Notes under the pieces: model-generated | What the model saw: only the letters and a program-made list of their open reading frames with translations | Database searches by the model: none | What the model was told of the DNA's origin: nothing | Program-made: the position numbers and the translations under genes | In this document: one piece after another, positions 1 to 64,000 of the stretch | Numbering within the stretch: the stretch's first letter is position 1 | Layout: each line of letters opens with the position of its first letter | Source of the DNA: a virus | Length of the DNA: 64,000 bases | Virus record (IMG/VR): IMGVR_UViG_3300025889_000087 | Coordinates: 1-64,000 of that record | Direction: 5' to 3' (one strand)

Positions 1-610
1 TGTGGTCGCTTTCAGCAGACACGTCAGTGAAGGTCGAGGCCTCCGCGAAGGAAGACGACGTGATGCGGTCGAGCGACTCAAAGTCGTTCCCTGCGGGGGT
101 GTCGATGTCCTGAAGGAGCATCCGGTTGATGTGCTCGGTGTGGTGCTTTGCCATCTCCATCTTCATGACGGCGCGAGCATCACCGAGGCCGTCGTCCTTG
201 TCCGCGAGGAACATGGCCGTCTCCGTCAGGTCGAAGGTGTGGGCCACGGTCTTGGGCTTGGTGCTGACTTCCGCGAAGGTCGGCTTGCTCGTCTCGGGGA
301 GGGTGGCGTTCTCAGGAACACCGCCGCCCTTCGTGAAGTCGGGCTTGGCGGTGGTGACGCGCCATCCGCTCTTCTCCCAAGGCTTCTTGGGGAGGATGGA
401 GAAGGCGTTGAACTCTTGGTTCAGTTGGGACCACACCTTGCGGCCAAAGATGGCCTGATAGGTGCCGGAAGTGGACGACGCGAGGGGCGAGTCTGCCTTG
501 AGCAGATCGGTCCCTGCGTAGGCCCAAGCGTTCTGCCCGGAGCCTGCCCCGTAGTAGAGGCGTTCCATGTCTTCAATCGTTCGGATGTAGCCAGTGCTTC
601 CACTCATCAT
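1..610 (-). CDS. Major capsid protein (HK97-fold), 5' part; runs off the window
   Basis: Manual translation from ATG at 610 (GAGGTGA SD upstream): MMSGSTGYIRTIEDMERLYYGAG...TDLLKADSP...FGRKVWSQLNQEFNAFSILPKKPWEKSGWRV...GGVPENATLPET...KPKTVAHTFD. It lies directly downstream of the prohead protease and resembles archaeal tailed-virus MCPs. Confidence 0.85.
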   Translation of the reverse strand, partial: MMSGSTGYIRTIEDMERLYYGAGSGQNAWAYAGTDLLKADSPLASSTSGTYQAIFGRKVWSQLNQEFNAFSILPKKPWEKSGWRVTTAKPDFTKGGGVPENATLPETSKPTFAEVSTKPKTVAHTFDLTETAMFLADKDDGLGDARAVMKMEMAKHHTEHINRMLLQDIDTPAGNDFESLDRITSSSFAEASTFTDVSAESDH

Positions 611-623
611 ATCACCTCAGTGT

Positions 624-1988
624 TCAGATTCCTCCGCGGAGGCTCGACTGTGCGAGATCCTCCAAGGCCCGCCACGCATCCAGTCCGTTGCCGAGGGCAG
701 CAAACTCTTCATGGGTGGGGACGCGGACTTGGCTCTCAGGGACGGCGACCGCCGACTTCACAATTTCCGTGTTCTCCTGCTTGAGCGTGGCGACTTCAGC
801 GCGGAGGGCCGCAATTTGCGACGTGTAGTCGCGGGACTTGTGGACTTCCATGGCGCGGGCCGTCTCAGCCTCGTATCGCTCGGACCACTCCTTCTCAACG
901 AGGGCCTTCACGGCCTCTTCGTCGCGGATGGCAGCGTAGGCGGAGTAGCCTCGCTCAAGGTTCTTCGGGGAAAGGTCGAGGCCGCCCTTGATGACGGCAC
1001 CGGGACCGGGGGTCGGGTGCTGCATACCGGGGACCTGCGGCTGCTTGATCACGTATTTGTTGGACCGAGCGTTGGGGAGGGAGGGGCGAGGCGCGAGGGT
1101 CGCGTCTTCGCCACTGCCGTAAAGGTCGCCCTGACCGCGGTGGCCGAAGCCGTGCTCGCCGTCCTCGCCAATCATGTAGGCCTTGCCGAGTCCGAAGTGG
1201 TCGCGCAGACCGTCAAGGTCCACGCCCGCTTCGTGAGCGAACTTCTCCAAGGTGTCGATGTAGGCGACGGCTGCCTGCTCGGCAATCTCCGCCTTCTCGG
1301 TCTTGTTGTCCTTGTCGGAGCAGATGTGGCAACCCTTGCACATCGCGCCCTTGCAGGACATCTTTTCGTCGCTCTTTTCTTCCATTCCCTTGGAGATGCG
1401 TGCGAGGGCATCGCGGATCTCAGTCAGGGTGTTCGTTTGTTCGCTCGTCATGTCTTGTTCACCATCCATTTTCAACAGGGTGTATCGGCTTTCGGGGTTG
1501 ATCCCCTTTTTGCACAGGGTGATTTCATGGAGTTCCATGTTGGTAATCTCCCTGTGCGCTCCGTGTTCGGGGGTGCTCTTGTTCACGCGGAACAGGGCTT
1601 GGCCCCCGATGGAGAATGCCCGCAGTTCGCCACTGCGGATTTGGTTTTGCACTTCGCGTGCCTTCTCGATGTCGTCGCGGATGCGGCAAACGACAAAGAG
1701 GCCGTGGTCGTCCACTTCGGACTTCCACACACGTCCTTCACTATCCGTGTAGGAGGGGAGGACTTCGCCAACCTGAATACCACTGTGCGCCAATTGCACG
1801 TTGCGGTAGGAGGGGTTTTCCATGAAGCCGCCGAACGCCTTCTTGAGAGCAGACACAGGGATTCGGTCGCCCTGCTTGTCCACCATGTCCACGGAGGCGT
1901 AGCCCGCGATCACCATGCCGCCATCGGCGGAAACAGACTTCAGAATGAAGTCCGCTCCAGTGGCGGTCCATGTCGCGGCGGTTGCCAT
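624..1988 (-). CDS. Prohead (capsid maturation) protease with C-terminal scaffold-like coiled region
   Basis: IAGYASVDMVDKQGDRI, QLAHS, LRAFSIGG and LHEITL motifs typical of HK97-type prohead proteases; immediately upstream of the MCP. Confidence 0.9.
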   Translation of the reverse strand: MATAATWTATGADFILKSVSADGGMVIAGYASVDMVDKQGDRIPVSALKKAFGGFMENPSYRNVQLAHSGIQVGEVLPSYTDSEGRVWKSEVDDHGLFVVCRIRDDIEKAREVQNQIRSGELRAFSIGGQALFRVNKSTPEHGAHREITNMELHEITLCKKGINPESRYTLLKMDGEQDMTSEQTNTLTEIRDALARISKGMEEKSDEKMSCKGAMCKGCHICSDKDNKTEKAEIAEQAAVAYIDTLEKFAHEAGVDLDGLRDHFGLGKAYMIGEDGEHGFGHRGQGDLYGSGEDATLAPRPSLPNARSNKYVIKQPQVPGMQHPTPGPGAVIKGGLDLSPKNLERGYSAYAAIRDEEAVKALVEKEWSERYEAETARAMEVHKSRDYTSQIAALRAEVATLKQENTEIVKSAVAVPESQVRVPTHEEFAALGNGLDAWRALEDLAQSSLRGGI

Positions 1989-2013
1989 CAAAACACTTCA
2001 CTTCGTGAAATGG

Positions 2014-2020
2014 TATTTAA
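2014..2020 (-). promoter_or_regulatory. Candidate archaeal TATA box (TTAAATA) for protease/MCP transcription
   Basis: TTAAATA lies 25 nt upstream of the protease ATG, the usual archaeal spacing for a leaderless transcript. Confidence 0.5.
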
Positions 2021-5000
2021 CCGTTTATGGGCAAGTCGGGGGCTTCGTCGGCGTCCTGTTCGACCACGACTTCGCCCTCGTCCTTCATTTCTGCTCGCGT
2101 TTTGCGGGGAAAGCGCAGGGTAGCCCGTGCGCCCTCAACCTCAAGTTCACCTTCGATTTCCTCACCGACTCCATCCTTTGTGCTGATTCGCACATGGTTA
2201 GGCATTTCCGGCATTTCACCCGTGTTCAATTCCGCAGGGTCGAACATGGGAATACCCTCGTCGTCTGTAAGCGTGGTGGGACCACGAGGCGCGGTTAGCA
2301 TATCCATGAGGCCATTCCAACCACCACCAGTGATTGAGCCACTAATAGCAGCGAGCGTTGTCCCCGCCTTTGTTTCGACCGTATCATCGTCAATTGCTTC
2401 ATTGACGGTCCAACGCCCATCCTCAGTGCGCTCAAGGCCATATTCCTCAGCGTAGCGATCGAGCATTTGCGACGTGAGACCTTCGATTTTTTCAGTCAAT
2501 TCCTCCGTGCTCAGTGCCTTATCTTCCGCGCTGATGTGGCGTTTTGCGTGGACAAGGGCAACCGCCGTCGGATCTTCTTCACCATCGGGCTCAAGCAACG
2601 AAGCGCGTCTGAACAGGAAGGTATCGGCAGTGCGGAGAAGCGGTGGGTATGGACTGGCCTCGGCCATTCCCTTCTCAATCAGATTCACCGCCACCGGACC
2701 CCACAACCAAGCCTGCTTCCACGCATGGCGGGACAGGGGGCCTTCGGGTTCAATGCTCACAATATCGAGCCCCACCCCGTCCCATTCGCCCTTCACCAAA
2801 AGAGGCACGTTGTGTCCGGGGTATTCCAAAGCGACGTGAGTTCCACGATTCACCACAAAAGGCAGGGTTGTTCCTTTGGTGATGCCGTGGGTGTCGTCGG
2901 GAGCATAAAGCGTCCAAAGATGGTGCGCTTCTTTCCCCTTAGCAAATGTGGACTTCGCATCACGAATCCACATGTCCCCTTTGATTGTGGAGGCAACGTC
3001 CTTCAGTCCTTCATCATCCGTGAACTTGGTGTCAAGAGGCATGGGAAATGAAAGGGCGTCGTTGGTCGAATACATTGTCCGCAAGATTTGCAGCCGATCC
3101 TCCAACGGCTCCATGTGAATGTCGTCGCCCTTGTGGACGAGCAAATCGAAAGCACGAAGGTGCTTTCCTTGAAGCACTGCGTCAAAGGTGCAATCTCCCA
3201 TTTGCTCACAGACGGCCTCTTTGATTACGTCGGACAATTTCACTTCCTTTCCTTTCGCATCCTTTGCTATGACCTTGGAGCCTTTGCGCTCAACAATGAC
3301 GCGCTTTCCTTCCGGCTTCTTTTGGATGACCCATTGTCCACTAAAGCCACGCAATTCCTTGAGGTCATCCAGTTTGTAAATGGTGTGAGCAGGCACAATT
3401 GCCGTTTCAAACACACCTGTCGGTTCGTAATCATCGGCCTTCCAAATGTCCCCGCTGATAACTGGTGGGTGTCCCATGACGTTAGTGACAAACATGGCGG
3501 GCGCATCCCGCTCTTTCGGCGCAATAGGGCGTTGTGCGTGTGTAGGATCGACCGCGCCCAAATGCCCACCGTGAACGGTTTTCTGAATGGTCGTGAATGG
3601 TTGCTTCTTCACATCAAAGCGAATGCCGTTCGCATCCCTGTCCCACTTCCATGCGAGGGTAGCAGGCATTTCATGCCCCCAAGCGTCCATGTCGCCGGAC
3701 AAATAGACGGGTGGAGCAGTGGCTTCTGAATCAGGGTGAATTGGACCAATGTTGGCCTGTTGCGGCGCAATACCCCCGCCCACCATCATAGGGGCGAACG
3801 TCGTTGTGTTTGGGTTGTTGCCTCGCATCAATTGGTAATTCGCCGCTTGGGCCAATTGCTGCATGTTGCCTCGGTTAATCGTGTTCGCCATCAAATTGGA
3901 CGGCATGGTGTTGAACACATCCCCCCCATAACGCTCCATAATGCTGCGAGCCATTTCCTGCATAACGGTGCCGAGGTGCCCGTCCATTTGCGAGAAATGA
4001 GCGTTGTGGTAGTCGTGAAATGCTTCGTCACCGGGGTGTCGCTCGCGGGTGGGACCAATGCGTGGTGCGCCCATGTCGGTGTGAGCCGACACAATGCGCC
4101 CGAGAGGCTGCTGCGTAAGGGCCATGGACGGGATAACCATTCGCCCTTCGGACCCCCTCACTTCGCTCGGGTGCATATGCTGCCCGTGCGCAACGGTGGA
4201 CCAAAGACCACGGCGACGATTGAACGAGCGCACTCGCGGGTGCTCGGAACCTGCTTCCCACCCCGTCGCAATAGCGGGGCGGTGTGGGTGCATTTGCAGG
4301 TCAGGGTGATTTGCGGTTTTGGGGAAGAATGACGAGCCGCTGCCGTGGTATGAATCCTCAGCGTCACTGAGAGGGTGCTCCCTGCTCACCATGAACGACA
4401 TGAGTTCATCACCAAGCCAACCACGGAATGCGGCAGGGTATGAATCAACCATTATCTGACGCAGGGAATTGGCGTCACGTCCAACCCCGCCCCACCACTG
4501 GTATGGCTCCCACCAATGGTGTGTGTGCGAGGGGATGATGGCTCCCTCGTCATTGACGTATGGGGACTTGAAATGATGCAGGCCCTCCATAGGGTCAGGT
4601 GAAATTGGGCCGTGCCGATCCGAGGGACGTTCCCACCAACGAGCGAGAGGCATTGTCCGCTCAAACCAATTCCGCTTCGCCCTATCCCACGAAATGCCCG
4701 CACCGGCCTTCATGGCATTCATCAAGCGGCGTGCTTCGGGTGAGTCCCCGCCCTCCGCGCTTCCCATCTCCTTGAGAATGTCCATGAAGGCCATGCGCTG
4801 CTCAGGCGTCTGCCATTCAAGCCCGAACAAATAGGACAGGAGGCCGAGCCGACTCATGCTCTTCACAACACCTTTTTCCTTCTCAATGGACGCGCCCCAT
4901 TCTCGCATTTTGCGCTCACGGTATTCGTCGTCGCTCAGGAAATTATGCCTGTCCCTGTCCGTCATGTATAAATCGAGAAGGGACTCGGATGGGCGACCGA

Positions 5001-5517
5001 GAAGTTCTTCCATCTCACGAGGAACGACACCACGCCGCTCCATTTCCTGCATAGTGTTCAGAAGCATGTGCCCGTCTTCGTCCTCGTTGATGAGATAGAG
5101 CAAATGCTCCACGAAGTGGGGCTCGCCCCACTGCGCACCTTGGAGAAGGGGCATGGTGGCGTTTTCCCACGAAAGAGGGTGTCGCTTTCCGAATGGGTTT
5201 TCGTCGTGGGCCTGCGGCCAATCTTCTGCGTAGTTCGTAGTGAACCGCCGCTGACCCGCGATGTAGTCGTCATAGCCTCCCACGGGCAGGTTGAGATTGC
5301 TGACAATGGATGGTTTGTCGAGATCCTGCATTCGGTATGGCCCCTGCTCCATGGCGGGGAACATTCCCATGAGCATAGCGTCCTGCTTCTCGACGGCCCG
5401 ACCGTCGGCATAGAATGCCGCTGCGGCCTTCAGAAAGTCTGAGGGGTCAAAATCCACTTTAGTGTGAAATGCAACGAGGGAATCAGTGCGGATTCGCACG
5501 AACTCATCGCGGTTCAT
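2017..5517 (-). CDS. Large head-module protein containing a degenerate ATP-dependent ligase/nucleotidyltransferase domain
   Basis: WVIQKKPEGKRVIV (motif I-like), TFDAVL, RAFDLL..KGDD...PLEDRLQIL; lies between portal and protease. Start set at MNRDEF. Confidence 0.6.
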   Translation of the reverse strand: MNRDEFVRIRTDSLVAFHTKVDFDPSDFLKAAAAFYADGRAVEKQDAMLMGMFPAMEQGPYRMQDLDKPSIVSNLNLPVGGYDDYIAGQRRFTTNYAEDWPQAHDENPFGKRHPLSWENATMPLLQGAQWGEPHFVEHLLYLINEDEDGHMLLNTMQEMERRGVVPREMEELLGRPSESLLDLYMTDRDRHNFLSDDEYRERKMREWGASIEKEKGVVKSMSRLGLLSYLFGLEWQTPEQRMAFMDILKEMGSAEGGDSPEARRLMNAMKAGAGISWDRAKRNWFERTMPLARWWERPSDRHGPISPDPMEGLHHFKSPYVNDEGAIIPSHTHHWWEPYQWWGGVGRDANSLRQIMVDSYPAAFRGWLGDELMSFMVSREHPLSDAEDSYHGSGSSFFPKTANHPDLQMHPHRPAIATGWEAGSEHPRVRSFNRRRGLWSTVAHGQHMHPSEVRGSEGRMVIPSMALTQQPLGRIVSAHTDMGAPRIGPTRERHPGDEAFHDYHNAHFSQMDGHLGTVMQEMARSIMERYGGDVFNTMPSNLMANTINRGNMQQLAQAANYQLMRGNNPNTTTFAPMMVGGGIAPQQANIGPIHPDSEATAPPVYLSGDMDAWGHEMPATLAWKWDRDANGIRFDVKKQPFTTIQKTVHGGHLGAVDPTHAQRPIAPKERDAPAMFVTNVMGHPPVISGDIWKADDYEPTGVFETAIVPAHTIYKLDDLKELRGFSGQWVIQKKPEGKRVIVERKGSKVIAKDAKGKEVKLSDVIKEAVCEQMGDCTFDAVLQGKHLRAFDLLVHKGDDIHMEPLEDRLQILRTMYSTNDALSFPMPLDTKFTDDEGLKDVASTIKGDMWIRDAKSTFAKGKEAHHLWTLYAPDDTHGITKGTTLPFVVNRGTHVALEYPGHNVPLLVKGEWDGVGLDIVSIEPEGPLSRHAWKQAWLWGPVAVNLIEKGMAEASPYPPLLRTADTFLFRRASLLEPDGEEDPTAVALVHAKRHISAEDKALSTEELTEKIEGLTSQMLDRYAEEYGLERTEDGRWTVNEAIDDDTVETKAGTTLAAISGSITGGGWNGLMDMLTAPRGPTTLTDDEGIPMFDPAELNTGEMPEMPNHVRISTKDGVGEEIEGELEVEGARATLRFPRKTRAEMKDEGEVVVEQDADEAPDLPING

Positions 5518-5530
5518 TTCATCGCCCCCG

Positions 5531-6001
5531 TCAGGCTTGGGTAGCGATTTTCTCCACGAGGTCAGCAATTTCGCTCAGCAGGCCGGAATCACCACCGCTC
5601 TTGTTGAGCGTGGTAAGCAATTCTTCCACTGGCGCGATGTTCCAATTCCCGTCTTTCCTGTCGCCACCGTCGCTCAATTGCATGTGAAGGCCCGTGCCCG
5701 TCTCATCATAGCCAGTCTTGGCGAAGGCGAAAATCTTCGCCTTCTCGCTGATAGGAGAGCGTTCGGGTGCTACGTCAGTGAAGGCGGGAATCATACCGTT
5801 GGTCTGAAATGGGTGTGCTTCCACAGGCGTGCCGCCCGAATGATCCATGAATTGCGGAGATGCGTTTTCAACCGAACTCTCCTGTTGGTATTTCATCACG
5901 CTATCCCTCCCAAGGACCGCTTCTTCAAGGCTCTTCACAATAGCGAGAAGTTCACCTTCGGGCGTGTTGCTTGGTTCGTGCCAACGGGGTTGCATGTTCA
6001 A
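5531..6001 (-). CDS. Hypothetical head-module protein
   Basis: 156-aa ORF in a tightly packed operon; several h-h-K-(S/T/Y) sites. Confidence 0.6.
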   Translation of the reverse strand: MNMQPRWHEPSNTPEGELLAIVKSLEEAVLGRDSVMKYQQESSVENASPQFMDHSGGTPVEAHPFQTNGMIPAFTDVAPERSPISEKAKIFAFAKTGYDETGTGLHMQLSDGGDRKDGNWNIAPVEELLTTLNKSGGDSGLLSEIADLVEKIATQA

Positions 6002-6370
6002 TCACCTGTAATTGCGACTTGACGGGCTAATTTTTGTGGGCATAGACGCTTCCGCTTCCTGCCATTCGCGGAGTCGTTCGTCGTGACTCTTGGAGATGAG
6101 AGCACCGTCGCCACTGTTGAATGCTGAGGTAAATGCCGGTCCGTCTGAAAAGTCGCGCTGAAGCGGGTCAAAGGTTTCTTCAGCAAGCGGGGTCATAGCC
6201 CGAAGCCAACCTGCCTTTTGCATAAGAGTAGCCGGATCGTCCATAGCCTTGACGAGCACCGCTTCGCGTCTTTCAAGGGATTCAATGCGAGAATTGAGGC
6301 GACGGATTTCGTCGGTCAATTCCTTGAGCAGTTCAGTCGTAGCCTCACCGACGCTCAATTCTTCAGTCAC
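6002..6370 (-). CDS. Hypothetical coiled-coil protein
   Basis: LLKELTDEIRRLNSRIESLE heptads; abuts its neighbours. Confidence 0.6.
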   Translation of the reverse strand: MTEELSVGEATTELLKELTDEIRRLNSRIESLERREAVLVKAMDDPATLMQKAGWLRAMTPLAEETFDPLQRDFSDGPAFTSAFNSGDGALISKSHDERLREWQEAEASMPTKISPSSRNYR

Positions 6371-6371
6371 T

Positions 6372-6941
6372 TCACATGCCCCCCATCATAGGTCCCGGCA
6401 TTGGCATAGCCCCCGGAGGCATACCTGCCGGTCCGGGCGCGGGCATGTTCGACAGGGAACCGGGACCGGGCATACCGGGCATACCGCCGCCCATTTCCAT
6501 TCCGGGCATGTGCTGCACCATTGGTGCATCTCGCAGGCGAATGACTTCGCACATGTTGCGCAGATCCTCGACCCGCTGACGCAGGGCCATGAGCGACTGA
6601 GCGTGGCCGAGAACCGTTTCGCCGTCGAGGTCCTCAGTGTAGCGGGATTGACCGATGGTTCCGATGTGCGCGGTGAGGTCGGTGGCAATATCTGTAAGCC
6701 GCTGCTCAACGTCAGCCAACGCTTCCTTGGACGAACCGTAGACCTTCCCTGATTGCATCAAAGCATCCATGTCCGCGGGTGAGGGACCGGCTGCGGGGGG
6801 AGGTGAAGGGGGGGCCGGAGGGGTGACTTGACCGGGCAGGGAGGCTAACTGTCCCGTCCCCTGATCGTCAGCCTTGCGAATGTCGGACATAATGGCGAGG
6901 GTCCTCATGCGGTCCGCAATAGAGGGGCTCCCACGATACAC
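6372..6941 (-). CDS. Hypothetical Pro/Gly/Met-rich coiled-coil protein
   Basis: 189-aa ORF in the operon; GMPG repeats at the C-terminus. Confidence 0.6.
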   Translation of the reverse strand: MYRGSPSIADRMRTLAIMSDIRKADDQGTGQLASLPGQVTPPAPPSPPPAAGPSPADMDALMQSGKVYGSSKEALADVEQRLTDIATDLTAHIGTIGQSRYTEDLDGETVLGHAQSLMALRQRVEDLRNMCEVIRLRDAPMVQHMPGMEMGGGMPGMPGPGSLSNMPAPGPAGMPPGAMPMPGPMMGGM

Positions 6942-6947
6942 CGTAAA

Positions 6948-7319
6948 TCACTCCCGCTGAGGTCGCCAAAAGGTCGTGGAGCGACCGAGGCGGGACACGC
7001 CGAGAACGGTCGCGCCTTCGGTGCCGTCATAATCGCTGACGGTGTTCTTGTGAACCGCCACGTTGCCGAGAACCTGTCCGTCGCCAAGCACCCCATCGTC
7101 GCTCTTGGAGATGGCCGCCGTGGCCGCAAATGACTTTGCGAGGCTGAGGTCTCCTTCAAGCACCGACAGGGCGTTCTTCGCTGCCTCAAGGTGCTTTGCT
7201 ACGTCGTCCATGTTGTTGTGCGCAATTGCTTGCTGCATGGCCTCCATGCTCGCAACGGCACGACGCGCCATGGGGTCCATCTTCTGAATCAAGCCGAAGT
7301 CAAGGAAGCCTTCTGTCAT
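6948..7319 (-). CDS. Hypothetical head-module protein
   Basis: ORF downstream of the portal; start set at MTEGF. Confidence 0.55.
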   Translation of the reverse strand: MTEGFLDFGLIQKMDPMARRAVASMEAMQQAIAHNNMDDVAKHLEAAKNALSVLEGDLSLAKSFAATAAISKSDDGVLGDGQVLGNVAVHKNTVSDYDGTEGATVLGVSRLGRSTTFWRPQRE

Positions 7320-7366
7320 CTCAACCAATCCTTGGGAAGCCACTATTGCACATGAAGGTTCCGTCT

Positions 7367-9163
7367 TCAAAAGCCCATTCTACGGTCCATATTATTCAAA
7401 CGCTCGTCCACGTTGCGTTCTTCGGGGGACTTTTCGGAATCACGCCGATCCTGCACCGTTTGACTCATGTGATGTTCACCCTCAAAGCGGTTCACGCGGT
7501 CAGGTGATTGGCCCGCACTACGGCGGCTATTGAGCCCCAATTGGGCATATCCCTGACGACGCAGGGGCGTAAGGTCTGTTCCGTTCGTGGTCGTCAGTGC
7601 TTCGGGAACCGGCACTGCGCCGTGGACGGCATCAGTCACAATGCGCTTTACGAGGTCGTCTGCCGTAAGCACGGGGAGCCAATCGCTCGTTTGCACTGGT
7701 CCACCGCCCGGTGGCGCAGGACCGCCTTCAGGACCCGGCCCCATTTGGGGAGGTGGGGGAGGTGCCTCCTTGTAGTCGAATTGGAGGTAGCCATCATCGT
7801 CACGCAGCCGCGCGTCATAGCCCGCCTGCTTCATTTGCAGCATATTGCGAATCGCCATTTCGTCGCGGCGCATCTGCATGATGTCGTCCTCTTCCTCGTG
7901 CGGCTTCAGGGTCATTTCCCATTCATCAATTTGAAATGCGGCGAGAAGAAGAGGGAACAGACGCCCGTTGTAGACGTTCTGACTGGCTGCAAGAGCGCGG
8001 TTTGTGACGACAATTTGCATACCCTCGTTGTTCAGGCCACCGCCGCTCACGTCGTTCATGAAGACGTTCGACACACCGTAAAAGGACGAGATGCGCTGCC
8101 GAATGTCGTCCTTAATTGGGATGTATTGCAGTTCCTCCAACGTGTCCATCATGCGAACGTATTCCAAACCACCGCGACCGCTCTCCGTTTCGACACCAAC
8201 TGTGGGGATGTATTGTGGGTCGCGCTCCAAATGCTCCTGAATGTTGCGAGCCGTGCGCTCGACCGTTTCAAGGTTGGACGACTTGATAACCATAACACCG
8301 CGAGGCATACGTCGCTTCTGATACGCCGCATACACATAATTGTCCATGGCGATTAGCGTGTTCACCTGACGCCACAGGGTCGCCACAGGCGAACGCCCAT
8401 ACAGTTTAGACGGCGACCATTTGCTCAAATGAATGACTTCGCCCTCGGTGTAGACCTGACCCGAACCAACACCTGCGAGATTCATGTAGTGGATAGGGAC
8501 GACGGGGAGACCAGTCTTCGGGCACTTCTCGTCCTTGTCGCTTGTGCGGAACGACCTATCGAGCAGACTCGTGTATTGCTTTCCACCCTTGACGCCACGC
8601 TTGTCCGCAACAATGCGCATGAAGATGGGGTCAGCGCGGGTAATTTCCTTGATGCGGTAGAACTGCGGCTTCCCCGTGTTCGGATCGACGAAGTATTCCT
8701 TGGTGAGAATGATGTATGCGTCGTCCACAATGTTGAGGTCCATTTCCACTTCGCGCATGACTTCAAGGAAAGACTGACCCATTCTGTTGTCTTCATTGAG
8801 CAGGGCATTGGCGTATTCCAATTGCCCATCATCGGCTCCACGCACTTCACCACCACACTTCATGCAATTGTCCACGTCACGCTTGTGCTCATTCTCACAT
8901 TCACGACACTTCTTGACGAACTTCGCTCGCCACTGCCAACCTTTCCTGAACGTCTCCGTTGCCAAGTGGTTGAGAATCGAGCGCAGAACGAGGCATTCGT
9001 ATGAAGCCGCATAAAGTGCGGGAATGGTGATGCCCTGAAGCAACGCCGGTTCCTGCACACCAGTGGTGAACAGGGGCATTTGCGGAGTCGGCGTTTCGTG
9101 CCGCTCCATGTCTACGCCAATTGCGGCAAAGAGACGATCAACCCGCTTCTTCTCATTCACCAT
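7367..9163 (-). CDS. Portal protein (with inserted Zn ribbons)
   Basis: DLNIVDDAYI, YGRSPV, MPRGVM and IRQRISSFYGV motifs of HK97-family portals; lies between terminase and protease; CRECE..CMKCG insertion. Confidence 0.88.
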   Translation of the reverse strand: MVNEKKRVDRLFAAIGVDMERHETPTPQMPLFTTGVQEPALLQGITIPALYAASYECLVLRSILNHLATETFRKGWQWRAKFVKKCRECENEHKRDVDNCMKCGGEVRGADDGQLEYANALLNEDNRMGQSFLEVMREVEMDLNIVDDAYIILTKEYFVDPNTGKPQFYRIKEITRADPIFMRIVADKRGVKGGKQYTSLLDRSFRTSDKDEKCPKTGLPVVPIHYMNLAGVGSGQVYTEGEVIHLSKWSPSKLYGRSPVATLWRQVNTLIAMDNYVYAAYQKRRMPRGVMVIKSSNLETVERTARNIQEHLERDPQYIPTVGVETESGRGGLEYVRMMDTLEELQYIPIKDDIRQRISSFYGVSNVFMNDVSGGGLNNEGMQIVVTNRALAASQNVYNGRLFPLLLAAFQIDEWEMTLKPHEEEDDIMQMRRDEMAIRNMLQMKQAGYDARLRDDDGYLQFDYKEAPPPPPQMGPGPEGGPAPPGGGPVQTSDWLPVLTADDLVKRIVTDAVHGAVPVPEALTTTNGTDLTPLRRQGYAQLGLNSRRSAGQSPDRVNRFEGEHHMSQTVQDRRDSEKSPEERNVDERLNNMDRRMGF

Positions 9164-10400
9164 TGTTTAGCCCCCTCTCCATGAGTTCGTCTTCGCTGAC
9201 GCCCCACGACTTGAGCAGGGACACTTGGGTGTGAGGCCCTGCCGTGTGATAAGCGATGTAGCGACCCGCCCATTCGTCGCCATTTGCACAACGAAGCAAT
9301 AGGTTGGCTTCGGGCTTTGCATTGTTGAGGTGCGGGAGGGCCACTTCGCAGGCTTTCAAGACCGCGCGGTCGCCCTCAATGACGAACTGCTCGCCCTCCC
9401 ACATGATGTTGCCCACGCCCAATGTGTGCTTCAACACGTCGGCATAATCCGGCCCACGCTTTGAGTCGAAAGGCAGAATCAAGCGGGGAGCATTGAGCGG
9501 CGTCATGCCGATTTCACCATCCATGTCCCACAAGTTGGCGATAAACCTGTCCACCGTCTTGAGCAGGATGGGTGGTTTGGTGCGACCATAGTAGAACGAG
9601 CGGTCGTCAGACCGACGACCCTTGCCGACGTTATGAATGTCGTAAAGGAAGCCGTGGGATTTGATGAGCGCGGATATTTCCGCCGACGTGCCTTGGAGGC
9701 CATGGGAAGTCATGGTTTGCACGTTCATATCACCGTATGCAGCAATCAGATCCGCAGCCTTTGCGAGAATGCCGCGCTCACGGCGGCTAAGGCGTGATTC
9801 TGCGCTCAACCTATCGCCCCATTCCTTCCATACGTCCTCTCGTTCTTCAGTCGTTTGTGCCCGACGAGAGGCTGCCACTGCTTTTCTGAACGGCAATTCC
9901 AAACGGTCAGGGTGCTGCGCGAGCATAGTGAAGTCTTGGTCACGGACGGAAATATGGCTCCAATCTTCCGTCTTCCACCAATCAAAATCAGAAAGAATGG
10001 CGTCCTGCTCCTGCTTCAACAAATTGAGCAGGCGAGGCACCATGTCCCCTTCGCCGTTCTCTTCCATAATTTTGATGATGGATTGGCCGTCTGTGCCGAA
10101 ATTGTCAATGAAGAAGGTCTTGGACACTTGCACGCGCGGGGTTGCGGTTGTGCCCGGTTGTTCCGTCGGAATGCCTTCGTTTGCGTTGCCCGTTAAGCCA
10201 GTGATTTGCGAACCGGCGGTAGCCTCGGGCGGCATAGCGTCGGCGGGTGTTTGTGCCTGAGCCTGCTCCTGCTCCCGCTCAGCCTCTTCCAATTCTTTCC
10301 GTTTGGTTTGCACTTTGGTGTCCGCAGCCTGCGTTAGCGGGTTTGCACCCATCAATTTCAGCAACATTCCCATATTTGACGCAGACACTTCTACCCTCAT
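9153..10400 (-). CDS. Hypothetical protein with C-terminal LAGLIDADG-like domain
   Basis: FIANLWDMDGEI...LGVGNI...LPHLNNAKPEANLLL resembles the LAGLIDADG fold; ATGA overlap with the terminase stop. Confidence 0.5.
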   Translation of the reverse strand: MRVEVSASNMGMLLKLMGANPLTQAADTKVQTKRKELEEAEREQEQAQAQTPADAMPPEATAGSQITGLTGNANEGIPTEQPGTTATPRVQVSKTFFIDNFGTDGQSIIKIMEENGEGDMVPRLLNLLKQEQDAILSDFDWWKTEDWSHISVRDQDFTMLAQHPDRLELPFRKAVAASRRAQTTEEREDVWKEWGDRLSAESRLSRRERGILAKAADLIAAYGDMNVQTMTSHGLQGTSAEISALIKSHGFLYDIHNVGKGRRSDDRSFYYGRTKPPILLKTVDRFIANLWDMDGEIGMTPLNAPRLILPFDSKRGPDYADVLKHTLGVGNIMWEGEQFVIEGDRAVLKACEVALPHLNNAKPEANLLLRCANGDEWAGRYIAYHTAGPHTQVSLLKSWGVSEDELMERGLNNGE

Positions 10401-11839
10401 GCTGCCCACCCCAAACGTCGCGTCCATTCGGATCCGTCAAGCACCACGATGGCGTCTTTGAACTCCTTCGTGGCCTGCACTGAGAGGGCGAGGGCCATAA
10501 CGGTGTCGTCGTGTTTTCCGAGCGATTCCATCTTCCCGTTCGGGAGCATTGTGAACATGGACAATTCGTTCGTGAGCACGTCCATAAGGCGGCGCGTAGC
10601 CCCGTCGTCTTTGTAGGGGAGAATCAAATGCCGTTGCTCAAAGTGCAATTGCAGCGTGTGGATGACGGCTTCCTTCTTCATGCGACTCATGGTGAACGGC
10701 TTAACGGGAAGGTCGCTGATTTCCTTTAGCACCTGATGAAATGCTTGGGCGAAATTGTTCGTTTCAAGTTCGATAATCACGGGATTATACCGTGTATTTA
10801 ATTCAATGATTTTATCAATTTGCGAACTGAAATCCATGCCCTTCTCGCGGTGCATCCACACCACACGCTTGTGCTTGTTCTCATCCACGGCGAGCACGAC
10901 CATGCAGGTGTAGTCAGCGGAGCGATCGGGGCTGATAGCAGGGTCCCAACCGATGTAATAATTCACTTCCTCACGGTCTTCCTCGGGAATTGCGTAGGGG
11001 TCGAATTGAAATGCCCACGACGTGTCCTTGCATGGCTCCACCATATCTTCGGGGAACAGGCTCGCGTCACTGGCGATTGGACGACACAGGTATTCGCGCG
11101 TGAACGCAATAGAAGTCATTTCGCTACGTCGGGCCTGAAGAGCCTCAAGGCTCCATCGTTCGGGCCAAAGCGGATCGCCAGTCTGCTCACTGATAGCGGG
11201 ATATTCCTTGACCATATACCCCTTGAGCGTCTTCAGTTCTTGGTAAAGGTCGGTGTAAGAGAAGGGTGTGCCGACAATGCACATTTGCGCAGTGTGGTGA
11301 AGCACGGGCAGGAGAGCGGTGTAAAACCATGAAGCGATGTGGGCCAATTGCGTGGATGCTTCGGACGACAGAATGTCGTCAAGCACCACGATGTCGGGGT
11401 GAGCACCACGCACTGCCTTTCCGACCGACATAGCAGAAATCGAGGATTTGTTCGTCATCTTGAACTTCTGCTTCGCCCACCCACGCGAGGGCTTTAGGTG
11501 TGCGAGAACAGGCGTGGACATGATCAATTCGTCCATCTTCGCCATGTGGTCGATAGACTGATGCTGACTGTGGGAAAAGAACAGGACTTCCGTTCCGGGG
11601 TTATACGCCATTTTCCACAAAAGGTAGACGCGGTAAAACACGGATTTTCCGTGGTCGCGGGATGCAATCACGCAAGTTTTGTTGTGGCTCTCGGAGAGAT
11701 TGAACCATTCTTCATGAAAGTCTGCCAACTGGTAGCCGTCGTCCTTCCCGCATATTTCCTCAAAAAAGAACTTGAATGAACGGCGGCCCATTTCCCAATC
11801 GACTTTGTTCGCCAATTGGAGAACGGCCTCGCCGCTCAT
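10397..11839 (-). CDS. terL: Terminase large subunit
   Basis: Walker A ASRDHGKS, Walker B IVVLDD, GTP motif, and nuclease motifs IGWDPA and HDDTVMALAL. Confidence 0.95.
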   Translation of the reverse strand: MSGEAVLQLANKVDWEMGRRSFKFFFEEICGKDDGYQLADFHEEWFNLSESHNKTCVIASRDHGKSVFYRVYLLWKMAYNPGTEVLFFSHSQHQSIDHMAKMDELIMSTPVLAHLKPSRGWAKQKFKMTNKSSISAMSVGKAVRGAHPDIVVLDDILSSEASTQLAHIASWFYTALLPVLHHTAQMCIVGTPFSYTDLYQELKTLKGYMVKEYPAISEQTGDPLWPERWSLEALQARRSEMTSIAFTREYLCRPIASDASLFPEDMVEPCKDTSWAFQFDPYAIPEEDREEVNYYIGWDPAISPDRSADYTCMVVLAVDENKHKRVVWMHREKGMDFSSQIDKIIELNTRYNPVIIELETNNFAQAFHQVLKEISDLPVKPFTMSRMKKEAVIHTLQLHFEQRHLILPYKDDGATRRLMDVLTNELSMFTMLPNGKMESLGKHDDTVMALALSVQATKEFKDAIVVLDGSEWTRRLGWAA

Positions 11840-13188
11840 TGGAGATCACCCTCGTTCCAACCACGAGGTAGGAGCGAGAAGTTCGTGTCGTCTTGCACAG
11901 GAGCATTCTGTTTGAGTAGCGCGTTTCTCATTCCGATGGGGAGAAGGGAAAGGTCGGAGTCGGATGCTTGCTTCATATCTCCACCCCTAAGTGCCTTCGT
12001 TGCCTCAAGGCGAGCATTCGTTGCTGCACTCATCGAACCAAGTTCTCGGGCCAATTCGGCAAAAGGCGTGTCTAAAATTGCTTGTGGGTCTTTTTTGTCG
12101 CCATTAGCGAGACTCGGTGGGAGAGATTCGCCAAACAAAGCCCCCCCTCCCTGATTATCGGCATTTCGACGCGCCGTTCGTGCGGCCTGCCTTCCCTGAG
12201 CAGCCTCAACCGTCGCATCCGGCTGCTGCGGCTGCGGCGGCTCCGGCTGCTGCGGCTGCGGCGGCTCCGGCTGCTGCGGCTGCGGCGGCTCTTGTGGGAC
12301 AGGGGTTGGGGGTTGTGGCTGCTTCCTCGGCTTGCGCTGCCGCTTCGGCACCTGCGAAGGCTCAAGCGGCTGAGGGGCTGCCGACGTTTCGCCGGGAGCA
12401 GGGAGCCGCAGTTGGCGTTTTCCCGGTGGGAGGGCACGCGGATCCCTCATTGGGACCTGACCCGGCTCAAGGGATTCGCGGGGGGCAGGGAGCAAACGCT
12501 GATTTCGCCCTTCGGAAAGGGCACGCTGACTCTCGGGTTCCGGCTCCGGTTCCGCCGCTTGACGCGGTTTGCGTTGTGCATAGGGTGTTCCGTCTTGCTT
12601 GATGCGCGGCCCCATGAACTTGTTCGTCCCTCGCGCGTCCTCTTGCGCATCCATCCTTGCCTGACGGGCCGAGGCGGTGGGTATTCGTGCCCTTTCCATG
12701 GTGGGTGGCTCGCCACTTACGCGGGAAGTCTCCGGTTCAGCAGCAGCAGCCGGTTCATCAGCCGGTGCGGCGTTCTCCTGAAGCGTGGGCGGGGCACCCT
12801 GAGCACGGCGAGTCTCTCGTTCCTGCTGCCTTTCCTGCCAACCCTGCTTGAAGGCGCGGCCCCAGTTGCCCATCTCACCCGCGATGCGACCTGCCCCGCG
12901 AGCAAGACCGGGAATAGCGCGAGCAGCCATCCCAACACCTGCTTCGCCAATGCCGGTTGCGGCTCGGTCGGCCATACCGTAAGCACTTTTGACTCCCTGC
13001 TTGGCACTTTCCATCATTTGTCCACGACGTTCAGCACGCTGCTGCCTCTTTTCCTGTTCATCGTATAAATTGTATTTCAGCAATTCCCATGCCGCATCAA
13101 AAGCCTGCTCAGGAGTCACTTCTTTACGCATTTGATGGCCGGTCATTTCGACACGGGCCTTGAGCAGAAGGTCGTCCCAACGGTCCAT
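11836..13188 (-). CDS. Pro/Gln-rich low-complexity protein with internal AFDAAWELLK leader-like motif
   Basis: 450-aa ORF coupled to terL by an ATGA overlap. Confidence 0.65.
   Translation of the reverse strand: MDRWDDLLLKARVEMTGHQMRKEVTPEQAFDAAWELLKYNLYDEQEKRQQRAERRGQMMESAKQGVKSAYGMADRAATGIGEAGVGMAARAIPGLARGAGRIAGEMGNWGRAFKQGWQERQQERETRRAQGAPPTLQENAAPADEPAAAAEPETSRVSGEPPTMERARIPTASARQARMDAQEDARGTNKFMGPRIKQDGTPYAQRKPRQAAEPEPEPESQRALSEGRNQRLLPAPRESLEPGQVPMRDPRALPPGKRQLRLPAPGETSAAPQPLEPSQVPKRQRKPRKQPQPPTPVPQEPPQPQQPEPPQPQQPEPPQPQQPDATVEAAQGRQAARTARRNADNQGGGALFGESLPPSLANGDKKDPQAILDTPFAELARELGSMSAATNARLEATKALRGGDMKQASDSDLSLLPIGMRNALLKQNAPVQDDTNFSLLPRGWNEGDLQ
12218..12291. repeat. 3 x 24-bp coding tandem repeat (EPPQPQQP)
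   Basis: tccggctgctgcggctgcggcggc repeated three times. Confidence 0.9.
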
Positions 13189-14100
13189 TCACTGAACCCC
13201 CCGGTATTGCAGGTAGGCCATGCCCTTGTGAATACGATCGGCAGAAGCCATCATGTCATCATCGGCGGATAGATTCATCATAACGCCCTGTTGCGCATCA
13301 GCCACCTGTTTCTGCCCCTGTTGCTGATTTTGCTTCGTCTTGGATCGGTTATAAATCGCCTGACCCACCGCTGAAAGCCCACCCGTAGCGAGCACCGCGA
13401 GCGGGTTATATCCGACACCTCCGGTCTTCGTCTGTTGAGCCTGCTGCATACCTGCTCCGGCTTGTGCCTGATACATGGCCGCCAATGCCTGTTGCCCTGC
13501 TTGTGATTGTGGGCCCTGCTGCATCATCTGCTGCTGCGGCTGCTGCGGCTGCTGCCCACCGGGTGTGGTCGGTGGGCCGCCGCCGGGTGTCGTCGGTGGG
13601 CCGCCGCCGGGTGTGGTTGGTGGGCCGCCGCCGGGTGTGGTTGGTGGTGAAGGAGGGAGGGGAATGTTGCCATTGGCGTCAGGACCTTGTGGGACAGGAG
13701 GGGTAGGGGTAGGGATGGGGCTGCCGCCGCCACCCTGTTGCATGACCGATTGTTGGCCTGCGCCGCCATCAACCGGCACTTCACCAGTCGCCGCTTGTGC
13801 TTGTTCCGCACCAACCGCCTGCGGAACAGGGATTTGTTCTGCTTGTTGTTCTTGCGCCAATCTTTCATCAAATCGGCGTTGGTCTTTCTCCCTTTTCCAA
13901 GCACCCTGCGTTTGCATTTGGTTTTGCATTTGCCGACCTTCTGCTCGGGCTTGCTGAAAGCCGGTCTTTAACGCGGTCCCCGCATTTCCAATTCCGCCTG
14001 CAAACCGACCGACGCCTGCCATGAAGCCTGCTTTTTCCAAGGCTTCTCGCTCTTGCATAAGTCGAATGCGAGCCATGCGATCTGCGTCAAATCTCGTCAT
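13189..14100 (-). CDS. Gly/Gln/Pro-rich protein
   Basis: 303-aa ORF; short hydrophobic stretch YNPLAVLATGGLSAVG. Confidence 0.65.
   Translation of the reverse strand: MTRFDADRMARIRLMQEREALEKAGFMAGVGRFAGGIGNAGTALKTGFQQARAEGRQMQNQMQTQGAWKREKDQRRFDERLAQEQQAEQIPVPQAVGAEQAQAATGEVPVDGGAGQQSVMQQGGGGSPIPTPTPPVPQGPDANGNIPLPPSPPTTPGGGPPTTPGGGPPTTPGGGPPTTPGGQQPQQPQQQMMQQGPQSQAGQQALAAMYQAQAGAGMQQAQQTKTGGVGYNPLAVLATGGLSAVGQAIYNRSKTKQNQQQGQKQVADAQQGVMMNLSADDDMMASADRIHKGMAYLQYRGVQ
13556..13647. repeat. ~4 x 24-bp coding tandem repeat (PPTTPGGG)
   Basis: Direct repeats visible in both DNA and protein. Confidence 0.85.
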
Positions 14101-15938
14101 TCAAACACCACCTTGAGAACCTGAAAGGTATCGAAATCCACATTCATGGATTTCGCAATTTCTTCCCAATGACCGCGACTGTTCAAGATAGCGGCAATTT
14201 CCGAAGAAGGAACGCCGAAGTGAGTCGCCGCGAGGGCGATGTCTGTTGGGTTGGATGCGGAGAATGCCGTGCTCGGCATGGCCTTCACAATGCGCTGATC
14301 CTGAAGGGCCATTTCGCGCTGCACGTCCTCAAGAACGGCGTCGATTTCCTCTTTGCCGAAAAGGCCACCAAAGACGCGACCCGCACCGCGACCGAGAGAT
14401 TGTGCGAGCCTTTCACCCATAGAAGGTCCCCTATCGGCTGCTACGGCCTCGTTCCGTGGAGGCCTCATCACTTCATCAATGTTCGGGGCAACGGGAGTCG
14501 GAACAGGAGTCGGAATTGACTCAGGCTGCGGTTGCGGTTGCGGGTGCTGCACAGGTGGCGCAGGGGGTGCGACGGGTGGGTGCTGCACAGGCTGCCGCTG
14601 CACCGGAACGGGTGGTGCCTGTGGTTCGACAGGAACGGGAGGGGCCACCGGCTGCGGGCGCGTGACCGCGGGCGGCTGCTCGGGCGGCACAGGTCGTTCG
14701 GGCTGAACGGCACGGGCTTGTGGGCGAATGAGCGTGGATGGGTCTTTGACATGCTCCGGCACAAAACCCGGATTTTGCTGATTCAGGTAATTCACTATAC
14801 CGGACACGAGCCTATCTCTTCTGTTTCTCCCCTGCCCCATTTGCATATAAAATGCCTGTCCGTTGTCAGGAAGCATGTCTTTGTAGTGGGTTCTGAAGGC
14901 ATCGTAAAGAGCGCCACCATAGTGTGGGTAATTCGCCATAGAACGATCGAGAATGTCCACCCCACGCTTAGTCTGCAAAGCCCCTTCAGGCAGGTATGTG
15001 GAGTAGTCGTATGCGGTGTATGTTGGGGCCTGCTGCTGCTCAACCATTTGCTCAGCCGCGTCGGGCTGCTGCACATGCGGGCTCGTGTTGCGAATGTTGT
15101 AAGTGTGCTGAAGCGGCGTCAATTGGTGAGGCATGTATTTGCTCAGCACGGGGTGGCTCGCCCACACCTGACGCACAATGTCCGGCGTCAAATTGTCGCG
15201 CGTGTAGCCCTGACGCGCGAGCGAATCCATGAGATCGTAAATGTGCTTCCCCGCCTCGTGATTGATGTAGACTGAGTTCGGCTGAACACGGTGGGACTCG
15301 ATGAACTCCTTTGTGTCCCGACCGCCGCGCATTTGCTTCAAACCCTCGGCGTATGGTCGCGCCCAAGACTCAGGGAACTTGTTCTCCTTGTCCCTGTTGC
15401 CGATACGCAGGTGCATTTGCCCCTGAGCGTCCACAATCCACGGGTTGTCCTTTTGCATCGGTCCCCATTGTCCGTTTCGCCACGTCTGATTGAGAACGGT
15501 CCGTCCAAGGTCTGACTCAAACGGTGCAGGTAGCGGGGCGGGGATTTTGCTTGGGTCCTTACCCGACATCATCGCCTCCTGTCGCTTCGCTTCCCAAATG
15601 GCGTTTTGCGAATTGACGGCTGCGTTGATTGTGCCTGCTCCTGCGCTAATGGCTGCTTGAAGGGCGTTTTGGTAAAGGTCCTCCATCCCCGGCTGCGGTC
15701 CCGCGTGGACAATGGCCGCGGTGTTTGCATCAATGAGGCCCTGATAGATGGCCTCCCACACCGCGTCTGCTTCAACACCAGTGAGATTTCCGCCGCCAAT
15801 GTCTTCCATAGGGCGCGGCATGGCCTCAAGCCCACCGGGGCCAGTCATGCCGATCAATTGCTGAATCAAGGTGTCGAAGTCGTAGTGCCCTTCACCCTTC
15901 GTGATAATGCACGAACTGAGAATAGCCCACGGACTCAT
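14097..15938 (-). CDS. Hypothetical protein, Pro-rich linker, possible C-terminal HTH-like region
   Basis: 613-aa ORF with ATGA overlaps on both sides. Confidence 0.65.
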   Translation of the reverse strand: MSPWAILSSCIITKGEGHYDFDTLIQQLIGMTGPGGLEAMPRPMEDIGGGNLTGVEADAVWEAIYQGLIDANTAAIVHAGPQPGMEDLYQNALQAAISAGAGTINAAVNSQNAIWEAKRQEAMMSGKDPSKIPAPLPAPFESDLGRTVLNQTWRNGQWGPMQKDNPWIVDAQGQMHLRIGNRDKENKFPESWARPYAEGLKQMRGGRDTKEFIESHRVQPNSVYINHEAGKHIYDLMDSLARQGYTRDNLTPDIVRQVWASHPVLSKYMPHQLTPLQHTYNIRNTSPHVQQPDAAEQMVEQQQAPTYTAYDYSTYLPEGALQTKRGVDILDRSMANYPHYGGALYDAFRTHYKDMLPDNGQAFYMQMGQGRNRRDRLVSGIVNYLNQQNPGFVPEHVKDPSTLIRPQARAVQPERPVPPEQPPAVTRPQPVAPPVPVEPQAPPVPVQRQPVQHPPVAPPAPPVQHPQPQPQPESIPTPVPTPVAPNIDEVMRPPRNEAVAADRGPSMGERLAQSLGRGAGRVFGGLFGKEEIDAVLEDVQREMALQDQRIVKAMPSTAFSASNPTDIALAATHFGVPSSEIAAILNSRGHWEEIAKSMNVDFDTFQVLKVVFE

Positions 15939-17629
15939 CGCTTCCCCACCACACCTGCCGTGAGCAGCGTGGTTGGGTCTTCAAACCGCCACGCTGCCCG
16001 CTCTTCATCACGAACCTCCGTCGGCCCTGTGGGGTCAGAAGCACGCTCGGGGCTTGCCTGAGCCCCGCGCTTTGATTGGTGGTCGTTCTCCGGCGACGAC
16101 TTCAGGGGGTCGCCCGCGAGAGGGTCATGAACCAACGAGCCGGTTTTATCGGCGTTCTTGGGAGGCTTGAACTGACTCAAGGACGTGCCCTTGGGTGCGC
16201 TCACGTTGAAATTGGTGCCCTTCGGCTCTCGCCCAATAGTCTGAATCTTCCCCTGAAGACCGCGCGTGTCGCGGTGAACGGTGATGTCGCGCGGGAGCGC
16301 ACCCTGCTCACGACGCATTCGCTCGTTCGCCAATTTGCGCTCATAAGCCACCGGATCGCGAATACGGAGAGGGATGCCGGAGGCACGAGGGTTCCCGCTG
16401 AACATACGGCGAGGGCTGAACGCCTGTCGCTTCGTTTCACGGTCAATGGACTGTTCAGCAGCCGCAGCGCGACGAGCCGTTTTTCCCTTGATGTCACGGC
16501 TTGCCTCCTTTTCCCCTTCCTTCATCTTCCGCTTTCGCTGCCGTCGCTTCTTTTCCTTGGACCTCTTCTCATCCTCTTCGGATTCGTCGTCATCCTCGTA
16601 TTTGCGCCCACGGACCTTACGCTTTGCCTTGATAATGTCGCTAAGCACCGTTGGTCGATCGGCGGAGGCGTTCTTTGCTTGCCAAGATTCGGGGTCGTTC
16701 GGGTATTGCACGAATGCACTGAACTCACCGACACCTTCCCTCAATTCATTGAGGGGTTCAGCGATGCGGTCGGGGTGAAAATCATGCTGCTCCAAAGCAA
16801 TATGCGGTGGGACGGGAACAAATGCCCGGATGTCTTTACCACCCAATTCTTCTGCAATTATTCGGCGGTAGTTTTCTGCCGTCCTGCGCATGGCTTCTCG
16901 GATTTTGGCGTTGTCGGCCCCATACCAATTCTCGTGCATTTGCTCAAAAGTCAATGGATCAAGGTCGTCAGTTGGTTTGATTGTTTTATTTTGGGCGTGT
17001 TGCCCATCAACCATCATCGGGGCAATAAGTTGCTTGCCGTCCGCCATCCTGTTCCCAATGAAGCCACCAACCATTCGGTGGCCCATTTCATATGCCCTAT
17101 CGGAAAAATCTTGCATGTCCGCAGCCGCAGCATCCGTTTGGCGCTCGACCTGTTCATCGGGCGAAATCTTCAGCAGGTGCCATACGTCTTCGACAATTTC
17201 CCTGCTTCGACCGAAGATGAGGCCCGGTCCTTCACGACGAACGGGACCGACCTGTCCACCATTGGACGCCGCAATACCTGAAGGCGTCCCCATGTCAAGT
17301 CCAGTGCCCGCTTCTGCGAGCATGGACTCAGCCTCAGTTTGCGGTGTCGAATTGAGGGTGTCCGCGATTTGCTCCGGCTTGACTGAAATGTGAGGAAGGT
17401 CGCCGCTCATTTCACGCAGTGCCTTCTTTCGCCGCGCTTCAGCATCGACCTGTTCTCGGAAGGATTCGGACACCGCACCTTCTTGTGAATGGTGTGAGAG
17501 CCCGTCGGCATTCTCGTTGGGGTTCACGTCGTAGTCGCCAACCATTTCACGACCGTTGAATCCCCCGGTGAACTCCTGAACGCGCATGGCCTCTTGGCCC
17601 ACGCCACGTCGAGGATTCCCCATCGGCAT
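15935..17629 (-). CDS. Hypothetical protein with highly basic C-terminal half
   Basis: 564-aa ORF; internal EDVWHLLK and SDIIKAK sites. Confidence 0.6.
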   Translation of the reverse strand: MPMGNPRRGVGQEAMRVQEFTGGFNGREMVGDYDVNPNENADGLSHHSQEGAVSESFREQVDAEARRKKALREMSGDLPHISVKPEQIADTLNSTPQTEAESMLAEAGTGLDMGTPSGIAASNGGQVGPVRREGPGLIFGRSREIVEDVWHLLKISPDEQVERQTDAAAADMQDFSDRAYEMGHRMVGGFIGNRMADGKQLIAPMMVDGQHAQNKTIKPTDDLDPLTFEQMHENWYGADNAKIREAMRRTAENYRRIIAEELGGKDIRAFVPVPPHIALEQHDFHPDRIAEPLNELREGVGEFSAFVQYPNDPESWQAKNASADRPTVLSDIIKAKRKVRGRKYEDDDESEEDEKRSKEKKRRQRKRKMKEGEKEASRDIKGKTARRAAAAEQSIDRETKRQAFSPRRMFSGNPRASGIPLRIRDPVAYERKLANERMRREQGALPRDITVHRDTRGLQGKIQTIGREPKGTNFNVSAPKGTSLSQFKPPKNADKTGSLVHDPLAGDPLKSSPENDHQSKRGAQASPERASDPTGPTEVRDEERAAWRFEDPTTLLTAGVVGKR

Positions 17630-18841
17630 TCAGCAATTCCACCTTTTCAGTGCAGCACCCTTCGGGGTGAGTTTCCCGCCCTTGCTCGTCGGGCCCTTGA
17701 CGCCGCTCATGCGGGCGCAGAACGACTTTCGCCGCTTTGCTTTCTCCGAACCGGGTTTGAGGGTAGACGGCTTCTCGGTGACGGGGGGCTTCAGGTTCGC
17801 GCCCTCTTCACGCTTGAACTTCGCACGGCCCTTGGCGTTGAGGCCACCCTCGCGGCTATGCCGGTTGGGGTTATAGCCGTGAAATGGCTTGTCCGATTTT
17901 TTCCGCAATACATCGGCCCATGAAATACCATTGATGTAAGACGCGGTGAACATACCTGATGGATCGGAAAGGGGCTGCTGCGGCTCACAAGCGTCCCATT
18001 CATCCAAAATGCTTTCTAACGCGGAGACGAACTCCCTGTGAATTGCGATTGATTGGCGGGCTCGTTGTTGATTGGAGGGCAATTCTTCCATCGCCCTCAT
18101 GCGTGCTTCGGGGTCCTCATAGCCCATGATGATTTTTTGCGCTCTCCCATTCAGCCATTCTTCATCCTCGGGAATGGTGTTCGTTAGGTAATGTTCAATG
18201 TTCATCTGAATGTTTTCCCAAAGTTCCGCGCAACTATACGTTTCCCAAGGGTCGAACAGATCGCGTGTGTAATCATCCAATCCTCGGATTTTCGCGCAAA
18301 AGTCGTCCGCAGCCGCAAGGGCTTTCATCCGTGCTTCTTCGCAACAAGGGTCGCCTGTATCAATACCGAGCGTGGCATCTTCGACATCTTCCCCGACATC
18401 CTCCCCGACATTTTCCAAATCAAATCCTTGATCGCCCATTGTTTGGCGGGGAAAAATAGAGCGAGAAGGCATGTAGTCGAGTCCCTCTTTCAACAAATCT
18501 TCACGAATGTAAAACGCCTTCGCCAGTGTGAGGCACGAATCACAGTCGCACATTTTCACCATGGTTGGCTTCCCTCCGACTCCTTGCGGTTTTGAACGCT
18601 TGCGGCGTGTCGCCGCCTTCTTCTCCTGCGGACTCATGCTACGGGTGGTTTTAGGGGTGTCGGAGGACACCTTCTTTGATGGGCGGCACTTCGGGTAGCC
18701 CCGAGAGGAAGTGTCGGCCTCATCACGCCCGCAGGGCGGGTGCTTCCCGTCCTTGTCCTTCCGGCTTACGTCCACCCATTCTTCCTTGAACCAACGCCGA
18801 AGGTCCTTTTCAATCAAAAGTTCGGAGAATGGGGCGGTCAA
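17630..18841 (-). CDS. Multi-domain protein with basic marine-phage modules (LRRWFKEEWVDV..CGR; RRKSFCARM..ALKRWNC)
   Basis: Motifs recalled from marine phage proteins (DUF5872/DUF6321-like from memory, needs an HMM check). The TTG start overlaps the upstream stop (TTGA). Confidence 0.6.
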   Translation of the reverse strand: MTAPFSELLIEKDLRRWFKEEWVDVSRKDKDGKHPPCGRDEADTSSRGYPKCRPSKKVSSDTPKTTRSMSPQEKKAATRRKRSKPQGVGGKPTMVKMCDCDSCLTLAKAFYIREDLLKEGLDYMPSRSIFPRQTMGDQGFDLENVGEDVGEDVEDATLGIDTGDPCCEEARMKALAAADDFCAKIRGLDDYTRDLFDPWETYSCAELWENIQMNIEHYLTNTIPEDEEWLNGRAQKIIMGYEDPEARMRAMEELPSNQQRARQSIAIHREFVSALESILDEWDACEPQQPLSDPSGMFTASYINGISWADVLRKKSDKPFHGYNPNRHSREGGLNAKGRAKFKREEGANLKPPVTEKPSTLKPGSEKAKRRKSFCARMSGVKGPTSKGGKLTPKGAALKRWNC

Positions 18842-19035
18842 TCTTTGCCCCCCTTCCTTTTCCACCCGCCGCCTTTGCTCTTATACCACTTCGCGGCCCA
18901 ACCGTTTGCGTAGGCTGAGGGATAGACCTTGAACTTGGATCGGGCCTTCGATTTTGCCTGCGACCACAGGCCGGGGTTGGTCGGAGCATTTTCGCCCTTA
19001 ACAACGGACCAAGCGATTTCAAAGGCTTCGTTCAT
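18838..19035 (-). CDS. Small basic protein with AFxxAW leader (PTNPGLWSQAKSKARSKFKVYPSAYANGW module)
   Basis: MNEAFEIAWSVVKG leader followed by a basic module seen in marine phages. Confidence 0.7.
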   Translation of the reverse strand: MNEAFEIAWSVVKGENAPTNPGLWSQAKSKARSKFKVYPSAYANGWAAKWYKSKGGGWKRKGGKD

Positions 19036-19262
19036 TGGTATTCCTCCCTTATATCATCAGGAAAGCCATAGGGGTCGTGAATCACTCTTCCGGTCAGGTC
19101 CACAAGTGAAGACTCAACGTGTTCATTCGGGTCGAAGCAATCAGCGCAAATGATCGTATCGCCATCCAAGTCGATGAAATCATCGGTTTCCTTTCCGCAC
19201 ACTTCACAATAATACGGGTCGCTCTTGACGACAGACCAAGCGGCTTCAAAGGCTCCGCTCAT
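19032..19262 (-). CDS. Small Zn-finger protein with AFxxAW leader
   Basis: MSGAFEAAWSVVKS followed by CEVC...CADC. Confidence 0.7.
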   Translation of the reverse strand: MSGAFEAAWSVVKSDPYYCEVCGKETDDFIDLDGDTIICADCFDPNEHVESSLVDLTGRVIHDPYGFPDDIREEYQ

Positions 19263-20107
19263 GCAATTGCTACGATGGCTTCCCCGTCTTTATGCGTGTC
19301 GGCTCGTATGTCGTTCACCACAGACAGTGCAGCGTCAAGATTACCCACGCCGGTATTCGCGCCCCATGCTCGCAAATGATGGACAAGAACTTCAGTCGCA
19401 AGATTCGCCCCGCTTTTTTCAGCAAACGGGCAGCCACCAAGACCACCGATAGAGGAATCGAATTGACTGATGCCTGCAAAGATGCCTGCACGAACCAGTC
19501 GGAGAGGCTTTGCTACATCACCCCTGTGGTGAAGATGGAGGGCAGGTTCGACTCCTGCTTCTCGTGCGAGTTGGGCGAAGAGCACCACGTCTTTCTCAGT
19601 CCCAACGCCCACAGTGTCGGCAAACACAACCGTGTTCCCGAACATAGCAGCATCGCGCACCACTGATCGAATAGTGCCTTCGGAAAACACACCGGAATAC
19701 GGAGAGCCAAACGCCATAGAAACGTAGACACGCACGTTTTCCTTGGGGTAGCCGTTGAGGAACGTCCACAATTCATGGACTTTTTCGCTGCGCGTCTTCC
19801 CCATGTTTTTCATGCTGAAATGCTCACAGGGGCTCAAAACGATATTGATTTTCTCGACACCGACTTTGAGAGCCCGCTCAAAACCTCGGCGGTTCATCAC
19901 CAACGCTGAGCCACGACCGCTAAACACTTCTTCTGCGTCTGCCATTTGCGGCACCAATTTTGGGTGCGCAAATGACACTTCTTCGACGTGAACCAAACCC
20001 GCGTCGTAAAGGCAGCGAATCAATTCTCGCTTTTTTTCGCTCGGCACAAAGTCGGACAACGATTGCAGACCGTCACGAGGACCCACCTCGTAGACGGTCA
20101 CGCGCAC
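19259..20107 (-). CDS. Hydroxymethylglutaryl-CoA lyase-like (DRE-TIM metallolyase)
   Basis: YEVGPRDGLQ, ADTVGVG, HLHH, GLGGCPFA and GANLATE motifs. The start may be the GTG at 20101. Confidence 0.88.
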   Translation of the reverse strand: MRVTVYEVGPRDGLQSLSDFVPSEKKRELIRCLYDAGLVHVEEVSFAHPKLVPQMADAEEVFSGRGSALVMNRRGFERALKVGVEKINIVLSPCEHFSMKNMGKTRSEKVHELWTFLNGYPKENVRVYVSMAFGSPYSGVFSEGTIRSVVRDAAMFGNTVVFADTVGVGTEKDVVLFAQLAREAGVEPALHLHHRGDVAKPLRLVRAGIFAGISQFDSSIGGLGGCPFAEKSGANLATEVLVHHLRAWGANTGVGNLDAALSVVNDIRADTHKDGEAIVAIA

Positions 20108-20535
20108 GAGAAGGGCCCCCTCAGACGGTTATAGACGAATGCTGCTTTAGGGGGAATTGCAGAATACCACTGTGCAAGCATTGGCGTTTGGGAATAGGAC
20201 AGGGACATTGGCTTGAATGCTTCTTGGAGAGCGATAAGATGCTCCGCGACTTCCTCACGCGGGACATTTGGTTGGGCCCATTCTCCTTCGGTGGAGAGAT
20301 CGAGAATGCACATTCGATAGAGAATGATGGCTCCGTTGGCTTCAGCCGCGCAATCGTCATGCGTATGCAGGCCGAACGCATCCAAGCCCTCTTTCCACAC
20401 CTTCACGACCTGCTCCAAGGCATCGCAGAAAAGGAGGGCGTCTTGAACCGTCTGAATGTTGTCGGACGACGCAATCAGCCGACCATGATCAGAATCCTTG
20501 AGCATGAGGGCCGCAATTGAGCGGTAGTCCGACAT
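20098..20535 (-). CDS. Hypothetical protein
   Basis: ORF in the operon; start set at MSDYRS. Confidence 0.55.
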   Translation of the reverse strand: MSDYRSIAALMLKDSDHGRLIASSDNIQTVQDALLFCDALEQVVKVWKEGLDAFGLHTHDDCAAEANGAIILYRMCILDLSTEGEWAQPNVPREEVAEHLIALQEAFKPMSLSYSQTPMLAQWYSAIPPKAAFVYNRLRGPFSCA

Positions 20536-20572
20536 AACCCTTCCTCGCATCATATGGTAATGAGGGAAGCGG

Positions 20573-21283
20573 TCATCCCTCGTCAAGAACCCCCGCTTCG
20601 GTGAGAGCATTTCGCAGGACGCGCCATTCTTCAGGGGACTTCTCGGAGAAGTGGGCCTGAATCACGGTCAGGACGTTCACCTGCTGCGACTCTTCAATGG
20701 TCGTAGCAGCCGTCAGGTATTCCGCCAAGTCGGAGAGCGTGTCGCGGATTTCACGGTGCAATTTCACCGCGGTGTCCAAGCCCTTGAAGTCAAGAATGCC
20801 CGACTCGACGCGCTCCGCATTCATCAAATCCATGTGATCGTTGAACACGTCGTTCAGCCGGTTCAGGTTCCGCTCAGTCCGCCGCATGGCGTCACTGACG
20901 CTCGTAATCGCGTTGGGAATGTTCTCAATCTGCGCTTGGCGTTGAATGATGGGCGCGGCGTGCCGTTCCATGTGGTGAGACACTGCCGTTTCCGTCATTT
21001 CCAATTCGACGGCCATGTCTGCAATACCGGCAATACCTCCGAGCACGGCTGCCTCAATTGCACTGCGCTCAGGATGGGTGCAAATGGGGCATTCAGAATT
21101 GCTTGCATTGTGGTATTCGCCGGAATGGCGGCGCATGTGTCGATGAGCCGTTCCTTCAGCCCACGACTGGTCGCGATCCAAATCCCCGACTTCAAGCAGA
21201 CCGATTCGCACGTTCTGCTCGTATTCATCACGGCGCGGGTGTTGGCAGAAGGGGCAATTGCGCCGAGTCTGCCTCCCCGTCAT
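20573..21283 (-). CDS. Tandem Zn-finger/HTH DNA-binding protein (terminase small subunit candidate)
   Basis: Two CPxCxHP...HxxRH repeats followed by a coiled coil. Confidence 0.5.
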   Translation of the reverse strand: MTGRQTRRNCPFCQHPRRDEYEQNVRIGLLEVGDLDRDQSWAEGTAHRHMRRHSGEYHNASNSECPICTHPERSAIEAAVLGGIAGIADMAVELEMTETAVSHHMERHAAPIIQRQAQIENIPNAITSVSDAMRRTERNLNRLNDVFNDHMDLMNAERVESGILDFKGLDTAVKLHREIRDTLSDLAEYLTAATTIEESQQVNVLTVIQAHFSEKSPEEWRVLRNALTEAGVLDEG

Positions 21284-21306
21284 GCTACATACACGCTCTC
21301 ATGCTC

Positions 21307-21459
21307 TTAAGGCCCTTTCGGGATGTGTTGATTGCAGAACATGCCGTTTTCACGGGTCGGTGTGGCCTTGCACTGATTGCCGGAGCGGGTCGTGGCTTGG
21401 CATTGGTTGAATACCTTCGGCTCATCACGAACCTCCTGTGTTTGTTGAAGGGCCTGCAT
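21307..21459 (-). CDS. C3H Zn-finger ORF (CQATTRSGNQCK...FCNQH); possibly a +1 frameshift extension of the upstream membrane protein
   Basis: Manual translation; not in the ORF track (50 aa from the ATG; frame is open back past 21492). Confidence 0.6.
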   Translation of the reverse strand: MQALQQTQEVRDEPKVFNQCQATTRSGNQCKATPTRENGMFCNQHIPKGP

Positions 21460-21481
21460 CGGAGGCAGGTATTGCGGCCCC

Positions 21482-21736
21482 TCAAGTCCGAAAGGATGCG
21501 AATTGCCGAATGGCGACCGAGAAAGTCAAAATGAGTCCAAAGAACGCGCTCATCATCTGCCCTGCCGAGAGGCTACCGCCCTTCCACACGAGGATAACGA
21601 AAGCCACGAGCATGAACGTGATGATGTAGATCATCGTTGCGCTTTCAACGAGCATCTTTCGTGGACTGAACAAATCCACGCTCGCACTGGCCCAATTCAT
21701 TTCAGCGGGACGTTCCTTTGCTTTTTCCATCGTCAA
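21482..21736 (-). CDS. Small two-TM membrane protein
   Basis: Hydrophobic helices MIYIITFMLVAFVILVW and MMSAFFGLILTFSVAI. Confidence 0.7.
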   Translation of the reverse strand: MTMEKAKERPAEMNWASASVDLFSPRKMLVESATMIYIITFMLVAFVILVWKGGSLSAGQMMSAFFGLILTFSVAIRQFASFRT

Positions 21737-22368
21737 ATCATCACCGCCCCTGCTGCACCGCCAACCTTAGCCGCAGTGGCACCAAAACCACCTTGGGTTT
21801 GAATTGCGTTGCCCATCATACCTCCAATCAAGTTCCCAAAGAATCCCGGCTGCTGCTGTTGCGGCATCATCCCACCCTGCTGATGAGCCATGAGGAACAT
21901 TTGGATTTGCTGCTGATTGGCCGTAATAGAGGACTGTGCCGCCTGTTGCACCTGCTGAAGTGTAAGGGCCAAGTTCTCCTGCGAAAGCGTCTGCAATTGG
22001 TGAGGCATTGACGCAAAGTCCACCTTCATGTGGTCGCCTTCCTGCTTAAGCGTTGCAGCGGCGAAGAACTCCTTGAGCGAGAGCATGACGACTTCGCTAA
22101 TCAAATCCATGACAAGGCCCATGTTTTGCGTCACAACGAATGCCGACACGGGATCATGAAGGCCGAGAAGGCGGGAAGTGGCGATGACCGGATCGTTGGC
22201 TTGTTGCTGCATCATGGGGTTCTGAGCAAAAGCCATCATAGCGGTCGGGTCTTGCCCCCATCCCATGGGTTGCTGCTGCATCATGCCCATGCCACCCATG
22301 CCACCCATGCTACCAACGCCGAATTGCTGCGGCTGCGGTTGGTTGTTGTTTCTACCGAAAAGTCCCAT
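21733..22368 (-). CDS. Gln/Gly/Met-rich protein
   Basis: 211-aa ORF with a GAGGTGA SD upstream. Confidence 0.7.
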   Translation of the reverse strand: MGLFGRNNNQPQPQQFGVGSMGGMGGMGMMQQQPMGWGQDPTAMMAFAQNPMMQQQANDPVIATSRLLGLHDPVSAFVVTQNMGLVMDLISEVVMLSLKEFFAAATLKQEGDHMKVDFASMPHQLQTLSQENLALTLQQVQQAAQSSITANQQQIQMFLMAHQQGGMMPQQQQPGFFGNLIGGMMGNAIQTQGGFGATAAKVGGAAGAVMI

Positions 22369-22377
22369 TCATTCACC

Positions 22378-23274
22378 TCATGCGGTCAGCATTGTTTCAG
22401 GCACCGCCATTTGCCTTTGCGGATTCAAACCAACTGCTACTTGTTGGCTCATTTGCTCCATTTGCAGTGCTCGCAAATCAAAGGTAATCGTGACGAGATC
22501 GGCAACGCCAGTCATCGGGTTCGGATGTTGGTTGATGACTACACCCTTTGAATGTTGGGCATCCATTTGCACCATGCGGAAGAATTGCTCGTATTTCATC
22601 AGCGACTCCGGCGTAGAGCGATTCTGCTTTGTGCTGCCACTCATACCGGGAACACGGAGGAAACGGGTGCCCTTTGACGTAGCAGGGGCGAAGCCGTCTT
22701 CAGCCAACTGGTGCTCTTCGACAAGACACCGCAACGTGTGGTAGATGTGCAGGTGGGCGGGACATAGCGTCGAGTTCATCTCATCCCCGTGGTCCCCGTG
22801 TGTGCGTGCGTGAGGCTTTCGTGCCTGCCCCGTGTCCTCGTCAAACCAATAAATGTCGGCCAATGAGAGTCCGGTGCGTTCATCTGAAATGTGATTATAG
22901 GCATTGTCGCCCTCAAGGAAACGGCGCACGTCCACGCCGCAACAGGCACATTCGTGCGCTGCGTTATAACGATACACCTTGAACAGACCAAGGTTGTAAT
23001 TTGGTGGACGGAGAGCCTTTCGCAGAATCTTGATGTTCTTACGGCGAGCCTTACCCGGATTCTTTGGATTGGTCTTGAGACGCACTTCAACTGTCGGCAT
23101 CATCATGTCTTCGTCCATGCCCGAACCCTGAGATCCCGCGCTCGCCATTTCAGCCCGCTGCTGCGCTTTGAGCAATTCAAAGGCCACGCCGGTATGTCCG
23201 GCGAGGGAGCGCAGTTCATCGTCGGAAAGACCTTTCAGGCTCATGCCGCCGCCCATAAACGGGATGAATTGCAT
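22378..23274 (-). CDS. Hypothetical Zn-binding protein
   Basis: CACC...LCPAH; 298 aa. Confidence 0.65.
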   Translation of the reverse strand: MQFIPFMGGGMSLKGLSDDELRSLAGHTGVAFELLKAQQRAEMASAGSQGSGMDEDMMMPTVEVRLKTNPKNPGKARRKNIKILRKALRPPNYNLGLFKVYRYNAAHECACCGVDVRRFLEGDNAYNHISDERTGLSLADIYWFDEDTGQARKPHARTHGDHGDEMNSTLCPAHLHIYHTLRCLVEEHQLAEDGFAPATSKGTRFLRVPGMSGSTKQNRSTPESLMKYEQFFRMVQMDAQHSKGVVINQHPNPMTGVADLVTITFDLRALQMEQMSQQVAVGLNPQRQMAVPETMLTA

Positions 23275-23324
23275 GACTTCCCCGTTCTATGTGAGGGCTG
23301 ACATAATGAAAAGGCTTCCGCTGC

Positions 23325-24053
23325 TCAAAGCAAGTCTACGGTATCAATCACTGCTCTTTCCACATTCAATCCAAATTGCGCAGCAATTGCTTCTACGTTA
23401 GTCGCCACCGCGGCTTTCCTCAGCCTCCGCAATTCATGTTGAAAAGGGAGGACTAAGGGGTGCTGCCGCTTGAAGCCATGCTCCCACATGTTCGCTGCCT
23501 GAAGATCCCACCAAAGGTCCATTTTATTCAGCAAAAGGCAGACCACCTTCGGTTTGAACATCTTCGCTCGTTTGCGTTGAACGCGGTTCAGCGTTTCGGG
23601 AATGTGTTTGTTCGTTATCAAGTCCACAATGTATTGAAAACCCGCCACGGCTTCTTGGCGAAGGTATTCCGAATAGAGAATCCGATGGTCGATGACATAG
23701 AACACAATGCTCACGTTGCGTTCGACCATATCTTCAGCCCACAGGTTCCAATAACGGCTTTCACCGCCAACGTCGGCTGAAGTCACGGGGACCTTCCGCC
23801 CATTCCACCGGACCTGCTTCTTTGTGCTATGAGGGCGATCCACCTTCCCGTGCCGCACGGGGTGGGTTGTCCGCAATTCGTGAGGAATGGGCTCGATGTC
23901 GCCGGGAACGGTCAAGAATTGGTCGAGAGTCGTTTTACCGCTAAGGGAGGGGCCATAGACACCAAAGCGGTGAGGGCGAATGATGCGATAGAGGTATGCC
24001 GCCAATTGCGCCGAGCCCATCAGGACGTGGCCGACGAAGATCCAAGACGACAT
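23325..24053 (-). CDS. Small Ras-superfamily GTPase, Arf-like
   Basis: G1 GPSLSGKTT, G2 RTT, G3 DVGGE(SRYWNLW), G4 LNKMD, G5-like IAA; N-terminal hydrophobic helix. Confidence 0.85.
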   Translation of the reverse strand: MSSWIFVGHVLMGSAQLAAYLYRIIRPHRFGVYGPSLSGKTTLDQFLTVPGDIEPIPHELRTTHPVRHGKVDRPHSTKKQVRWNGRKVPVTSADVGGESRYWNLWAEDMVERNVSIVFYVIDHRILYSEYLRQEAVAGFQYIVDLITNKHIPETLNRVQRKRAKMFKPKVVCLLLNKMDLWWDLQAANMWEHGFKRQHPLVLPFQHELRRLRKAAVATNVEAIAAQFGLNVERAVIDTVDLL

Positions 24054-24062
24054 GACTTCCCC

Positions 24063-24290
24063 TCAACCGCGGTGAAACATCCAGTCCCACACGGTCGTTG
24101 GGGTCACGCTCAAAAATGCGTCGAGGCCAACCATGACAAGGAACGTCAGGCAATTGCCGACGACAAAGGAGAGAATAGCCTTGAAGGTCCACGTCATGCG
24201 CTCAAGACGCCGCTCATATGCGTTTTCAGCAAGAATGCTCGCCATCGCTTCCGCTTGGCGTTCCTGCTGCGTGTTGAACGGCCACGCCAT
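24063..24290 (-). CDS. Small single-TM membrane protein
   Basis: AILSFVVGNCLTFLVMVGLDAFL. Confidence 0.7.
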   Translation of the reverse strand: MAWPFNTQQERQAEAMASILAENAYERRLERMTWTFKAILSFVVGNCLTFLVMVGLDAFLSVTPTTVWDWMFHRG

Positions 24291-24299
24291 GAATCCCCC

Positions 24300-24731
24300 T
24301 CACTGGGCGTCCTTCTTTTCACCTTCGTTTTGTTGAGGGACGCCGAATTGCGACATGCCAATGCCATAAGGAGGGTATTCATTTCGCTGCGTGTCCTTCC
24401 GAATACGTCGTTGCTGAAGGCGGGCCTGCTGCTGATACCACTTGTCGTAGCGTGACTCTTGGGCAAACTCCGCACGCATGGCGAGCGAATCACGAAGACC
24501 ACCGACGTGAAAGAGCACCATAGAAATGCACAGGAACCCGAAGGTAATGAGGCCGTATTGCAGCCCCATTTCAGCGGGGCCTGCATCCGGCAAATACCAG
24601 TCGAGATGGCTCAGCGTGACTGATACGCCTACGAGCAACGATTGCCACAAAAGCATGGCGATCAGGTTGATGTCAATACGGTTCTCATCCAATGCGGCCC
24701 ATGGTGGTATGGGCGGGTTGTTTTGCTGCAT
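24300..24731 (-). CDS. Two-TM membrane protein with charged C-terminal tail
   Basis: LIAMLLWQSLLVGVSVTL and YGLITFGFLCISMVLF. Confidence 0.7.
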   Translation of the reverse strand: MQQNNPPIPPWAALDENRIDINLIAMLLWQSLLVGVSVTLSHLDWYLPDAGPAEMGLQYGLITFGFLCISMVLFHVGGLRDSLAMRAEFAQESRYDKWYQQQARLQQRRIRKDTQRNEYPPYGIGMSQFGVPQQNEGEKKDAQ

Positions 24732-24874
24732 TATTTTGCCCCCTTGTCTTGTTGATGAGCAAAATAGAACGCAAGAACGTGATTGACGAAGGAGGACTTC
24801 GACTCACGCCCACGCGCGGCTTCCATCTTTGCGAACAAATCGTCCGCCATAACGACGGAGACGTGTCGGCTCAT
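24731..24874 (-). CDS. Ribbon-helix-helix DNA-binding protein
   Basis: MSRHVSVVMADDLFAKMEAARGRESKSSFVNHVL fits the CopG/RHH pattern. Confidence 0.7.
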   Translation of the reverse strand: MSRHVSVVMADDLFAKMEAARGRESKSSFVNHVLAFYFAHQQDKGAK

Positions 24875-24912
24875 CAGCCCTCCCACGCTTGTTATGCCTA
24901 TGAAGGTTCTCA

Positions 24913-25992
24913 TCAGTGATATAGCACAGACCACCCAACCGCGAATGCGTCTTGGGATTTGCCGAACAGTTTTCCCTGCTCCATGTATCGTTGTTGTGGG
25001 TAGTGCTTGAACCAGTCCAAACCGGGAATGTTGGCATACGCAATCATTTCAGGTCGAGGGCCTCGTTCCGCTCCTTTGCCCCCGCTTCTGTCCATTCGTG
25101 TATTCAACACAGTGTCGAACCCCTCGGCGTCGTAAAACGGGCGAGCAAATGCTGAATTGAAAGCAACAACCGGAAGCCCCTGCCTCGCCAAGCCCCCCGC
25201 CCATTCGGCCATTGGTTGCTGAAGATCGTCAAAGCCACCCGGCGTGTAGGTCCCCCGTTCCATGTAATACGGCGAGTCAAGAACGAGGAAATCCTCTTCG
25301 GGGATAATGAGGCCGTTTTCCATCACTTCTTCAATGCCCATGTTGCGCAAATCCCAACCCTGCATCAATGGTGCGTAGTGTGAATAATCCCAAGATGGGG
25401 GATATTTGATGGGGCTTCCGTATGGGAGATCGGTGTAATTTCCGAAATCACCCCGCGCACCCCCCTGCCAACCTGATTGTTGCATCATCAGCCACATTTG
25501 CGCCATCAGCATTTTCTCTTCGGGACTCCTTTCTTCTTGAGGGGGCAGGTTGAGCATAAGATCATTCACTGAGCCCTGACTCGGGGGCCATGAACCCATC
25601 CCCGTCGGCGTTCCGCCGCGAAGCCTCTCATAGTATGTCTCCTTGTCCACGACATCATCTTCATTGGTGAATTGCGACCAATCAACGCTAAATCCGTCAG
25701 GATTCTGAATGTGAGCGAACGCATTTATGAGGTTCGGGTTGAGGTCGGACAACAAAGCCCGTTCGGGTTGCAGGTTCAGGGGAATGTTCCCACCGCCAAG
25801 GAATGGATCGACAAGGCGACGATGACGACCCACACGATTGAATGCGTCACGGAGGGGGCCAATGTAGTGAGGTCGGCCCTTGCTTCCTTGCCACCTTAGC
25901 GGGGAAGGGACGCGGGTTTTTCCCGTAATGTCTTGCATGGCTGCCCACGCTGCTTTTTCAGGTGTCATTTTGCGACCGCGAACTTCCATCAT
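24913..25992 (-). CDS. Dam-like (D12 class) N6-adenine DNA methyltransferase
   Basis: PSPLRWQGSK, DPFLGGG, SDLNPNLIN and catalytic-like LDSPY (DPPY variant). Confidence 0.8.
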   Translation of the reverse strand: MMEVRGRKMTPEKAAWAAMQDITGKTRVPSPLRWQGSKGRPHYIGPLRDAFNRVGRHRRLVDPFLGGGNIPLNLQPERALLSDLNPNLINAFAHIQNPDGFSVDWSQFTNEDDVVDKETYYERLRGGTPTGMGSWPPSQGSVNDLMLNLPPQEERSPEEKMLMAQMWLMMQQSGWQGGARGDFGNYTDLPYGSPIKYPPSWDYSHYAPLMQGWDLRNMGIEEVMENGLIIPEEDFLVLDSPYYMERGTYTPGGFDDLQQPMAEWAGGLARQGLPVVAFNSAFARPFYDAEGFDTVLNTRMDRSGGKGAERGPRPEMIAYANIPGLDWFKHYPQQRYMEQGKLFGKSQDAFAVGWSVLYH

Positions 25993-26002
25993 AATTCCCC
26001 CA

Positions 26003-27166
26003 TCATGCCTTCGTCCCCGCCCAATTTGGCCCAAACTGCAATTGCATGGCCCGCTCCATCTCGTCTTCGGTCAATTGCCGTTTGCCGTTTTTATCATGGT
26101 GTAGATAAGCGATGGTGACTGTCGGGTCCCAACAGGCACGGCAACCAAGGTCGCCCGTGCGCGGGTCAATGTTTGAATTGCAGTTCGACTTTGTTCCCCT
26201 CAGTGTTTTGGGACAAACGACCGAGTTCCTGCCCACCGCGTCGTATGTGGATGCTGAAATGCGCGGATGGCGCAGCAAATCAGCGATATTCGTTCCTGCG
26301 TATTCCGCATCGGGGCTGAGGGTGTCCATGGTTTCCCGTCCGGGCAACGAAATGCGCACGTTCACGTTTGATGGGAAAGCGTCGTCTTCCCACCCGCGAG
26401 CGTCGAGGAATTGCTCAAGGAAAGGCAATTGGCGAGTCGCCATCCAAAACCGCATATTCTCATGGGGCAGGGCTTGAGCCGCCAGATCGCTCACCTGCGA
26501 ATAGGAGCCGGGTCCCCGTGCGTCACCGGCAGTGAAAACGCGCACTGGAACACCGCTTGCCGATTCACGCCGCGAGATGTTTTGACTTGCGTCGTTATAG
26601 AGGACTTCTTGCATTCCCGACATGAAGGGATCAGAATCACCGAGGGCTTGGTCTATTCTCGCCCACAGGTTGTTTTGGACGTTGTTCATCGGATAACGGT
26701 TTTCACAAGCGTAGCAGTGTCCACACGCTGAGTCAGGGTCATTCCGCGTGGCGTAAATGCAGGCTTCGGGTGGGAAATCCATGATACCAATACCGGGCAT
26801 GGCCTCGGTGGTCGTGAAGCGCGAAAAGGCATCCCGTGCTCCCTGCTTCGTCGCGGGCAGGTTCAAGTCCCGAGCGACTTCAGACCACGGGGCAATTTCA
26901 CGACCTTCAAGTGGATAATCGACCAAACGCGGCTTCCCGTCGTCGTCACGCAACCAATCCCGCCATTTCCCTTGATTTGCGTTAAGCCAATCGAAGATTT
27001 CCTGATTACCACCACCGCCCTGTGCATATGTTCCCGACTGTTGCGGTGTCGGGTGGCTCCCGCCATACCGCTTATCCCACCAAAACATCTCATCCGGATC
27101 GCCCAATGCCTTCAGCAACACCCCGACGAGGGGCTCAAGGGCAATTGAACGGAGAATTATGCTCAC
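26003..27166 (-). CDS. Phage Gp88-like Cys-rich protein
   Basis: C..(DSA)CGHCYA, VRVFTAGD, FWMATR, PSNVNVRIS, VCP and CRACW. Confidence 0.65.
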   Translation of the reverse strand: MSIILRSIALEPLVGVLLKALGDPDEMFWWDKRYGGSHPTPQQSGTYAQGGGGNQEIFDWLNANQGKWRDWLRDDDGKPRLVDYPLEGREIAPWSEVARDLNLPATKQGARDAFSRFTTTEAMPGIGIMDFPPEACIYATRNDPDSACGHCYACENRYPMNNVQNNLWARIDQALGDSDPFMSGMQEVLYNDASQNISRRESASGVPVRVFTAGDARGPGSYSQVSDLAAQALPHENMRFWMATRQLPFLEQFLDARGWEDDAFPSNVNVRISLPGRETMDTLSPDAEYAGTNIADLLRHPRISASTYDAVGRNSVVCPKTLRGTKSNCNSNIDPRTGDLGCRACWDPTVTIAYLHHDKNGKRQLTEDEMERAMQLQFGPNWAGTKA

Positions 27167-29316
27167 TGTCTTTCCCCCTCAAATTGTTGAAACACCCGAG
27201 CAATTTCAGCGGTCACGGGGTCCCACTCTTCTCGGGGCTTGGGGCTGAAAAACCTTCCACGGGATGTAATAGGCTTGCTTGTGACAACATAGACACTTCC
27301 AACTGGCTTTTCGGGATTTTCCGTCGTGCTATATCCAACCCTATGCACATTTTCTTTCAATTCGCCATGTCGGTCGTAAATATCCACGAAATCGTCGTCT
27401 GCGTAGTTTTGGTTCCTTCGGGCAACGTCCTTCACATTATTCGGACGAATCCATTCCCCCGTTTCGGTATTCAAAATAGGAGAGAGGATGGGATCTAAAT
27501 CATGGACTATCGGAAACCAACTATTCTGTAAGTCCGGTCTTTCGGCAATTTCTTCCTCGGTAGCGTCCCTGCTGAATGAAGGCTCATTGAGCAATTGGTT
27601 TTGCCGTCGGAAGTCTTCGGCCAACCGACGACGTAGCATAAGCCGCCCAAGTTCCATACGGAACTCTTCGGGCAAATCCATGAGCGTTTTCGGCAAACCT
27701 TCGCTCTCCCCCGTCGGAGACTCCAAATTAACGGGAATAGCGTCCAAATAATCGTTTAACGGTTTGAGCATTGGGCGAGCGACCCTCTCGACCGCCTTCA
27801 TGCGTTCGGAAATGCTCGCGTTTTCCAAGGTCCGATCTGTCACGAATTGCCCACTGTTCAGCATCCAATCGTAGACCTTTCCGAGAAATGCCTCGGTCAA
27901 ATTGTTCCGAATGCGTTCGCGTGCAGGAATCAAGAACTTCTCTCTATCCCATCTTTCGTAGCCCATAAGCGAGGATAAAGCGGGGTTGTCGGGGTCACGC
28001 CAGTCGATGGATGGGCGGTGAGCGGCTCGATTTGAAAGACGCGCACCGGGAATGCCCTTTGAGTCACTTCCGTCCTGCCACGTTCCCTTACGTTCCAATC
28101 CTTCAATGTCCATACCTGCACGCTTGCGTGCTTCGATGAGGCGGCGCATGGCGACCTTACGCTCATTTTTTCCGACGTTGTAGTGATGGAGCCAACGGGT
28201 AAGGGCATAACCGGGGTCGAACGGCTCTTGGGCAGTGAAAGCAGCACGTTCATGTGCCGCGGACTCTTGGGGGGATGACTGTTTTCTGCGATGCGTCATA
28301 ATTGGCAGGTCCGGATCAACTTCAGCGGGTTGCCTCCAAGCAAAGGCGAACTTTGGGTCATCGAGCAGCCGTCCGCGGAACTCATCCTGCTTTTTCTGCG
28401 GGCGCATTTGTATGGCTGACCTCCAACCGTTGTCGCTCACTTCGGTCACAATGCGCCCATCGTCCATGTTGATGCCTGCGGGGAAATCTTGTGCGGGTCC
28501 CCTCCAACTGTCAATTTCGCCCTGAGTCGCAATATGCCCCGATTCGTGGCGATCGGTAGAAAGAATACCGCGCAGGTCTCTTTCGGTTTCATCATCTAAC
28601 AGACTATTTCTCGCAATTCTGTAATCTCTATCGGTCCAACCGCGCGAAGCCGACGGAAGGTATGTGTAGGCAGGACCATTTCGTGTCGCGGTCCCAAGCG
28701 CGTCTATTTCTGCGAGCGACCAATCACTTCCCTTATCTTGCCATCCAAACGGTCGCCTGCGCCCATCCCGCGCGACACTGTGAACCCCCCTATGCTGACC
28801 CATTTTCTGCAATACGTTGGACCATGAAATGCCGTCAATGTCCGAAGCGGTGAACATGCCGTCGCCCATTTTGCCCTCGGCGCATTCATTCCACGCACGG
28901 TCGGCTACGACCGCCGCTTCATACCACTCCCGTGTATTTCTCAACATCTGCTGAAAACGGGCTTCATTGTTCCCCGCCATTAGCAGCATTTCAGCACGAA
29001 CCCTCGGGTCTTTGACTTCGGGGCCTTCTGCGAGTTCATGATCGAGATGATTCCGCCACATCTGACAGAAATTAGGCTGATGGATTCTCGACATGACTTC
29101 TGACCTGATGCCCAAACGATTCATCACTTCTTGCGCATAAACCTCGGCTGAGCGGAGGCAGCATTCGTCAATGCCTTCGTTGCCCATGACCTCGGGCGTT
29201 TCGTCGTCGCCCTCGACCTCAATTTCATTGTCAAGCAACGTCGGAATAGCCGCCGATGCAGGGTGGGTGAATACCCGCGGCCCGCCATTGGGTGAGCCGG
29301 GGCCGCGCATCACCAT
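27163..29316 (-). CDS. Multi-domain protein with zincin-like HExxH motif
   Basis: RHESGH...HERAAF. Start moved to MVMRG to avoid overlap with the chaperonin. Confidence 0.55.
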   Translation of the reverse strand: MVMRGPGSPNGGPRVFTHPASAAIPTLLDNEIEVEGDDETPEVMGNEGIDECCLRSAEVYAQEVMNRLGIRSEVMSRIHQPNFCQMWRNHLDHELAEGPEVKDPRVRAEMLLMAGNNEARFQQMLRNTREWYEAAVVADRAWNECAEGKMGDGMFTASDIDGISWSNVLQKMGQHRGVHSVARDGRRRPFGWQDKGSDWSLAEIDALGTATRNGPAYTYLPSASRGWTDRDYRIARNSLLDDETERDLRGILSTDRHESGHIATQGEIDSWRGPAQDFPAGINMDDGRIVTEVSDNGWRSAIQMRPQKKQDEFRGRLLDDPKFAFAWRQPAEVDPDLPIMTHRRKQSSPQESAAHERAAFTAQEPFDPGYALTRWLHHYNVGKNERKVAMRRLIEARKRAGMDIEGLERKGTWQDGSDSKGIPGARLSNRAAHRPSIDWRDPDNPALSSLMGYERWDREKFLIPARERIRNNLTEAFLGKVYDWMLNSGQFVTDRTLENASISERMKAVERVARPMLKPLNDYLDAIPVNLESPTGESEGLPKTLMDLPEEFRMELGRLMLRRRLAEDFRRQNQLLNEPSFSRDATEEEIAERPDLQNSWFPIVHDLDPILSPILNTETGEWIRPNNVKDVARRNQNYADDDFVDIYDRHGELKENVHRVGYSTTENPEKPVGSVYVVTSKPITSRGRFFSPKPREEWDPVTAEIARVFQQFEGERQ

Positions 29317-29403
29317 ATCCGGTCCACGGCTCCTGCAATTGAAAACCTTCCCCACTGTGAGGGGTGTGAAGGTTAATAGGGCTGATATGGCCCCCGACAA
29401 ACA

Positions 29404-30975
29404 ATGATGCCGAACGGTCAGCAGCCAATCTTCATTCTCCGCGAAGGAACCGACCGGAAGCACGGTCGTGTTGCACAGTCAAACAACATCGCCGCGGCCC
29501 GTGCCGTGGCTGACGCCGTGCGAACCACCCTTGGTCCCAAAGGCATGGACAAAATGTTGGTTGATGAGGGCGGCGATGTCATCATCACCAATGACGGCGC
29601 GACCATTCTCCGCGAAATGGACATCGACCACCCCGCGGCCAAGATGATCATTGAAGTCAGCAAAACGCAGGAGCAGGAATGTTTTGACGGGACAACCACC
29701 GCCGTCGTGCTTAGCGGTGAATTGCTGAAGCAGGCTGAGGAATTGCTCTCACAGGGCATTCACCCGACCACCATTTGCGACATTTTCCGCAAGGTCGGGA
29801 CCGAGGCCGTGAAGGCGTTATCCGGCTTCAGCAGCCATTCCGACGAAGCCATGTTGCTTAGCGTGGCTCGCACCGCCCTCACCGGAAAGTCGTCGGGCGA
29901 CCTGAAAGAGCACCTCGCCTCCATTTGCGTTGAAGCCGTTGAGCGACTCGACAAGCAGGACGGCTCAATCAACCTTGACGAAATTATGGTGGTGAAGGCC
30001 CTCGGTGGAGAAGCGACGGACTCATCCCTCATCCAATCCATCGTTCTCGACAAGGAACGCGCTCACCCGTCCATGCCGAAGACGCTGACGAACGCTCGTA
30101 GGGCCATCTGCGTCCTGTCCTGTCCGCTCACAGTGCAGACTACCACTATGGATGCAAACATTCAGATCACCGACCCGTCTCAAATTGCCGCGTTCTTGGA
30201 GCAGGAAGAGGCTTCTTTGCGCGAAATGGTGGATAAAATCGCCTCGTCAGGCGCGAAAGTCGTTGTGTGTCAGAAGGAAATTGACGACCTCGCCAAGCAC
30301 TACCTCGCCAAGCGACACATCATCGGCGTGGAGAAGGTCAAGAAGTCGGACATCGAAGCCCTGTCCCGCGCCACTGGCGCGGCCATTGTTGGCAACCTCG
30401 ATGACCTCGACACTGCCGCCCTCGGAACCTGCGACAACGTAATGGAGCAACGGGTGGGAGAATTGCCCATGATGTTCTTTGAGGGCTACGAAAAGAACCC
30501 ACCAGTCACACTCGTGCTTCGTGGCGGCACTGCGCCGTTCATTGAAGAAGTCGAGCGAGCCTTTGATGATGCCGTGGGCGTCGTCAAGGTGGCCCACGAA
30601 GACGAACAAGTCGTCCCCGGTGGTGGTTCCGTGTTCGCTGCCCTCGCTCAGTCCATCCTCACGAATGCAAACACCAAGGTGGGGCGCGAACGCATGGCTG
30701 CCGAGGCTTTCGCTGACGCGCTTCTCGTAATCCCACGCACTCTCGTGGAGAACGCGGGTCTTGATCCGGTGGACGAGATTATGACACTGCGTTCGGCCCA
30801 CGCTGAAGGGAAGGTGACGTGGGGTGTGGACGTGTTCGCGGGTGGCCTCATGGACATGGCCGAGAGCGACGTGTGGGAGCCACTGCGCGTTGTGTCGCAG
30901 GCCATCAAGTCAGCCGTCGAAACGTCAATCATGATTCTGCGCATTGACGACGTGATTTCGTCCAAGAAGGCGTGA
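29404..30975 (+). CDS. Group II chaperonin (thermosome subunit)
   Basis: [48 protein letters not shown] and ILRIDDVI. Confidence 0.97.
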
Positions 30976-30979
30976 TGAA

Positions 30980-31597
30980 TCACACAGGCCAACCAAGCGA
31001 CTGAAGGATTTCCCTTCTTCGATTGATGGCTCGTTCACGCAGGTGCTCAGGCAACCGCTCAACACCACGGGTCATCCACCGCATCCAGTCAATCTGTTCG
31101 TCAGGTATGGGAACGAGGAACTCGGGCGGAATGGGCGGGTTCATGTGAAATGTTCCCCATCCTCCGAGTTCACGAATGCCCTGATAATTCGGGAACCATG
31201 GTGCTTCCTCACGAATACCGAGGATTGTTGGCTTCCCCCTTTCTCGCGCCCTTGGCGTTCGCCATTCAAGCGGTTCGGTGATAGCAAGAAGTGGTCTATC
31301 TCCACGATCCATTACGGACCGTATGGCGTAGTTCTCGGCTACGGATTGGTTAGGACTCGACCAAACAATGCGCGTGTTCCTTATCTCCGGATCTGTCACC
31401 ATGGGGTTGAAATTGCGCAAAACGTCGTATTCGGGGGTGTCGCCAAACTCACCCATGCTCACAATCTGCGGCTGAATCCCCTCTTCCATGATGCGCTCAA
31501 GGGCCCGCGTGTTGGTCCCATGAAAAGAACGAATGCCGGGAGGCAATTCGCGCTCAGCCTTCACAATGTCCCACGCGAGGGAGAAGGCGGTCCTCAC
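30980..31597 (-). CDS. Leader-tagged ADP-ribosyltransferase-like protein
   Basis: GTG start (GTGA overlap) MRTAFSLAWDIVKA; FHGT...IMEEGI, VWSS....AENYA and IPPEFL. Confidence 0.65.
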   Translation of the reverse strand: MRTAFSLAWDIVKAERELPPGIRSFHGTNTRALERIMEEGIQPQIVSMGEFGDTPEYDVLRNFNPMVTDPEIRNTRIVWSSPNQSVAENYAIRSVMDRGDRPLLAITEPLEWRTPRARERGKPTILGIREEAPWFPNYQGIRELGGWGTFHMNPPIPPEFLVPIPDEQIDWMRWMTRGVERLPEHLRERAINRRREILQSLGWPV

Positions 31598-32457
31598 TGC
31601 CAACCCTCCACTTCGTCTTCCATCCGTTCTCGTAGCCCGCGCCATTTAATTTCGTGCATCCGTTGGCGATAATACGGGTCCTCTTGGTTGTGTGACCACA
31701 ATTGCTTCGCTTCCCACGATTGAACCGGGTCAGGTCGGTTGTCGATTTCCATTCCGTAATTTTGCTCCAATTCACGGGCCAAGTCGCGCATAGCCTCGCC
31801 TATGCCTCTTCGTTGGTATTCATGTTGCACCGCAAGATCCGAACCACTGTGGGCATAATCAGACAAGAATGGACGTAAGAGTTCAAACATTTCCGGCTCC
31901 CACCAGTCCTCAACTGCCGCAATTGCTTCTTTGGTGTCTTCGGGGACATCATCTCGTTCCAATACAAAGTCCCGTATGTATCGTCCGCGATCTTCCATAT
32001 CGTCAAAAGGATCACTGTGCCTATAACCGTAAATCCTCAAATGCCCAATGGGGTTTTCAGTCGCTTGTGCAAATGGCGAAGGGGCGACACCCTGCGTTTC
32101 ACGGGAAGGGAAGACTTTGACGGCAATTCCGTCGTCGAAACCGCCGCCATACGCAACCATAGGCCATTCTATGCCGTCGCGATCAACGTGCGTTGCGTGA
32201 AATAGGCGATCTCGCAAGCCGGGGTTATCGAGGGTATAGCCCCAACCACCATATCCTTGTGTGCCGTCTTCGTTGATTCCATGCCGTTCCATCAACACGG
32301 CATTATCCCTGTCCGCTTCGTCGGTGAACGCGCTCAATTCATCCAAAAGAGCGCGGCGTTCAGCCAACGCCTGCGTGTATTCGGGTCCAATTTCACGAAT
32401 TGAATTGAGATCCAGTGGGGCTTTCACCACCAACCACGCGGTGTCGAAAGCGTTCAT
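31594..32457 (-). CDS. Leader-tagged GNAT acetyltransferase-like protein
   Basis: MNAFDTAWLVVKAP; acetyl-CoA motif LAVQHEYQRRGIGEAM. Confidence 0.7.
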   Translation of the reverse strand: MNAFDTAWLVVKAPLDLNSIREIGPEYTQALAERRALLDELSAFTDEADRDNAVLMERHGINEDGTQGYGGWGYTLDNPGLRDRLFHATHVDRDGIEWPMVAYGGGFDDGIAVKVFPSRETQGVAPSPFAQATENPIGHLRIYGYRHSDPFDDMEDRGRYIRDFVLERDDVPEDTKEAIAAVEDWWEPEMFELLRPFLSDYAHSGSDLAVQHEYQRRGIGEAMRDLARELEQNYGMEIDNRPDPVQSWEAKQLWSHNQEDPYYRQRMHEIKWRGLRERMEDEVEGWQ

Positions 32458-32921
32458 TCTTCCATCACCCCAATGTCCGAAGTGCCGTGCTTTTCACGCA
32501 TCCTTTGAGCAAATCCTTCACCAAGATCCGTTTTCATTGACCTGACCGGATCAAAAAAGGTCTTCCCTTGAGATTGAGCCAAACGCACGATGAGATGCAA
32601 AAGGGCTTCCTGATACCCTTTTCCTCTATACCCACTCTTTGTCGATATTGTATAGGGATAGATGCCGTGGTCGAAATATGGCGCAATAATGTGGTGAGCC
32701 CTCCAATCGTCGTCTTCATCCATGATGTAGGCCGAACCGACGCCCGCTCCATCCTCACTCAAGCGGGCAAAAGCAGGCAATCGTTCCTGTGTTTCAGGGT
32801 CGATGAAGTCCGCTTCCAAGCGTTGATAGGGGTAGCCCCCGATTTCCTCGGTTGTTTCACGGATTGAGTCAAAGTCAAGCGGGGCCTTCATCAAAGACCA
32901 AGCGCGGTCGAAGGCGGTCAT
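32454..32921 (-). CDS. Leader-tagged GNAT acetyltransferase-like protein
   Basis: MTAFDRAWSLMKAP; ISTKSGYRGKGYQEALL. Confidence 0.65.
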   Translation of the reverse strand: MTAFDRAWSLMKAPLDFDSIRETTEEIGGYPYQRLEADFIDPETQERLPAFARLSEDGAGVGSAYIMDEDDDWRAHHIIAPYFDHGIYPYTISTKSGYRGKGYQEALLHLIVRLAQSQGKTFFDPVRSMKTDLGEGFAQRMREKHGTSDIGVMEE

Positions 32922-33817
32922 TGTTGATCCCCCATCCGCTCACGAAGACCGCGCCACCAAATCTCATGCAATCGGTCGCGGTAGTTCGGGTCGTTTTGGT
33001 TCGCCGCCCACATGCGCTGCGCGTCAAAGGACTGGTTGGGGTCGGGCCTCAAATCCACCTCTAAATCGTCGGGAAGGTAATTGTCGTTGAGTTCGCTTAG
33101 GAAATCGCGCATGGCCGTGGCTATGCCTTTGCGTTGATAAGAAGGTTTAACGTCGAGCATTGAACCTTCCGAGTATTCATAGAGCATGTCGCTCGCCGTC
33201 TCGTAATTGGCTTCTATTTCATCCAATTCGTGGTCCGTGTATTCTTCCGGGTTGTGTTCTGCGCGAATCCGAGCATCGAATGGGTTTTCAGACAAGCCCA
33301 TTCTTTCGGTGATGATGCCTTCAAGGATTGAGCCTCGGTCTCCATGACCTGCGGCAGTGACAGAAAGCGAACCTACCCGATTTGGTAAGTAGTCACCATA
33401 AAACCACCTGTCGCCAATCTGCGCACCATGCCCCCTACCAATTTCCTTTATGGGGCCTTGTCCTCCGCCGACATATGCTGCCACTTCGGCACCTCCGCCC
33501 CCCAGTCCGTAGGTAATCATTGGAAACTTGTTGCCCTTTTTGTCGTAGTGGTTTGCACGGTAAATCGAGCCGTGGTGTCGGGCCATCCCGATGATGTGCT
33601 CCAACGAAGAAAGTTCTTCGATGAGTTTGACCCAATCTTGATAGGGGATGTCTCCCATGATGCCGTGAGTCGTCGTCTTATAATCTTCCTCAAGCAAACT
33701 CCGAAGCATGTTCGCTCTTTCCGTCATAGCCCAAAAGTAGTCATCGCCCAGTCTTTGCACTGAGTCAAGATCCAGTGGGGCTTTCACCACCAACCATGCA
33801 CAATCAAACGGGCTCAT
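32918..33817 (-). CDS. Leader-tagged GNAT acetyltransferase-like protein (paralog of 31594-32457)
   Basis: True start MSPFDCAWLVVKAP; LDVKPSYQRKGIATAM; shared tail RPDP.QS..A...W..NQ.DP.YR.R.HEI.WRGLRERM. Confidence 0.7.
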   Translation of the reverse strand: MSPFDCAWLVVKAPLDLDSVQRLGDDYFWAMTERANMLRSLLEEDYKTTTHGIMGDIPYQDWVKLIEELSSLEHIIGMARHHGSIYRANHYDKKGNKFPMITYGLGGGGAEVAAYVGGGQGPIKEIGRGHGAQIGDRWFYGDYLPNRVGSLSVTAAGHGDRGSILEGIITERMGLSENPFDARIRAEHNPEEYTDHELDEIEANYETASDMLYEYSEGSMLDVKPSYQRKGIATAMRDFLSELNDNYLPDDLEVDLRPDPNQSFDAQRMWAANQNDPNYRDRLHEIWWRGLRERMGDQQ

Positions 33818-34238
33818 CGTCGTCCCCCGTTTTTCGTCGCATTTGCTCCTGCAATTCCTCACTAAACCACGGGTTTTCGTATTGCATCGCGTTGGGCCAG
33901 TCGATGTCTTCGGGCGGAATTGGCTCGTTCGACACAAACGACGCCATCTCAGGGTCAATGCCGAGTATTCGTGCGAGAATGGGGGAATGGTCTATACCCG
34001 GCCTCATGCGGGGGTCGCCTTCATCACGCCAAAACGGGAGGGTGATGATTTGTCGGCTTTGTGGCCGCGTCATACCGATCCACTTCGCCGCCCCGTCTTC
34101 GTCACGAGAAGCGTAGACTTCACCAAAATTGGACTTGATTCCTTGGGCTGCAATAGGACCAAGGTTTTCCATAGGCGTGGCGTGGTAATACCACGGTGCC
34201 TTGACGAGCGACCACGCTCGGTCGAAGGCATCCGCCAT
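33804..34238 (-). CDS. Leader-tagged ADP-ribosyltransferase-like protein
   Basis: MADAFDRAWSLVKAP; YYHAT..ENL..I...GI, VYAS and IPPEDI. Confidence 0.65.
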   Translation of the reverse strand: MADAFDRAWSLVKAPWYYHATPMENLGPIAAQGIKSNFGEVYASRDEDGAAKWIGMTRPQSRQIITLPFWRDEGDPRMRPGIDHSPILARILGIDPEMASFVSNEPIPPEDIDWPNAMQYENPWFSEELQEQMRRKTGDDDEPV

Positions 34239-34256
34239 GGTTCATGCACCCCTCGC

Positions 34257-35060
34257 TCATCGTTTGAACATTCCGCGACCAAACATGAAGTCCCATATTT
34301 CAGGGTCAATGTTGTGTTGCTGACCTGTGGGTATGGGCCTTCCTTCTTCGCCGCCTGCATAAAACAGGCCCCATTGTTGAGGTGGACCAGTATAGCCGTC
34401 AATGTTGGTTGCCCCTAAATCGGAAAGCACACGTCTCCGCAATTCGGGGTCACGCAATATCGTTCGCTGCATCATCATGGCCGCGCTTGGTGGTTTGAAC
34501 ACCTGAGAAGCGTATTCAGGTATAATCACCCAATCTTTGCCATGTTCTTGAAGACGCTGACCCCATTTTTCAACATCTCCTTCGCCAAAAAGGCCACGAT
34601 AGAGAGAAAAGGCCAAATTGTTCAATTCATCTTTCTCGCTCCCATCCCAATTTATGTGGCTCGTTCCGTCATTTCCCATTTGCATAGGAGGGACATAGAC
34701 CCGCTCGGGGTTCACTTCAGGCAACGTGAACGAATGGACATCACGGGTATTCCCTCCATGCTGTTCTTTGTCCCATCCCGCGTATTGCTGCGCCGTCAGC
34801 AATTGCGGCGAAAAGAAGCGACCGCTTGGATCGCCCGCACGGTATAGGGTCTGCCCAGTGAACGGGAAAAATGGTGCTAAATTGCTCGGCTCATTGACTT
34901 GAGCCATGATGAGTTCGGGCATGATGTCTTCCAAAAAATCATGGTCTTCGCCCGCCCAATCCCACGGCTGCCTGCGTCGGTGTGCGTCAAAAATCCTGAA
35001 GGCCTCGTCCTCGGTGATGGGGGCTTTGATGATCGCCCATGCGGCGTCGAAGGGCGTCAC
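34257..35060 (-). CDS. Leader-tagged protein, possible ART-like fold
   Basis: GTG start MTPFDAAWAIIKAP; TLYRAG...FFSP....AQQYA. Confidence 0.55.
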   Translation of the reverse strand: MTPFDAAWAIIKAPITEDEAFRIFDAHRRRQPWDWAGEDHDFLEDIMPELIMAQVNEPSNLAPFFPFTGQTLYRAGDPSGRFFSPQLLTAQQYAGWDKEQHGGNTRDVHSFTLPEVNPERVYVPPMQMGNDGTSHINWDGSEKDELNNLAFSLYRGLFGEGDVEKWGQRLQEHGKDWVIIPEYASQVFKPPSAAMMMQRTILRDPELRRRVLSDLGATNIDGYTGPPQQWGLFYAGGEEGRPIPTGQQHNIDPEIWDFMFGRGMFKR

Positions 35061-35815
35061 CACCAATCATCCTCCGTGATTCCCACATCGTTAGCGGCCT
35101 GTCGCTGCCATTCCTCCAAATTGTCCCATTCGCCGTGCATTTCAATGGGTGACGCATCTTCATGGGAAAAAGATTCCACGAAATCATCGTATTCGGACGT
35201 TCTATACACATCATCGGTTGCCTGATGTTGAGGCGGATTGCGGTTAAACCGCTCAAGCGATTCATTGTTCCGGTAGGCAATCAAACGCTGCAAAGCCTCC
35301 CGTGCGTGTTTTTCCCGTTGGTCGGGTGTGAAAGCGGCTCCCGAAGTCACTTCAGGGTCAAGCCGCGCCTTTCCTTCATTGATGAACTCCTGAAGCAATT
35401 CAATAACGCGGTCGTGCGGAAGCCTCACGCTCCCCACATCGTTCCAATCTTCCAACATAACACCAAAGCCGGGACTGAAAGGGTCTTCACGCAACATTCC
35501 CGGTTCGTCTTCTCCATATTCGCTTGGGTCAATGACGCTGATGCTCGGAATTGTCCTCCGCATTGGCGGTGCTTCAATACCGCGTGAGTCAATCAATTGT
35601 CTGTTGGCGGGGTTCATGTATCGCGCAGCCGAACCGAAGAGCGCGTATTGGAGGGCGGCGTCGAGATTGTTTGAAAAATACCGTGGGTCGTCCCTCGCGT
35701 CCCCGCCGCTGAACAACATTTCGTCGTCTTCAATTGTCCTAACGAGGCCCCTGTCGCCCGCATAAACGTCAATGGGGGCTTTGATGATCGCCCAAGCAGC
35801 GTCGAAGGCGGTCAT
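35057..35815 (-). CDS. Leader-tagged protein, possible ART-like fold (paralog trio)
   Basis: MTAFDAAWAIIKAP; LFSGG...DDPRYFS....ALQYALFGS. Confidence 0.55.
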   Translation of the reverse strand: MTAFDAAWAIIKAPIDVYAGDRGLVRTIEDDEMLFSGGDARDDPRYFSNNLDAALQYALFGSAARYMNPANRQLIDSRGIEAPPMRRTIPSISVIDPSEYGEDEPGMLREDPFSPGFGVMLEDWNDVGSVRLPHDRVIELLQEFINEGKARLDPEVTSGAAFTPDQREKHAREALQRLIAYRNNESLERFNRNPPQHQATDDVYRTSEYDDFVESFSHEDASPIEMHGEWDNLEEWQRQAANDVGITEDDWW

Positions 35816-36471
35816 CGCAATACCCCAAGCCGTTGGTGCCCTGCCCCCTGTTCAAGCATTTCAAGCAAAAGCCGGTAAAGGTGGGCCTGTTGGTCTATGA
35901 ACCCGCCGAAATCATATCCTCCCGTAGCATTCCGGTCAAACTGTTTTGCGCCCTCAACCAATTCCCCCGTATATGGATTTGAGAATGTAGGTTGCGTTCC
36001 CCACGCCAACCTCCCTTGCCCGTCCGCCAACTCGCGCAACAAGATTTGCAGCATTTCATTGTCGGGTAATGTGCGGTAGCGGACCCGTGGGGGTTGGCTC
36101 AATGATGGGGCATAAAAACCACTATTCCCCCTCCGAACGGTCTTGTCCGCATCAATACCAATCCAATTCATGTTCTCGGGTTCTCCCGTTAAAAACTCAG
36201 GATCGTGAATGAGGCGGACTGTTTCGTCCGTGGGGGTAGCAATCCGCAATTCAGGTATTCCTGTCCGGTATTTCCTCTCCCCTCCACTTCCTGAGCCAAA
36301 TACGGCGTAGGCAAGAGCCGTTGATTTGTCGGGTGTCCAATACCGCGTATCTTGTCCCCCGCGTTTATTGCCCTGATAAAGCGTGTCGCCTTCTTCGCCG
36401 GACAAAACACGAAAACCCGGCATGACGTAGGGCATTTTTACGATGTCCCAAGCGGCGTCGAAGGCGGTCAT
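35812..36471 (-). CDS. Leader-tagged protein, possible ART-like fold (paralog trio)
   Basis: MTAFDAAWDIVKMP; LYQG...DTRYWT....ALAYAVFGS. Confidence 0.55.
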   Translation of the reverse strand: MTAFDAAWDIVKMPYVMPGFRVLSGEEGDTLYQGNKRGGQDTRYWTPDKSTALAYAVFGSGSGGERKYRTGIPELRIATPTDETVRLIHDPEFLTGEPENMNWIGIDADKTVRRGNSGFYAPSLSQPPRVRYRTLPDNEMLQILLRELADGQGRLAWGTQPTFSNPYTGELVEGAKQFDRNATGGYDFGGFIDQQAHLYRLLLEMLEQGAGHQRLGVLR

Positions 36472-36472
36472 A

Positions 36473-36685
36473 TCATACCTCACCTACCCAATCCCAATTT
36501 GCATCAAGGAATCGCTGTTCTATTCTATCCTTTGCCCCATTCTCTCGTTGAACAATAGCCACTTGATGTGTTCCCACCCCATCGGGTATCATATCATACC
36601 CCACCAATTGAACCTGTTCGCCTGTGTGTTTGTTCCTCAGAACTCCCTGCTTGAGCAAAGCCCAAGCGGTGTCGAAGGCGGTCAT
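36473..36685 (-). CDS. Leader-tagged small beta-rich protein
   Basis: MTAFDTAWALLKQG; 70 aa. Confidence 0.6.
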   Translation of the reverse strand: MTAFDTAWALLKQGVLRNKHTGEQVQLVGYDMIPDGVGTHQVAIVQRENGAKDRIEQRFLDANWDWVGEV

Positions 36686-37176
36686 AGAAGCCCCCTCCTT
36701 CGCAGTTCCTCCATAATCGCAGGGTGTTCCATGCCCTCAACGAGCATGGCTCCGTATTCGTTTTCCGGTCCCCCCAAGTGAACAAACTCGTCCTGTATTG
36801 CTTCGTGGCCTTCTTCGTGCATGATTGACTCGATGATGCGCCGAATCATTTCATCTTCAGAAAGTCTTCGCCCTCCGAGTTCTTCGTTTCTGTTGCCCGG
36901 ATCGTCCCAAGAATGGATAGGATGTGCGAGATTTACGGCTGCGACGTATTTATCGTCCGTGGCGTAAAGATTAGAAAAAGGCCCACGTTCACGTTCTTCC
37001 GGCTTTCTGCTCCGTTCTCTCCATCGAATGTTTGTCTTAGGCCATTTCATCGGAACCCAATTTTGCATCCTGCTATGAAAAGCGGCTTCTCGACTTCTCT
37101 CGTTCCCGTTTTCCAAATCCGCTCCAAAATAGAAGTCGGCCTTCAAAATCGCCCAAGCGGCGTCGAAGGCGGTCAC
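36682..37176 (-). CDS. Leader-tagged zincin metallopeptidase-like protein
   Basis: GTG start MTAFDAAWAILKAD; IMHEEGHEA...NEYGA. Confidence 0.6.
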   Translation of the reverse strand: MTAFDAAWAILKADFYFGADLENGNERSREAAFHSRMQNWVPMKWPKTNIRWRERSRKPEERERGPFSNLYATDDKYVAAVNLAHPIHSWDDPGNRNEELGGRRLSEDEMIRRIIESIMHEEGHEAIQDEFVHLGGPENEYGAMLVEGMEHPAIMEELRRRGLL

Positions 37177-37802
37177 AACGGCTCCCCCCATTCTTCCCGC
37201 AGTTCCTCGGCTAAACGCTTGGGGCGATTGACGGGCTCAATAGGCACTGGTGGGCGGTCTTCCTCAATGACCGGCCAATAGGTGCCTTCGGGATAGGTGG
37301 TGTGGATGTAGCCGGTGTTAAACGCATTCGTTGGCCGAACCCCTGTTTGTCCCTCCCAAAAGTCCATGCCCTCAAGACTTTGCAGGTTGCTTGGAGCAAT
37401 CCTTCTCATCAGCCCGAGGGCCCCCCGATCGGCGAGAATGGCCGCCAAATCGTAAATGGCGGTCATGTAGCCGCGGTTCCGATAAGGATTCCACGTCGAA
37501 GTGCCACCCGACGAGAACACCTGCGACGGCTCGTGTAGTGGGGCGGCGGGACGGTTGAAGGTTGCTTGAGAGCGGTCAATTTCATTTTGTCCATACGGTC
37601 CGGGGCCTCGGATGGCGACATGCACGTTTTCCCCTATGACCTGAGCCGTCATGGGGTGCTCTTCGCCCGTCACCGGATCCAAGAAGCGGGCCACCGGCTC
37701 GGGTGGCGTTTTCGTTGAACTCCACTTGACGTTTTGCGGATTTACAGAATCCACGATGAGGGGGGCCTTCATGACCGACCAAGCGGTGTCAAATGCCGTC
37801 AT
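37173..37802 (-). CDS. Leader-tagged GNAT acetyltransferase-like protein
   Basis: MTAFDTAWSVMKAP; TWNPYRNRGYMTAIY...QSLEGMDFW. Confidence 0.6.
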   Translation of the reverse strand: MTAFDTAWSVMKAPLIVDSVNPQNVKWSSTKTPPEPVARFLDPVTGEEHPMTAQVIGENVHVAIRGPGPYGQNEIDRSQATFNRPAAPLHEPSQVFSSGGTSTWNPYRNRGYMTAIYDLAAILADRGALGLMRRIAPSNLQSLEGMDFWEGQTGVRPTNAFNTGYIHTTYPEGTYWPVIEEDRPPVPIEPVNRPKRLAEELREEWGEPL

Positions 37803-38422
37803 CGCAACACCCCAAGCCGCTCCAATTCAAAATAGGTGCGGTCCGGCATATCCCTACCCTCCCTGTATCGGATTTCCTCTCCGTCGGAGAATACCGGAAT
37901 GACTTCTTCAAGATGCTGAGGCGCAATCGGACGAACCGACATCGTAGCGCGGTAGCCAATTCCGGGTTGAAAATCGGGGTCTTGCCACACAGGACCCGGC
38001 GGGGTAATACGCGATCCAATAATGGACATGGGGCGTCCATGCCACGCATCGGAAAAGAATTGGGCCATCAGTAGCGGGTGAAGGTCGTTGTTGAAAGGGC
38101 CTTTCTGTTGCCATTGTCTTAGACTGACGGGTTGCCTTTGGTGACGAAACGTATAGACGGCTTCGTCATGGGGCCATTCGGGATATTTGAACGCCTCGCC
38201 CCTTTCTGCCTGTTGTATCGCTTCCATCACGGCTTTGCTATCAGGGGCAGGGCGACCGTAATGCGGCAAAACCGGACGTGGGACAATTCCTTCTTCAAGA
38301 ACCTGATCGACAAAATCAGAAGGAATGGCGCGGTAGGCACGGAATTGGTCTTTTCCGCCCCATGAGGGCGTGACTTCGACCGCCTTCACGACCGACCAAG
38401 CGGTGTCGAAAGCGTTCACCAT
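37799..38422 (-). CDS. Leader-tagged protein, possible ART-like fold
   Basis: M(V)NAFDTAWSVVKA; AYRA...VLEEGI.P, VYTF and IAPQHL. Confidence 0.55.
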   Translation of the reverse strand: MVNAFDTAWSVVKAVEVTPSWGGKDQFRAYRAIPSDFVDQVLEEGIVPRPVLPHYGRPAPDSKAVMEAIQQAERGEAFKYPEWPHDEAVYTFRHQRQPVSLRQWQQKGPFNNDLHPLLMAQFFSDAWHGRPMSIIGSRITPPGPVWQDPDFQPGIGYRATMSVRPIAPQHLEEVIPVFSDGEEIRYREGRDMPDRTYFELERLGVLR

Positions 38423-39090
38423 ACGTCCAACCCCCACTGCCGATTGCGATAGGTGCGCGAAGTGCCTGCGTTGTCTTGGCCCCCAGTGTCCAAACGCCCC
38501 GGTTCCTCCAAACCTTCAAGTCGTTCTGCCGCCCCCATAAGATGTTCCCGTATTTGCTGCTCCGTCGCGTTTTGCGCCGATGTGTCACCCACATAGACCC
38601 CTTCGTCGGTCATCCGCCGTTGGATTCCGTGTTCACCGAGAAGACGGATCATGTCGTAGATGTGGTTGCTCAATTCCGCTTTTGGCATAGGCGTGTAATT
38701 GATGGGGGCCTGATCGACGGCAAAATCATAATCGGGGTTCAGCGGCTCGCTCATCACTGCTCCCCTTTCCCCGGTCCATGTTTCAGGGTCTCCAAATAGA
38801 ACATTTTGCGGAGAACGGTCAAAGTCCAAAGGGCCGGGGTCCTCAGCGACCATGACTTGCGGAATGGTTTGACGCATGGTCTGCATCCCCGTGCCCGAAC
38901 CGAATAGAGCATAGCGCAGTGCCTCATCGAAATTGCGCGTCCAATAGCGCGGATCGTCGCCCTGATGCCCACCGGAATAGAGAGGGCCCTTGATGGACTC
39001 ACGGTCGTCAAGGAACGGTTCGTAGTCGTCGTCTATGACGAACCACGGGGCCTTGACGACCGACCAAGCGTCGTCAAACGCTCGGCTCAT
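38416..39090 (-). CDS. Leader-tagged protein, possible ART-like fold (paralog trio)
   Basis: MSRAFDDAWSVVKAP; LYSGG...DDPRYWT....ALRYALFGS. Confidence 0.55.
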   Translation of the reverse strand: MSRAFDDAWSVVKAPWFVIDDDYEPFLDDRESIKGPLYSGGHQGDDPRYWTRNFDEALRYALFGSGTGMQTMRQTIPQVMVAEDPGPLDFDRSPQNVLFGDPETWTGERGAVMSEPLNPDYDFAVDQAPINYTPMPKAELSNHIYDMIRLLGEHGIQRRMTDEGVYVGDTSAQNATEQQIREHLMGAAERLEGLEEPGRLDTGGQDNAGTSRTYRNRQWGLDVW

Positions 39091-39129
39091 GTGATTCCGC
39101 ACGAACCGCGGAGAGAAAAACGTGGCGGT
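39088..39129 (-). promoter_or_regulatory. Duplicated upstream element, copy 1 (ACCGccACGTTTTTcT...TTCGTGCGGAATCACATG)
   Basis: Near-identical to 39597-39638 and ends at the start codon. Confidence 0.6.
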
Positions 39130-39599
39130 CAGAACTCGGCTCCTTCCAAGTCTTCCAAAACACGATGCGGGCTTCCCTTGGGGGCGGCTTGCTTACGGGC
39201 CCTTGGGCGAGGCATACGAGATACGGAACCGTAGCCCCCGTAATCCTCGGAAGATGGCTTCTCCCTCTTTGACTTAAAACCGTGGTCGAAGAATGGACCC
39301 TCATAATCTCCCCTTGCGCTCAAATCAAGACCACTTGTCAAACCTGTGTGGGGGCCATGTTCCGAATCGCCCAATCCGAGTCTTTGGCGGGCGAAATCTC
39401 GCTGATAGTCTGCGGCAAGCAGCGCGTAAATGAGAGCATTCGGATCGACTGTCCCCAAATTGTGCGCACCCGAACCCATGTTGTTGGCGAGGTTCATACG
39501 TTCCTCGGTATCAGGGTGAACCTGTGAGTTAATGCGGTTGAATGCCTGATGGTTGGGGTTCGCCTTAACGATAGACCAAGCCGACTCAAACGCTCCCAT
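39129..39599 (-). CDS. Leader-tagged hypothetical protein
   Basis: MGAFESAWSIVKAN; first full gene of the array. Confidence 0.6.
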   Translation of the reverse strand: MGAFESAWSIVKANPNHQAFNRINSQVHPDTEERMNLANNMGSGAHNLGTVDPNALIYALLAADYQRDFARQRLGLGDSEHGPHTGLTSGLDLSARGDYEGPFFDHGFKSKREKPSSEDYGGYGSVSRMPRPRARKQAAPKGSPHRVLEDLEGAEF

Positions 39600-39735
39600 G
39601 TGATTCCGCACGAATCACAGGGATAAAAACGTCGCGGTGAGTCAGGGCCCTCACCAACCATCCCCCCATATTGCCTTCCCATCGACGGTGACTTGCTTCG
39701 TCCCATACCGAGAATGCGGCATCGAAGGCATCCAC
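39586..39735 (-). pseudogene. Degenerate leader remnant (GTG DAFDAAFSVW...)
   Basis: Leader-like codons preceded by GGGGTATTGCG, as at the 35812 junction; no K|A and no cargo domain. Confidence 0.4.
39597..39638 (-). promoter_or_regulatory. Duplicated upstream element, copy 2, with TTTTTAT box
   Basis: ACCGCGACGTTTTTATCCCTGTGATTCGTGCGGAATCACATG; the T-rich box is ~25-30 nt upstream of the ATG. Confidence 0.6.
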
Positions 39736-39881
39736 GCAATACCCCATGAGCCGCTCCTTGAAAAAAAAATCCGGCGGGAATGGGACTCCGGATCGGCCAA
39801 AAGACGGGACTCCTAACACCCCTGTGAGTCCTAACAAAAAAAGTCTCAGATTTTTTCCGTGTAGCGTCTGTGGTTAGGGAG

Positions 39882-39981
39882 GCCGCGCAGCAAAAAAAAA
39901 AAATGTGCCCGCAGGCAAGCCTGCGGGCCATTTTGTTTTTTTTCGCTACACTGCGCGGCAGGCCCGACCGCAGGTCGGGCC
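39882..39981. repeat. Two adjacent inverted repeats (hairpins) with A/T tracts
   Basis: GCCGCGCAG-C-A12-TGT-GCCCGCAGGC aa GCCTGCGGGC-CA-T-rich...CTGCGCGGC, followed by GGCCCGACC gca GGTCGGGCC. Confidence 0.8.
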
Positions 39982-40734
39982 GCACGCTCGGCGTGGCGGG
40001 CTCGGCGGCATAGCCGCATAGCGGCGCAGTGCTGCGCTTTTGCTGCGTTGGCTCGGCCACCCGTGGTGCTTTGTGGTGGGTGGCGGTGGCCCGCCCATCC
40101 CCGCAATAGGCTCGCCGTCCCCCGTTTAGCACGCCTCACCCGCCCTCGCTCGGCCCGATCCTGCTCTCGACGGGCCATCCATGGGCTCAAATCGCTGCAC
40201 GGTGGGCCTTTTGCGGCTATGTGGCCCGCTCGCCCACCCTGTGGCTCGTGCTCCCTCACCAGTGGCCCGCCCTCAGCCGAGCCTGCCCCGACGCCCGGTC
40301 AGGCCGCTTTTGCTGCTACACGGTGCCTCCATGGGCGCAAAACGGGCATATGCCGGTATGTGGCCCGCCCCACCCCCTTCTGCGCAGATTTCCGCGCTCC
40401 GAGCCGTCGCCGCGCCACACCGCAGGGGTGCCGGACGGGCAGACTTTCGGTCACGGCCACGCAGAATGGGTGCGGTGAGCCCGTCGAGGCCATGTGCGGG
40501 GCATGAGTCCATGCTCATGGCCCATGCCCATGCCATGCTCATGGGGTCGGCTTTCTTCACTTTCTTCACTTTATTCATTCATATTTTTCTCTCCCCTTCC
40601 CCTCTATACCCCTTTTCAGGGGTGTATCTCATAGGTGATGGATGATGAAAGTGATGAAAGATTGAGGTTCAGTGGGCCGTTCACGGTAGCCCACCCAAAA
40701 ACCGCTACGCTGCACCACGAAACGCTGCGCTTGA

Positions 40735-40757
40735 TTCATATACACCCCATGGTGTAG
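40735..40757 (+). promoter_or_regulatory. Conserved early-promoter motif, copy 1 (TTCATATAC-N6-tGGTGTaG)
   Basis: One of five copies, each lying just upstream of a plus-strand start. Confidence 0.65.
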
Positions 40758-40778
40758 GAAGGGCGACCGGAGGCCGAT

Positions 40779-45971
<5,193 letters not shown>

Positions 45972-45987
45972 GCAGGAGAGGGCGTGG

Positions 45988-46212
45988 ATGGGACGCTTCT
46001 CAAGCATCTTCGGCGGTGGCGATCGGCCCCTGCTCCCTATCACGGTGCAGGACCTTGAGTCGCTCCTTGAGCGCAGGAAGGGCCGACCTGACTCCCCGGT
46101 TATCCTCACTGTTGGTGGCGAACGGCACGTTTTGCTGCGATTGGATGACTACGAACGCATCATGCGTGTGGTCGGCTCGATAGAAGCACTGGTCGCCGCC
46201 ATGGACGACTGA
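45988..46212 (+). CDS. Small protein, possibly Phd/YefM-like
   Basis: PVILT.....VLL..DDYE pattern. Confidence 0.4.
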   Translation: MGRFSSIFGGGDRPLLPITVQDLESLLERRKGRPDSPVILTVGGERHVLLRLDDYERIMRVVGSIEALVAAMDD

Positions 46213-46356
46213 CCTTTTGCGGATATGGCTCCAATCTCGGCTCGGCTGAGCCGTTCATCACGAACAACGGAGGGTTTAAGTGTGCATACGTTCTCGGGGC
46301 ATGGACAACCATGCCGTCGGGCGAACGGGGCACTGACCCTGCACCACAACGAGGGG

Positions 46357-46379
46357 TTCATATACCCCACACGGTGTGG
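46357..46379 (+). promoter_or_regulatory. Early-promoter motif, copy 2
   Basis: TTCATATACCCCACACGGTGTGG; ATG at 46388. Confidence 0.7.
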
Positions 46380-46387
46380 ACTGGCTG

Positions 46388-48073
46388 ATGCCCCGAGCAG
46401 CAACAACCACCGATGCCCCGCAGCAGACCGCCCACATGGTTGTCGTCGGCCACTTCACTGGCCTGACCGACACCCATGTTGAGGTCACGTTCCCCGCGCT
46501 GAGCGGGGACCGCACCCTCTCCATTCAGCGCACGGATCTCCGTGCCTCCGGCTCAACCGGCGTTGCCGTCCCCGGCTCTCCGGCCCGCGCCGTGTCCTTC
46601 GCCTGCGCCGTCTGCCCCACCTGCAACAACGCGCCCGCCGACCGCCGCTCCGTGTCCTTCAGCACGGACAACGACGGAAACGAGGTTCGCACCGTCACCA
46701 AGTGCGACGGCTGCGACGGCAAGGGCCACATCAGCGACTTCGGCACTGACACTCCCGTCATCGACCCCGACCACGCCGACATCGTGGACCACCTGACAAA
46801 CGGCAACCTGCCCCCCGGCGCTGAGCCCGTGTTCCGCTCCATGCAATCCGGTGGCCGCAGTGGCCGCATGGACCAGTGGGACGTTGAAATCACGGCCCGC
46901 CCCCTCATGGCGATGACCCCGAGCGGCGTCCCCGTGCCTGTGTCCCCCCTGATTGTGCAGCACTTCAATGAGGCATACGCCTCCGACGACATGCCCCACG
47001 GCGCACCCATCGGACGCACCAAGACCGGCACCTACGCCACCGTGCAGCACCGCACCGCCCTTCAGCCCTTCATCGACCACTGCGAGTCTGCGGGCCTCTC
47101 CTACACGGCATGGGGCGCGAACCGCGGCCAAGACGCCTATGTGGACATCATGCTCGCGGAGAACGGCACCAAGGAAGAAGTGATTGCGAACCTGAAGGCC
47201 CTCTCCCAAGCGGCGGGCAACGGCACCAACACCCACCCAAGCGGTGCCTTCGGCATGAGCGGCCTCCGCGAGAACCCCGACGCCATCATCCGCTTCGGCA
47301 TCCAAATCCACCACACCTTCGACGGTGCGTTCACCGTTCGCGGCATCGCTGAGCGTGTGGCCTGCCTCAACGGCATGGTCGCCACCAACGCCGAGGACCT
47401 GCTCTCCGTGCAGCACAAGAAGGGCGTCATGGACCGCATCAACTGGTCCGGCATGGCCCCGCTGCTCGCAGACGCCGCGCTCCGCCTTTACACGGAGATG
47501 CAGAACGTCGTGCGCATGAACCTGCTCCCCCTCGCCCCCGAGGACTGGGAGGCTTTGCTCGTGCTCGCTGAGCAGCGCGGCATCCTCTCGTGGCCCTCGC
47601 TCGGTCAGCAGAACCAACTGACCGGCGGTCGCGTCTTCCGCGCCGCTGCTCAGGGATGGCAGAACCCCGCGCTCCCATGGGTCGCCGTGGGCGGCAACGA
47701 CGGCGATGTCGTCGGCAGCCTCAACCACGCGCTCAACGTCTTCACGGGCATCATCACCCATCAGGTCGAGGCCCACGACGCCCACGGTCGCGTGACCGGC
47801 GGGAAGGCGATTTCCGTGGCCCGCACGCAGGACATGCTTCAGCGCGTCCACATGCTGATGCGCGAGGTTCAGGACAACGCCGAAGCCGCCGCCAGTGCTG
47901 CCGGTGCCTCCGACGACGTGGGCTCGTGGGTCTTCCACCACGGCATCCCCATGCTCGCCAACGTGGCCCACGAGGACGCTGACGAGGGGCACATCCTCCC
48001 CCGCATCACCGTGAACCCCGGTCAGGACACCGAGCGCAGCGTGCAACTGCTCTCCGCCATCCCCACGGCCTGA
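46388..48073 (+). CDS. DUF932-like domain protein with N-terminal Zn ribbon
   Basis: YATVQH, HTFDG, ERVACLNGMV and VQHK; CPTC...CDGCDG. Confidence 0.65.
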   Translation: MPRAATTTDAPQQTAHMVVVGHFTGLTDTHVEVTFPALSGDRTLSIQRTDLRASGSTGVAVPGSPARAVSFACAVCPTCNNAPADRRSVSFSTDNDGNEVRTVTKCDGCDGKGHISDFGTDTPVIDPDHADIVDHLTNGNLPPGAEPVFRSMQSGGRSGRMDQWDVEITARPLMAMTPSGVPVPVSPLIVQHFNEAYASDDMPHGAPIGRTKTGTYATVQHRTALQPFIDHCESAGLSYTAWGANRGQDAYVDIMLAENGTKEEVIANLKALSQAAGNGTNTHPSGAFGMSGLRENPDAIIRFGIQIHHTFDGAFTVRGIAERVACLNGMVATNAEDLLSVQHKKGVMDRINWSGMAPLLADAALRLYTEMQNVVRMNLLPLAPEDWEALLVLAEQRGILSWPSLGQQNQLTGGRVFRAAAQGWQNPALPWVAVGGNDGDVVGSLNHALNVFTGIITHQVEAHDAHGRVTGGKAISVARTQDMLQRVHMLMREVQDNAEAAASAAGASDDVGSWVFHHGIPMLANVAHEDADEGHILPRITVNPGQDTERSVQLLSAIPTA

Positions 48074-48110
48074 GCCCCACGATACGGCACGAACCACGGA
48101 GGACGGAAGC

Positions 48111-48635
48111 ATGAGCACCCTCAGCACCCCCGACGCGCCCGAGCAGGTCGTCGTCGTGTTCCGCATCAACAAGACGGGCGCGAGCCCCGACGGCATCAGC
48201 GGGCACGACCTGATGACCGGACTCCTTCGGGCGTCCCTGCCGCCGCAGGAGAGCACGGTCATGGCCCTGCTCCCCTATGTGCCCCTGCCCCCCGGTGAGA
48301 AGAGCCGCGACATGGTGGCGGCCCTCAACGCCAAGGGGCAGCGCGTGATCGTCCACTGGCCCTCGGTCATCAAGGACACGCGCCCGTCCACCATGGACGA
48401 GCACGGGTCCCTGCTCGCGGACATGCTGCACCACGGCTATGCCCCCGAGGTCATCGAGGCTCGGCAGGTGGACGCGCTGCGCCGCCGCGCCGAGGTCCCG
48501 ATGGACGCACCCGAGCCCGAGGCTGAGCCCGAGATTGAGGACGACACGACCGTCGAGGTTGAGTCGTTCACCATCAACGGCACAATCGGCGGCGAGGTGG
48601 GCTTCGGCTCCGGCTTCACGGAGGAATGGGCTTGA
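48111..48635 (+). CDS. Hypothetical protein
   Basis: GGAGG SD; GC3-rich codon usage. Confidence 0.65.
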   Translation: MSTLSTPDAPEQVVVVFRINKTGASPDGISGHDLMTGLLRASLPPQESTVMALLPYVPLPPGEKSRDMVAALNAKGQRVIVHWPSVIKDTRPSTMDEHGSLLADMLHHGYAPEVIEARQVDALRRRAEVPMDAPEPEAEPEIEDDTTVEVESFTINGTIGGEVGFGSGFTEEWA

Positions 48636-48925
48636 AGGTCGTCGTCGTGACCCGCATTGAGGGAGGCATCCCTGAGATTATCCACGTCAGCGATAGCATC
48701 GCAAACGCGAGGAAGGCCCTCGGTGAAGGAGCAGTGCGCCGTTCGGCAGACGGTGTTGGGCAATTGTGGGAAGAAGGGTATTACCTTGATTCTGATGTCG
48801 AATGGCGTGTCGATGAAGCCACCATGGACCCCGCCGCTTTTGAGCGGATGGGAGCGAAGCGGTATGGGGCTCTTTTCGCCTTGATGCTCGCAGCCCACGA
48901 GCACAACAAGGAGGCAGACGCATGA
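48626..48925 (+). CDS. Hypothetical protein
   Basis: Coupled ORF in the operon. Confidence 0.55.
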   Translation: MGLKVVVVTRIEGGIPEIIHVSDSIANARKALGEGAVRRSADGVGQLWEEGYYLDSDVEWRVDEATMDPAAFERMGAKRYGALFALMLAAHEHNKEADA

Positions 48926-49377
48926 GCGCACGACAGGCGGTGACGATCGAGCGGCAGGACATGGACCTGTTCATGGACGCGCTCGGCTTCACCGAGGCCG
49001 ATGTCCCCGGATGCACGGAGGTGTGCTATGAGGCCCCTTACGGTGAGCAGGGATGCCGCGCCCGCATCTATTCGTCAATCAGCACGAACGACGGAACGAG
49101 TCGCCTCCTTGGGCGCGATGCCATCCGCGTGGTGTGCATCGACCCCGACGGCAACGTGTTCCTCAAGCCGTTCCCTCGCGTTCACCGCATAACGACGTGG
49201 AGGAAGAACCTGCTAAGCCGCATTGACTCCCTGTTCGCGGCACCCGAGGATTACGGGTGGACCGAACCCATCCCCTGCTCCTGCGGTGGCCTGCTGCGGG
49301 TCAAGCCGGGACGGCACGGCCCGTTCATGGGCTGCTCGGCCTTCCCCGTTTGTCGTGAAACACGGAGGGTTGCTTGA
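48922..49377 (+). CDS. Protein with C-terminal topoisomerase-type C4 Zn ribbon
   Basis: CSCGGLLRVKPGRHGPFMGCSAFPVCR. Confidence 0.7.
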   Translation: MSARQAVTIERQDMDLFMDALGFTEADVPGCTEVCYEAPYGEQGCRARIYSSISTNDGTSRLLGRDAIRVVCIDPDGNVFLKPFPRVHRITTWRKNLLSRIDSLFAAPEDYGWTEPIPCSCGGLLRVKPGRHGPFMGCSAFPVCRETRRVA

Positions 49378-49658
49378 TGGCGAAGCGGAGCGGATTCACC
49401 CCGGCGACGTGGGACTCGCTGCCCCGAGGAAAGGCCGTCAAGACCGCACGGCGCGTGTGGTTGGCCGTCAAGCAGACCACAGGCACCCCACCCACGTTGC
49501 TTCGATACATTCCCCCGAGCGTGACCGCCGAGGACGGCACACGCCTCAACACGTCCCGATGGGTGATTCATCACGAACACGGGAAGGTGCATCTCATCGG
49601 GTCGTCGGACCGGGTAATTGCGGATATAGAGAGCGGAGCCATGGAGGCGATGTCGTGA
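49377..49658 (+). CDS. Hypothetical protein
   Basis: Coupled ORF. Confidence 0.5.
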   Translation: MAKRSGFTPATWDSLPRGKAVKTARRVWLAVKQTTGTPPTLLRYIPPSVTAEDGTRLNTSRWVIHHEHGKVHLIGSSDRVIADIESGAMEAMS

Positions 49659-49876
49659 GCGTCAGCATCGGGCAACACTGGATAAACAATTGGACCCGCG
49701 AGATCCTCATCGTGACCGAAGTGCGCGAAGGCGCGACCCTCTCAACAGGCATCGTGAGCACCCATAACACGAGCACCGGAAAGCCGGAGCACTGGTCCCA
49801 TGGGTTCTTCCTTGAAGCACACAAAGAGGTGGGTTCATATACACCCGACGGTGTGGATGATTTGCCGGAGGCGTGA
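49655..49876 (+). CDS. Hypothetical protein
   Basis: GTG start (GTGA overlap) VSVSIGQHW... Confidence 0.45.
   Translation: MSVSIGQHWINNWTREILIVTEVREGATLSTGIVSTHNTSTGKPEHWSHGFFLEAHKEVGSYTPDGVDDLPEA
49834..49856 (+). promoter_or_regulatory. Early-promoter motif, copy 3
   Basis: TTCATATACACCCGACGGTGTGG. Confidence 0.7.
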
Positions 49877-50121
49877 ACATGACACTGTATCTCAATGACC
49901 TGCTAACCATCGTGAACGAATTGGGTTGCCTTCAGTTGGACCAAGTGGAGTCCCTGTCTGAAGGTAGCACCGACCAAGACGACTACAACCACAACGCCCT
50001 GCGGGAGATTGTTCGCGCCCTTCGGCGCATTCAGAACCGCCTCGACCCCGAGGGTGATGATGTGGTGGACCTGTGGGGCGACATCGCCCACGCTGAGGCT
50101 CTCATGGAGGTGGACGAATGA
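49873..50121 (+). CDS. Hypothetical protein
   Basis: Downstream of a promoter motif and a GGAGG SD. Confidence 0.55.
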   Translation: MNMTLYLNDLLTIVNELGCLQLDQVESLSEGSTDQDDYNHNALREIVRALRRIQNRLDPEGDDVVDLWGDIAHAEALMEVDE

Positions 50122-50369
50122 GCGCATCCTGCGACTTCAGCGATCTCGGCAACGTCGCCATGGAGAAGGTGAACGGGCAGCGCGTTGTGTGTTTCATGCC
50201 GAACGGCAAGGACACCGCCGAGCGTGATGCGAACCTGCTCAAGATGGACCGCCGACTCACGGCGTGGTCCGAGGAACGCGGATGGACCCGCGGCATCCTC
50301 CTAACCAACACCACGCGCTATCCTGTCCCCTGCGTCATTGTGCAGGTCCCATGGGAGGTGAGCGCATGA
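50118..50369 (+). CDS. Hypothetical protein (ends EVSA)
   Basis: ATGA coupling. Confidence 0.55.
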   Translation: MSASCDFSDLGNVAMEKVNGQRVVCFMPNGKDTAERDANLLKMDRRLTAWSEERGWTRGILLTNTTRYPVPCVIVQVPWEVSA

Positions 50370-50590
50370 GCGAGATTCACAACGCCCGTTGCTGCGGCTG
50401 CAATCGCCGCATTGACGTGAACGGACAAGTTCGGCGTCGAGGTTCGTTGGACTTCAACAACATGAGGCAAGTGCGCGAGGCCGCGAAGAACCACCGTTGG
50501 TTCTGCACGAATTACACGGGCGACTTTCACATCACCGCGACGTGGTATCACGACGGCACGGCGGAGTGGTATGTGGAGGTGAGCGCATGA
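50366..50590 (+). CDS. Hypothetical Cys-containing protein (ends EVSA)
   Basis: Start MSEIH after GGAGGTGA. Confidence 0.55.
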   Translation: MSEIHNARCCGCNRRIDVNGQVRRRGSLDFNNMRQVREAAKNHRWFCTNYTGDFHITATWYHDGTAEWYVEVSA

Positions 50591-51000
50591 GCGATTCGGC
50601 ACGAATGACCTGTGGCTGCACCACCGACGAGGTGCCGTGGGAGGACCGCGTTCTCGGTGAAGCCTGCGGCTGCACGTCCTGTGTGTCCTGTGCCCTCATC
50701 GACACGCAGGACCCGAACCCAAGCAATTGGCGTTGTTGCGCGGTCCAGTGCTCAGCAGGTCCGTCCTGCAACGCGGCTCCGCATCGCCGCAAAACCACGG
50801 TTCACGACCGCCGCGGCTATTCCTTTCAGGAGCACCCTCGCCGGGTGCTTTGGTTTTGCACGTCCCGGTGCCTCATGATCTACCTGATAAGAAGAGAATA
50901 CGTTGCCTTTGCGTTCGATCCCCGATGGGGCCATGGTCCAATTGTCGGGTTGTCTTCATATACACTACACGGTGTGGCTGAGCCGGAGGACTCTCAATGA
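50587..51000 (+). CDS. Cys-rich Zn-finger protein
   Basis: Many Cys; FCTSRCL (TRASH/MYM-like). Confidence 0.5.
   Translation: MSDSARMTCGCTTDEVPWEDRVLGEACGCTSCVSCALIDTQDPNPSNWRCCAVQCSAGPSCNAAPHRRKTTVHDRRGYSFQEHPRRVLWFCTSRCLMIYLIRREYVAFAFDPRWGHGPIVGLSSYTLHGVAEPEDSQ
50955..50977 (+). promoter_or_regulatory. Early-promoter motif, copy 4
   Basis: TTCATATACACTACACGGTGTGG. Confidence 0.7.
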
Positions 51001-51512
51001 ACATCTTCGTGCTCGACCAAGACCCGAACGTGGCCGCCTTCGACCACGACGACGTGCGCGTCGTCAAGATGGTGCTTGAGGCAGGACAGATGCTCGCCAC
51101 GAGCCTCCGTGCTCACGGCATGACCGACGAGGACATGCTCGCCGCAGGCATCGTCACCAAGGCAGGAACGCCATGGCGAGCCACGCACAAGCACCACCCC
51201 TGCACCCTTTGGGCCTCGGAGACCCGCGCCAATTTCGTGTGGCTCTCCCACCACGCCACGGCGTTGTGCGCAGCATACACCACACGCTTCGATCGCATCC
51301 ACGCCTCGACTGTCCCAATTTACCACATGACTCAGCACAAATGGCTGATACCTGACGGGCCGCTCACGCCGTTCGCGCTCGCTATGCCGGACGACTTCAA
51401 GAGCGACGACCCGGTGGCTTCCTATCGTGCCTATTACCTGTCGAAGCCCAACGTCCGTTGGTCCCATGTCCCTGTCCCTGATTGGGCACGAACCGTGGAG
51501 GTGAGCGCATGA
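50997..51512 (+). CDS. Pyrimidine-dimer DNA glycosylase / endonuclease V-like protein
   Basis: MNIFVLD, VVKMVLE..QML, THKHHPCTLWA, PFALAMPD and SYRAYY. Confidence 0.75.
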   Translation: MNIFVLDQDPNVAAFDHDDVRVVKMVLEAGQMLATSLRAHGMTDEDMLAAGIVTKAGTPWRATHKHHPCTLWASETRANFVWLSHHATALCAAYTTRFDRIHASTVPIYHMTQHKWLIPDGPLTPFALAMPDDFKSDDPVASYRAYYLSKPNVRWSHVPVPDWARTVEVSA

Positions 51513-52123
51513 GGTTCCGTCGGGAGGACGGCACAATGATCGTGAGGTATGCCTTTGACGAAGGCCACGAGCAATACGTCTATCCCGTCGTCTATGACGG
51601 CGTGTCTGAAGCGATGGATTGGGAATACACACAACGTCTGTTTAATGACGAGAAAACCCTCCCTTATCTCCCCGGAATCAGCAAGCGTTCGCTTGCTCAA
51701 CAGGCGAAGTGGTATCACGAGCAATACGAGAATGGCTTTCATCTTGGACTCGCTCTTCGGATGCGAGGGCACAAGAAAAGGAAGATTGTGGGAATGGAAT
51801 ACCCTACCGACAAGAAGGGAAACAGAACGTCTTGGTCGAAAGTCTTGGTGTATTCGATGACGGTCCGTGAAATGACGCGGAAGGCGGAGCGTTTCGCCAC
51901 CGCCTTCAACCGTCTAAACAAGGTCTTGGTGGCCGAGGTGTATGGCCCGTTGAACGTGACTGAATACCCCGGAGCCCCCGCGGAGAATTGCTACGAGGTG
52001 GGCGTCCAATTCACGACGAAATACAGGCTCGGTCATTTGCAGCCCCGCCCCTCGTTCAAATTGAGCCTGCTTGAAGGGTGCGATTGGTTGGATAATTTCT
52101 ACGGTCGTCGGGAGGTGGTCTAA
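51509..52123 (+). CDS. Hypothetical protein
   Basis: Start MRFRRE after GGAGGTGA. Confidence 0.55.
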   Translation: MRFRREDGTMIVRYAFDEGHEQYVYPVVYDGVSEAMDWEYTQRLFNDEKTLPYLPGISKRSLAQQAKWYHEQYENGFHLGLALRMRGHKKRKIVGMEYPTDKKGNRTSWSKVLVYSMTVREMTRKAERFATAFNRLNKVLVAEVYGPLNVTEYPGAPAENCYEVGVQFTTKYRLGHLQPRPSFKLSLLEGCDWLDNFYGRREVV

Positions 52124-52357
52124 GTGATTGGTGATGAATGGCGGGAGCCTTGGTGGATGAGCGAGGAAGCGTCCGACGCCAACGTCCCCGAGGGCGACAT
52201 GAGGACCGCTGAAGAGAAGGCCGAGGACGACGAGGCCAACGCCGATCCTCACCACTGCTGCGGTGGCTATTCCCAGTGGTGCTCCTGCACCCAACCCAAT
52301 TTCTCCATGAGCGTATCAACGTGGGGCTATTCCTTTTGGCAATTCACGGAGGCTTGA
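52124..52357 (+). CDS. Hypothetical small protein
   Basis: Fills the gap between coupled genes. Confidence 0.4.
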   Translation: MIGDEWREPWWMSEEASDANVPEGDMRTAEEKAEDDEANADPHHCCGGYSQWCSCTQPNFSMSVSTWGYSFWQFTEA

Positions 52358-52359
52358 GC

Positions 52360-53706
52360 ATGAAGGCATACCAATGGCAGAAGGAGGCACTGGAAGCGTG
52401 GAAGGAGAGCAAAGGGCGGATGACCGTTGCTGCCGTGACCGGAGCAGGAAAGACGCACTTCGCTGATATGGTGGTTCAGCACGAATCACGGAGGTTCGGC
52501 AGGAAGGATTACCTGTGCGTCCACGTCGTGGTGCCGACCCGTGCCCTCATGGAGCAGTGGCGGGACGCTATCGACGCCGCGTTTGTCCCTGACGCGAAGC
52601 CGCAAAAGCGCATTGGGCGAACAGGCGGTGGCTCGATCGAGGGGTGGCCGAATTGCGTCGTCTATGAGCGGGTGGTTCAGTGGAACATCGTGAGCCTCAA
52701 CGCCATGCGCGAAGGAAAGCACACATGGGCTCCTTACGACGCCGACAATCTCGTGATTGTGGATGAATGCCACAACCTGCGCGGGGAGAAGAGCAGCCGT
52801 GCCCTCGACAACATCCCCGAGGACGCGAAGGTGCTCGGCCTCTCCGCCACGCCCCATCCCTCTCCTGAAGCGGCACAAATCGTGGAGCGACTGTGTGGCC
52901 CCATCGGCTATCGGTATCGGTATGCTCAGGCCCTTCAAGACGGCGTTATCCCACCGTTCGTGCTGAAAGCCGTGGCCCTGCCGCTGAGCCCGGAGGAACG
53001 GTCCGAGGTGGCCTCCATCACGGACACGCTGAAGTCCGTCATGCGCTCAGCCGACCGGGAATACGGTGCCGAGAGGAACCGCCTGCTCGCTATCGCCAAG
53101 GCATGTGGTCTCAAGAGGAAGCGTGTGCTCAACGCCGCTCGATCTCGCATCCACATGGCCCTTCGTGTCGTGAACCACCATGGGGCCGACGTGCCGACCA
53201 TGCTCTTTCACAACACCACCGAAGCGGTGGACCGGCTCGCTGAATTGTCGCACCATCTCAACCCGGCGGTGTATCATAGCAACCTGAGCGGGGACAGTCC
53301 CTTTGCTGATTTGGAGGATTTCGTGTCAGGCACCACGAACCACCTGTATTCGTGCCTCGCGCTCACTGAGGGGTTCAACGTGCCCCGAGTCAAGGTGGCG
53401 ATTATGATGAGCGGCCCCAACGCGCCGCTGAAGCGTATTCAGACGCTCGGTCGGTGCCTCCGTGGGCGCAGTGATGAGCCAAACATCATCTATTTCTTTT
53501 ACATCAAGGGAACCAAGGACGAGGACGGCCTGCACAACCTGTTGATGGAAGGCGACATCCCTCCCGAAGTCGTTGAGCATTACGCCATGAACGACGAATG
53601 GATGGAGCCAACGGGTCCTCCCGCAGTGGCGAGGAATTGGTGGCAACAATTGTGCGACGACGTGGACAACATGACCGCCGACGACTTCTTCGCAGACTGG
53701 GAATGA
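52360..53706 (+). CDS. SF2 helicase (XPB/Rad25-like)
   Basis: YQWQ (Q motif), AVTGAGKT, DECH, SAT, EGFNVP and QTLGRCLR. Confidence 0.88.
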   Translation: MKAYQWQKEALEAWKESKGRMTVAAVTGAGKTHFADMVVQHESRRFGRKDYLCVHVVVPTRALMEQWRDAIDAAFVPDAKPQKRIGRTGGGSIEGWPNCVVYERVVQWNIVSLNAMREGKHTWAPYDADNLVIVDECHNLRGEKSSRALDNIPEDAKVLGLSATPHPSPEAAQIVERLCGPIGYRYRYAQALQDGVIPPFVLKAVALPLSPEERSEVASITDTLKSVMRSADREYGAERNRLLAIAKACGLKRKRVLNAARSRIHMALRVVNHHGADVPTMLFHNTTEAVDRLAELSHHLNPAVYHSNLSGDSPFADLEDFVSGTTNHLYSCLALTEGFNVPRVKVAIMMSGPNAPLKRIQTLGRCLRGRSDEPNIIYFFYIKGTKDEDGLHNLLMEGDIPPEVVEHYAMNDEWMEPTGPPAVARNWWQQLCDDVDNMTADDFFADWE

Positions 53707-53757
53707 ACGATGCTTCCTTTATCACCCCCACCCCCTTCGGATAGGACAGTGAGCAAT

Positions 53758-54180
53758 ATGGCGAACAGGAAAGCACCAACCAAGATCAACCGGAAGAAAT
53801 TGAAGGCCCTGATGGCTGAGAACGAGTCCATGGGGGCAGGACACATCGCCCGCCTCTATTTGGACTCGCTCGGGAAGAAGGCCGACCGACCGAAGCATCA
53901 GTCGGTCTACAACCTCGTGCGCGAATTGCGCGGTGACGCCTTCAAGAGCCCCGTGAAGCCCACGAAGGACAACCCATACGCCCCGGACGCCAAAACGAAG
54001 GCCATGGAGGATGTGCCGTTCGTGACGGCGCGGGAACTGTTGGCGGCTCGCACGGTCAAGGAGGAAGACCCTTACGCCAACGACCCAATCATCATCAACC
54101 TGCGCTCGCGCATCGCTCATTACGAGCACGTCGTCGCTGACCTGAAGAATGCACTGCGCCTCATCATTAAGCACAAGTGA
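53758..54180 (+). CDS. Hypothetical basic protein
   Basis: Start MANRK. Confidence 0.55.
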   Translation: MANRKAPTKINRKKLKALMAENESMGAGHIARLYLDSLGKKADRPKHQSVYNLVRELRGDAFKSPVKPTKDNPYAPDAKTKAMEDVPFVTARELLAARTVKEEDPYANDPIIINLRSRIAHYEHVVADLKNALRLIIKHK

Positions 54181-54189
54181 GGGAGAATT

Positions 54190-54537
54190 GTGCATCCATT
54201 CCTCGCCCGATACCGGAAGGCGTTCGATGTCGTCATGGGCGCGAGCACACGTCGTGTGCGCGACTGGGAGGACATCATCAAGGAATTGCACGCCGATCGC
54301 GGTGCGCTGCTTGGCTCCGAGCGGTTCTCGGAGATGGGCGGTGTCGAACGTGCCCGCGCCCTTCGTGCGGTGGACGATGAAATCGCCTCGGCCTATGCGA
54401 CCATCGAGGCCATTCTTCAGGACAGGGAGCGGGTGCTCCGTGTCCCACGTCGCTTCCGCCATCGGGCGCGTTCCATCAGAAGGAAAGCGATTCAGGCTGA
54501 GGATGAAGTGACCGGACTCAAGGTTGGTGATGAATGA
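54190..54537 (+). CDS. Hypothetical protein
   Basis: Operon ORF. Confidence 0.5.
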   Translation: MHPFLARYRKAFDVVMGASTRRVRDWEDIIKELHADRGALLGSERFSEMGGVERARALRAVDDEIASAYATIEAILQDRERVLRVPRRFRHRARSIRRKAIQAEDEVTGLKVGDE

Positions 54538-54812
54538 TGCAAGATTGGGGTATTCGATACGAGAGCGACACGAGCGGCTTCATGCTGAGCCTGAGCGGAC
54601 CGCTTGGAGGTGGTTGGCACAGTGCTCTCATGGAGGTGGATGGAGGATTGCTGAGCCCGGAGGTCGAAGCGGTCGCCCGCGAGATTTTGGAGGAACAGGG
54701 ATTCTATCGCCCTCACGACAATTGGACGTGGGAACCCGTGAACACGGTCTACATGAAGAAGTCCACGATTTATCACGAATTGCGCGTTAGGAAGGTGCCG
54801 CAGGATGACTGA
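54534..54812 (+). CDS. Hypothetical protein
   Basis: ATGA coupling. Confidence 0.5.
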   Translation: MMQDWGIRYESDTSGFMLSLSGPLGGGWHSALMEVDGGLLSPEVEAVAREILEEQGFYRPHDNWTWEPVNTVYMKKSTIYHELRVRKVPQDD

Positions 54813-54957
54813 GGATGTCCCCGTCCTGCCGGACATTTGCCCTGATTGCGGGCGTCCCATGGAGGAAGCAGGAATGCGCCTCTCGGTCCTTGACGGAGAG
54901 GAACGCCCGATCCTGCGCTGCCCGCAGTGCCGCCTTTGGCAATTCAAGAAGGTGTGA
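54805..54957 (+). CDS. 50-aa Zn-ribbon protein
   Basis: Manual translation: MTEDVPVLPDICPDCGRPM...LRCPQCRLWQFKKV. Confidence 0.6.
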   Translation: MTEDVPVLPDICPDCGRPMEEAGMRLSVLDGEERPILRCPQCRLWQFKKV

Positions 54958-54959
54958 AC

Positions 54960-55595
54960 ATGCCCCTTCCTCCCCCCGATGAGAGGGACGCTGAATGGGC
55001 GTTCCGTTTGTGGAGCACCCTCGTGGTTCAGGACGAACGACGGAGCGGTGGTGTGTGGGACATGCCGGGTGTCGGTCGCTATCGGCGCATGGCTCCCGAC
55101 CGCCTCACGCTCGTGGAGATTCACGGTGATGCTATGGAACCTGACGCCCTCGGCGTGTCCTTGATGGATAAGCACGATTGGATTAGCCTTCTCGGTGCCT
55201 TCATCGGTTGGACGGTGGACGCCGAGGTGGAGGTAATCAAGGCCATGGAGGACGCCGCCAACGCGGGCGAGCCCGCCTTGGAGCATATCGGGAAGGTCGC
55301 CGTCTGTCCCTCCTGCTCGCTCATTTACACGCTCCATGGACCACAGGCAGGAGAGCGGTTGTTCATCGGTGAAGAAGGTGAATGCCTCAACAGGAATTGC
55401 GAGGAAATCCTGCCCGAGCCCTTCCGCGGTGTCCTTTCCGTCGTGGACGATCGAGCCGCCATCGCTAAGATGGAGGCTGAGGAAATGTTGCGTATTGCGA
55501 TTGATGAGGACGAATACCCTGTCCCCGAAGGGTTCCCCGAACCCGACTTCCCCATCGTTGATGACGAACCGCAGGACGGAACGTCTGAGGAATGA
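54960..55595 (+). CDS. Hypothetical Zn-ribbon protein
   Basis: CPSC...CLNRNC; start MPLPPP. Confidence 0.55.
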   Translation: MPLPPPDERDAEWAFRLWSTLVVQDERRSGGVWDMPGVGRYRRMAPDRLTLVEIHGDAMEPDALGVSLMDKHDWISLLGAFIGWTVDAEVEVIKAMEDAANAGEPALEHIGKVAVCPSCSLIYTLHGPQAGERLFIGEEGECLNRNCEEILPEPFRGVLSVVDDRAAIAKMEAEEMLRIAIDEDEYPVPEGFPEPDFPIVDDEPQDGTSEE

Positions 55596-55600
55596 GCACT

Positions 55601-55623
55601 TTCATATACCCCATCCGGTGTGG
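55601..55623 (+). promoter_or_regulatory. Early-promoter motif, copy 5
   Basis: TTCATATACCCCATCCGGTGTGG; ATG at 55631. Confidence 0.7.
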
Positions 55624-55630
55624 ACGAACC

Positions 55631-56392
55631 ATGTCCAAGAAGGAGTTCGGCGCGTTTGTCGAGAACATGAGCGATGATGAATTGAGAGCCGTCACTGGCG
55701 TGGGTGCCGTCCTGCGCGATTTCGGCACGGCTATGGAGGCCGAGTGGCAAAGCCGCTTCGGTCGCCTGCTCAACGCCGATGAGCGGAAGGAGAACGGCGG
55801 AAAGCCGAACGTGGTTGCGAATCCAGTCGTGGACATCGAGGTCCCCGGCATCATTTCCCTCATGCTCCGCCCCGGAGGGGACAACAACAAGACCCGCGGC
55901 AACGGCTACGCCAACGACGTGGGGCTTTCGGACAAGGTGAAGACGGGGAACGTCCCACCCACCCTGCTCGCTGAGATCCTCGTGGACAAGATGGCGACCA
56001 TGCTCGGCGGCAACATCGCTGCGAAGGCTCTCGTTGAATTGCAGGAGGCGCTGCGAGCCTGCATGAAGGTGGAGGACGGGTCCTTCACCTTCGACAAAAA
56101 GGCAGCCCCTCCCCTCCAACACCCCGTCGAGGTGGCCGAATGGATGGCCGCTCTCAAGACGGAGTTCGTCGGAACGACCGCAGGCGCAACGCACGTCAGC
56201 ATGGAAGTCGTTCCCATCCCAATGTCCACCCGCGAAGAGGCCGTCGGCGTGCCGGAAGGCGGCGAGCACATCCCCGTGCCCGCCCTTGAAGGAGTCTCGG
56301 AGAAGGGCATGACGGGGGGATTGAGTCCCTCAGACGCCGACGAGGGCGGCTCCCCCGTTCACGACGAAGCACAGGGCGTGGTCCTATGGTGA
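55631..56392 (+). CDS. Hypothetical protein
   Basis: Start MSKKEF after the promoter motif. Confidence 0.6.
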   Translation: MSKKEFGAFVENMSDDELRAVTGVGAVLRDFGTAMEAEWQSRFGRLLNADERKENGGKPNVVANPVVDIEVPGIISLMLRPGGDNNKTRGNGYANDVGLSDKVKTGNVPPTLLAEILVDKMATMLGGNIAAKALVELQEALRACMKVEDGSFTFDKKAAPPLQHPVEVAEWMAALKTEFVGTTAGATHVSMEVVPIPMSTREEAVGVPEGGEHIPVPALEGVSEKGMTGGLSPSDADEGGSPVHDEAQGVVLW

Positions 56393-57807
56393 GGCAAATT
56401 GTTCTCGGTGATTGCATCGACCGGCTGATGAACGACGTTGAGGCAGGTTCGGTCGATTTGGTCTATCTCGACCCACCGTTCTTCTCAAACCGCCAATACG
56501 AGGTGATTTGGAAGGATCGCTTTGAGACCGCTTCCTTCCGTGACCGATGGGAGGGGGGCATTGAAACCTATGTGTCGTGGCTCGTGGACCGCCTGCGCGT
56601 GTGCCACCGTGTGCTCAAGGACACGGGCGTTCTCGTGTGTCATCTCGATTGGCACTCATCGCATTACATCAAGGTCGAATTGGACCGCCTGTTCGGCTAT
56701 TCGCACTTCGTGAATGAAATTGTGTGGCGCAGGATTCAGGCCCCGAAGGGCATGAACCCCACGTCCTTCGACGTGGCCGACGACCGCCTTCTCGTTTATC
56801 GCAAAGGAGAGAAATACACCTTCAACGTGCAATACCGCCCGCTCGACAAATACGAGGTGGAGAAGACGTTCCCATCGGTGGACGCAGCAGGCCGTCGCTA
56901 TTCGACACGCCCACTGATTGCGTCGAACACGCAGGGAGGAAAGAGCCCGATGTATGAATACAAGGGATTCACCCCGCCTCGGCGTTGGCTGATGACCGAG
57001 GAAAACCTTCGGGAAATAGATCGGAAAGGCCGCATCCACTGGCCTGATAGGGAGGGCGGACTTCCTCGGCAAATCCAATACGCCGACGAATCCAAAGGTA
57101 AGCGAATCGACACGGTGTGGAATGACATCAAGCCCATTCCCTCTCAATCCAAGGAGCGCATGGGCTATCCGACTCAGAAGCCGCTCGCCCTCTTGGAGCG
57201 CATCATCAAGACGTTCACCACGAACGACTCACTGGTTCTCGACCCGTTCTGTGGTTGCGGGACCACCATTCACGCAGCCCACAGGCTGCACCGTAATTGG
57301 ATTGGTATTGACGTTAGCCCCGTCGCCGTGGACCTGATGCGCCGCCGGTTGGTGGAGCACGAGAACCTGATGGCCGGACGCGACTTCACCATTGAGGGCA
57401 TTCCGACGAGCGAGGACTCGCTGCTTGAGATGAACCCGACTCAGTTCGCAGACTGGTGCTGCCAACGCCTTGGAGGAACGCCGAACCCCGTTCGCGTTGG
57501 GGACATGGGCGTCGATGGATGGGACCGCGACGGCGACCCTATCCAAGTCAAGCAGCACAAGAAGGCCATTGGTCGCAACGTCGTGGACAATTTCAACGCG
57601 GCAATTCGCCGCGAGGGAAAGACGAAGGGCAGCATCGTGGCCCTGTCCTTTGGGAAGGGCGCACGGGGAGAAGCCGCACGTCTGCTTCGTGAGGAAGGGT
57701 TGGAGATCGTGTTGGTCGAGGCAACAGACCTGCTCAGCGAACAGGAGAAGTCCTTCCAAGAGTTTCTCAGCAACCACGACTTCGGTCTCGGACGGTGGGT
57801 ATCGTGA
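56386..57807 (+). CDS. N4/N6 (beta-class) DNA methyltransferase fused to an Mrr-like endonuclease domain
   Basis: LDPPF, YPTQKP and DPFCGCGTT; C-terminal GDMGVDG...IQVKQ. Confidence 0.88.
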   Translation: MVRQIVLGDCIDRLMNDVEAGSVDLVYLDPPFFSNRQYEVIWKDRFETASFRDRWEGGIETYVSWLVDRLRVCHRVLKDTGVLVCHLDWHSSHYIKVELDRLFGYSHFVNEIVWRRIQAPKGMNPTSFDVADDRLLVYRKGEKYTFNVQYRPLDKYEVEKTFPSVDAAGRRYSTRPLIASNTQGGKSPMYEYKGFTPPRRWLMTEENLREIDRKGRIHWPDREGGLPRQIQYADESKGKRIDTVWNDIKPIPSQSKERMGYPTQKPLALLERIIKTFTTNDSLVLDPFCGCGTTIHAAHRLHRNWIGIDVSPVAVDLMRRRLVEHENLMAGRDFTIEGIPTSEDSLLEMNPTQFADWCCQRLGGTPNPVRVGDMGVDGWDRDGDPIQVKQHKKAIGRNVVDNFNAAIRREGKTKGSIVALSFGKGARGEAARLLREEGLEIVLVEATDLLSEQEKSFQEFLSNHDFGLGRWVS

Positions 57808-58085
57808 GCGACGGAGGACGTTTCAATCAGCGCGTTGAGTGCCGAATTGATGCCTCCTTCACACCGGGAGAGGAAGTCCACCTGCTGACGCAGGACGCCC
57901 ATGGCTCCCGCATCCTCAACGTGCGCGTCTATCGTGTCGCGCCTTCTGCACAAGGGCACGTCGGCTACACGAGGAAGGGCTTCTATCTCACCAAGGACGA
58001 GGCAATCGCACTGCGTGATGCGTTGAACGATCTGATTGCCGACGAAGCCTTTGAGCCGTTCAGCATGAATGAGGTGAAGGAATGA
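57804..58085 (+). CDS. PC4-like ssDNA-binding/transcription coactivator
   Basis: ILNVRVY...TRKGFYLT.DE...LRDAL. Confidence 0.65.
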   Translation: MSDGGRFNQRVECRIDASFTPGEEVHLLTQDAHGSRILNVRVYRVAPSAQGHVGYTRKGFYLTKDEAIALRDALNDLIADEAFEPFSMNEVKE

Positions 58086-58465
58086 CGGATGAGGAATTGG
58101 TGTGGGTCCACCCGCAGACTGGTGAAGAATACCGCGAGGGTGATGTCGTCCCATGGGTGGACTTGAATGGGCTCCGGTCATTCAACGAAACAATTGTCAA
58201 GGTCAATGACCCCGGCTTTGCGGGCATCGCAGTGGTTCGTGATGGACCACACCAAATACCAATGCCCGGTGATGCGGTGGACGACCCCGAAGCCATTGTT
58301 GGATGGATTGTCGATCCGCGAGCGGCGGAGGAAGGCGTATGTGCCATCGGCCCCGCTTCACAGGTGTGGCGTTGGGACTATGCTCGGCGTGAAGCAGCAA
58401 AGGCCATGTCAGTGCGTTTGGGTTCCATGGTGATGGACGACGACGACCCGGAGGATTGGTGCTGA
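58082..58465 (+). CDS. Hypothetical protein
   Basis: Coupled ORF. Confidence 0.55.
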   Translation: MTDEELVWVHPQTGEEYREGDVVPWVDLNGLRSFNETIVKVNDPGFAGIAVVRDGPHQIPMPGDAVDDPEAIVGWIVDPRAAEEGVCAIGPASQVWRWDYARREAAKAMSVRLGSMVMDDDDPEDWC

Positions 58466-58905
58466 TGGACCTTCAATTCCGAGCGGGGACCCCCGAATGG
58501 CGCGAGTTTTACTTTCTCCTTTGTGATGAATTGTTAGACGATCTCAACCTATCCGAAGCCATTGGTGATTATGCGAAGGACTTGTGGAGCGCGACTGTGC
58601 TCAAGGTCCCTCGCGCACCCCTCCCTCTCGTGGTTGATTGCGTGTATATTACCGCCAAGATGACCGGCAACCGGCGCAGCATTCGCGTCATCAAGAAAGC
58701 CACGGTGCGATTGTGGGGTCGTAAAATTGACATCTTGCCTCTCGACAAGCGACGTGAGGAAAAACGGCGTTGGGTATGGGACAAGGAGCAAACCATCCGA
58801 AGCGTTCTCGCGCTTGATGATGAATTGTGGGACGACTTCGTAAGCGAATGGGCTCCAAACGGAGAGGAAAAAATCGTCGCTGACTCCTATTGGGAGGAAG
58901 AATGA
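58465..58905 (+). CDS. TFB/TFIIB-like single cyclin-fold protein
   Basis: LNLSEAI.DYAKDLW...RAPLPLVVDCVYITAK...RSIRVI resembles a TFIIB cyclin repeat. Confidence 0.55.
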   Translation: MDLQFRAGTPEWREFYFLLCDELLDDLNLSEAIGDYAKDLWSATVLKVPRAPLPLVVDCVYITAKMTGNRRSIRVIKKATVRLWGRKIDILPLDKRREEKRRWVWDKEQTIRSVLALDDELWDDFVSEWAPNGEEKIVADSYWEEE

Positions 58906-60347
58906 TGCTCAGCGACGGGCCCTCATTTGCGACTGTGGCTGCCTCCTGTCGGCAGGCATACACTGGTGCAGTGCGGCCCGTCATCGTCCTTGAGCGAATC
59001 TTCAAACACGCACCAAAGCACCACCCCATGCTCGTCCAATTCCTTTACGAAGACGGGCGGGTGGAGCAGCGACTCGGGGACGAGGACCTGCGCGAAATCT
59101 ATTTGCATTTGACGGATGCTTACCCCGAGGAAGTGGTCGAGCAACCCGATCTCATTCAGGTCCTCGCAGACCTATCCCCGACGGAGCAAACCACGGTGGC
59201 CCTCGGCTTCATCATGGCCTCTATGCGGAGCCTCTATGCGGCAGACAACAACCGAACGCGGGCTATTGTCATTGATTCGCTCCTTCGTCGCATTTGCACA
59301 CGGGACGCATATTGGCTCATCATCCGTCTCACGCGAAGGAGGAATCCGTTCAACCGGAGCCATTTCGTTCGTGCTCTCGCAAATCATCACGAAATACCCA
59401 TAGGCCGCGTCCGTCGTGAGGCCATGTTCACGCGGTTGGATAGGGTGGCTGAGATGTTGAGCACTGGGGCTGAGATGGTAGGTGTGCCGTCCATCGGTTC
59501 TCCGCTCATCATACCCATGCCGAGGAAAACAACCGACCTTGGAGCGCAGGCATTCAGTGCAGACGTTGAGGTGTTGCGTGGCGAACGACTGACGGTTCAC
59601 AAGACGAAAAACCTGACGACGATTATGGACGTGAACGGCGTTGAAGTCGGGGGCATAGACGGCTCCGAGGCATTGTTCCCACTGCTCCCCGATGGAGGGA
59701 TCTATCTCATCGAACGGGTGCCGCAGGATGACTTTCCCTTGTCTATCGTGGACGTTCTTCGATCCGTGGACGGTGTGCATGAGCAGGACTTTGTGGCTCG
59801 TCGGACGTGGCTATTCGACAAGTTCCCCCATTCACTGGTGAAGGACATGGTGTATATCGAGAACGAGAATCAAGCGAGGGCAGCCGTTCCTGCGCAGGCC
59901 GTCGCCTTTCTCCACTTTCACAACGGCCACCTTGGCTACGCAAGCGGGGCCGATGAAGTCGTGCGCTTCACCACAAAAAGCGAGGGTTTGGTGTTCAGGG
60001 TCATTTGCGGCATTTGGACCGAGGACCCCGCTCGTGGCCTGAGCCTCAGCCGATGGCGTATTGCTGCGCGTGATGGTCCCGATGGCTATTACGAGGTGGG
60101 AGATCTTGAGGCCGAGCCTGAAACGGAGAGGCGGCTCGCTCGCATGGTGGTTGATGGGAAAGCCACTGTCGGTGAGCAGGTCGTGATGAAAGGCCCGACC
60201 TTCGTTGATGTGGAGGTTGTTCACGCTGACTTTGACGAGCGGGGACTCGTGGTGTTCGGGACGATTCAGAACATTGTTCCCAACGCAGGCATCAGCGACG
60301 TAGCGGGTGTCGAGGAAGTTGAATGGCTCTCGGGGGTGACGGTATAA
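58902..60347 (+). CDS. Degenerate ATP-dependent DNA ligase-like protein
   Basis: Ligase-like layout (helical N-domain with DAYWLIIRL, then a motif I-like EVLRGERLTVHK lacking the Lys, then an OB-like YYEVG...P..VDVEV). Confidence 0.5.
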   Translation: MMLSDGPSFATVAASCRQAYTGAVRPVIVLERIFKHAPKHHPMLVQFLYEDGRVEQRLGDEDLREIYLHLTDAYPEEVVEQPDLIQVLADLSPTEQTTVALGFIMASMRSLYAADNNRTRAIVIDSLLRRICTRDAYWLIIRLTRRRNPFNRSHFVRALANHHEIPIGRVRREAMFTRLDRVAEMLSTGAEMVGVPSIGSPLIIPMPRKTTDLGAQAFSADVEVLRGERLTVHKTKNLTTIMDVNGVEVGGIDGSEALFPLLPDGGIYLIERVPQDDFPLSIVDVLRSVDGVHEQDFVARRTWLFDKFPHSLVKDMVYIENENQARAAVPAQAVAFLHFHNGHLGYASGADEVVRFTTKSEGLVFRVICGIWTEDPARGLSLSRWRIAARDGPDGYYEVGDLEAEPETERRLARMVVDGKATVGEQVVMKGPTFVDVEVVHADFDERGLVVFGTIQNIVPNAGISDVAGVEEVEWLSGVTV

Positions 60348-60712
60348 TGGACTACGACGACATCACAATGTTGCTCGCAGCCAAGCACGCCCGCTTCCGT
60401 ATTTCATCACGTCTGACAACGCACACGGCGACGGGCTACGACATTCGACCCGAATGTGTTCTGTTCGGGCGGCAGGAAATACCCGAGCGCGTGAGGGACA
60501 TGCTCAGCGATCATGGCCTCCCCGCTCAGAACCGATACACCGACGTGGCGCATCTTCAGCGGCTCCTTCGTATCTTCAAGGACTGGCGCGATTTCACAAA
60601 GGACCCCGACGGCTTCATCGAGGTGCTTCATTTTTTGGGACGACTCCCTCCCCTCACAACGCACGAAGACGTGCTCGCGGCTTTGGAGGTGTTGGAAAGT
60701 GCATCTGTTTGA
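60347..60712 (+). CDS. Hypothetical protein
   Basis: Start MDYDD; GYDIRP is weakly LAGLIDADG-like. Confidence 0.5.
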   Translation: MDYDDITMLLAAKHARFRISSRLTTHTATGYDIRPECVLFGRQEIPERVRDMLSDHGLPAQNRYTDVAHLQRLLRIFKDWRDFTKDPDGFIEVLHFLGRLPPLTTHEDVLAALEVLESASV

Positions 60713-61271
60713 TGATGAACCGCGGGAGGTTCGGGATTGGTGGGTGGTCTGCCCCGGTGCAACACCCCCAATTCTCGCTACCGATGATGAATCGCTGAGC
60801 GTGTTTGACACAACCCGTGTCTTCCTTAGCGAATACGACAGGGAGAGGGTCGCCAGTCTGCTGAAGAACGGGAAGTGGCGGCAAATCTACATCGTGGAGA
60901 CCCTGTTCCTGACCCTTCCTCAGAACCCCATATTCGGTATTGCGCTTTTGGAATTGTGCGAGCGCATTCCCCACGACCTGATGTCCGACATTCTCGCTCT
61001 CTCGCACAATGGGACGGGGCGGCACCGCATTTTGTTCCCGCCTAAGAGGAATAAGATCACCCCCTCTTTGCTGAAGGCGTTCGGATTGCGTGGTTCTGAG
61101 GAAGAATGGGTGCCCGTTCTTGCAGAAAACGAAGCCTTCGTGCGCATGGTAGCAGGTGCAATCAAGCCCGAAGACTGGTCCAAAATCCCATTCAAGCGGG
61201 AGCAAATCACGACCGCTTCGTTTAATACCCCAACCCCTGTGGGCGGGATGCAACCGGAGGAACGCGCATGA
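60699..61271 (+). CDS. Hypothetical protein adjacent to RFC
   Basis: GTG start VHLFDD; coupled to RFC. Confidence 0.5.
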   Translation: MHLFDDEPREVRDWWVVCPGATPPILATDDESLSVFDTTRVFLSEYDRERVASLLKNGKWRQIYIVETLFLTLPQNPIFGIALLELCERIPHDLMSDILALSHNGTGRHRILFPPKRNKITPSLLKAFGLRGSEEEWVPVLAENEAFVRMVAGAIKPEDWSKIPFKREQITTASFNTPTPVGGMQPEERA

Positions 61272-62209
61272 CTCAACTTTGGCTCAAATACCGACCCGAC
61301 ACCATGCGGAACATGGTGGGCCTTGAGGCATTGAAGAAGGATTCAGCCTCTTGGGTCGTCGGTGGCAACCTGCGTTGCGGCGGCGTCATCTTCTATGGGA
61401 AGCCGGGGACGGGAAAGACGACCGCTGCCCGTGCCTTCGCAAAGGACGCGCTCGGTTCGTCCTTTGAGGCCAATTTCCACGTCTTCAACGCCTCGGACGA
61501 CCGAGGCATCGCCTTTGTGCGCGACCGCCTGAAGCCTCTCGCTGAGCAGAAGGCCACGGGTCACGGCTTCAAGGTCATCAATCTCGATGAGGCGGATGGC
61601 CTCACGGTGGACGCGCAGGAAGCCATGCGCCAAGTCATCGAAACGACGAGCCCCCACGTCCTGTGGATCCTCACCTGCAACCGCGTGGGCCGTATCATTC
61701 CGGCTCTCCGCTCCCGACTCCCCTCGTATCAGTTCGGTGGGCTTGAGGGCGATGAGTCTGAAGCCTTCCTTGAGCATGTGATGCGCAGCGAGTCGTTCCC
61801 CGAACAGTGGATTACGCATGTTCCTGCGCTCATCAAGCACACCAACGGGGACATGCGGGCCTGCCTGAAAACGCTCCAAGTCTGCGACCCGAGCGACGAT
61901 TCCTCGCTCATCGTGATGCTCAACGCGAACCGCACGGAGGTCCACAACGTCCACGCCCTCGTTTGCGACAAACAGTGGGCGGTTGCGCTTGAGCGCATCG
62001 AGCACGTCGGCCCCATGGGCCGCGACGACTTCATCACTTCCTTCCACGACTCCATCATGCTTCGCCTGAAAGACGGGACCATCGAAGCAAACGTCGCGCT
62101 GCTGCAATTGCTCATCCTCGGGCAGTGGGCCGCGCGTTCCTCGGACTGGGTAGCCGGGGATTTCCTATTCCTCCGAGCCATGCTCGGGGATTACATGAAG
62201 AGGTGCTGA
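61268..62209 (+). CDS. rfcS: Replication factor C small subunit (clamp loader)
   Basis: WLKYRP, GKPGTGKTT, NASDDRGI, LDEADGLT and IIPALRSR. Confidence 0.92.
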   Translation: MTQLWLKYRPDTMRNMVGLEALKKDSASWVVGGNLRCGGVIFYGKPGTGKTTAARAFAKDALGSSFEANFHVFNASDDRGIAFVRDRLKPLAEQKATGHGFKVINLDEADGLTVDAQEAMRQVIETTSPHVLWILTCNRVGRIIPALRSRLPSYQFGGLEGDESEAFLEHVMRSESFPEQWITHVPALIKHTNGDMRACLKTLQVCDPSDDSSLIVMLNANRTEVHNVHALVCDKQWAVALERIEHVGPMGRDDFITSFHDSIMLRLKDGTIEANVALLQLLILGQWAARSSDWVAGDFLFLRAMLGDYMKRC

Positions 62210-62210
62210 A

Positions 62211-63548
62211 ATGAGCAGGGACATCGGAAATGCGTGCATGAAGGAAGCGGCTGAGATTCTCGGAACGGATCTCGCGGGGGCTGAATCAGCCTTCGGGTCG
62301 TGGATGAACGAAACATTCCCCGAGATGTGGGAAGAGGCCGGGACGGTCGCGGGTCTTGATGATGAAGACTTCGACCAATTCGCTGACCTTTTCGTTCTCG
62401 CGGTTCGGCCCGTCGGCAGCGGCGGCGTCGGTGGCGGAAAGGGCGAAGTGTGGGTCGGGGCCTTCATCGGCTTCGACCGCCGCATCGACATGATGCGCCG
62501 GAAGCGCGAAATGGCGGTGGACATCGCCACCGCTGACTTGTCGGGTGCCATCAAGAACGGCTTCTCTTACAACGGGAGCAAGGTGGGCATCGGTCGCGCC
62601 TTTACCGCTGAGGGTGTGTGGCGCGTCGAGCACGGGTCGGGCATTTATGTCAGTGACCGACCTGCCAATGAGCGTCCTTCTTGGGTCATTTCCCTCAACG
62701 AGAAGGTGGACATCGCCATGCTGAAGCCGGACAACACGCCGACTCTCGCATACATGGTGAAGAGCGTGTGGACCTTTCACGGCAACGCCCAAGAGAAGTT
62801 CCTTGAGGAAGGACCCATCACGATCAAGGTCGAGGGTCAGTGGGAAGCCGCTGAGCACGACTGGCGACTGTGGGAGCCTGTCTGCGTCAAGGGCGAGTTC
62901 GACCCCGAGGGGTGGAACGGGAGCGGGGCCACCCTCAGCATCAGCAATCCCGGTTCGGAATACGGCCTCGGTTGGGCACCGGAGCAAAACCGCGAAGCCC
63001 TCGCCAACCTGTTCAAGCCTGAGCAATTCCTCACAACCTGTGGAGATGCGCTCGTGAATCTTGGGGACCTGCTCTCCCACCACATAGAGAACCGCACGGG
63101 TTCTTATGTGGACCGCAACGGAGTGCAGCGATACGACGGTCCTCTCGTGGTTGTCGTGGGCGGAGTCATGGACGTGAACCACGAAGGCCGTGAGTCACAG
63201 TGGGACTCCACTGGACGCGACTTCTACATGTCCGTGTCCAATCAGGTGCTCCGTCGGGAAGACCCGAACGCCCGCGTAGGCGTCAGCGTCTCCGGCCTTC
63301 ACAACGACCGTTTCAACGCCTTGAAGGTGCTCAAGAACGGCGAATGGCTCCCTTATGCTCGCGGTTCCCGCGTGTGGATTGTGGGTCGCACTGACTCTTA
63401 CACCAACACCAACGGCGAAGAAGTGGTGAAGGTGCAGGCTCAGGGCATTTACGCGGTTCCCAACAAGTCCATTCCGGCGCAGAAGCCCTCGGCGGACGCA
63501 AACGATCTCGGCAGCCTCTCCGGCTTCGGTGTAGGGGGTGACGAATGA
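62211..63548 (+). CDS. Hypothetical replication-module protein (possible OB-fold SSB)
   Basis: Beta-rich 445-aa ORF between RFC and the ATPase; fold not confirmed. Confidence 0.5.
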   Translation: MSRDIGNACMKEAAEILGTDLAGAESAFGSWMNETFPEMWEEAGTVAGLDDEDFDQFADLFVLAVRPVGSGGVGGGKGEVWVGAFIGFDRRIDMMRRKREMAVDIATADLSGAIKNGFSYNGSKVGIGRAFTAEGVWRVEHGSGIYVSDRPANERPSWVISLNEKVDIAMLKPDNTPTLAYMVKSVWTFHGNAQEKFLEEGPITIKVEGQWEAAEHDWRLWEPVCVKGEFDPEGWNGSGATLSISNPGSEYGLGWAPEQNREALANLFKPEQFLTTCGDALVNLGDLLSHHIENRTGSYVDRNGVQRYDGPLVVVVGGVMDVNHEGRESQWDSTGRDFYMSVSNQVLRREDPNARVGVSVSGLHNDRFNALKVLKNGEWLPYARGSRVWIVGRTDSYTNTNGEEVVKVQAQGIYAVPNKSIPAQKPSADANDLGSLSGFGVGGDE

Positions 63549-64000
63549 TGTCGGGAACAGGATTCCTTGACGGATTCAAGGCCAAGTCGGGCTCCTTTGA
63601 GCCCGCCCCGAAGGCGGAGAAACCGCCTGCGGAGAAGAAGGCCGCTCCGGCCCCCGTGGAGGCCGCTCCTGCGCCTGCGAAGGCCAAGGCAGACCCTCCG
63701 ACCCTTCCGACCCCTCCACCGGCCCCTGTGGCCTCTCAGACGGGCGGAAGTGCGGCGAGCCGCCTCATCCGTGCTGCGCGAGCCGCGGCGAGCCGCGACC
63801 TGCAATACGTCATGTGCGGCATCGCCGGACATCCCAAGACAGGAAAGACGGGTATGGTCCTCGACTCCCTGACCTCCAAAGAAATTGAGGCGGGTGCTGA
63901 GATTTGGCACATTGACTTCGACCTCGGCGGTGAAACGACGAAGGCTGCTCACCACAAGGACAAGGCGGCGAACATCGTCGTCATCAATCCTTGGGTGTTC
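63545..64000 (+). CDS. P-loop ATPase (AAA_24/Sak4/RecA-like), partial
   Basis: Manual translation: Pro/Ala-rich N-terminus, then CGIAGHPKTGKTG...WHIDFDLGG. Confidence 0.7.
   Translation, partial: MMSGTGFLDGFKAKSGSFEPAPKAEKPPAEKKAAPAPVEAAPAPAKAKADPPTLPTPPPAPVASQTGGSAASRLIRAARAAASRDLQYVMCGIAGHPKTGKTGMVLDSLTSKEIEAGAEIWHIDFDLGGETTKAAHHKDKAANIVVINPWVF

Follow-up and report, generated by a model that had tools for sequence, protein, structure and literature searches.

We propose that a row of minus-strand genes in the window (the whole stretch of 64,000 nucleotides that was analysed) encodes a putative membrane-bound GTPase switch of a magrovirus, whose late role would most likely be the weakening or reshaping of the host membrane for virion release; as a whole, this reading has a probability of roughly 0.4. 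The part relative to a GTPase switch at a membrane is well supported, and the part relative to lysis, egress or membrane remodelling is a guess made from gene position, membrane features and composition.

The row (minus strand, 20573-24874) is tightly packed, with intergenic gaps or overlaps of -4 to +50 nt, and its order is RHH-like, 2-TM, 1-TM, GTPase, Cys/His, Gln/Gly-rich, 2-TM, variable slot and Zn/HTH coiled-coil. Every ORF listed in the original prediction was found, on this strand. TM spans were called by the Kyte-Doolittle mean over 19 residues, with a scan cut-off of 1.5-1.6 (the usual cut-off is about 1.6). The features are the following:

24734-24874, minus strand: RHH-like protein, 47 aa; ORF at the head of the cassette, in lineage 1 only
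24300-24731, minus strand: 2-TM protein, 143 aa; hydrophobic spans 23-41 and 61-79, charged Gln-rich C-terminal tail
24063-24290, minus strand: 1-TM protein, 75 aa; TM span 38-56, N-terminus M-A-W-P-F
23325-24053, minus strand: Arf-like small GTPase, 242 aa; G motifs, fold, N-terminal amphipathic helix
22378-23274, minus strand: Cys/His orphan protein, probable Zn, 298 aa; invariant Cys/His residues
21733-22368, minus strand: Gln/Gly/Met-rich protein, 211 aa; conserved central domain between rich ends
21482-21736, minus strand: 2-TM protein, 84 aa; spans 32-50 and 58-76
21307-21459, minus strand: Zn ribbon, 50 aa; DUF5763 (E 6.9e-6), variable slot, outside the conserved core
20573-21283, minus strand: Zn/HTH coiled-coil protein, 236 aa; two CxxC...HxxxH/HTH repeats, adjoins the cassette end

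The source virus is a 96,109-base IMG/VR record with a completeness of 91%, and its genome encodes portal, terminase and thermosome, the last of which has a subunit described in magrovirus groups A and D (Philosof et al., PMC5434244). The cassette-bearing genome is that of a magrovirus, a tailed virus that infects Marine Group II/Poseidoniales archaea; in the surface ocean, these hosts and their viruses both count among the most abundant (PMC5434244). We considered Poseidoniales as the host because a Poseidoniales single-cell assembly contains a related virus, on a 106-kb contig that carries the GTPase and, ~10 kb off, a TerL with 76% identity. No GTPase relative was found among 200 other Poseidoniales genomes, therefore the GTPase is not a recent host gene; Arf matches were also absent from the sampled genomes of the host archaea, which are non-Asgard.

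For comparison, we used 160 IMG/VR contigs belonging to three divergent lineages, with 80 loci from the first scan and 80 from the third lineage. The GTPase of the window carries G1 (GPSLSGKT, residues 34-41), G3 (DVGGE, residues 94-98, within DVGGESRYWNLW), G4 (NKMD, residues 176-179) and, at residues 224-226, G5, which reads AAQ here and SAQ in most relatives. By regex, the G1-G3-G4 order is intact in 80/80 first-scan loci and in 74/80 third-lineage loci (154/160 in total), and the G1, G3, G4 and G5-like motifs are invariant across the three lineages in the relatives that were compared. This arrangement is far beyond chance, and the protein, as modelled by AF2 (pLDDT 72, pTM 0.74), folds as a Ras-superfamily small GTPase. 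Foldseek with this model returned 44 PDB matches at E <= 0.001, nearly all of them Ras-superfamily small GTPases.

As for the family within this superfamily, Arf/Arl/ArfR/Rag proteins were 49 of the 50 best VIA structural matches (Z 14.2-12.5) and the first Rab came at rank 50, in a list where Z spans only 14.2-12.2 and Arf differs from Rab by only about 2. The best PDB match of the family profile was the Asgard ArfR 8OUN (GerdArfR1, E 1.1e-5), followed by Arl8, Arl6 and Arf1. In Pfam, the window protein matched no GTPase family at E <= 1 and did not reach the gathering threshold of PF00025; among 23 relatives, 11 matched Pfam Arf, all weakly and below threshold (best E 1.3e-4), and 5 matched PF04670 (Gtr1_RagA; best E 3.4e-6). 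Ten distant full-length matches, drawn from an all-against-1.84-billion search, were also scanned against Pfam: the sole one above cut-off was an Arf protein (P0114, 60.7 bits), which hhalign matched to the GTPase family with a probability of 98.6%. We considered the window protein as Arf-like, and not as a filed Arf member, because it passes no Pfam model; it is a very divergent Arf-type GTPase borne by a tailed virus. The GTPase of the original prediction is a real small GTPase with Arf-family proteins as nearest folds and profile matches, and it falls short of the Arf family proper at the Pfam threshold.

In the AF2 model, a helix (residues 3-25) lies ahead of the G domain, with a hydrophobic moment of 0.4-0.7, a mean hydrophobicity of 0.0-0.3 and a best 19-residue Kyte-Doolittle mean of 1.0-1.3, under the TM cut-off. 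The N-terminal hydrophobic helix that had been described does exist and is amphipathic, but it is not transmembrane. We also ruled out an SR-beta-type TM anchor, as no 19-residue window of the GTPase reaches a Kyte-Doolittle value of 1.5. Switch II reads DVGGESRYWNLW in the window protein versus D[IV]GGQ..[YF]WN[LM]W in most relatives; the Arf signature claimed for it is present, of the DxGGQ type (Gln to Glu) and with Trp seven residues on. The Gln to Glu change is no oddity, as Q, D, E and H all occur at the catalytic position among family members. An insertion of ~20-25 residues in switch I/interswitch has its own invariant motif (TVPGDI-PIP...RT-H), and the region that carries it (residues 50-96) has a pLDDT <50. 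Since this insertion is absent from Arf proteins, the Arf-type helix/interswitch toggle may not operate in the viral GTPase. Additional helices flank NKMD on both sides. Identity with Rag/Gtr was rejected: there is no C-terminal roadblock domain, and G-domain helix 5 is the last element of the protein, with 242 as its final residue.

The viral protein resembles Arf/Arl/ArfR proteins (Arf1, Arf6, Arl3, Arl6, Arl8, GerdArfR1 8OUN/8OUM) in fold (Z 13-14, rmsd 2.5-3.0 over 141-152 residues), in motifs (GKTT P-loop, DxGG[Q] then W at +7, NKxD, SA[QK]) and in the amphipathic helix directly ahead of strand 1, which is the defining feature of Arf according to the ArfR paper (bioRxiv 10.1101/2024.02.28.582541). 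It differs from them in length (242 aa versus about 180), in its helix of about 22 residues, in the switch I/interswitch insertion, the extra NKMD-flanking helices and the Q/D/E/H catalytic position, and in its origin, a tailed virus that infects a non-Asgard archaeon. With Rag/Gtr (Gtr1_RagA; LokiRagO 8YL2) it shares the DxGGQ-type switch II, and Rag/Gtr chains were matched at Z 12.7-13.7, but it lacks the roadblock domain and has the amphipathic helix that Rags lack. With Sar1 and SR-beta it shares an N-terminal membrane element ahead of the G domain, and a few relatives have, like Sar1, a catalytic-position His; one JGI record gives a lineage-3 relative the automatic name 'GTPase SAR1 family protein'. 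However, the hydrophobicity of the viral helix is too low for a TM anchor such as that of SR-beta, and the cassette has no recognisable coat or SRX-like partner. In genomes of Atabeyarchaeia (Asgard), Arf-like GTPase genes lie in a region enriched in mobile-element-associated genes (PMC11529989), a mobile-looking setting as for the viral GTPase. Those Arfs, however, group with Asgard and eukaryotic ones and are located in a cellular chromosome (PMC11529989), whereas the viral GTPase is far more divergent and is found in complete tailed-virus genomes, within a fixed membrane-protein cassette.

The order of a five-gene core (2-TM, 1-TM, GTPase, Cys/His, Gln/Gly-rich) is kept in the three lineages of the 160 contigs, and synteny persists at GTPase identities down to 27-41%, with wholly changed flanks. 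In every case the GTPase gene stands between those for small membrane-integral proteins and those for two soluble orphans, the Cys/His and Gln/Gly-rich proteins. Conservation of the cluster as a unit, on which the original prediction had been made to depend, was thus checked and found across all three lineages, and the membrane-protein neighbourhood attributed to the GTPase was recovered in the hydrophobic spans of the adjoining genes. In the window, TerL and portal are encoded on the cassette strand, about 9-12 kb downstream of the cassette; in lineage 3 the genes for prohead protease, major capsid protein and a SAP protein immediately precede the cassette. The cassette either runs in the same direction as head and packaging genes or is embedded among them. 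For a location amid head genes, a role in the virion or in assembly is as fitting as lysis.

The ATG of the RHH-like ORF is preceded, 5 nt before, by GGGAGGG, and a longer ORF of 67 aa extends to 24934. Homologues occur at the matching place in 50/80 loci, and in their alignment (A5) a strand-helix-turn-helix pattern (strand-helix-G-x-x-S-helix) is invariant. Only one of ten relatives matched RHH_5 in Pfam, at E 0.16; in PHROGs the protein matched phrog_7252 (function unknown, E 0.006), and nothing relevant was found for its profile in the PDB. The putative RHH assignment comes from this pattern and not from a model match, and a cluster led by an RHH regulator, as had been described, holds for one lineage but not for the others. 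The first 2-TM position has equivalents of 141-210 aa in all three lineages, and the 143-aa protein itself had no family match in Pfam, PHROGs, NCBIfam or defence-system models. The 1-TM equivalents (73-95 aa) directly precede the GTPase in all three lineages. The Cys/His gene is the best conserved of the cassette (60-78% identity in lineage 1, versus 42-69% for the GTPase), with C109, C171, H174, H176, H179 and R157 invariant and the CxxC...CxxH pair retained in lineage 3; it matched nothing in Pfam, PHROGs, NCBIfam, PADLOC, PDB sequences, Foldseek, VIA or Atlas. After it, in all three lineages, come the Gln/Gly-rich equivalents (190-239 aa). The C-terminus of the 211-aa protein is hydrophobic and glycine-zipper-like (alignment A4), and no PDB match was obtained. 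Gln-rich low-complexity regions are present in three cassette proteins. The start of the 84-aa 2-TM gene overlaps the stop of the preceding gene by 4 nt; this gene is present in lineages 1 and 2, and no separate counterpart was seen in lineage 3.

A Pfam search of 30 window proteins gave no lysis enzyme, and the cassette proteins matched no holin, lysin, pore-former or coat family in Pfam, PHROGs, NCBIfam or defence-system models, the small membrane proteins having only generic holin-like features (1-2 TM helices, charged tail). The lambda S-R-Rz lysis cassette is located just before the terminase genes, and holin-type cassettes share with the viral one the small 1-2 TM proteins with charged C-terminal tails and the late position upstream of packaging genes. 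In contrast, the viral cassette has no holin, endolysin or spanin match and no wall-degrading enzyme, and we know of no lysis cassette with a GTPase.

In the mechanism that we suggest, GTP binding would free the N-terminal helix, as in Arf, and let the GTPase dock on the host cytoplasmic membrane from the inside, where it would meet the 2-TM and 1-TM proteins and recruit the Cys/His and Gln/Gly-rich proteins, with GTP hydrolysis resetting or timing the assembly. At a late step the host membrane would be weakened or reshaped, and virions would be released from a cell without murein.

The location of the lineage 3 cassette within the head gene block could instead point to a complex borne by the virion, whose head or tail would contain the small membrane proteins together with the glycine-rich protein and the other partners; on infection these would insert in the host membrane and form or gate a DNA channel, with the GTPase at the cytoplasmic face. 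Ejection proteins of some tailed phages act in this way, and both the co-direction of the window cassette with packaging genes and the glycine-zipper-like tail would fit. We consider this unlikely: no cassette protein matched a PHROG structural family, integral 2-TM proteins would be difficult to pack in soluble form, and a GTPase packed in the virion would be without precedent in tailed viruses, none being known to us. An assembly-site organiser, to which we give the same low probability, would need no breach, since the GTPase and its membrane partners would mark a membrane patch for capsid assembly or DNA packaging, or for the tethering of a virus factory. Effector recruitment to membranes is the Arf-type mode of action (bioRxiv 10.1101/2024.02.28.582541), three cassette proteins have Gln-rich regions, and the cassette is fixed, upstream of TerL and portal, beside the Zn/HTH coiled-coil gene in lineages 1 and 2. 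That link to a DNA-binding gene is, however, missing in lineage 3, and nothing in the cassette is similar to scaffold, packaging or partition proteins.

Superinfection exclusion was among the options of the original prediction, and a cassette that is virus-specific, has no host relatives and has features pointing to a membrane location could serve to alter secretion, motility, division or uptake of the host, or to block a second infection, with release due to something else. This seems quite improbable to us, as none of 5027 defence-system models matched the cassette proteins, the genes are co-directional with late genes, and a unit of 5-7 genes kept in three lineages is more in keeping with a core step of the viral cycle; genes for exclusion are as a rule single, evolve fast and have a patchy distribution. 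Interaction between the cassette proteins is putative, and the GTPase might also act alone on a soluble target (e.g. in translation or nucleotide sensing) next to unrelated membrane genes. A chance neighbourhood is nevertheless very improbable, given a gene order kept at 27-41% GTPase identity despite changed flanks, genes that overlap or stand 9 nt apart, and a GTPase with its own membrane-seeking helix.

We found no description of the cassette in the searchable literature and no mention of a GTPase in the magrovirus literature that was searched. To our knowledge, the exit route of archaeal tailed viruses from their hosts is still unknown, and a conserved core membrane cassette around a small GTPase is a concrete, cloneable candidate for it; for magroviruses, the cassette is a candidate for action on, or exit through, the host membrane. 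Until now, Arf-type membrane switches have been regarded as a trait of eukaryotes and Asgard archaea, and a deep virus-borne Arf relative from a different archaeal phylum is relevant to how they spread. A bolder version of the release reading, which we regard as doubtful, is that an ancient virus-only Arf-like branch and its dedicated membrane partners make up a machine, timed by GTP, by which the archaeal membrane is remodelled or opened for release. If true, prokaryotic viruses would have their first example of egress driven by a GTPase, and Arf-style membrane switches would exist, carried by viruses, beyond Asgard archaea and eukaryotes.

The end of the row is less uniform. The DUF5763 match of the 50-aa Zn ribbon falls just short of the Pfam cut-off, and by tblastn the ribbon is present in only 2/80 loci, the slot being occupied elsewhere by 0-2 unrelated small ORFs. 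The Zn/HTH coiled-coil gene that follows adjoins the cassette in lineages 1 and 2, a link absent in lineage 3, and lies at a fixed distance from it in 79/80 loci. Its product, which is probably DNA-binding, has invariant Cys/His pairs (alignment A3), a conserved C-terminal tail, a weak ArsR HTH match and a second repeat that aligns to the GerE HTH (E 0.018).

The open reading frames (ORFs) that the original prediction had assigned to the cassette were all present in the window, separated by 9 nt or overlapping by 1-4 nt, with the sole exception of a 50-nt gap before the gene of the Cys/His protein. We considered position 24874 the most likely start of the RHH-like gene, because a GGGAGGG sequence lies ahead of that ATG; the RHH call itself had no model support. 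By hydrophobicity scan, the 143-aa and 84-aa proteins each have two spans, the 75-aa protein has one and the GTPase has none. The candidate operator TGACA-N4-TGACA, with one mismatch allowed, occurred 3 times in the window versus 4.1 expected, never near the cassette, and the repeats in 20400-25200 were short and chance-like.

Across lineages, the 1-TM and Gln/Gly-rich proteins start alike, with M-x-W-(P)-F or M-G-[LW]-F at the N-terminus (for example MAWPF, MWPF and MGWLF in the former versus MGLFG, MGWFS and MVWPF in the latter), which could represent a common docking peptide. The sites are as follows:
24276-24290 and 22354-22368, minus strand, shared N-terminal starts in the window
L066:9610-9630 and L066:7752-7770, shared N-terminal starts in a relative's locus

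Scanning IMG/VR with the GTPase family alignment gave 84 relatives, and 80 of these loci, many on contigs of 90-108 kb, were fetched and compared. Lineage 1 comprised about 51 of the 80; here tblastn found all the cassette genes at fixed distances, with identities of 60-78% for the Cys/His protein versus 42-69% for the GTPase. For the remaining loci (lineage 2), in which the GTPase was at most 41% identical, tblastn found the GTPase, Cys/His and Zn/HTH proteins only, and the ORF order was the same: TM protein with a coiled-coil tail, 1-TM, GTPase, Cys/His, Gln/Asn-rich, 2-TM, Zn/HTH. Lineage 3 (GTPase 27-29% identical) added at least 140 further contigs and kept a five-gene core of 2-TM, 1-TM, GTPase, Cys/His and Gln/Gly-rich proteins, immediately after the prohead protease, the major capsid protein and a SAP-domain protein. 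Since the order of this core, as read from ORFs and tblastn matches, is shared by three lineages, the cassette is conserved as a unit, and the objection of non-conservation, on which the original prediction could have fallen, does not hold.

The RHH gene was limited to lineage 1, and a 50-aa Zn ribbon occupies the variable slot. In some loci this slot, which follows the 2-TM gene, again holds a Zn-ribbon ORF of the DUF5763 kind (21307-21459 in the window, L002:6294-6545 and L034 in relatives); the one in L002 overlaps the 2-TM gene at its 3′ end, in a different frame. The same slot is filled at L005:10357-10623 by an ORF starting with MNRAMEIGWAILKN, similar to the A-F-E/D-x-A-W-x-V-V-K leader that opens small proteins at 18838-19262 (minus strand) in the window (MNEAFEIAWSVVKG and MSGAFEAAWSVVKS). 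The junction between the GTPase and Cys/His genes tolerates insertions; a 76-aa AbrB/SpoVT-looking ORF lies there in a lineage 2 locus (L079:8647-8877). A single 2203-aa ORF (L066:488-7099) directly precedes the cassette in lineage 2.

In the GTPase, the motifs G1, G3, G4 and G5 were present, and they were invariant in 23 aligned relatives and across the three lineages. The AF2 model (pLDDT 72, pTM 0.74) had the strand and helix order of a small GTPase, to which it added an N-terminal helix (residues 3-25), a poorly modelled region (50-96) and extra helices flanking NKMD. Foldseek matches of this model were almost exclusively small GTPases, and after VIA re-alignment 49 of the 50 top entries were Arf, Arl, Asgard ArfR or Rag/Gtr (Z 14.2-12.5), and the highest-ranked Rab was entry 50, with Z 12.2; because the spread of Z is small, we considered this model-based ranking as a lean towards Arf/Arl/ArfR/Rag, not as a proof. 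The best match of the family profile was GerdArfR1 (8OUN, E 1.1e-5), in an alignment that takes in the helix before the P-loop, followed by Arl8, Arl6 and Arf1. The window protein passed no Pfam model, and among the 23 relatives the matches were weak throughout (Arf 11, Ras 10, Roc 8, Gtr1_RagA 5). When all 1.84 billion representatives were searched, only 67 matches to the GTPase came up; among ten distant full-length ones scanned with Pfam, a single protein (P0114) passed the cut-off, as Arf family (60.7 bits versus 22.3), and hhalign paired it with the viral family at a probability of 98.6%. Scans for the genomic context of P0114 and of two other distant matches (P0068 and P0102) found nothing. 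The claim of an Arf-type GTPase was thus upheld in part: by fold and profile its kin lean towards Arf, yet no Pfam model accepts the window protein, and we describe it as Arf-like without assigning it to the Arf family.

The N-terminal helix that had been called hydrophobic is there, but it is amphipathic (hydrophobic moment 0.4-0.7) with a low mean hydrophobicity, and none of its 19-residue windows reached the transmembrane range. An N-terminal amphipathic helix is the defining Arf feature according to the ArfR paper (bioRxiv 10.1101/2024.02.28.582541). The Glu in DVGGE is no defect, judging from the aligned sequences: at this position lineages 1 and 2 (68 distinct sequences) had Q (53), D (11), E (2) or H (2), and lineage 3 had Q (26) or E (23).

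At the centre of the cassette is a predicted nucleotide-switch protein with a membrane-seeking helix. Its gene order is locked with genes for integral membrane proteins, in or beside the late structural genes, and for the general reading of a membrane-bound GTPase switch we estimate a probability of about 0.7. Egress driven by the cassette, as originally proposed, is a more tentative reading that we hold at somewhat less than even odds; no cassette protein matched lysis families, and the position of the cassette suits a role in an entry complex or in assembly as well as it suits egress.

The partners of this putative switch were searched for known relatives. The Cys/His protein has an invariant CxxC, CPxHLHxxH and an invariant Arg; the second Cys of CxxC is replaced by Asp in lineage 2, and lineage 3 retains CxxC...CxxH. 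It had no match in Pfam, PHROGs, NCBIfam, PADLOC or PDB sequences, and fold searches gave a best E of 1.2 (Foldseek), a best score of 0.80 (Atlas) and, in the wide VIA search, a best Z of 4.6 on a short helical piece. An HNH nuclease was rejected, the Asp-His pair not being conserved, and so was an ArfGAP zinc finger, which is a C4 finger with 16-residue spacing, because the spacing here is CxxC-x27-58-CxxH. The Gln/Gly-rich protein, which is of low complexity at both ends, conserved in the middle and has a tail of the PGFFGSLLGG type, had no match in a PDB search. The 236-aa protein after the cassette contains two CxxC...HxxxH repeats, the second resembling a GerE-type HTH (E 0.018), and a coiled coil; it probably acts as a regulator that binds DNA or as an accessory to packaging, and not as a membrane part.

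The virus record is 96,109 bases long and rated 91% complete, the window being its first 64 kb. Besides a Dam-type methylase and helicases, the window encodes:
7367-9163, minus strand, phage portal
10397-11839, minus strand, large terminase
29404-30975, plus strand, group II chaperonin (E 7e-171)

As a tailed virus that is about 100 kb in size and carries a thermosome gene, it fits the magroviruses, whose hosts are Marine Group II/Poseidoniales archaea (PMC5434244). This host assignment is supported by a 106-kb contig of a Poseidoniales single-cell assembly, which carries a GTPase 49% identical to that of the window and, about 10 kb from it on the same strand, a TerL of 76% identity. For an 8.2-kb contig binned in a Parvibaculum MAG (NZQM01000063.1, GTPase 41% identical), the most likely explanation is mis-binning of a fragment from a magrovirus. 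The late genes immediately downstream of the cassette include an HMGL-like (HMG-CoA lyase family) gene at 19259-20107 (minus strand, Pfam E 4.7e-15), which may be an auxiliary metabolic gene linked to precursors of isoprenoid lipids.

The GTPase, Cys/His and Zn/HTH proteins had no tblastn match in 50,697 GenBank phage records. There is no sign of a recent capture of the GTPase from the host, since neither the family profile in 200 other Poseidoniales genomes nor PF00025 (Pfam Arf) in 101 Poseidoniales genomes gave a match. The magrovirus literature, as far as it is searchable, makes no mention of a GTPase; the nearest report is of an Asgard genome region that looks mobile and carries Arf genes (PMC11529989), and a JGI record auto-names a lineage 3 relative 'GTPase SAR1 family protein'.

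Follow-up and report, generated by a model that had tools for sequence, protein, structure and literature searches.

The window analysed here comprises positions 1-64,000 of the 96,109-bp genome of a magrovirus, a virus of ocean archaea. Between positions 30980 and 39599 it holds an array of 14 minus-strand genes, all of which (14/14) have at their N-terminus a peptide tag with the consensus [AP]-F-[DES]-x-A-W-x-h-h-K (Table 1). The tag begins 1-3 codons past an ATG or GTG, with no stop codon between, and GTG is the start needed for g01, g06 and g10. Its general form is M-x-[AP]-F-[DE]-x-A-W-x-h-h-K, with a length of 10-12 residues and the spacing F-x3-W-x2-h. The 14 leaders that a first-pass annotation had quoted are all present as written, each read in frame from ATG or GTG, and the ATGA/GTGA coupling that it described for most genes is found as a 4-nt overlap at 9 of the 13 junctions; of the other four, three are gaps (1, 18 and 38 nt) and one is a 14-nt overlap. 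Portal, TerL, protease and major capsid protein (MCP) genes also lie on the minus strand, so the array does share the strand of the head genes. It forms a separate operon about 20 kb from them, at the far end of the arm, where it adjoins a divergent intergenic region on one side and is closed by a convergent thermosome gene on the other, a position that would also suit early host-takeover genes. The combination of a TATA-like box and a TTCGTGCGGAATCAC element occurs at only two sites genome-wide, both of them candidates for promoters or operators that control the array; the second element of the g14 copy forms the dyad GATTC-N5-GAATC.

Table 1. Tagged genes, junction-bearing genes and candidate control elements in the window (a slash marks the Lys junction)
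Feature	Positions	Strand	Description
MCP	2..610	-	N-terminal 203 residues (contig start cuts it); ..TDLLK/ADSP.. 38 residues in
Prohead serine protease (S78)	624..1991	-	scaffold-like C-terminal part fused; Pfam Peptidase_S78, E 3.8e-9
x13	11836..13188	-	450 aa, just upstream of TerL; internal tag AFDAAWELLK/Y at 13075-13104
x19b + p411	17630..19035	-	x19b 18838-19035 (tagged), p411 17630-18865
x19a	19032..19262	-	tagged 76-aa Zn-ribbon protein, outside array
p387	26003..27166	-	GP88-like core protein; N-terminal peptide ends ..VGVLLK/ALGD
g01	30980..31597	-	tagged, GTG start, begins MRTAFSLAWDIVKA...; Tpt1/KptA-like ADP-ribosyltransferase fold (predicted), FHGT motif
g02	31594..32457	-	tagged; GNAT-like, motif A YQRRGIGEAM; g04 paralogue
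g03	32454..32921	-	tagged; GNAT-like, YRGKGYQEAL; cargo cluster 1
g04	32918..33817	-	PFDCAW tag variant; GNAT-like; g02 paralogue, E 9e-37
g05	33804..34238	-	tagged; YYHAT...GI motif right behind tag
g06	34257..35060	-	GTG start, PFDAAW tag variant; cargo a singleton
g07	35057..35815	-	tagged; cargo family with g08 and g13, widespread among relatives
g08	35812..36471	-	tagged; paralogue of g07, g13
g09	36473..36685	-	tagged, 70 aa
g10	36682..37176	-	tagged, GTG start; HExxH (MHEEGHEA)
g11	37173..37802	-	tagged; GNAT-like cargo, YRNRGYMTAIYD
g12	37799..38422	-	tagged; AYRAIP...EGIVP replaces YHGT...EGL
g13	38416..39090	-	tagged; paralogue of g07, g08; own copy of g14 upstream element
g14	39129..39599	-	tagged; first gene of array; 41% identical orthologue in L055
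Candidate promoters/operators, two copies	39091..39640	-	TATA-like box ACGTTTTT[AC]TC, then TTCGTGCGGAATCAC; immediately 5' of g14 and g13 ATGs

Three more copies of the tag are found in the window beyond the array, at the N-terminus of x19a and x19b and at residue 29 of x13, and a single degenerate N-terminal copy, at genome position 77711, is all that the remainder of the 96,109-bp genome contains. With a weight matrix built from tag copies of other viruses only, the 17 window copies score 23-36 bits and the next best site of the genome 14 bits, which excludes a chance origin. A likeness between the tag and a thermosome helix was rejected, being a universal chaperonin motif with only 14 bits. 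No resemblance to the scaffold tail was seen in this genome (below 8 bits). Similarity between the array genes ends after the Lys, as first observed, except in the paralogue groups g02 and g04 (weakly with g03 and g11) and g07, g08 and g13; mean pairwise nucleotide identity is 0.70 over the 30 leader bases versus 0.34 over the following 30. The tag is predicted as a helix in both AF2 models (g01 and g07), and as a helical 12-mer it has a hydrophobic moment of 0.4-0.6.

Cargo of the tagged genes

The cargo of g01 is firmly modelled as a Tpt1/KptA-like ADP-ribosyltransferase (ART) fold. Its profile matches Tpt1 among PDB sequences (E 3.5e-4), and in VIA its AF2 model (pLDDT 69) matches the ART domain of Tpt1/KptA, an RNA 2'-phosphotransferase of the ART superfamily, with Z 9.0-9.8, rmsd 2.1-3.4 Å over 82-94 residues and 20-27% identity, followed by other ARTs with Z 5-6.5. 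This likeness is one of fold and H-G-T motif, and the N-terminal winged-helix domain of Tpt1 is absent from g01. In the ART family the tag adjoins the first strand of the domain (K-MP-YHGT) almost without linker, the catalytic His being 4-5 residues past the tag Lys. The cargo of g05 is probably also an ART, judging by an hhalign alignment that covers the g01-family motif H-[GA]-T...G-[IL], with a probability inflated by the common tag, while that of g12, which matches the g01 orthologue of the nearest relative, L055 (E 9e-6), is a possible one. The g07 model (pLDDT 74) gave no significant match in a Foldseek search; VIA relates it to diphtheria toxin and Tpt1 with Z 3.5-4.0 and Atlas features place it near the PARP and Arr clusters (0.89-0.90), which weakly suggests an ART-like fold for g07, g08 and g13. 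The up to seven ART-like cargoes initially counted thus become one firm (g01), two at best probable (g05, g12) and three weak cases.

The products of g02, g03, g04 and g11 look like GNAT acetyltransferases by their motif A and weak profile matches, which include Acetyltransf_7 for g02 (E 0.004) and Acetyltransf_1 for g03 (E 0.009), both below the cut-off, and GNATs as 12 of the 15 weak PDB profile matches of g02. The HExxH of g10 is kept in 6/6 members of its subfamily and makes it, by this motif, a candidate zincin. The four GNAT-like proteins and one zincin proposed earlier are partly borne out. The cargo is acidic, with a median pI of 4.9, as is the remaining proteome.

Outside the array, a frameshift at a G-run divides a single DUF5872 domain between x19b and p411, which together end in a basic DUF6321 domain just preceded by ..SWADVLRK/KSDKPFHGY. 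In x13 a second junction, LLLK/A, lies at residues 8-12, and relatives have the tag at the N-terminus. The N-terminal peptide of p387 is a canonical tag in some relatives. The MCP is homologous to those of HVTV-1 and HCTV.

Distribution of the tag and conservation of its junction

A degenerate DNA scan of IMG/VR for the tag found 256 complete tagged genes at 73 loci, one-stranded within each locus, and in 240 of the 256 ORFs the tag lies 2-3 codons past the start. These genes form 121 blastp cargo clusters, 78 of them singletons, with at least ART, GNAT-like, HExxH, Zn-ribbon, GH-E nuclease and GP88-like kinds, which bears out the idea of swappable, unrelated cargo on one tag. Clustering with variable cargo, which the first-pass annotation had expected in the late arm, is seen in every relative. 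In some of them tagged genes lie within the head-tail operon, where different kinds fill one variable slot about 2.8 kb past the MCP start; the array of the window is an operon of its own. Its gene content and order differ from those of L055.

Five near-complete relatives have 6-14 tag copies each versus 0 for a reversed-pattern control. A search of 596 Gb of prokaryote genomes gave 8 pattern matches, about the chance expectation, and the only N-terminal, multi-copy case among them is a 106-kb Poseidoniales single-cell contig; as capsid targeting had predicted, the tag is thus not in cellular genomes beyond chance, nor is it on any protein of this genome's replication arm. The tag is a virus-specific hallmark of thermosome-encoding magroviruses, which are viruses of Poseidoniales. 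It was not found in the cultured relative HVTV-1, so the published virion proteomics of HVTV-1 is not transferable to the tagged viruses. No description of the tag was found in the published literature.

The F, W and K of the tag are constant over genomes of 37-58% GC while codons change synonymously, which places selection at the peptide level. The K is also retained in variant copies where the search pattern left it free. On unrelated cargo alike, the residue behind it is under constraint, with an excess of Ala and Met and hardly any Leu/Ile/Val, Lys/Arg or Pro; at P2' there is an excess of Pro. The tag ends as h-h-K/small, a junction also found in the capsid propeptide and the protease-scaffold. 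The MCP propeptide has ELLK/[AS]D in 35 MCPs, with K34 invariant, and aligns with ..MSK/AD.. of the HVTV-1 MCP. The protease-scaffold has four conserved h-x-K/small junctions at domain boundaries in 40 homologues of 41-100% identity, the ILK/ one coinciding exactly with the S78 domain end. In the GP88-like protein ..LLK/AxGD precedes the conserved body regardless of the upstream peptide, and h-h-K/AKKK precedes the basic DUF6321 domain. These h-h-K/small junctions are conserved at positions where prohead-protease cut sites would be expected. The h-h-K pattern itself is short and common by chance, and its weight comes from positional conservation alone.

Possible functions of the tag

We give a probability of about one half to the reading that the peptide is a removable tag that loads a fast-changing enzyme set into the virus head. 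The hydrophobic face of the tag would dock the protein onto a part of the assembling prohead, either the scaffold core or the shell interior, and the set would in this way be enclosed in the head. The S78 prohead protease, a candidate for tag removal, would then cut at the h-h-K end inside the head, as for the capsid propeptide, and the released cargo would be carried into the next host along with the DNA. The delivered set would comprise Tpt1-like ARTs, GNAT-like acetyltransferases, the HExxH protein, Zn-ribbon proteins and the conserved basic DUF6321 protein. The capsid targeting proposed in the first-pass annotation is partly and indirectly supported, by the h-h-K/small junctions and by the tagged genes within the head-tail operon of some relatives. 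Against it speak the acidic cargo, unlike the basic internal proteins of T4, the near absence of a linker in the ART family and the separate operon of the window's array.

The tag could instead be an intracellular docking peptide on unpackaged host-takeover effectors made after infection, with the F-x3-W-x2-h helix plugging into one host or viral hub and gathering the enzymes on one target. The promoter-proximal operon of the array beside a divergent intergenic region, an operator-like dyad unlike the right-arm promoters, the suitability of invariant F, W and K for a helix-in-groove motif and the acidic cargo, which is not DNA-binding, all agree with it, and the ModA and ModB proteins of T4, made early and left unpackaged, are a precedent for ARTs and acetyltransferases of this kind. 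We consider it unlikely, since it leaves unexplained the junction common to MCP, protease-scaffold and tag end, the tagged genes within head-tail operons, and the tag or junction as a pro-peptide on core proteins (GP88-like, DUF6321). Those junctions do argue for proteolysis, and the tag, abutting the first ART strand, could block the NAD pocket, so that it might be only a pro-peptide lock that keeps toxic enzymes inactive or times their processing in the cytoplasm, with no capsid loading or delivery. S78 prohead proteases, however, work inside proheads, as established for the HK97 type, and a lock has no need of an invariant F/W helix across unrelated folds that include Zn-ribbons and a basic domain, which makes this account improbable.

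Still less probable is conservation at the DNA or RNA level, in which a 30-36-bp repeat is kept by recombination, gene conversion or coupled translation and the peptide is functionless. Third codon positions of the window tags resemble each other more (0.60) than expected from codon usage, the Ala-4 codon is GCT in 9/14 copies versus 16% elsewhere, and the overlaps at most junctions and the unlike gene content and order of L055 would fit; but codons vary across the genomes with F, W and K constant, internal tag copies lie away from gene starts (x13, L060), the post-Lys residues are constrained too, and repeat recombination accounts for cassette turnover, not for the amino-acid pattern. There is very little to be said for an amphipathic helix sending the enzymes to the host membrane: the hydrophobic moment and a terminal location like that of the MinD-type targeting helix suit it, whereas lipid-binding helices accept many substitutions and the tag hardly varies at F, A, W and K; it also has a conserved acidic residue, lacks a basic flank, and is a motif unused in host genomes. 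It is just as hard to credit that the tag brings clients to the chaperonin encoded by the virus. The thermosome gene adjoins the array in this genome and in several relatives, and all relatives of at least 90% completeness (4/4) encode a chaperonin, but it lies at least 40 kb from the arrays in two complete relatives, and we know of no sequence tag for clients of group II chaperonins.

Comparison with known packaging signals

The loading tag may, with even odds, be a variant of the capsid-targeting-sequence (CTS) principle of T4, in which the internal proteins IPI-III and Alt have an N-terminal CTS of 10-20 residues that is cut off by the prohead protease (PMC7411985; Mullaney & Black 1996, as summarised there). 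Both are short N-terminal pro-peptides on otherwise unrelated proteins, one of them in T4 an ADP-ribosyltransferase; both end in a prohead protease motif (a putative one in the magrovirus) also used in capsid or scaffold proteins, and in both the genes vary between related viruses. Their sequences are dissimilar, and the T4 protease is gp21, which cuts after Glu, while the magrovirus candidate is an S78 (HK97-type) enzyme that would cut after Lys. T4 has four tagged proteins, versus 14-18 tagged genes in a magrovirus genome, and its internal proteins are basic, versus acidic cargo in the magrovirus; the magrovirus host is an archaeon and its system is known from sequence alone. In the giant phages SPN3US and phiKZ the prohead protease cleaves the N-terminal propeptides of ejection proteins at AXE (PMC7411985). 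Many head-internal proteins are there processed at one short motif that recurs in the MCP, and a role in targeting proteins to the prohead has been proposed for the propeptides, but these have about 110-130 residues and no single common peptide, and many cargo proteins are paralogous.

Encapsulin cargo-loading peptides, which are terminal, have about 10 residues and bind to the inside of an HK97-fold shell, are also short peptides on unrelated enzymes; they are, however, usually C-terminal and uncleaved, and the compartment is cellular, without delivery to another cell. The head-borne polymorphic toxins of phages, such as MuF-toxin fusions and the P1 Dar proteins with their N-terminal packaging signal, likewise have a constant N-terminal part that brings variable enzyme or toxin modules into the head. 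That part is a whole domain or a signal of about 30 residues, whereas in the magrovirus it is a 12-residue predicted helix across a gene array.

Tagged genes in the window and in related viruses

The tag is a shared N-terminal peptide of about 12 residues, M-x-[AP]-F-[DE]-x-A-W-x-h-h-K (h, hydrophobic), and the protein part beyond its Lys is referred to as the cargo. The tag runs through a whole virus lineage, is confined to viruses and stands on a hypervariable, mostly enzymatic set of proteins. The 14 leader strings that the first-pass annotation had quoted for the array genes g01-g14 are all located in the sequence, and in 14 of 14 genes the motif lies one to three codons downstream of an ATG or GTG codon, GTG being required by three of them. 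The ATGA/GTGA overlaps said to link most genes are present at 9 of the 13 junctions, and the likeness between the proteins stops at the Lys, as had been noted, outside two paralogue groups. The window has 17 tag copies, three of them beyond the array. A weight matrix trained on copies from other viruses only gives these 17 copies 23-36 bits and the runner-up site of the genome 14 bits. The replication arm has no copy, except for the one degenerate N-terminal site in the table.

The IMG/VR loci that match a degenerate DNA pattern for A-F-D-x-A-W-x-h-h-K-A number 73, and a protein-level rescan of these loci finds 261 copies, of which 256 are in complete ORFs. In 208 copies the tag starts two codons downstream of the start codon (MTAFDxAW...), and the tagged genes are confined to one strand within every locus. 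Other genes common to these loci and the window encode the thermosome, the major capsid protein (MCP) and HMGL-like, GP88-like and DUF6321 proteins. Each of five near-complete relatives (93-111 kb) carries 6-14 copies, grouped in one or two clusters; the count with the reversed pattern is 0. An unbiased census within the arrays finds many more variant tags, such as ...AWDIAK and ...AFALLK, and these variants keep the F and the Lys although the search pattern did not require them.

In 596 Gb of prokaryote genomes there are just 8 pattern matches, about the number expected by chance, and seven of them are internal or out of context. The remaining match is on a 106-kb contig from a Poseidoniales single-cell genome, which has four N-terminal copies. 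This single real match in 596 Gb makes the tag virus-specific and ties it to Poseidoniales as hosts. In the cultured relative HVTV-1 the tag was not found, the best pattern match being at the C-terminal end of gp30. The motif strings were not found in the literature, and a search for the terms in PMC5434244 and PMC11706807 finds no mention of a shared magrovirus leader.

The tag is predicted to be helical in AF2 models and is amphipathic, with a hydrophobic face F-x3-W-x2-h, spaced as in known helix-in-groove motifs. Codons vary and residues stay across genomes of 37-58% GC, so selection acts on the peptide. Among the window tags, the likeness of synonymous sites exceeds the prediction from codon usage, which suggests that the repeat is under some concerted evolution, and this could aid the exchange of cassettes.

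Cargo proteins

The 256 tagged proteins form 121 blastp clusters with 78 singletons, and the cargoes clearly do not make up one homologous family. As with the capsid targeting sequence (CTS) of phage T4, one short N-terminal peptide stands on otherwise unrelated proteins of one virus. A Pfam search with 139 cluster representatives is near-empty, and GP88, DUF7249, HTH_38, DZR_2, DUF7573, DUF5872 and GH-E are matched by one member each. Tagged cargo is acidic, with a median pI of 4.9 and x19b, x13 and the DUF6321 domain as exceptions; basic DNA-binding cargo of the T4 kind was rejected on this median pI. Identity to the nearest relative (L055) is 90% for the thermosome but only 41-76% for orthologous array genes, and eight genes of the window lack an orthologue there, so the array turns over fast.

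The g01 family is the largest and has K-[MA]-P-(x)-Y-H-G-T directly after the tag. In its 24 members H26 and T28 are invariant and G27 is conserved in at least 90%, forming the NAD-binding H-G-[ST] motif of strand 1 of ADP-ribosyltransferases (ARTs). The family profile matches Tpt1/KptA (E 3.5e-4) at this motif, and DarT more weakly. The AF2 model of g01 (pLDDT 69) superimposes on the Tpt1/KptA ART domain with VIA Z 9.0-9.8 and rmsd 2.1-3.4 A over 82-94 residues; the next VIA matches, at Z 5-6.5, are Arr, TreX (an Rhs ART toxin), PARP13, pertussis S1, diphtheria toxin and DarT, and Foldseek gives a probability of 0.99 for an ART fold. The model thus firmly predicts a Tpt1/KptA-like ART fold for g01. 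Proteins g05 and g12 align with this family across H-[GA]-T...G-[IL], with hhalign probabilities inflated by the shared tag, and are probable ARTs, g12 having Arg in place of the motif His. The g07/g08/g13 family has an AF2 model with pLDDT 74 and weak VIA matches to diphtheria toxin and Tpt1 (Z 3.5-4.0); Foldseek finds no match for the g07 model at E<=0.001, atlas features lie near PARP and Arr (0.89-0.90), and hhalign similarity is weak beyond the tag.

A GNAT motif A regex matches 19 of the 24 cluster 1 proteins, 18 of them with the RRRGYATAxYD type, which includes g02, g04 and g11 and leaves out g03, where YRGKGYQ was taken as motif A by eye. Pfam matches of these four proteins are below cut-off, and 12 of 15 PDB profile matches are GNATs, all weak (E 0.045-1.5), so the GNAT-like assignment is weakly suggested. 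The zincin call for g10 is motif-based and putative, with HExxH kept in 6 of 6 subfamily members (g10 and five relatives). In two other viruses (L001:12058-13392 and L034:4556-5605) one tagged protein consists of a GNAT-like module (..RGKG..L.EMI..) and a g10-family HExxH module. The cargo of g06, g09 and g14 is of no assigned family, and an atlas search gives no usable match for x13. The earlier count of up to seven ARTs, four GNAT-like proteins, one zincin and two proteins of no family holds as a fair upper bound, but only one of the ARTs is firm and two are probable.

The h-h-K junction and capsid loading

The strongest clue to function is the end of the tag, which is a junction conserved where the action of a prohead protease would be expected. 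The junction consists of two hydrophobic or small residues, Lys, and then a small, Met or acidic residue (h-h-K/small, the slash marking the putative cut). The counts of residues after the Lys were corrected for the way the loci were found and compare unrelated cargo: Ala (48 observed, 12 expected) and Met (52 and 7) are in excess, Leu (1 and 12), Arg (1 and 14.5) and Pro (0 and 13) are depleted, and Pro is enriched at the second residue. The MCP has ELLK/[AS]D 34 residues in, in 35 capsid proteins, aligned with ..MSK/AD.. of HVTV-1. The fused protease-scaffold protein has four h-h-K junctions in 40 homologues with identity down to 41%, including an N-terminal h-L-K/[AGS] and an I-L-K/[EQM]-D right where the S78 domain, at residues ~18-175, ends. 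Since h-h-K is a short pattern, its weight lies in this positional conservation.

Two further proteins have the same junction. In the GP88-like core protein, ..L-L-K/A-x-G-D stands directly before the conserved body, and the preceding peptide is the canonical tag or a different one, depending on the virus. The canonical tag replaces the N-terminal peptide in the homologues of L001, L032, L028 and L005, so the pro-peptide is exchangeable and the junction is fixed. The DUF6321 domain is always preceded by h-h-K/A-K-K-K, with the canonical tag before it in two relatives and with Zn-ribbon modules in other viruses, and in some relatives it makes a tagged protein of about 100 aa. The DUF6321 protein is a candidate for a DNA-binding protein inside the head that would be released by cleavage.

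In a set of relatives (L083-L162), tagged genes are found in a variable slot of the head-tail operon, about 2.8 kb downstream of the MCP start, between a head gene of about 99 aa and a gene of about 520-610 aa (MPQVFSPGE..). The slot is vacant in most viruses and otherwise holds optional tagged genes of several kinds (69, 121, 139-142, 233 or 408 aa) or, alternatively, a gene of 475 aa whose tag is truncated (MSDFFEVLKA). The clustering with variable cargo predicted earlier for archaeal viruses is seen in the relatives; the window array is a separate operon.

In T4, an N-terminal CTS of 10-20 residues brings the internal proteins IPI-III and the ADP-ribosyltransferase Alt into the prohead core, and the prohead protease then cuts it off (PMC7411985). 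The junctions, the constraint after the Lys and the head-tail slot together fit this scheme. The chances are about even that the tag is a removable capsid-loading label ending in a putative prohead-protease site. The similarity to the T4 CTS would be one of working and not of descent: the Peptidase_S78 match and the junction Lys rule out common descent with the T4 system, which has a gp21-type protease and an L/I-x-E cut. In the fuller reading, with a probability of roughly 0.45, the protease-removable 12-residue helix would load hypervariable host-modifying enzymes into the capsid for injection into Poseidoniales cells, and might also keep them inactive in the producing cell. The injected arsenal would comprise Tpt1-like ADP-ribosyltransferases, acetyltransferases, a metalloprotease-like protein and nucleases.

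The main rival explanation is that the tag docks early effectors that are never packaged. The position of the window array suits early host-takeover genes equally well, as it is an operon of its own that adjoins the GC-rich divergent intergenic region and is shut at its other end by the convergent thermosome gene, and the acidic cargo speaks against capsid loading; we consider early docking unlikely. A link of the tag to the viral chaperonin, with which the tag arrays co-occur, is a remote possibility and has no known precedent.

The uncultured hosts of magroviruses, Poseidoniales, belong to the archaea most abundant in the surface ocean, and to our knowledge almost nothing is known of how magroviruses take them over. 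If capsid loading is true, the tag plus the h-h-K cut would give archaeal viruses their first capsid cargo-addressing code, one that can be read from sequence, in one of the most abundant groups of archaeal viruses in the ocean, and T4-style injection of swappable effectors would have arisen there with an unrelated peptide and protease. With a loading and cleavage code, the tag sequence alone would mark all delivered proteins, among them hundreds of unrelated metagenome families, and would point to the specificity of the maturation protease. A tag-reporter with the MCP and the protease-scaffold protein would be a simple test system, and the tag could also be a tool to load proteins into HK97-type shells. 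If the tag instead docks early effectors on a host hub, this hub would be a central target of infection.

Genome setting and further features

The virus is a thermosome-encoding magrovirus, group A-like, as indicated by its 96 kb, its thermosome, its HVTV-1-like MCP and the Poseidoniales link. Group A magroviruses are thermosome-encoding viruses of such size and MCP, with Marine Group II (Poseidoniales) archaea as hosts (PMC5434244). Relatives of the MCP are found in the haloarchaeal viruses HVTV-1, HCTV-1 and HCTV-5. In an annotated phage collection, no close relative was found for the array DNA or for the large terminase (TerL). The record is 96,109 bp long, with the window as its first 64 kb, and is not a closed genome, because the MCP gene is cut by the record start and is not continued at the opposite end. 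The left arm (1 to ~40 kb) has a GC content of 53-58% and nearly all of its genes on the minus strand.

Features of the record (tag, junction and domain assignments as discussed in the text)
Feature	Position	Strand	Remark
MCP, truncated	2-610	-	left arm
S78 prohead protease fused to scaffold-like part	624-1991	-	Peptidase_S78 match
Portal	7367-9163	-	left arm
TerL, T7-like	10397-11839	-	left arm
x13, 450-aa protein			tag at residue 29; immediately upstream of terminase
1183-aa protein			left arm, among head genes
x19b and p411	17630-19035	-	overlapping frames
DUF6321 domain	17630-17870	-	p411 C-terminus, strongly basic, 65-88% conserved, KSKPFHGYNPN.H...GGLNAKGRAKAKRE..; relatives in L012, L026, L031, L038, L046, L056, L059, L060, L064, L065
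x19a, x19b, two small genes	19 kb		N-terminal tag copies outside the array
HMGL-like gene	19259-20107	-	untagged
GP88-like core protein	26003-27166	-	N-terminal peptide ends ..VGVLLK/ALGD
Group II chaperonin (thermosome)	29404-30975	+	
Thermosome catalytic-Asp helix	30559-30591	+	residues ~391-401
Array g01-g14	30980-39599	-	14 consecutive tagged genes
Duplicated element	39091-39125 and 39600-39640	-	ahead of g13 and g14
Small ORF	39586-39747	-	overlaps g14 start
Divergent intergenic region	~39850-40650		GC 66-70%
Degenerate tag-like site	77711 (outside the window)	-	N-terminal copy ..RAFGIGWSVVKG.., 92-aa stop-to-stop frame; sole tag-like site of the right arm

The tagged 65-aa protein x19b and p411 are read in two frames that overlap at a G-rich run (..GGCGGCGGGTGGAAAAGGAAGGGGGGCAAAG..), and together they form one DUF5872 domain, with profile positions 1-39 in x19b and 54-110 in p411. 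The split is a frameshift, either of the assembly or programmed, and reading through it gives a tagged protein of about 470 aa with DUF6321 at its end.

The duplicated element ahead of g13 and g14 reads ACGTTTTT[AC]TC ... TTCGTGCGGAATCAC ATG, and its copy upstream of g14 has a perfect dyad (GATTC-GTGCG-GAATC) between a TATA-like box and the ATG. In a comparison made for the assignment of early and late regulons, this TATA-plus-dyad element occurs before g14 and g13 only and nowhere else in the genome. The small ORF at the start of g14 begins with MGYCVDAFDAAFSVWDE.. and has an SD-like AAGGAG upstream; its start resembles a decayed tag that lacks the W and the h-h-K, and it may be what is left of a 15th cassette. 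The intergenic region between the arms contains long T/A runs besides several GGGCGGGCCAC-like repeats, which makes it a candidate for a control region or an origin of replication.

The catalytic-Asp helix of the thermosome is identical to the g13 tag AFDDAWSVVKA at 9 of 11 positions. Derivation of the tag from this helix, or mimicry of it, was rejected, since the helix scores only 14 bits and is a universal chaperonin motif, ERA[LIV]xDA[IVL]xVV in cellular thermosomes; the likeness is probably a coincidence. Mimicry of the scaffold C-terminal tail (..GLDAWRALEDLAQ..) was not reproduced here, as the tail scores <8 bits with the tag matrix. The HMGL-like gene, which encodes a TIM barrel of the pyruvate carboxyltransferase type, lies inside or adjoins the tag arrays in 26 of the 73 loci.
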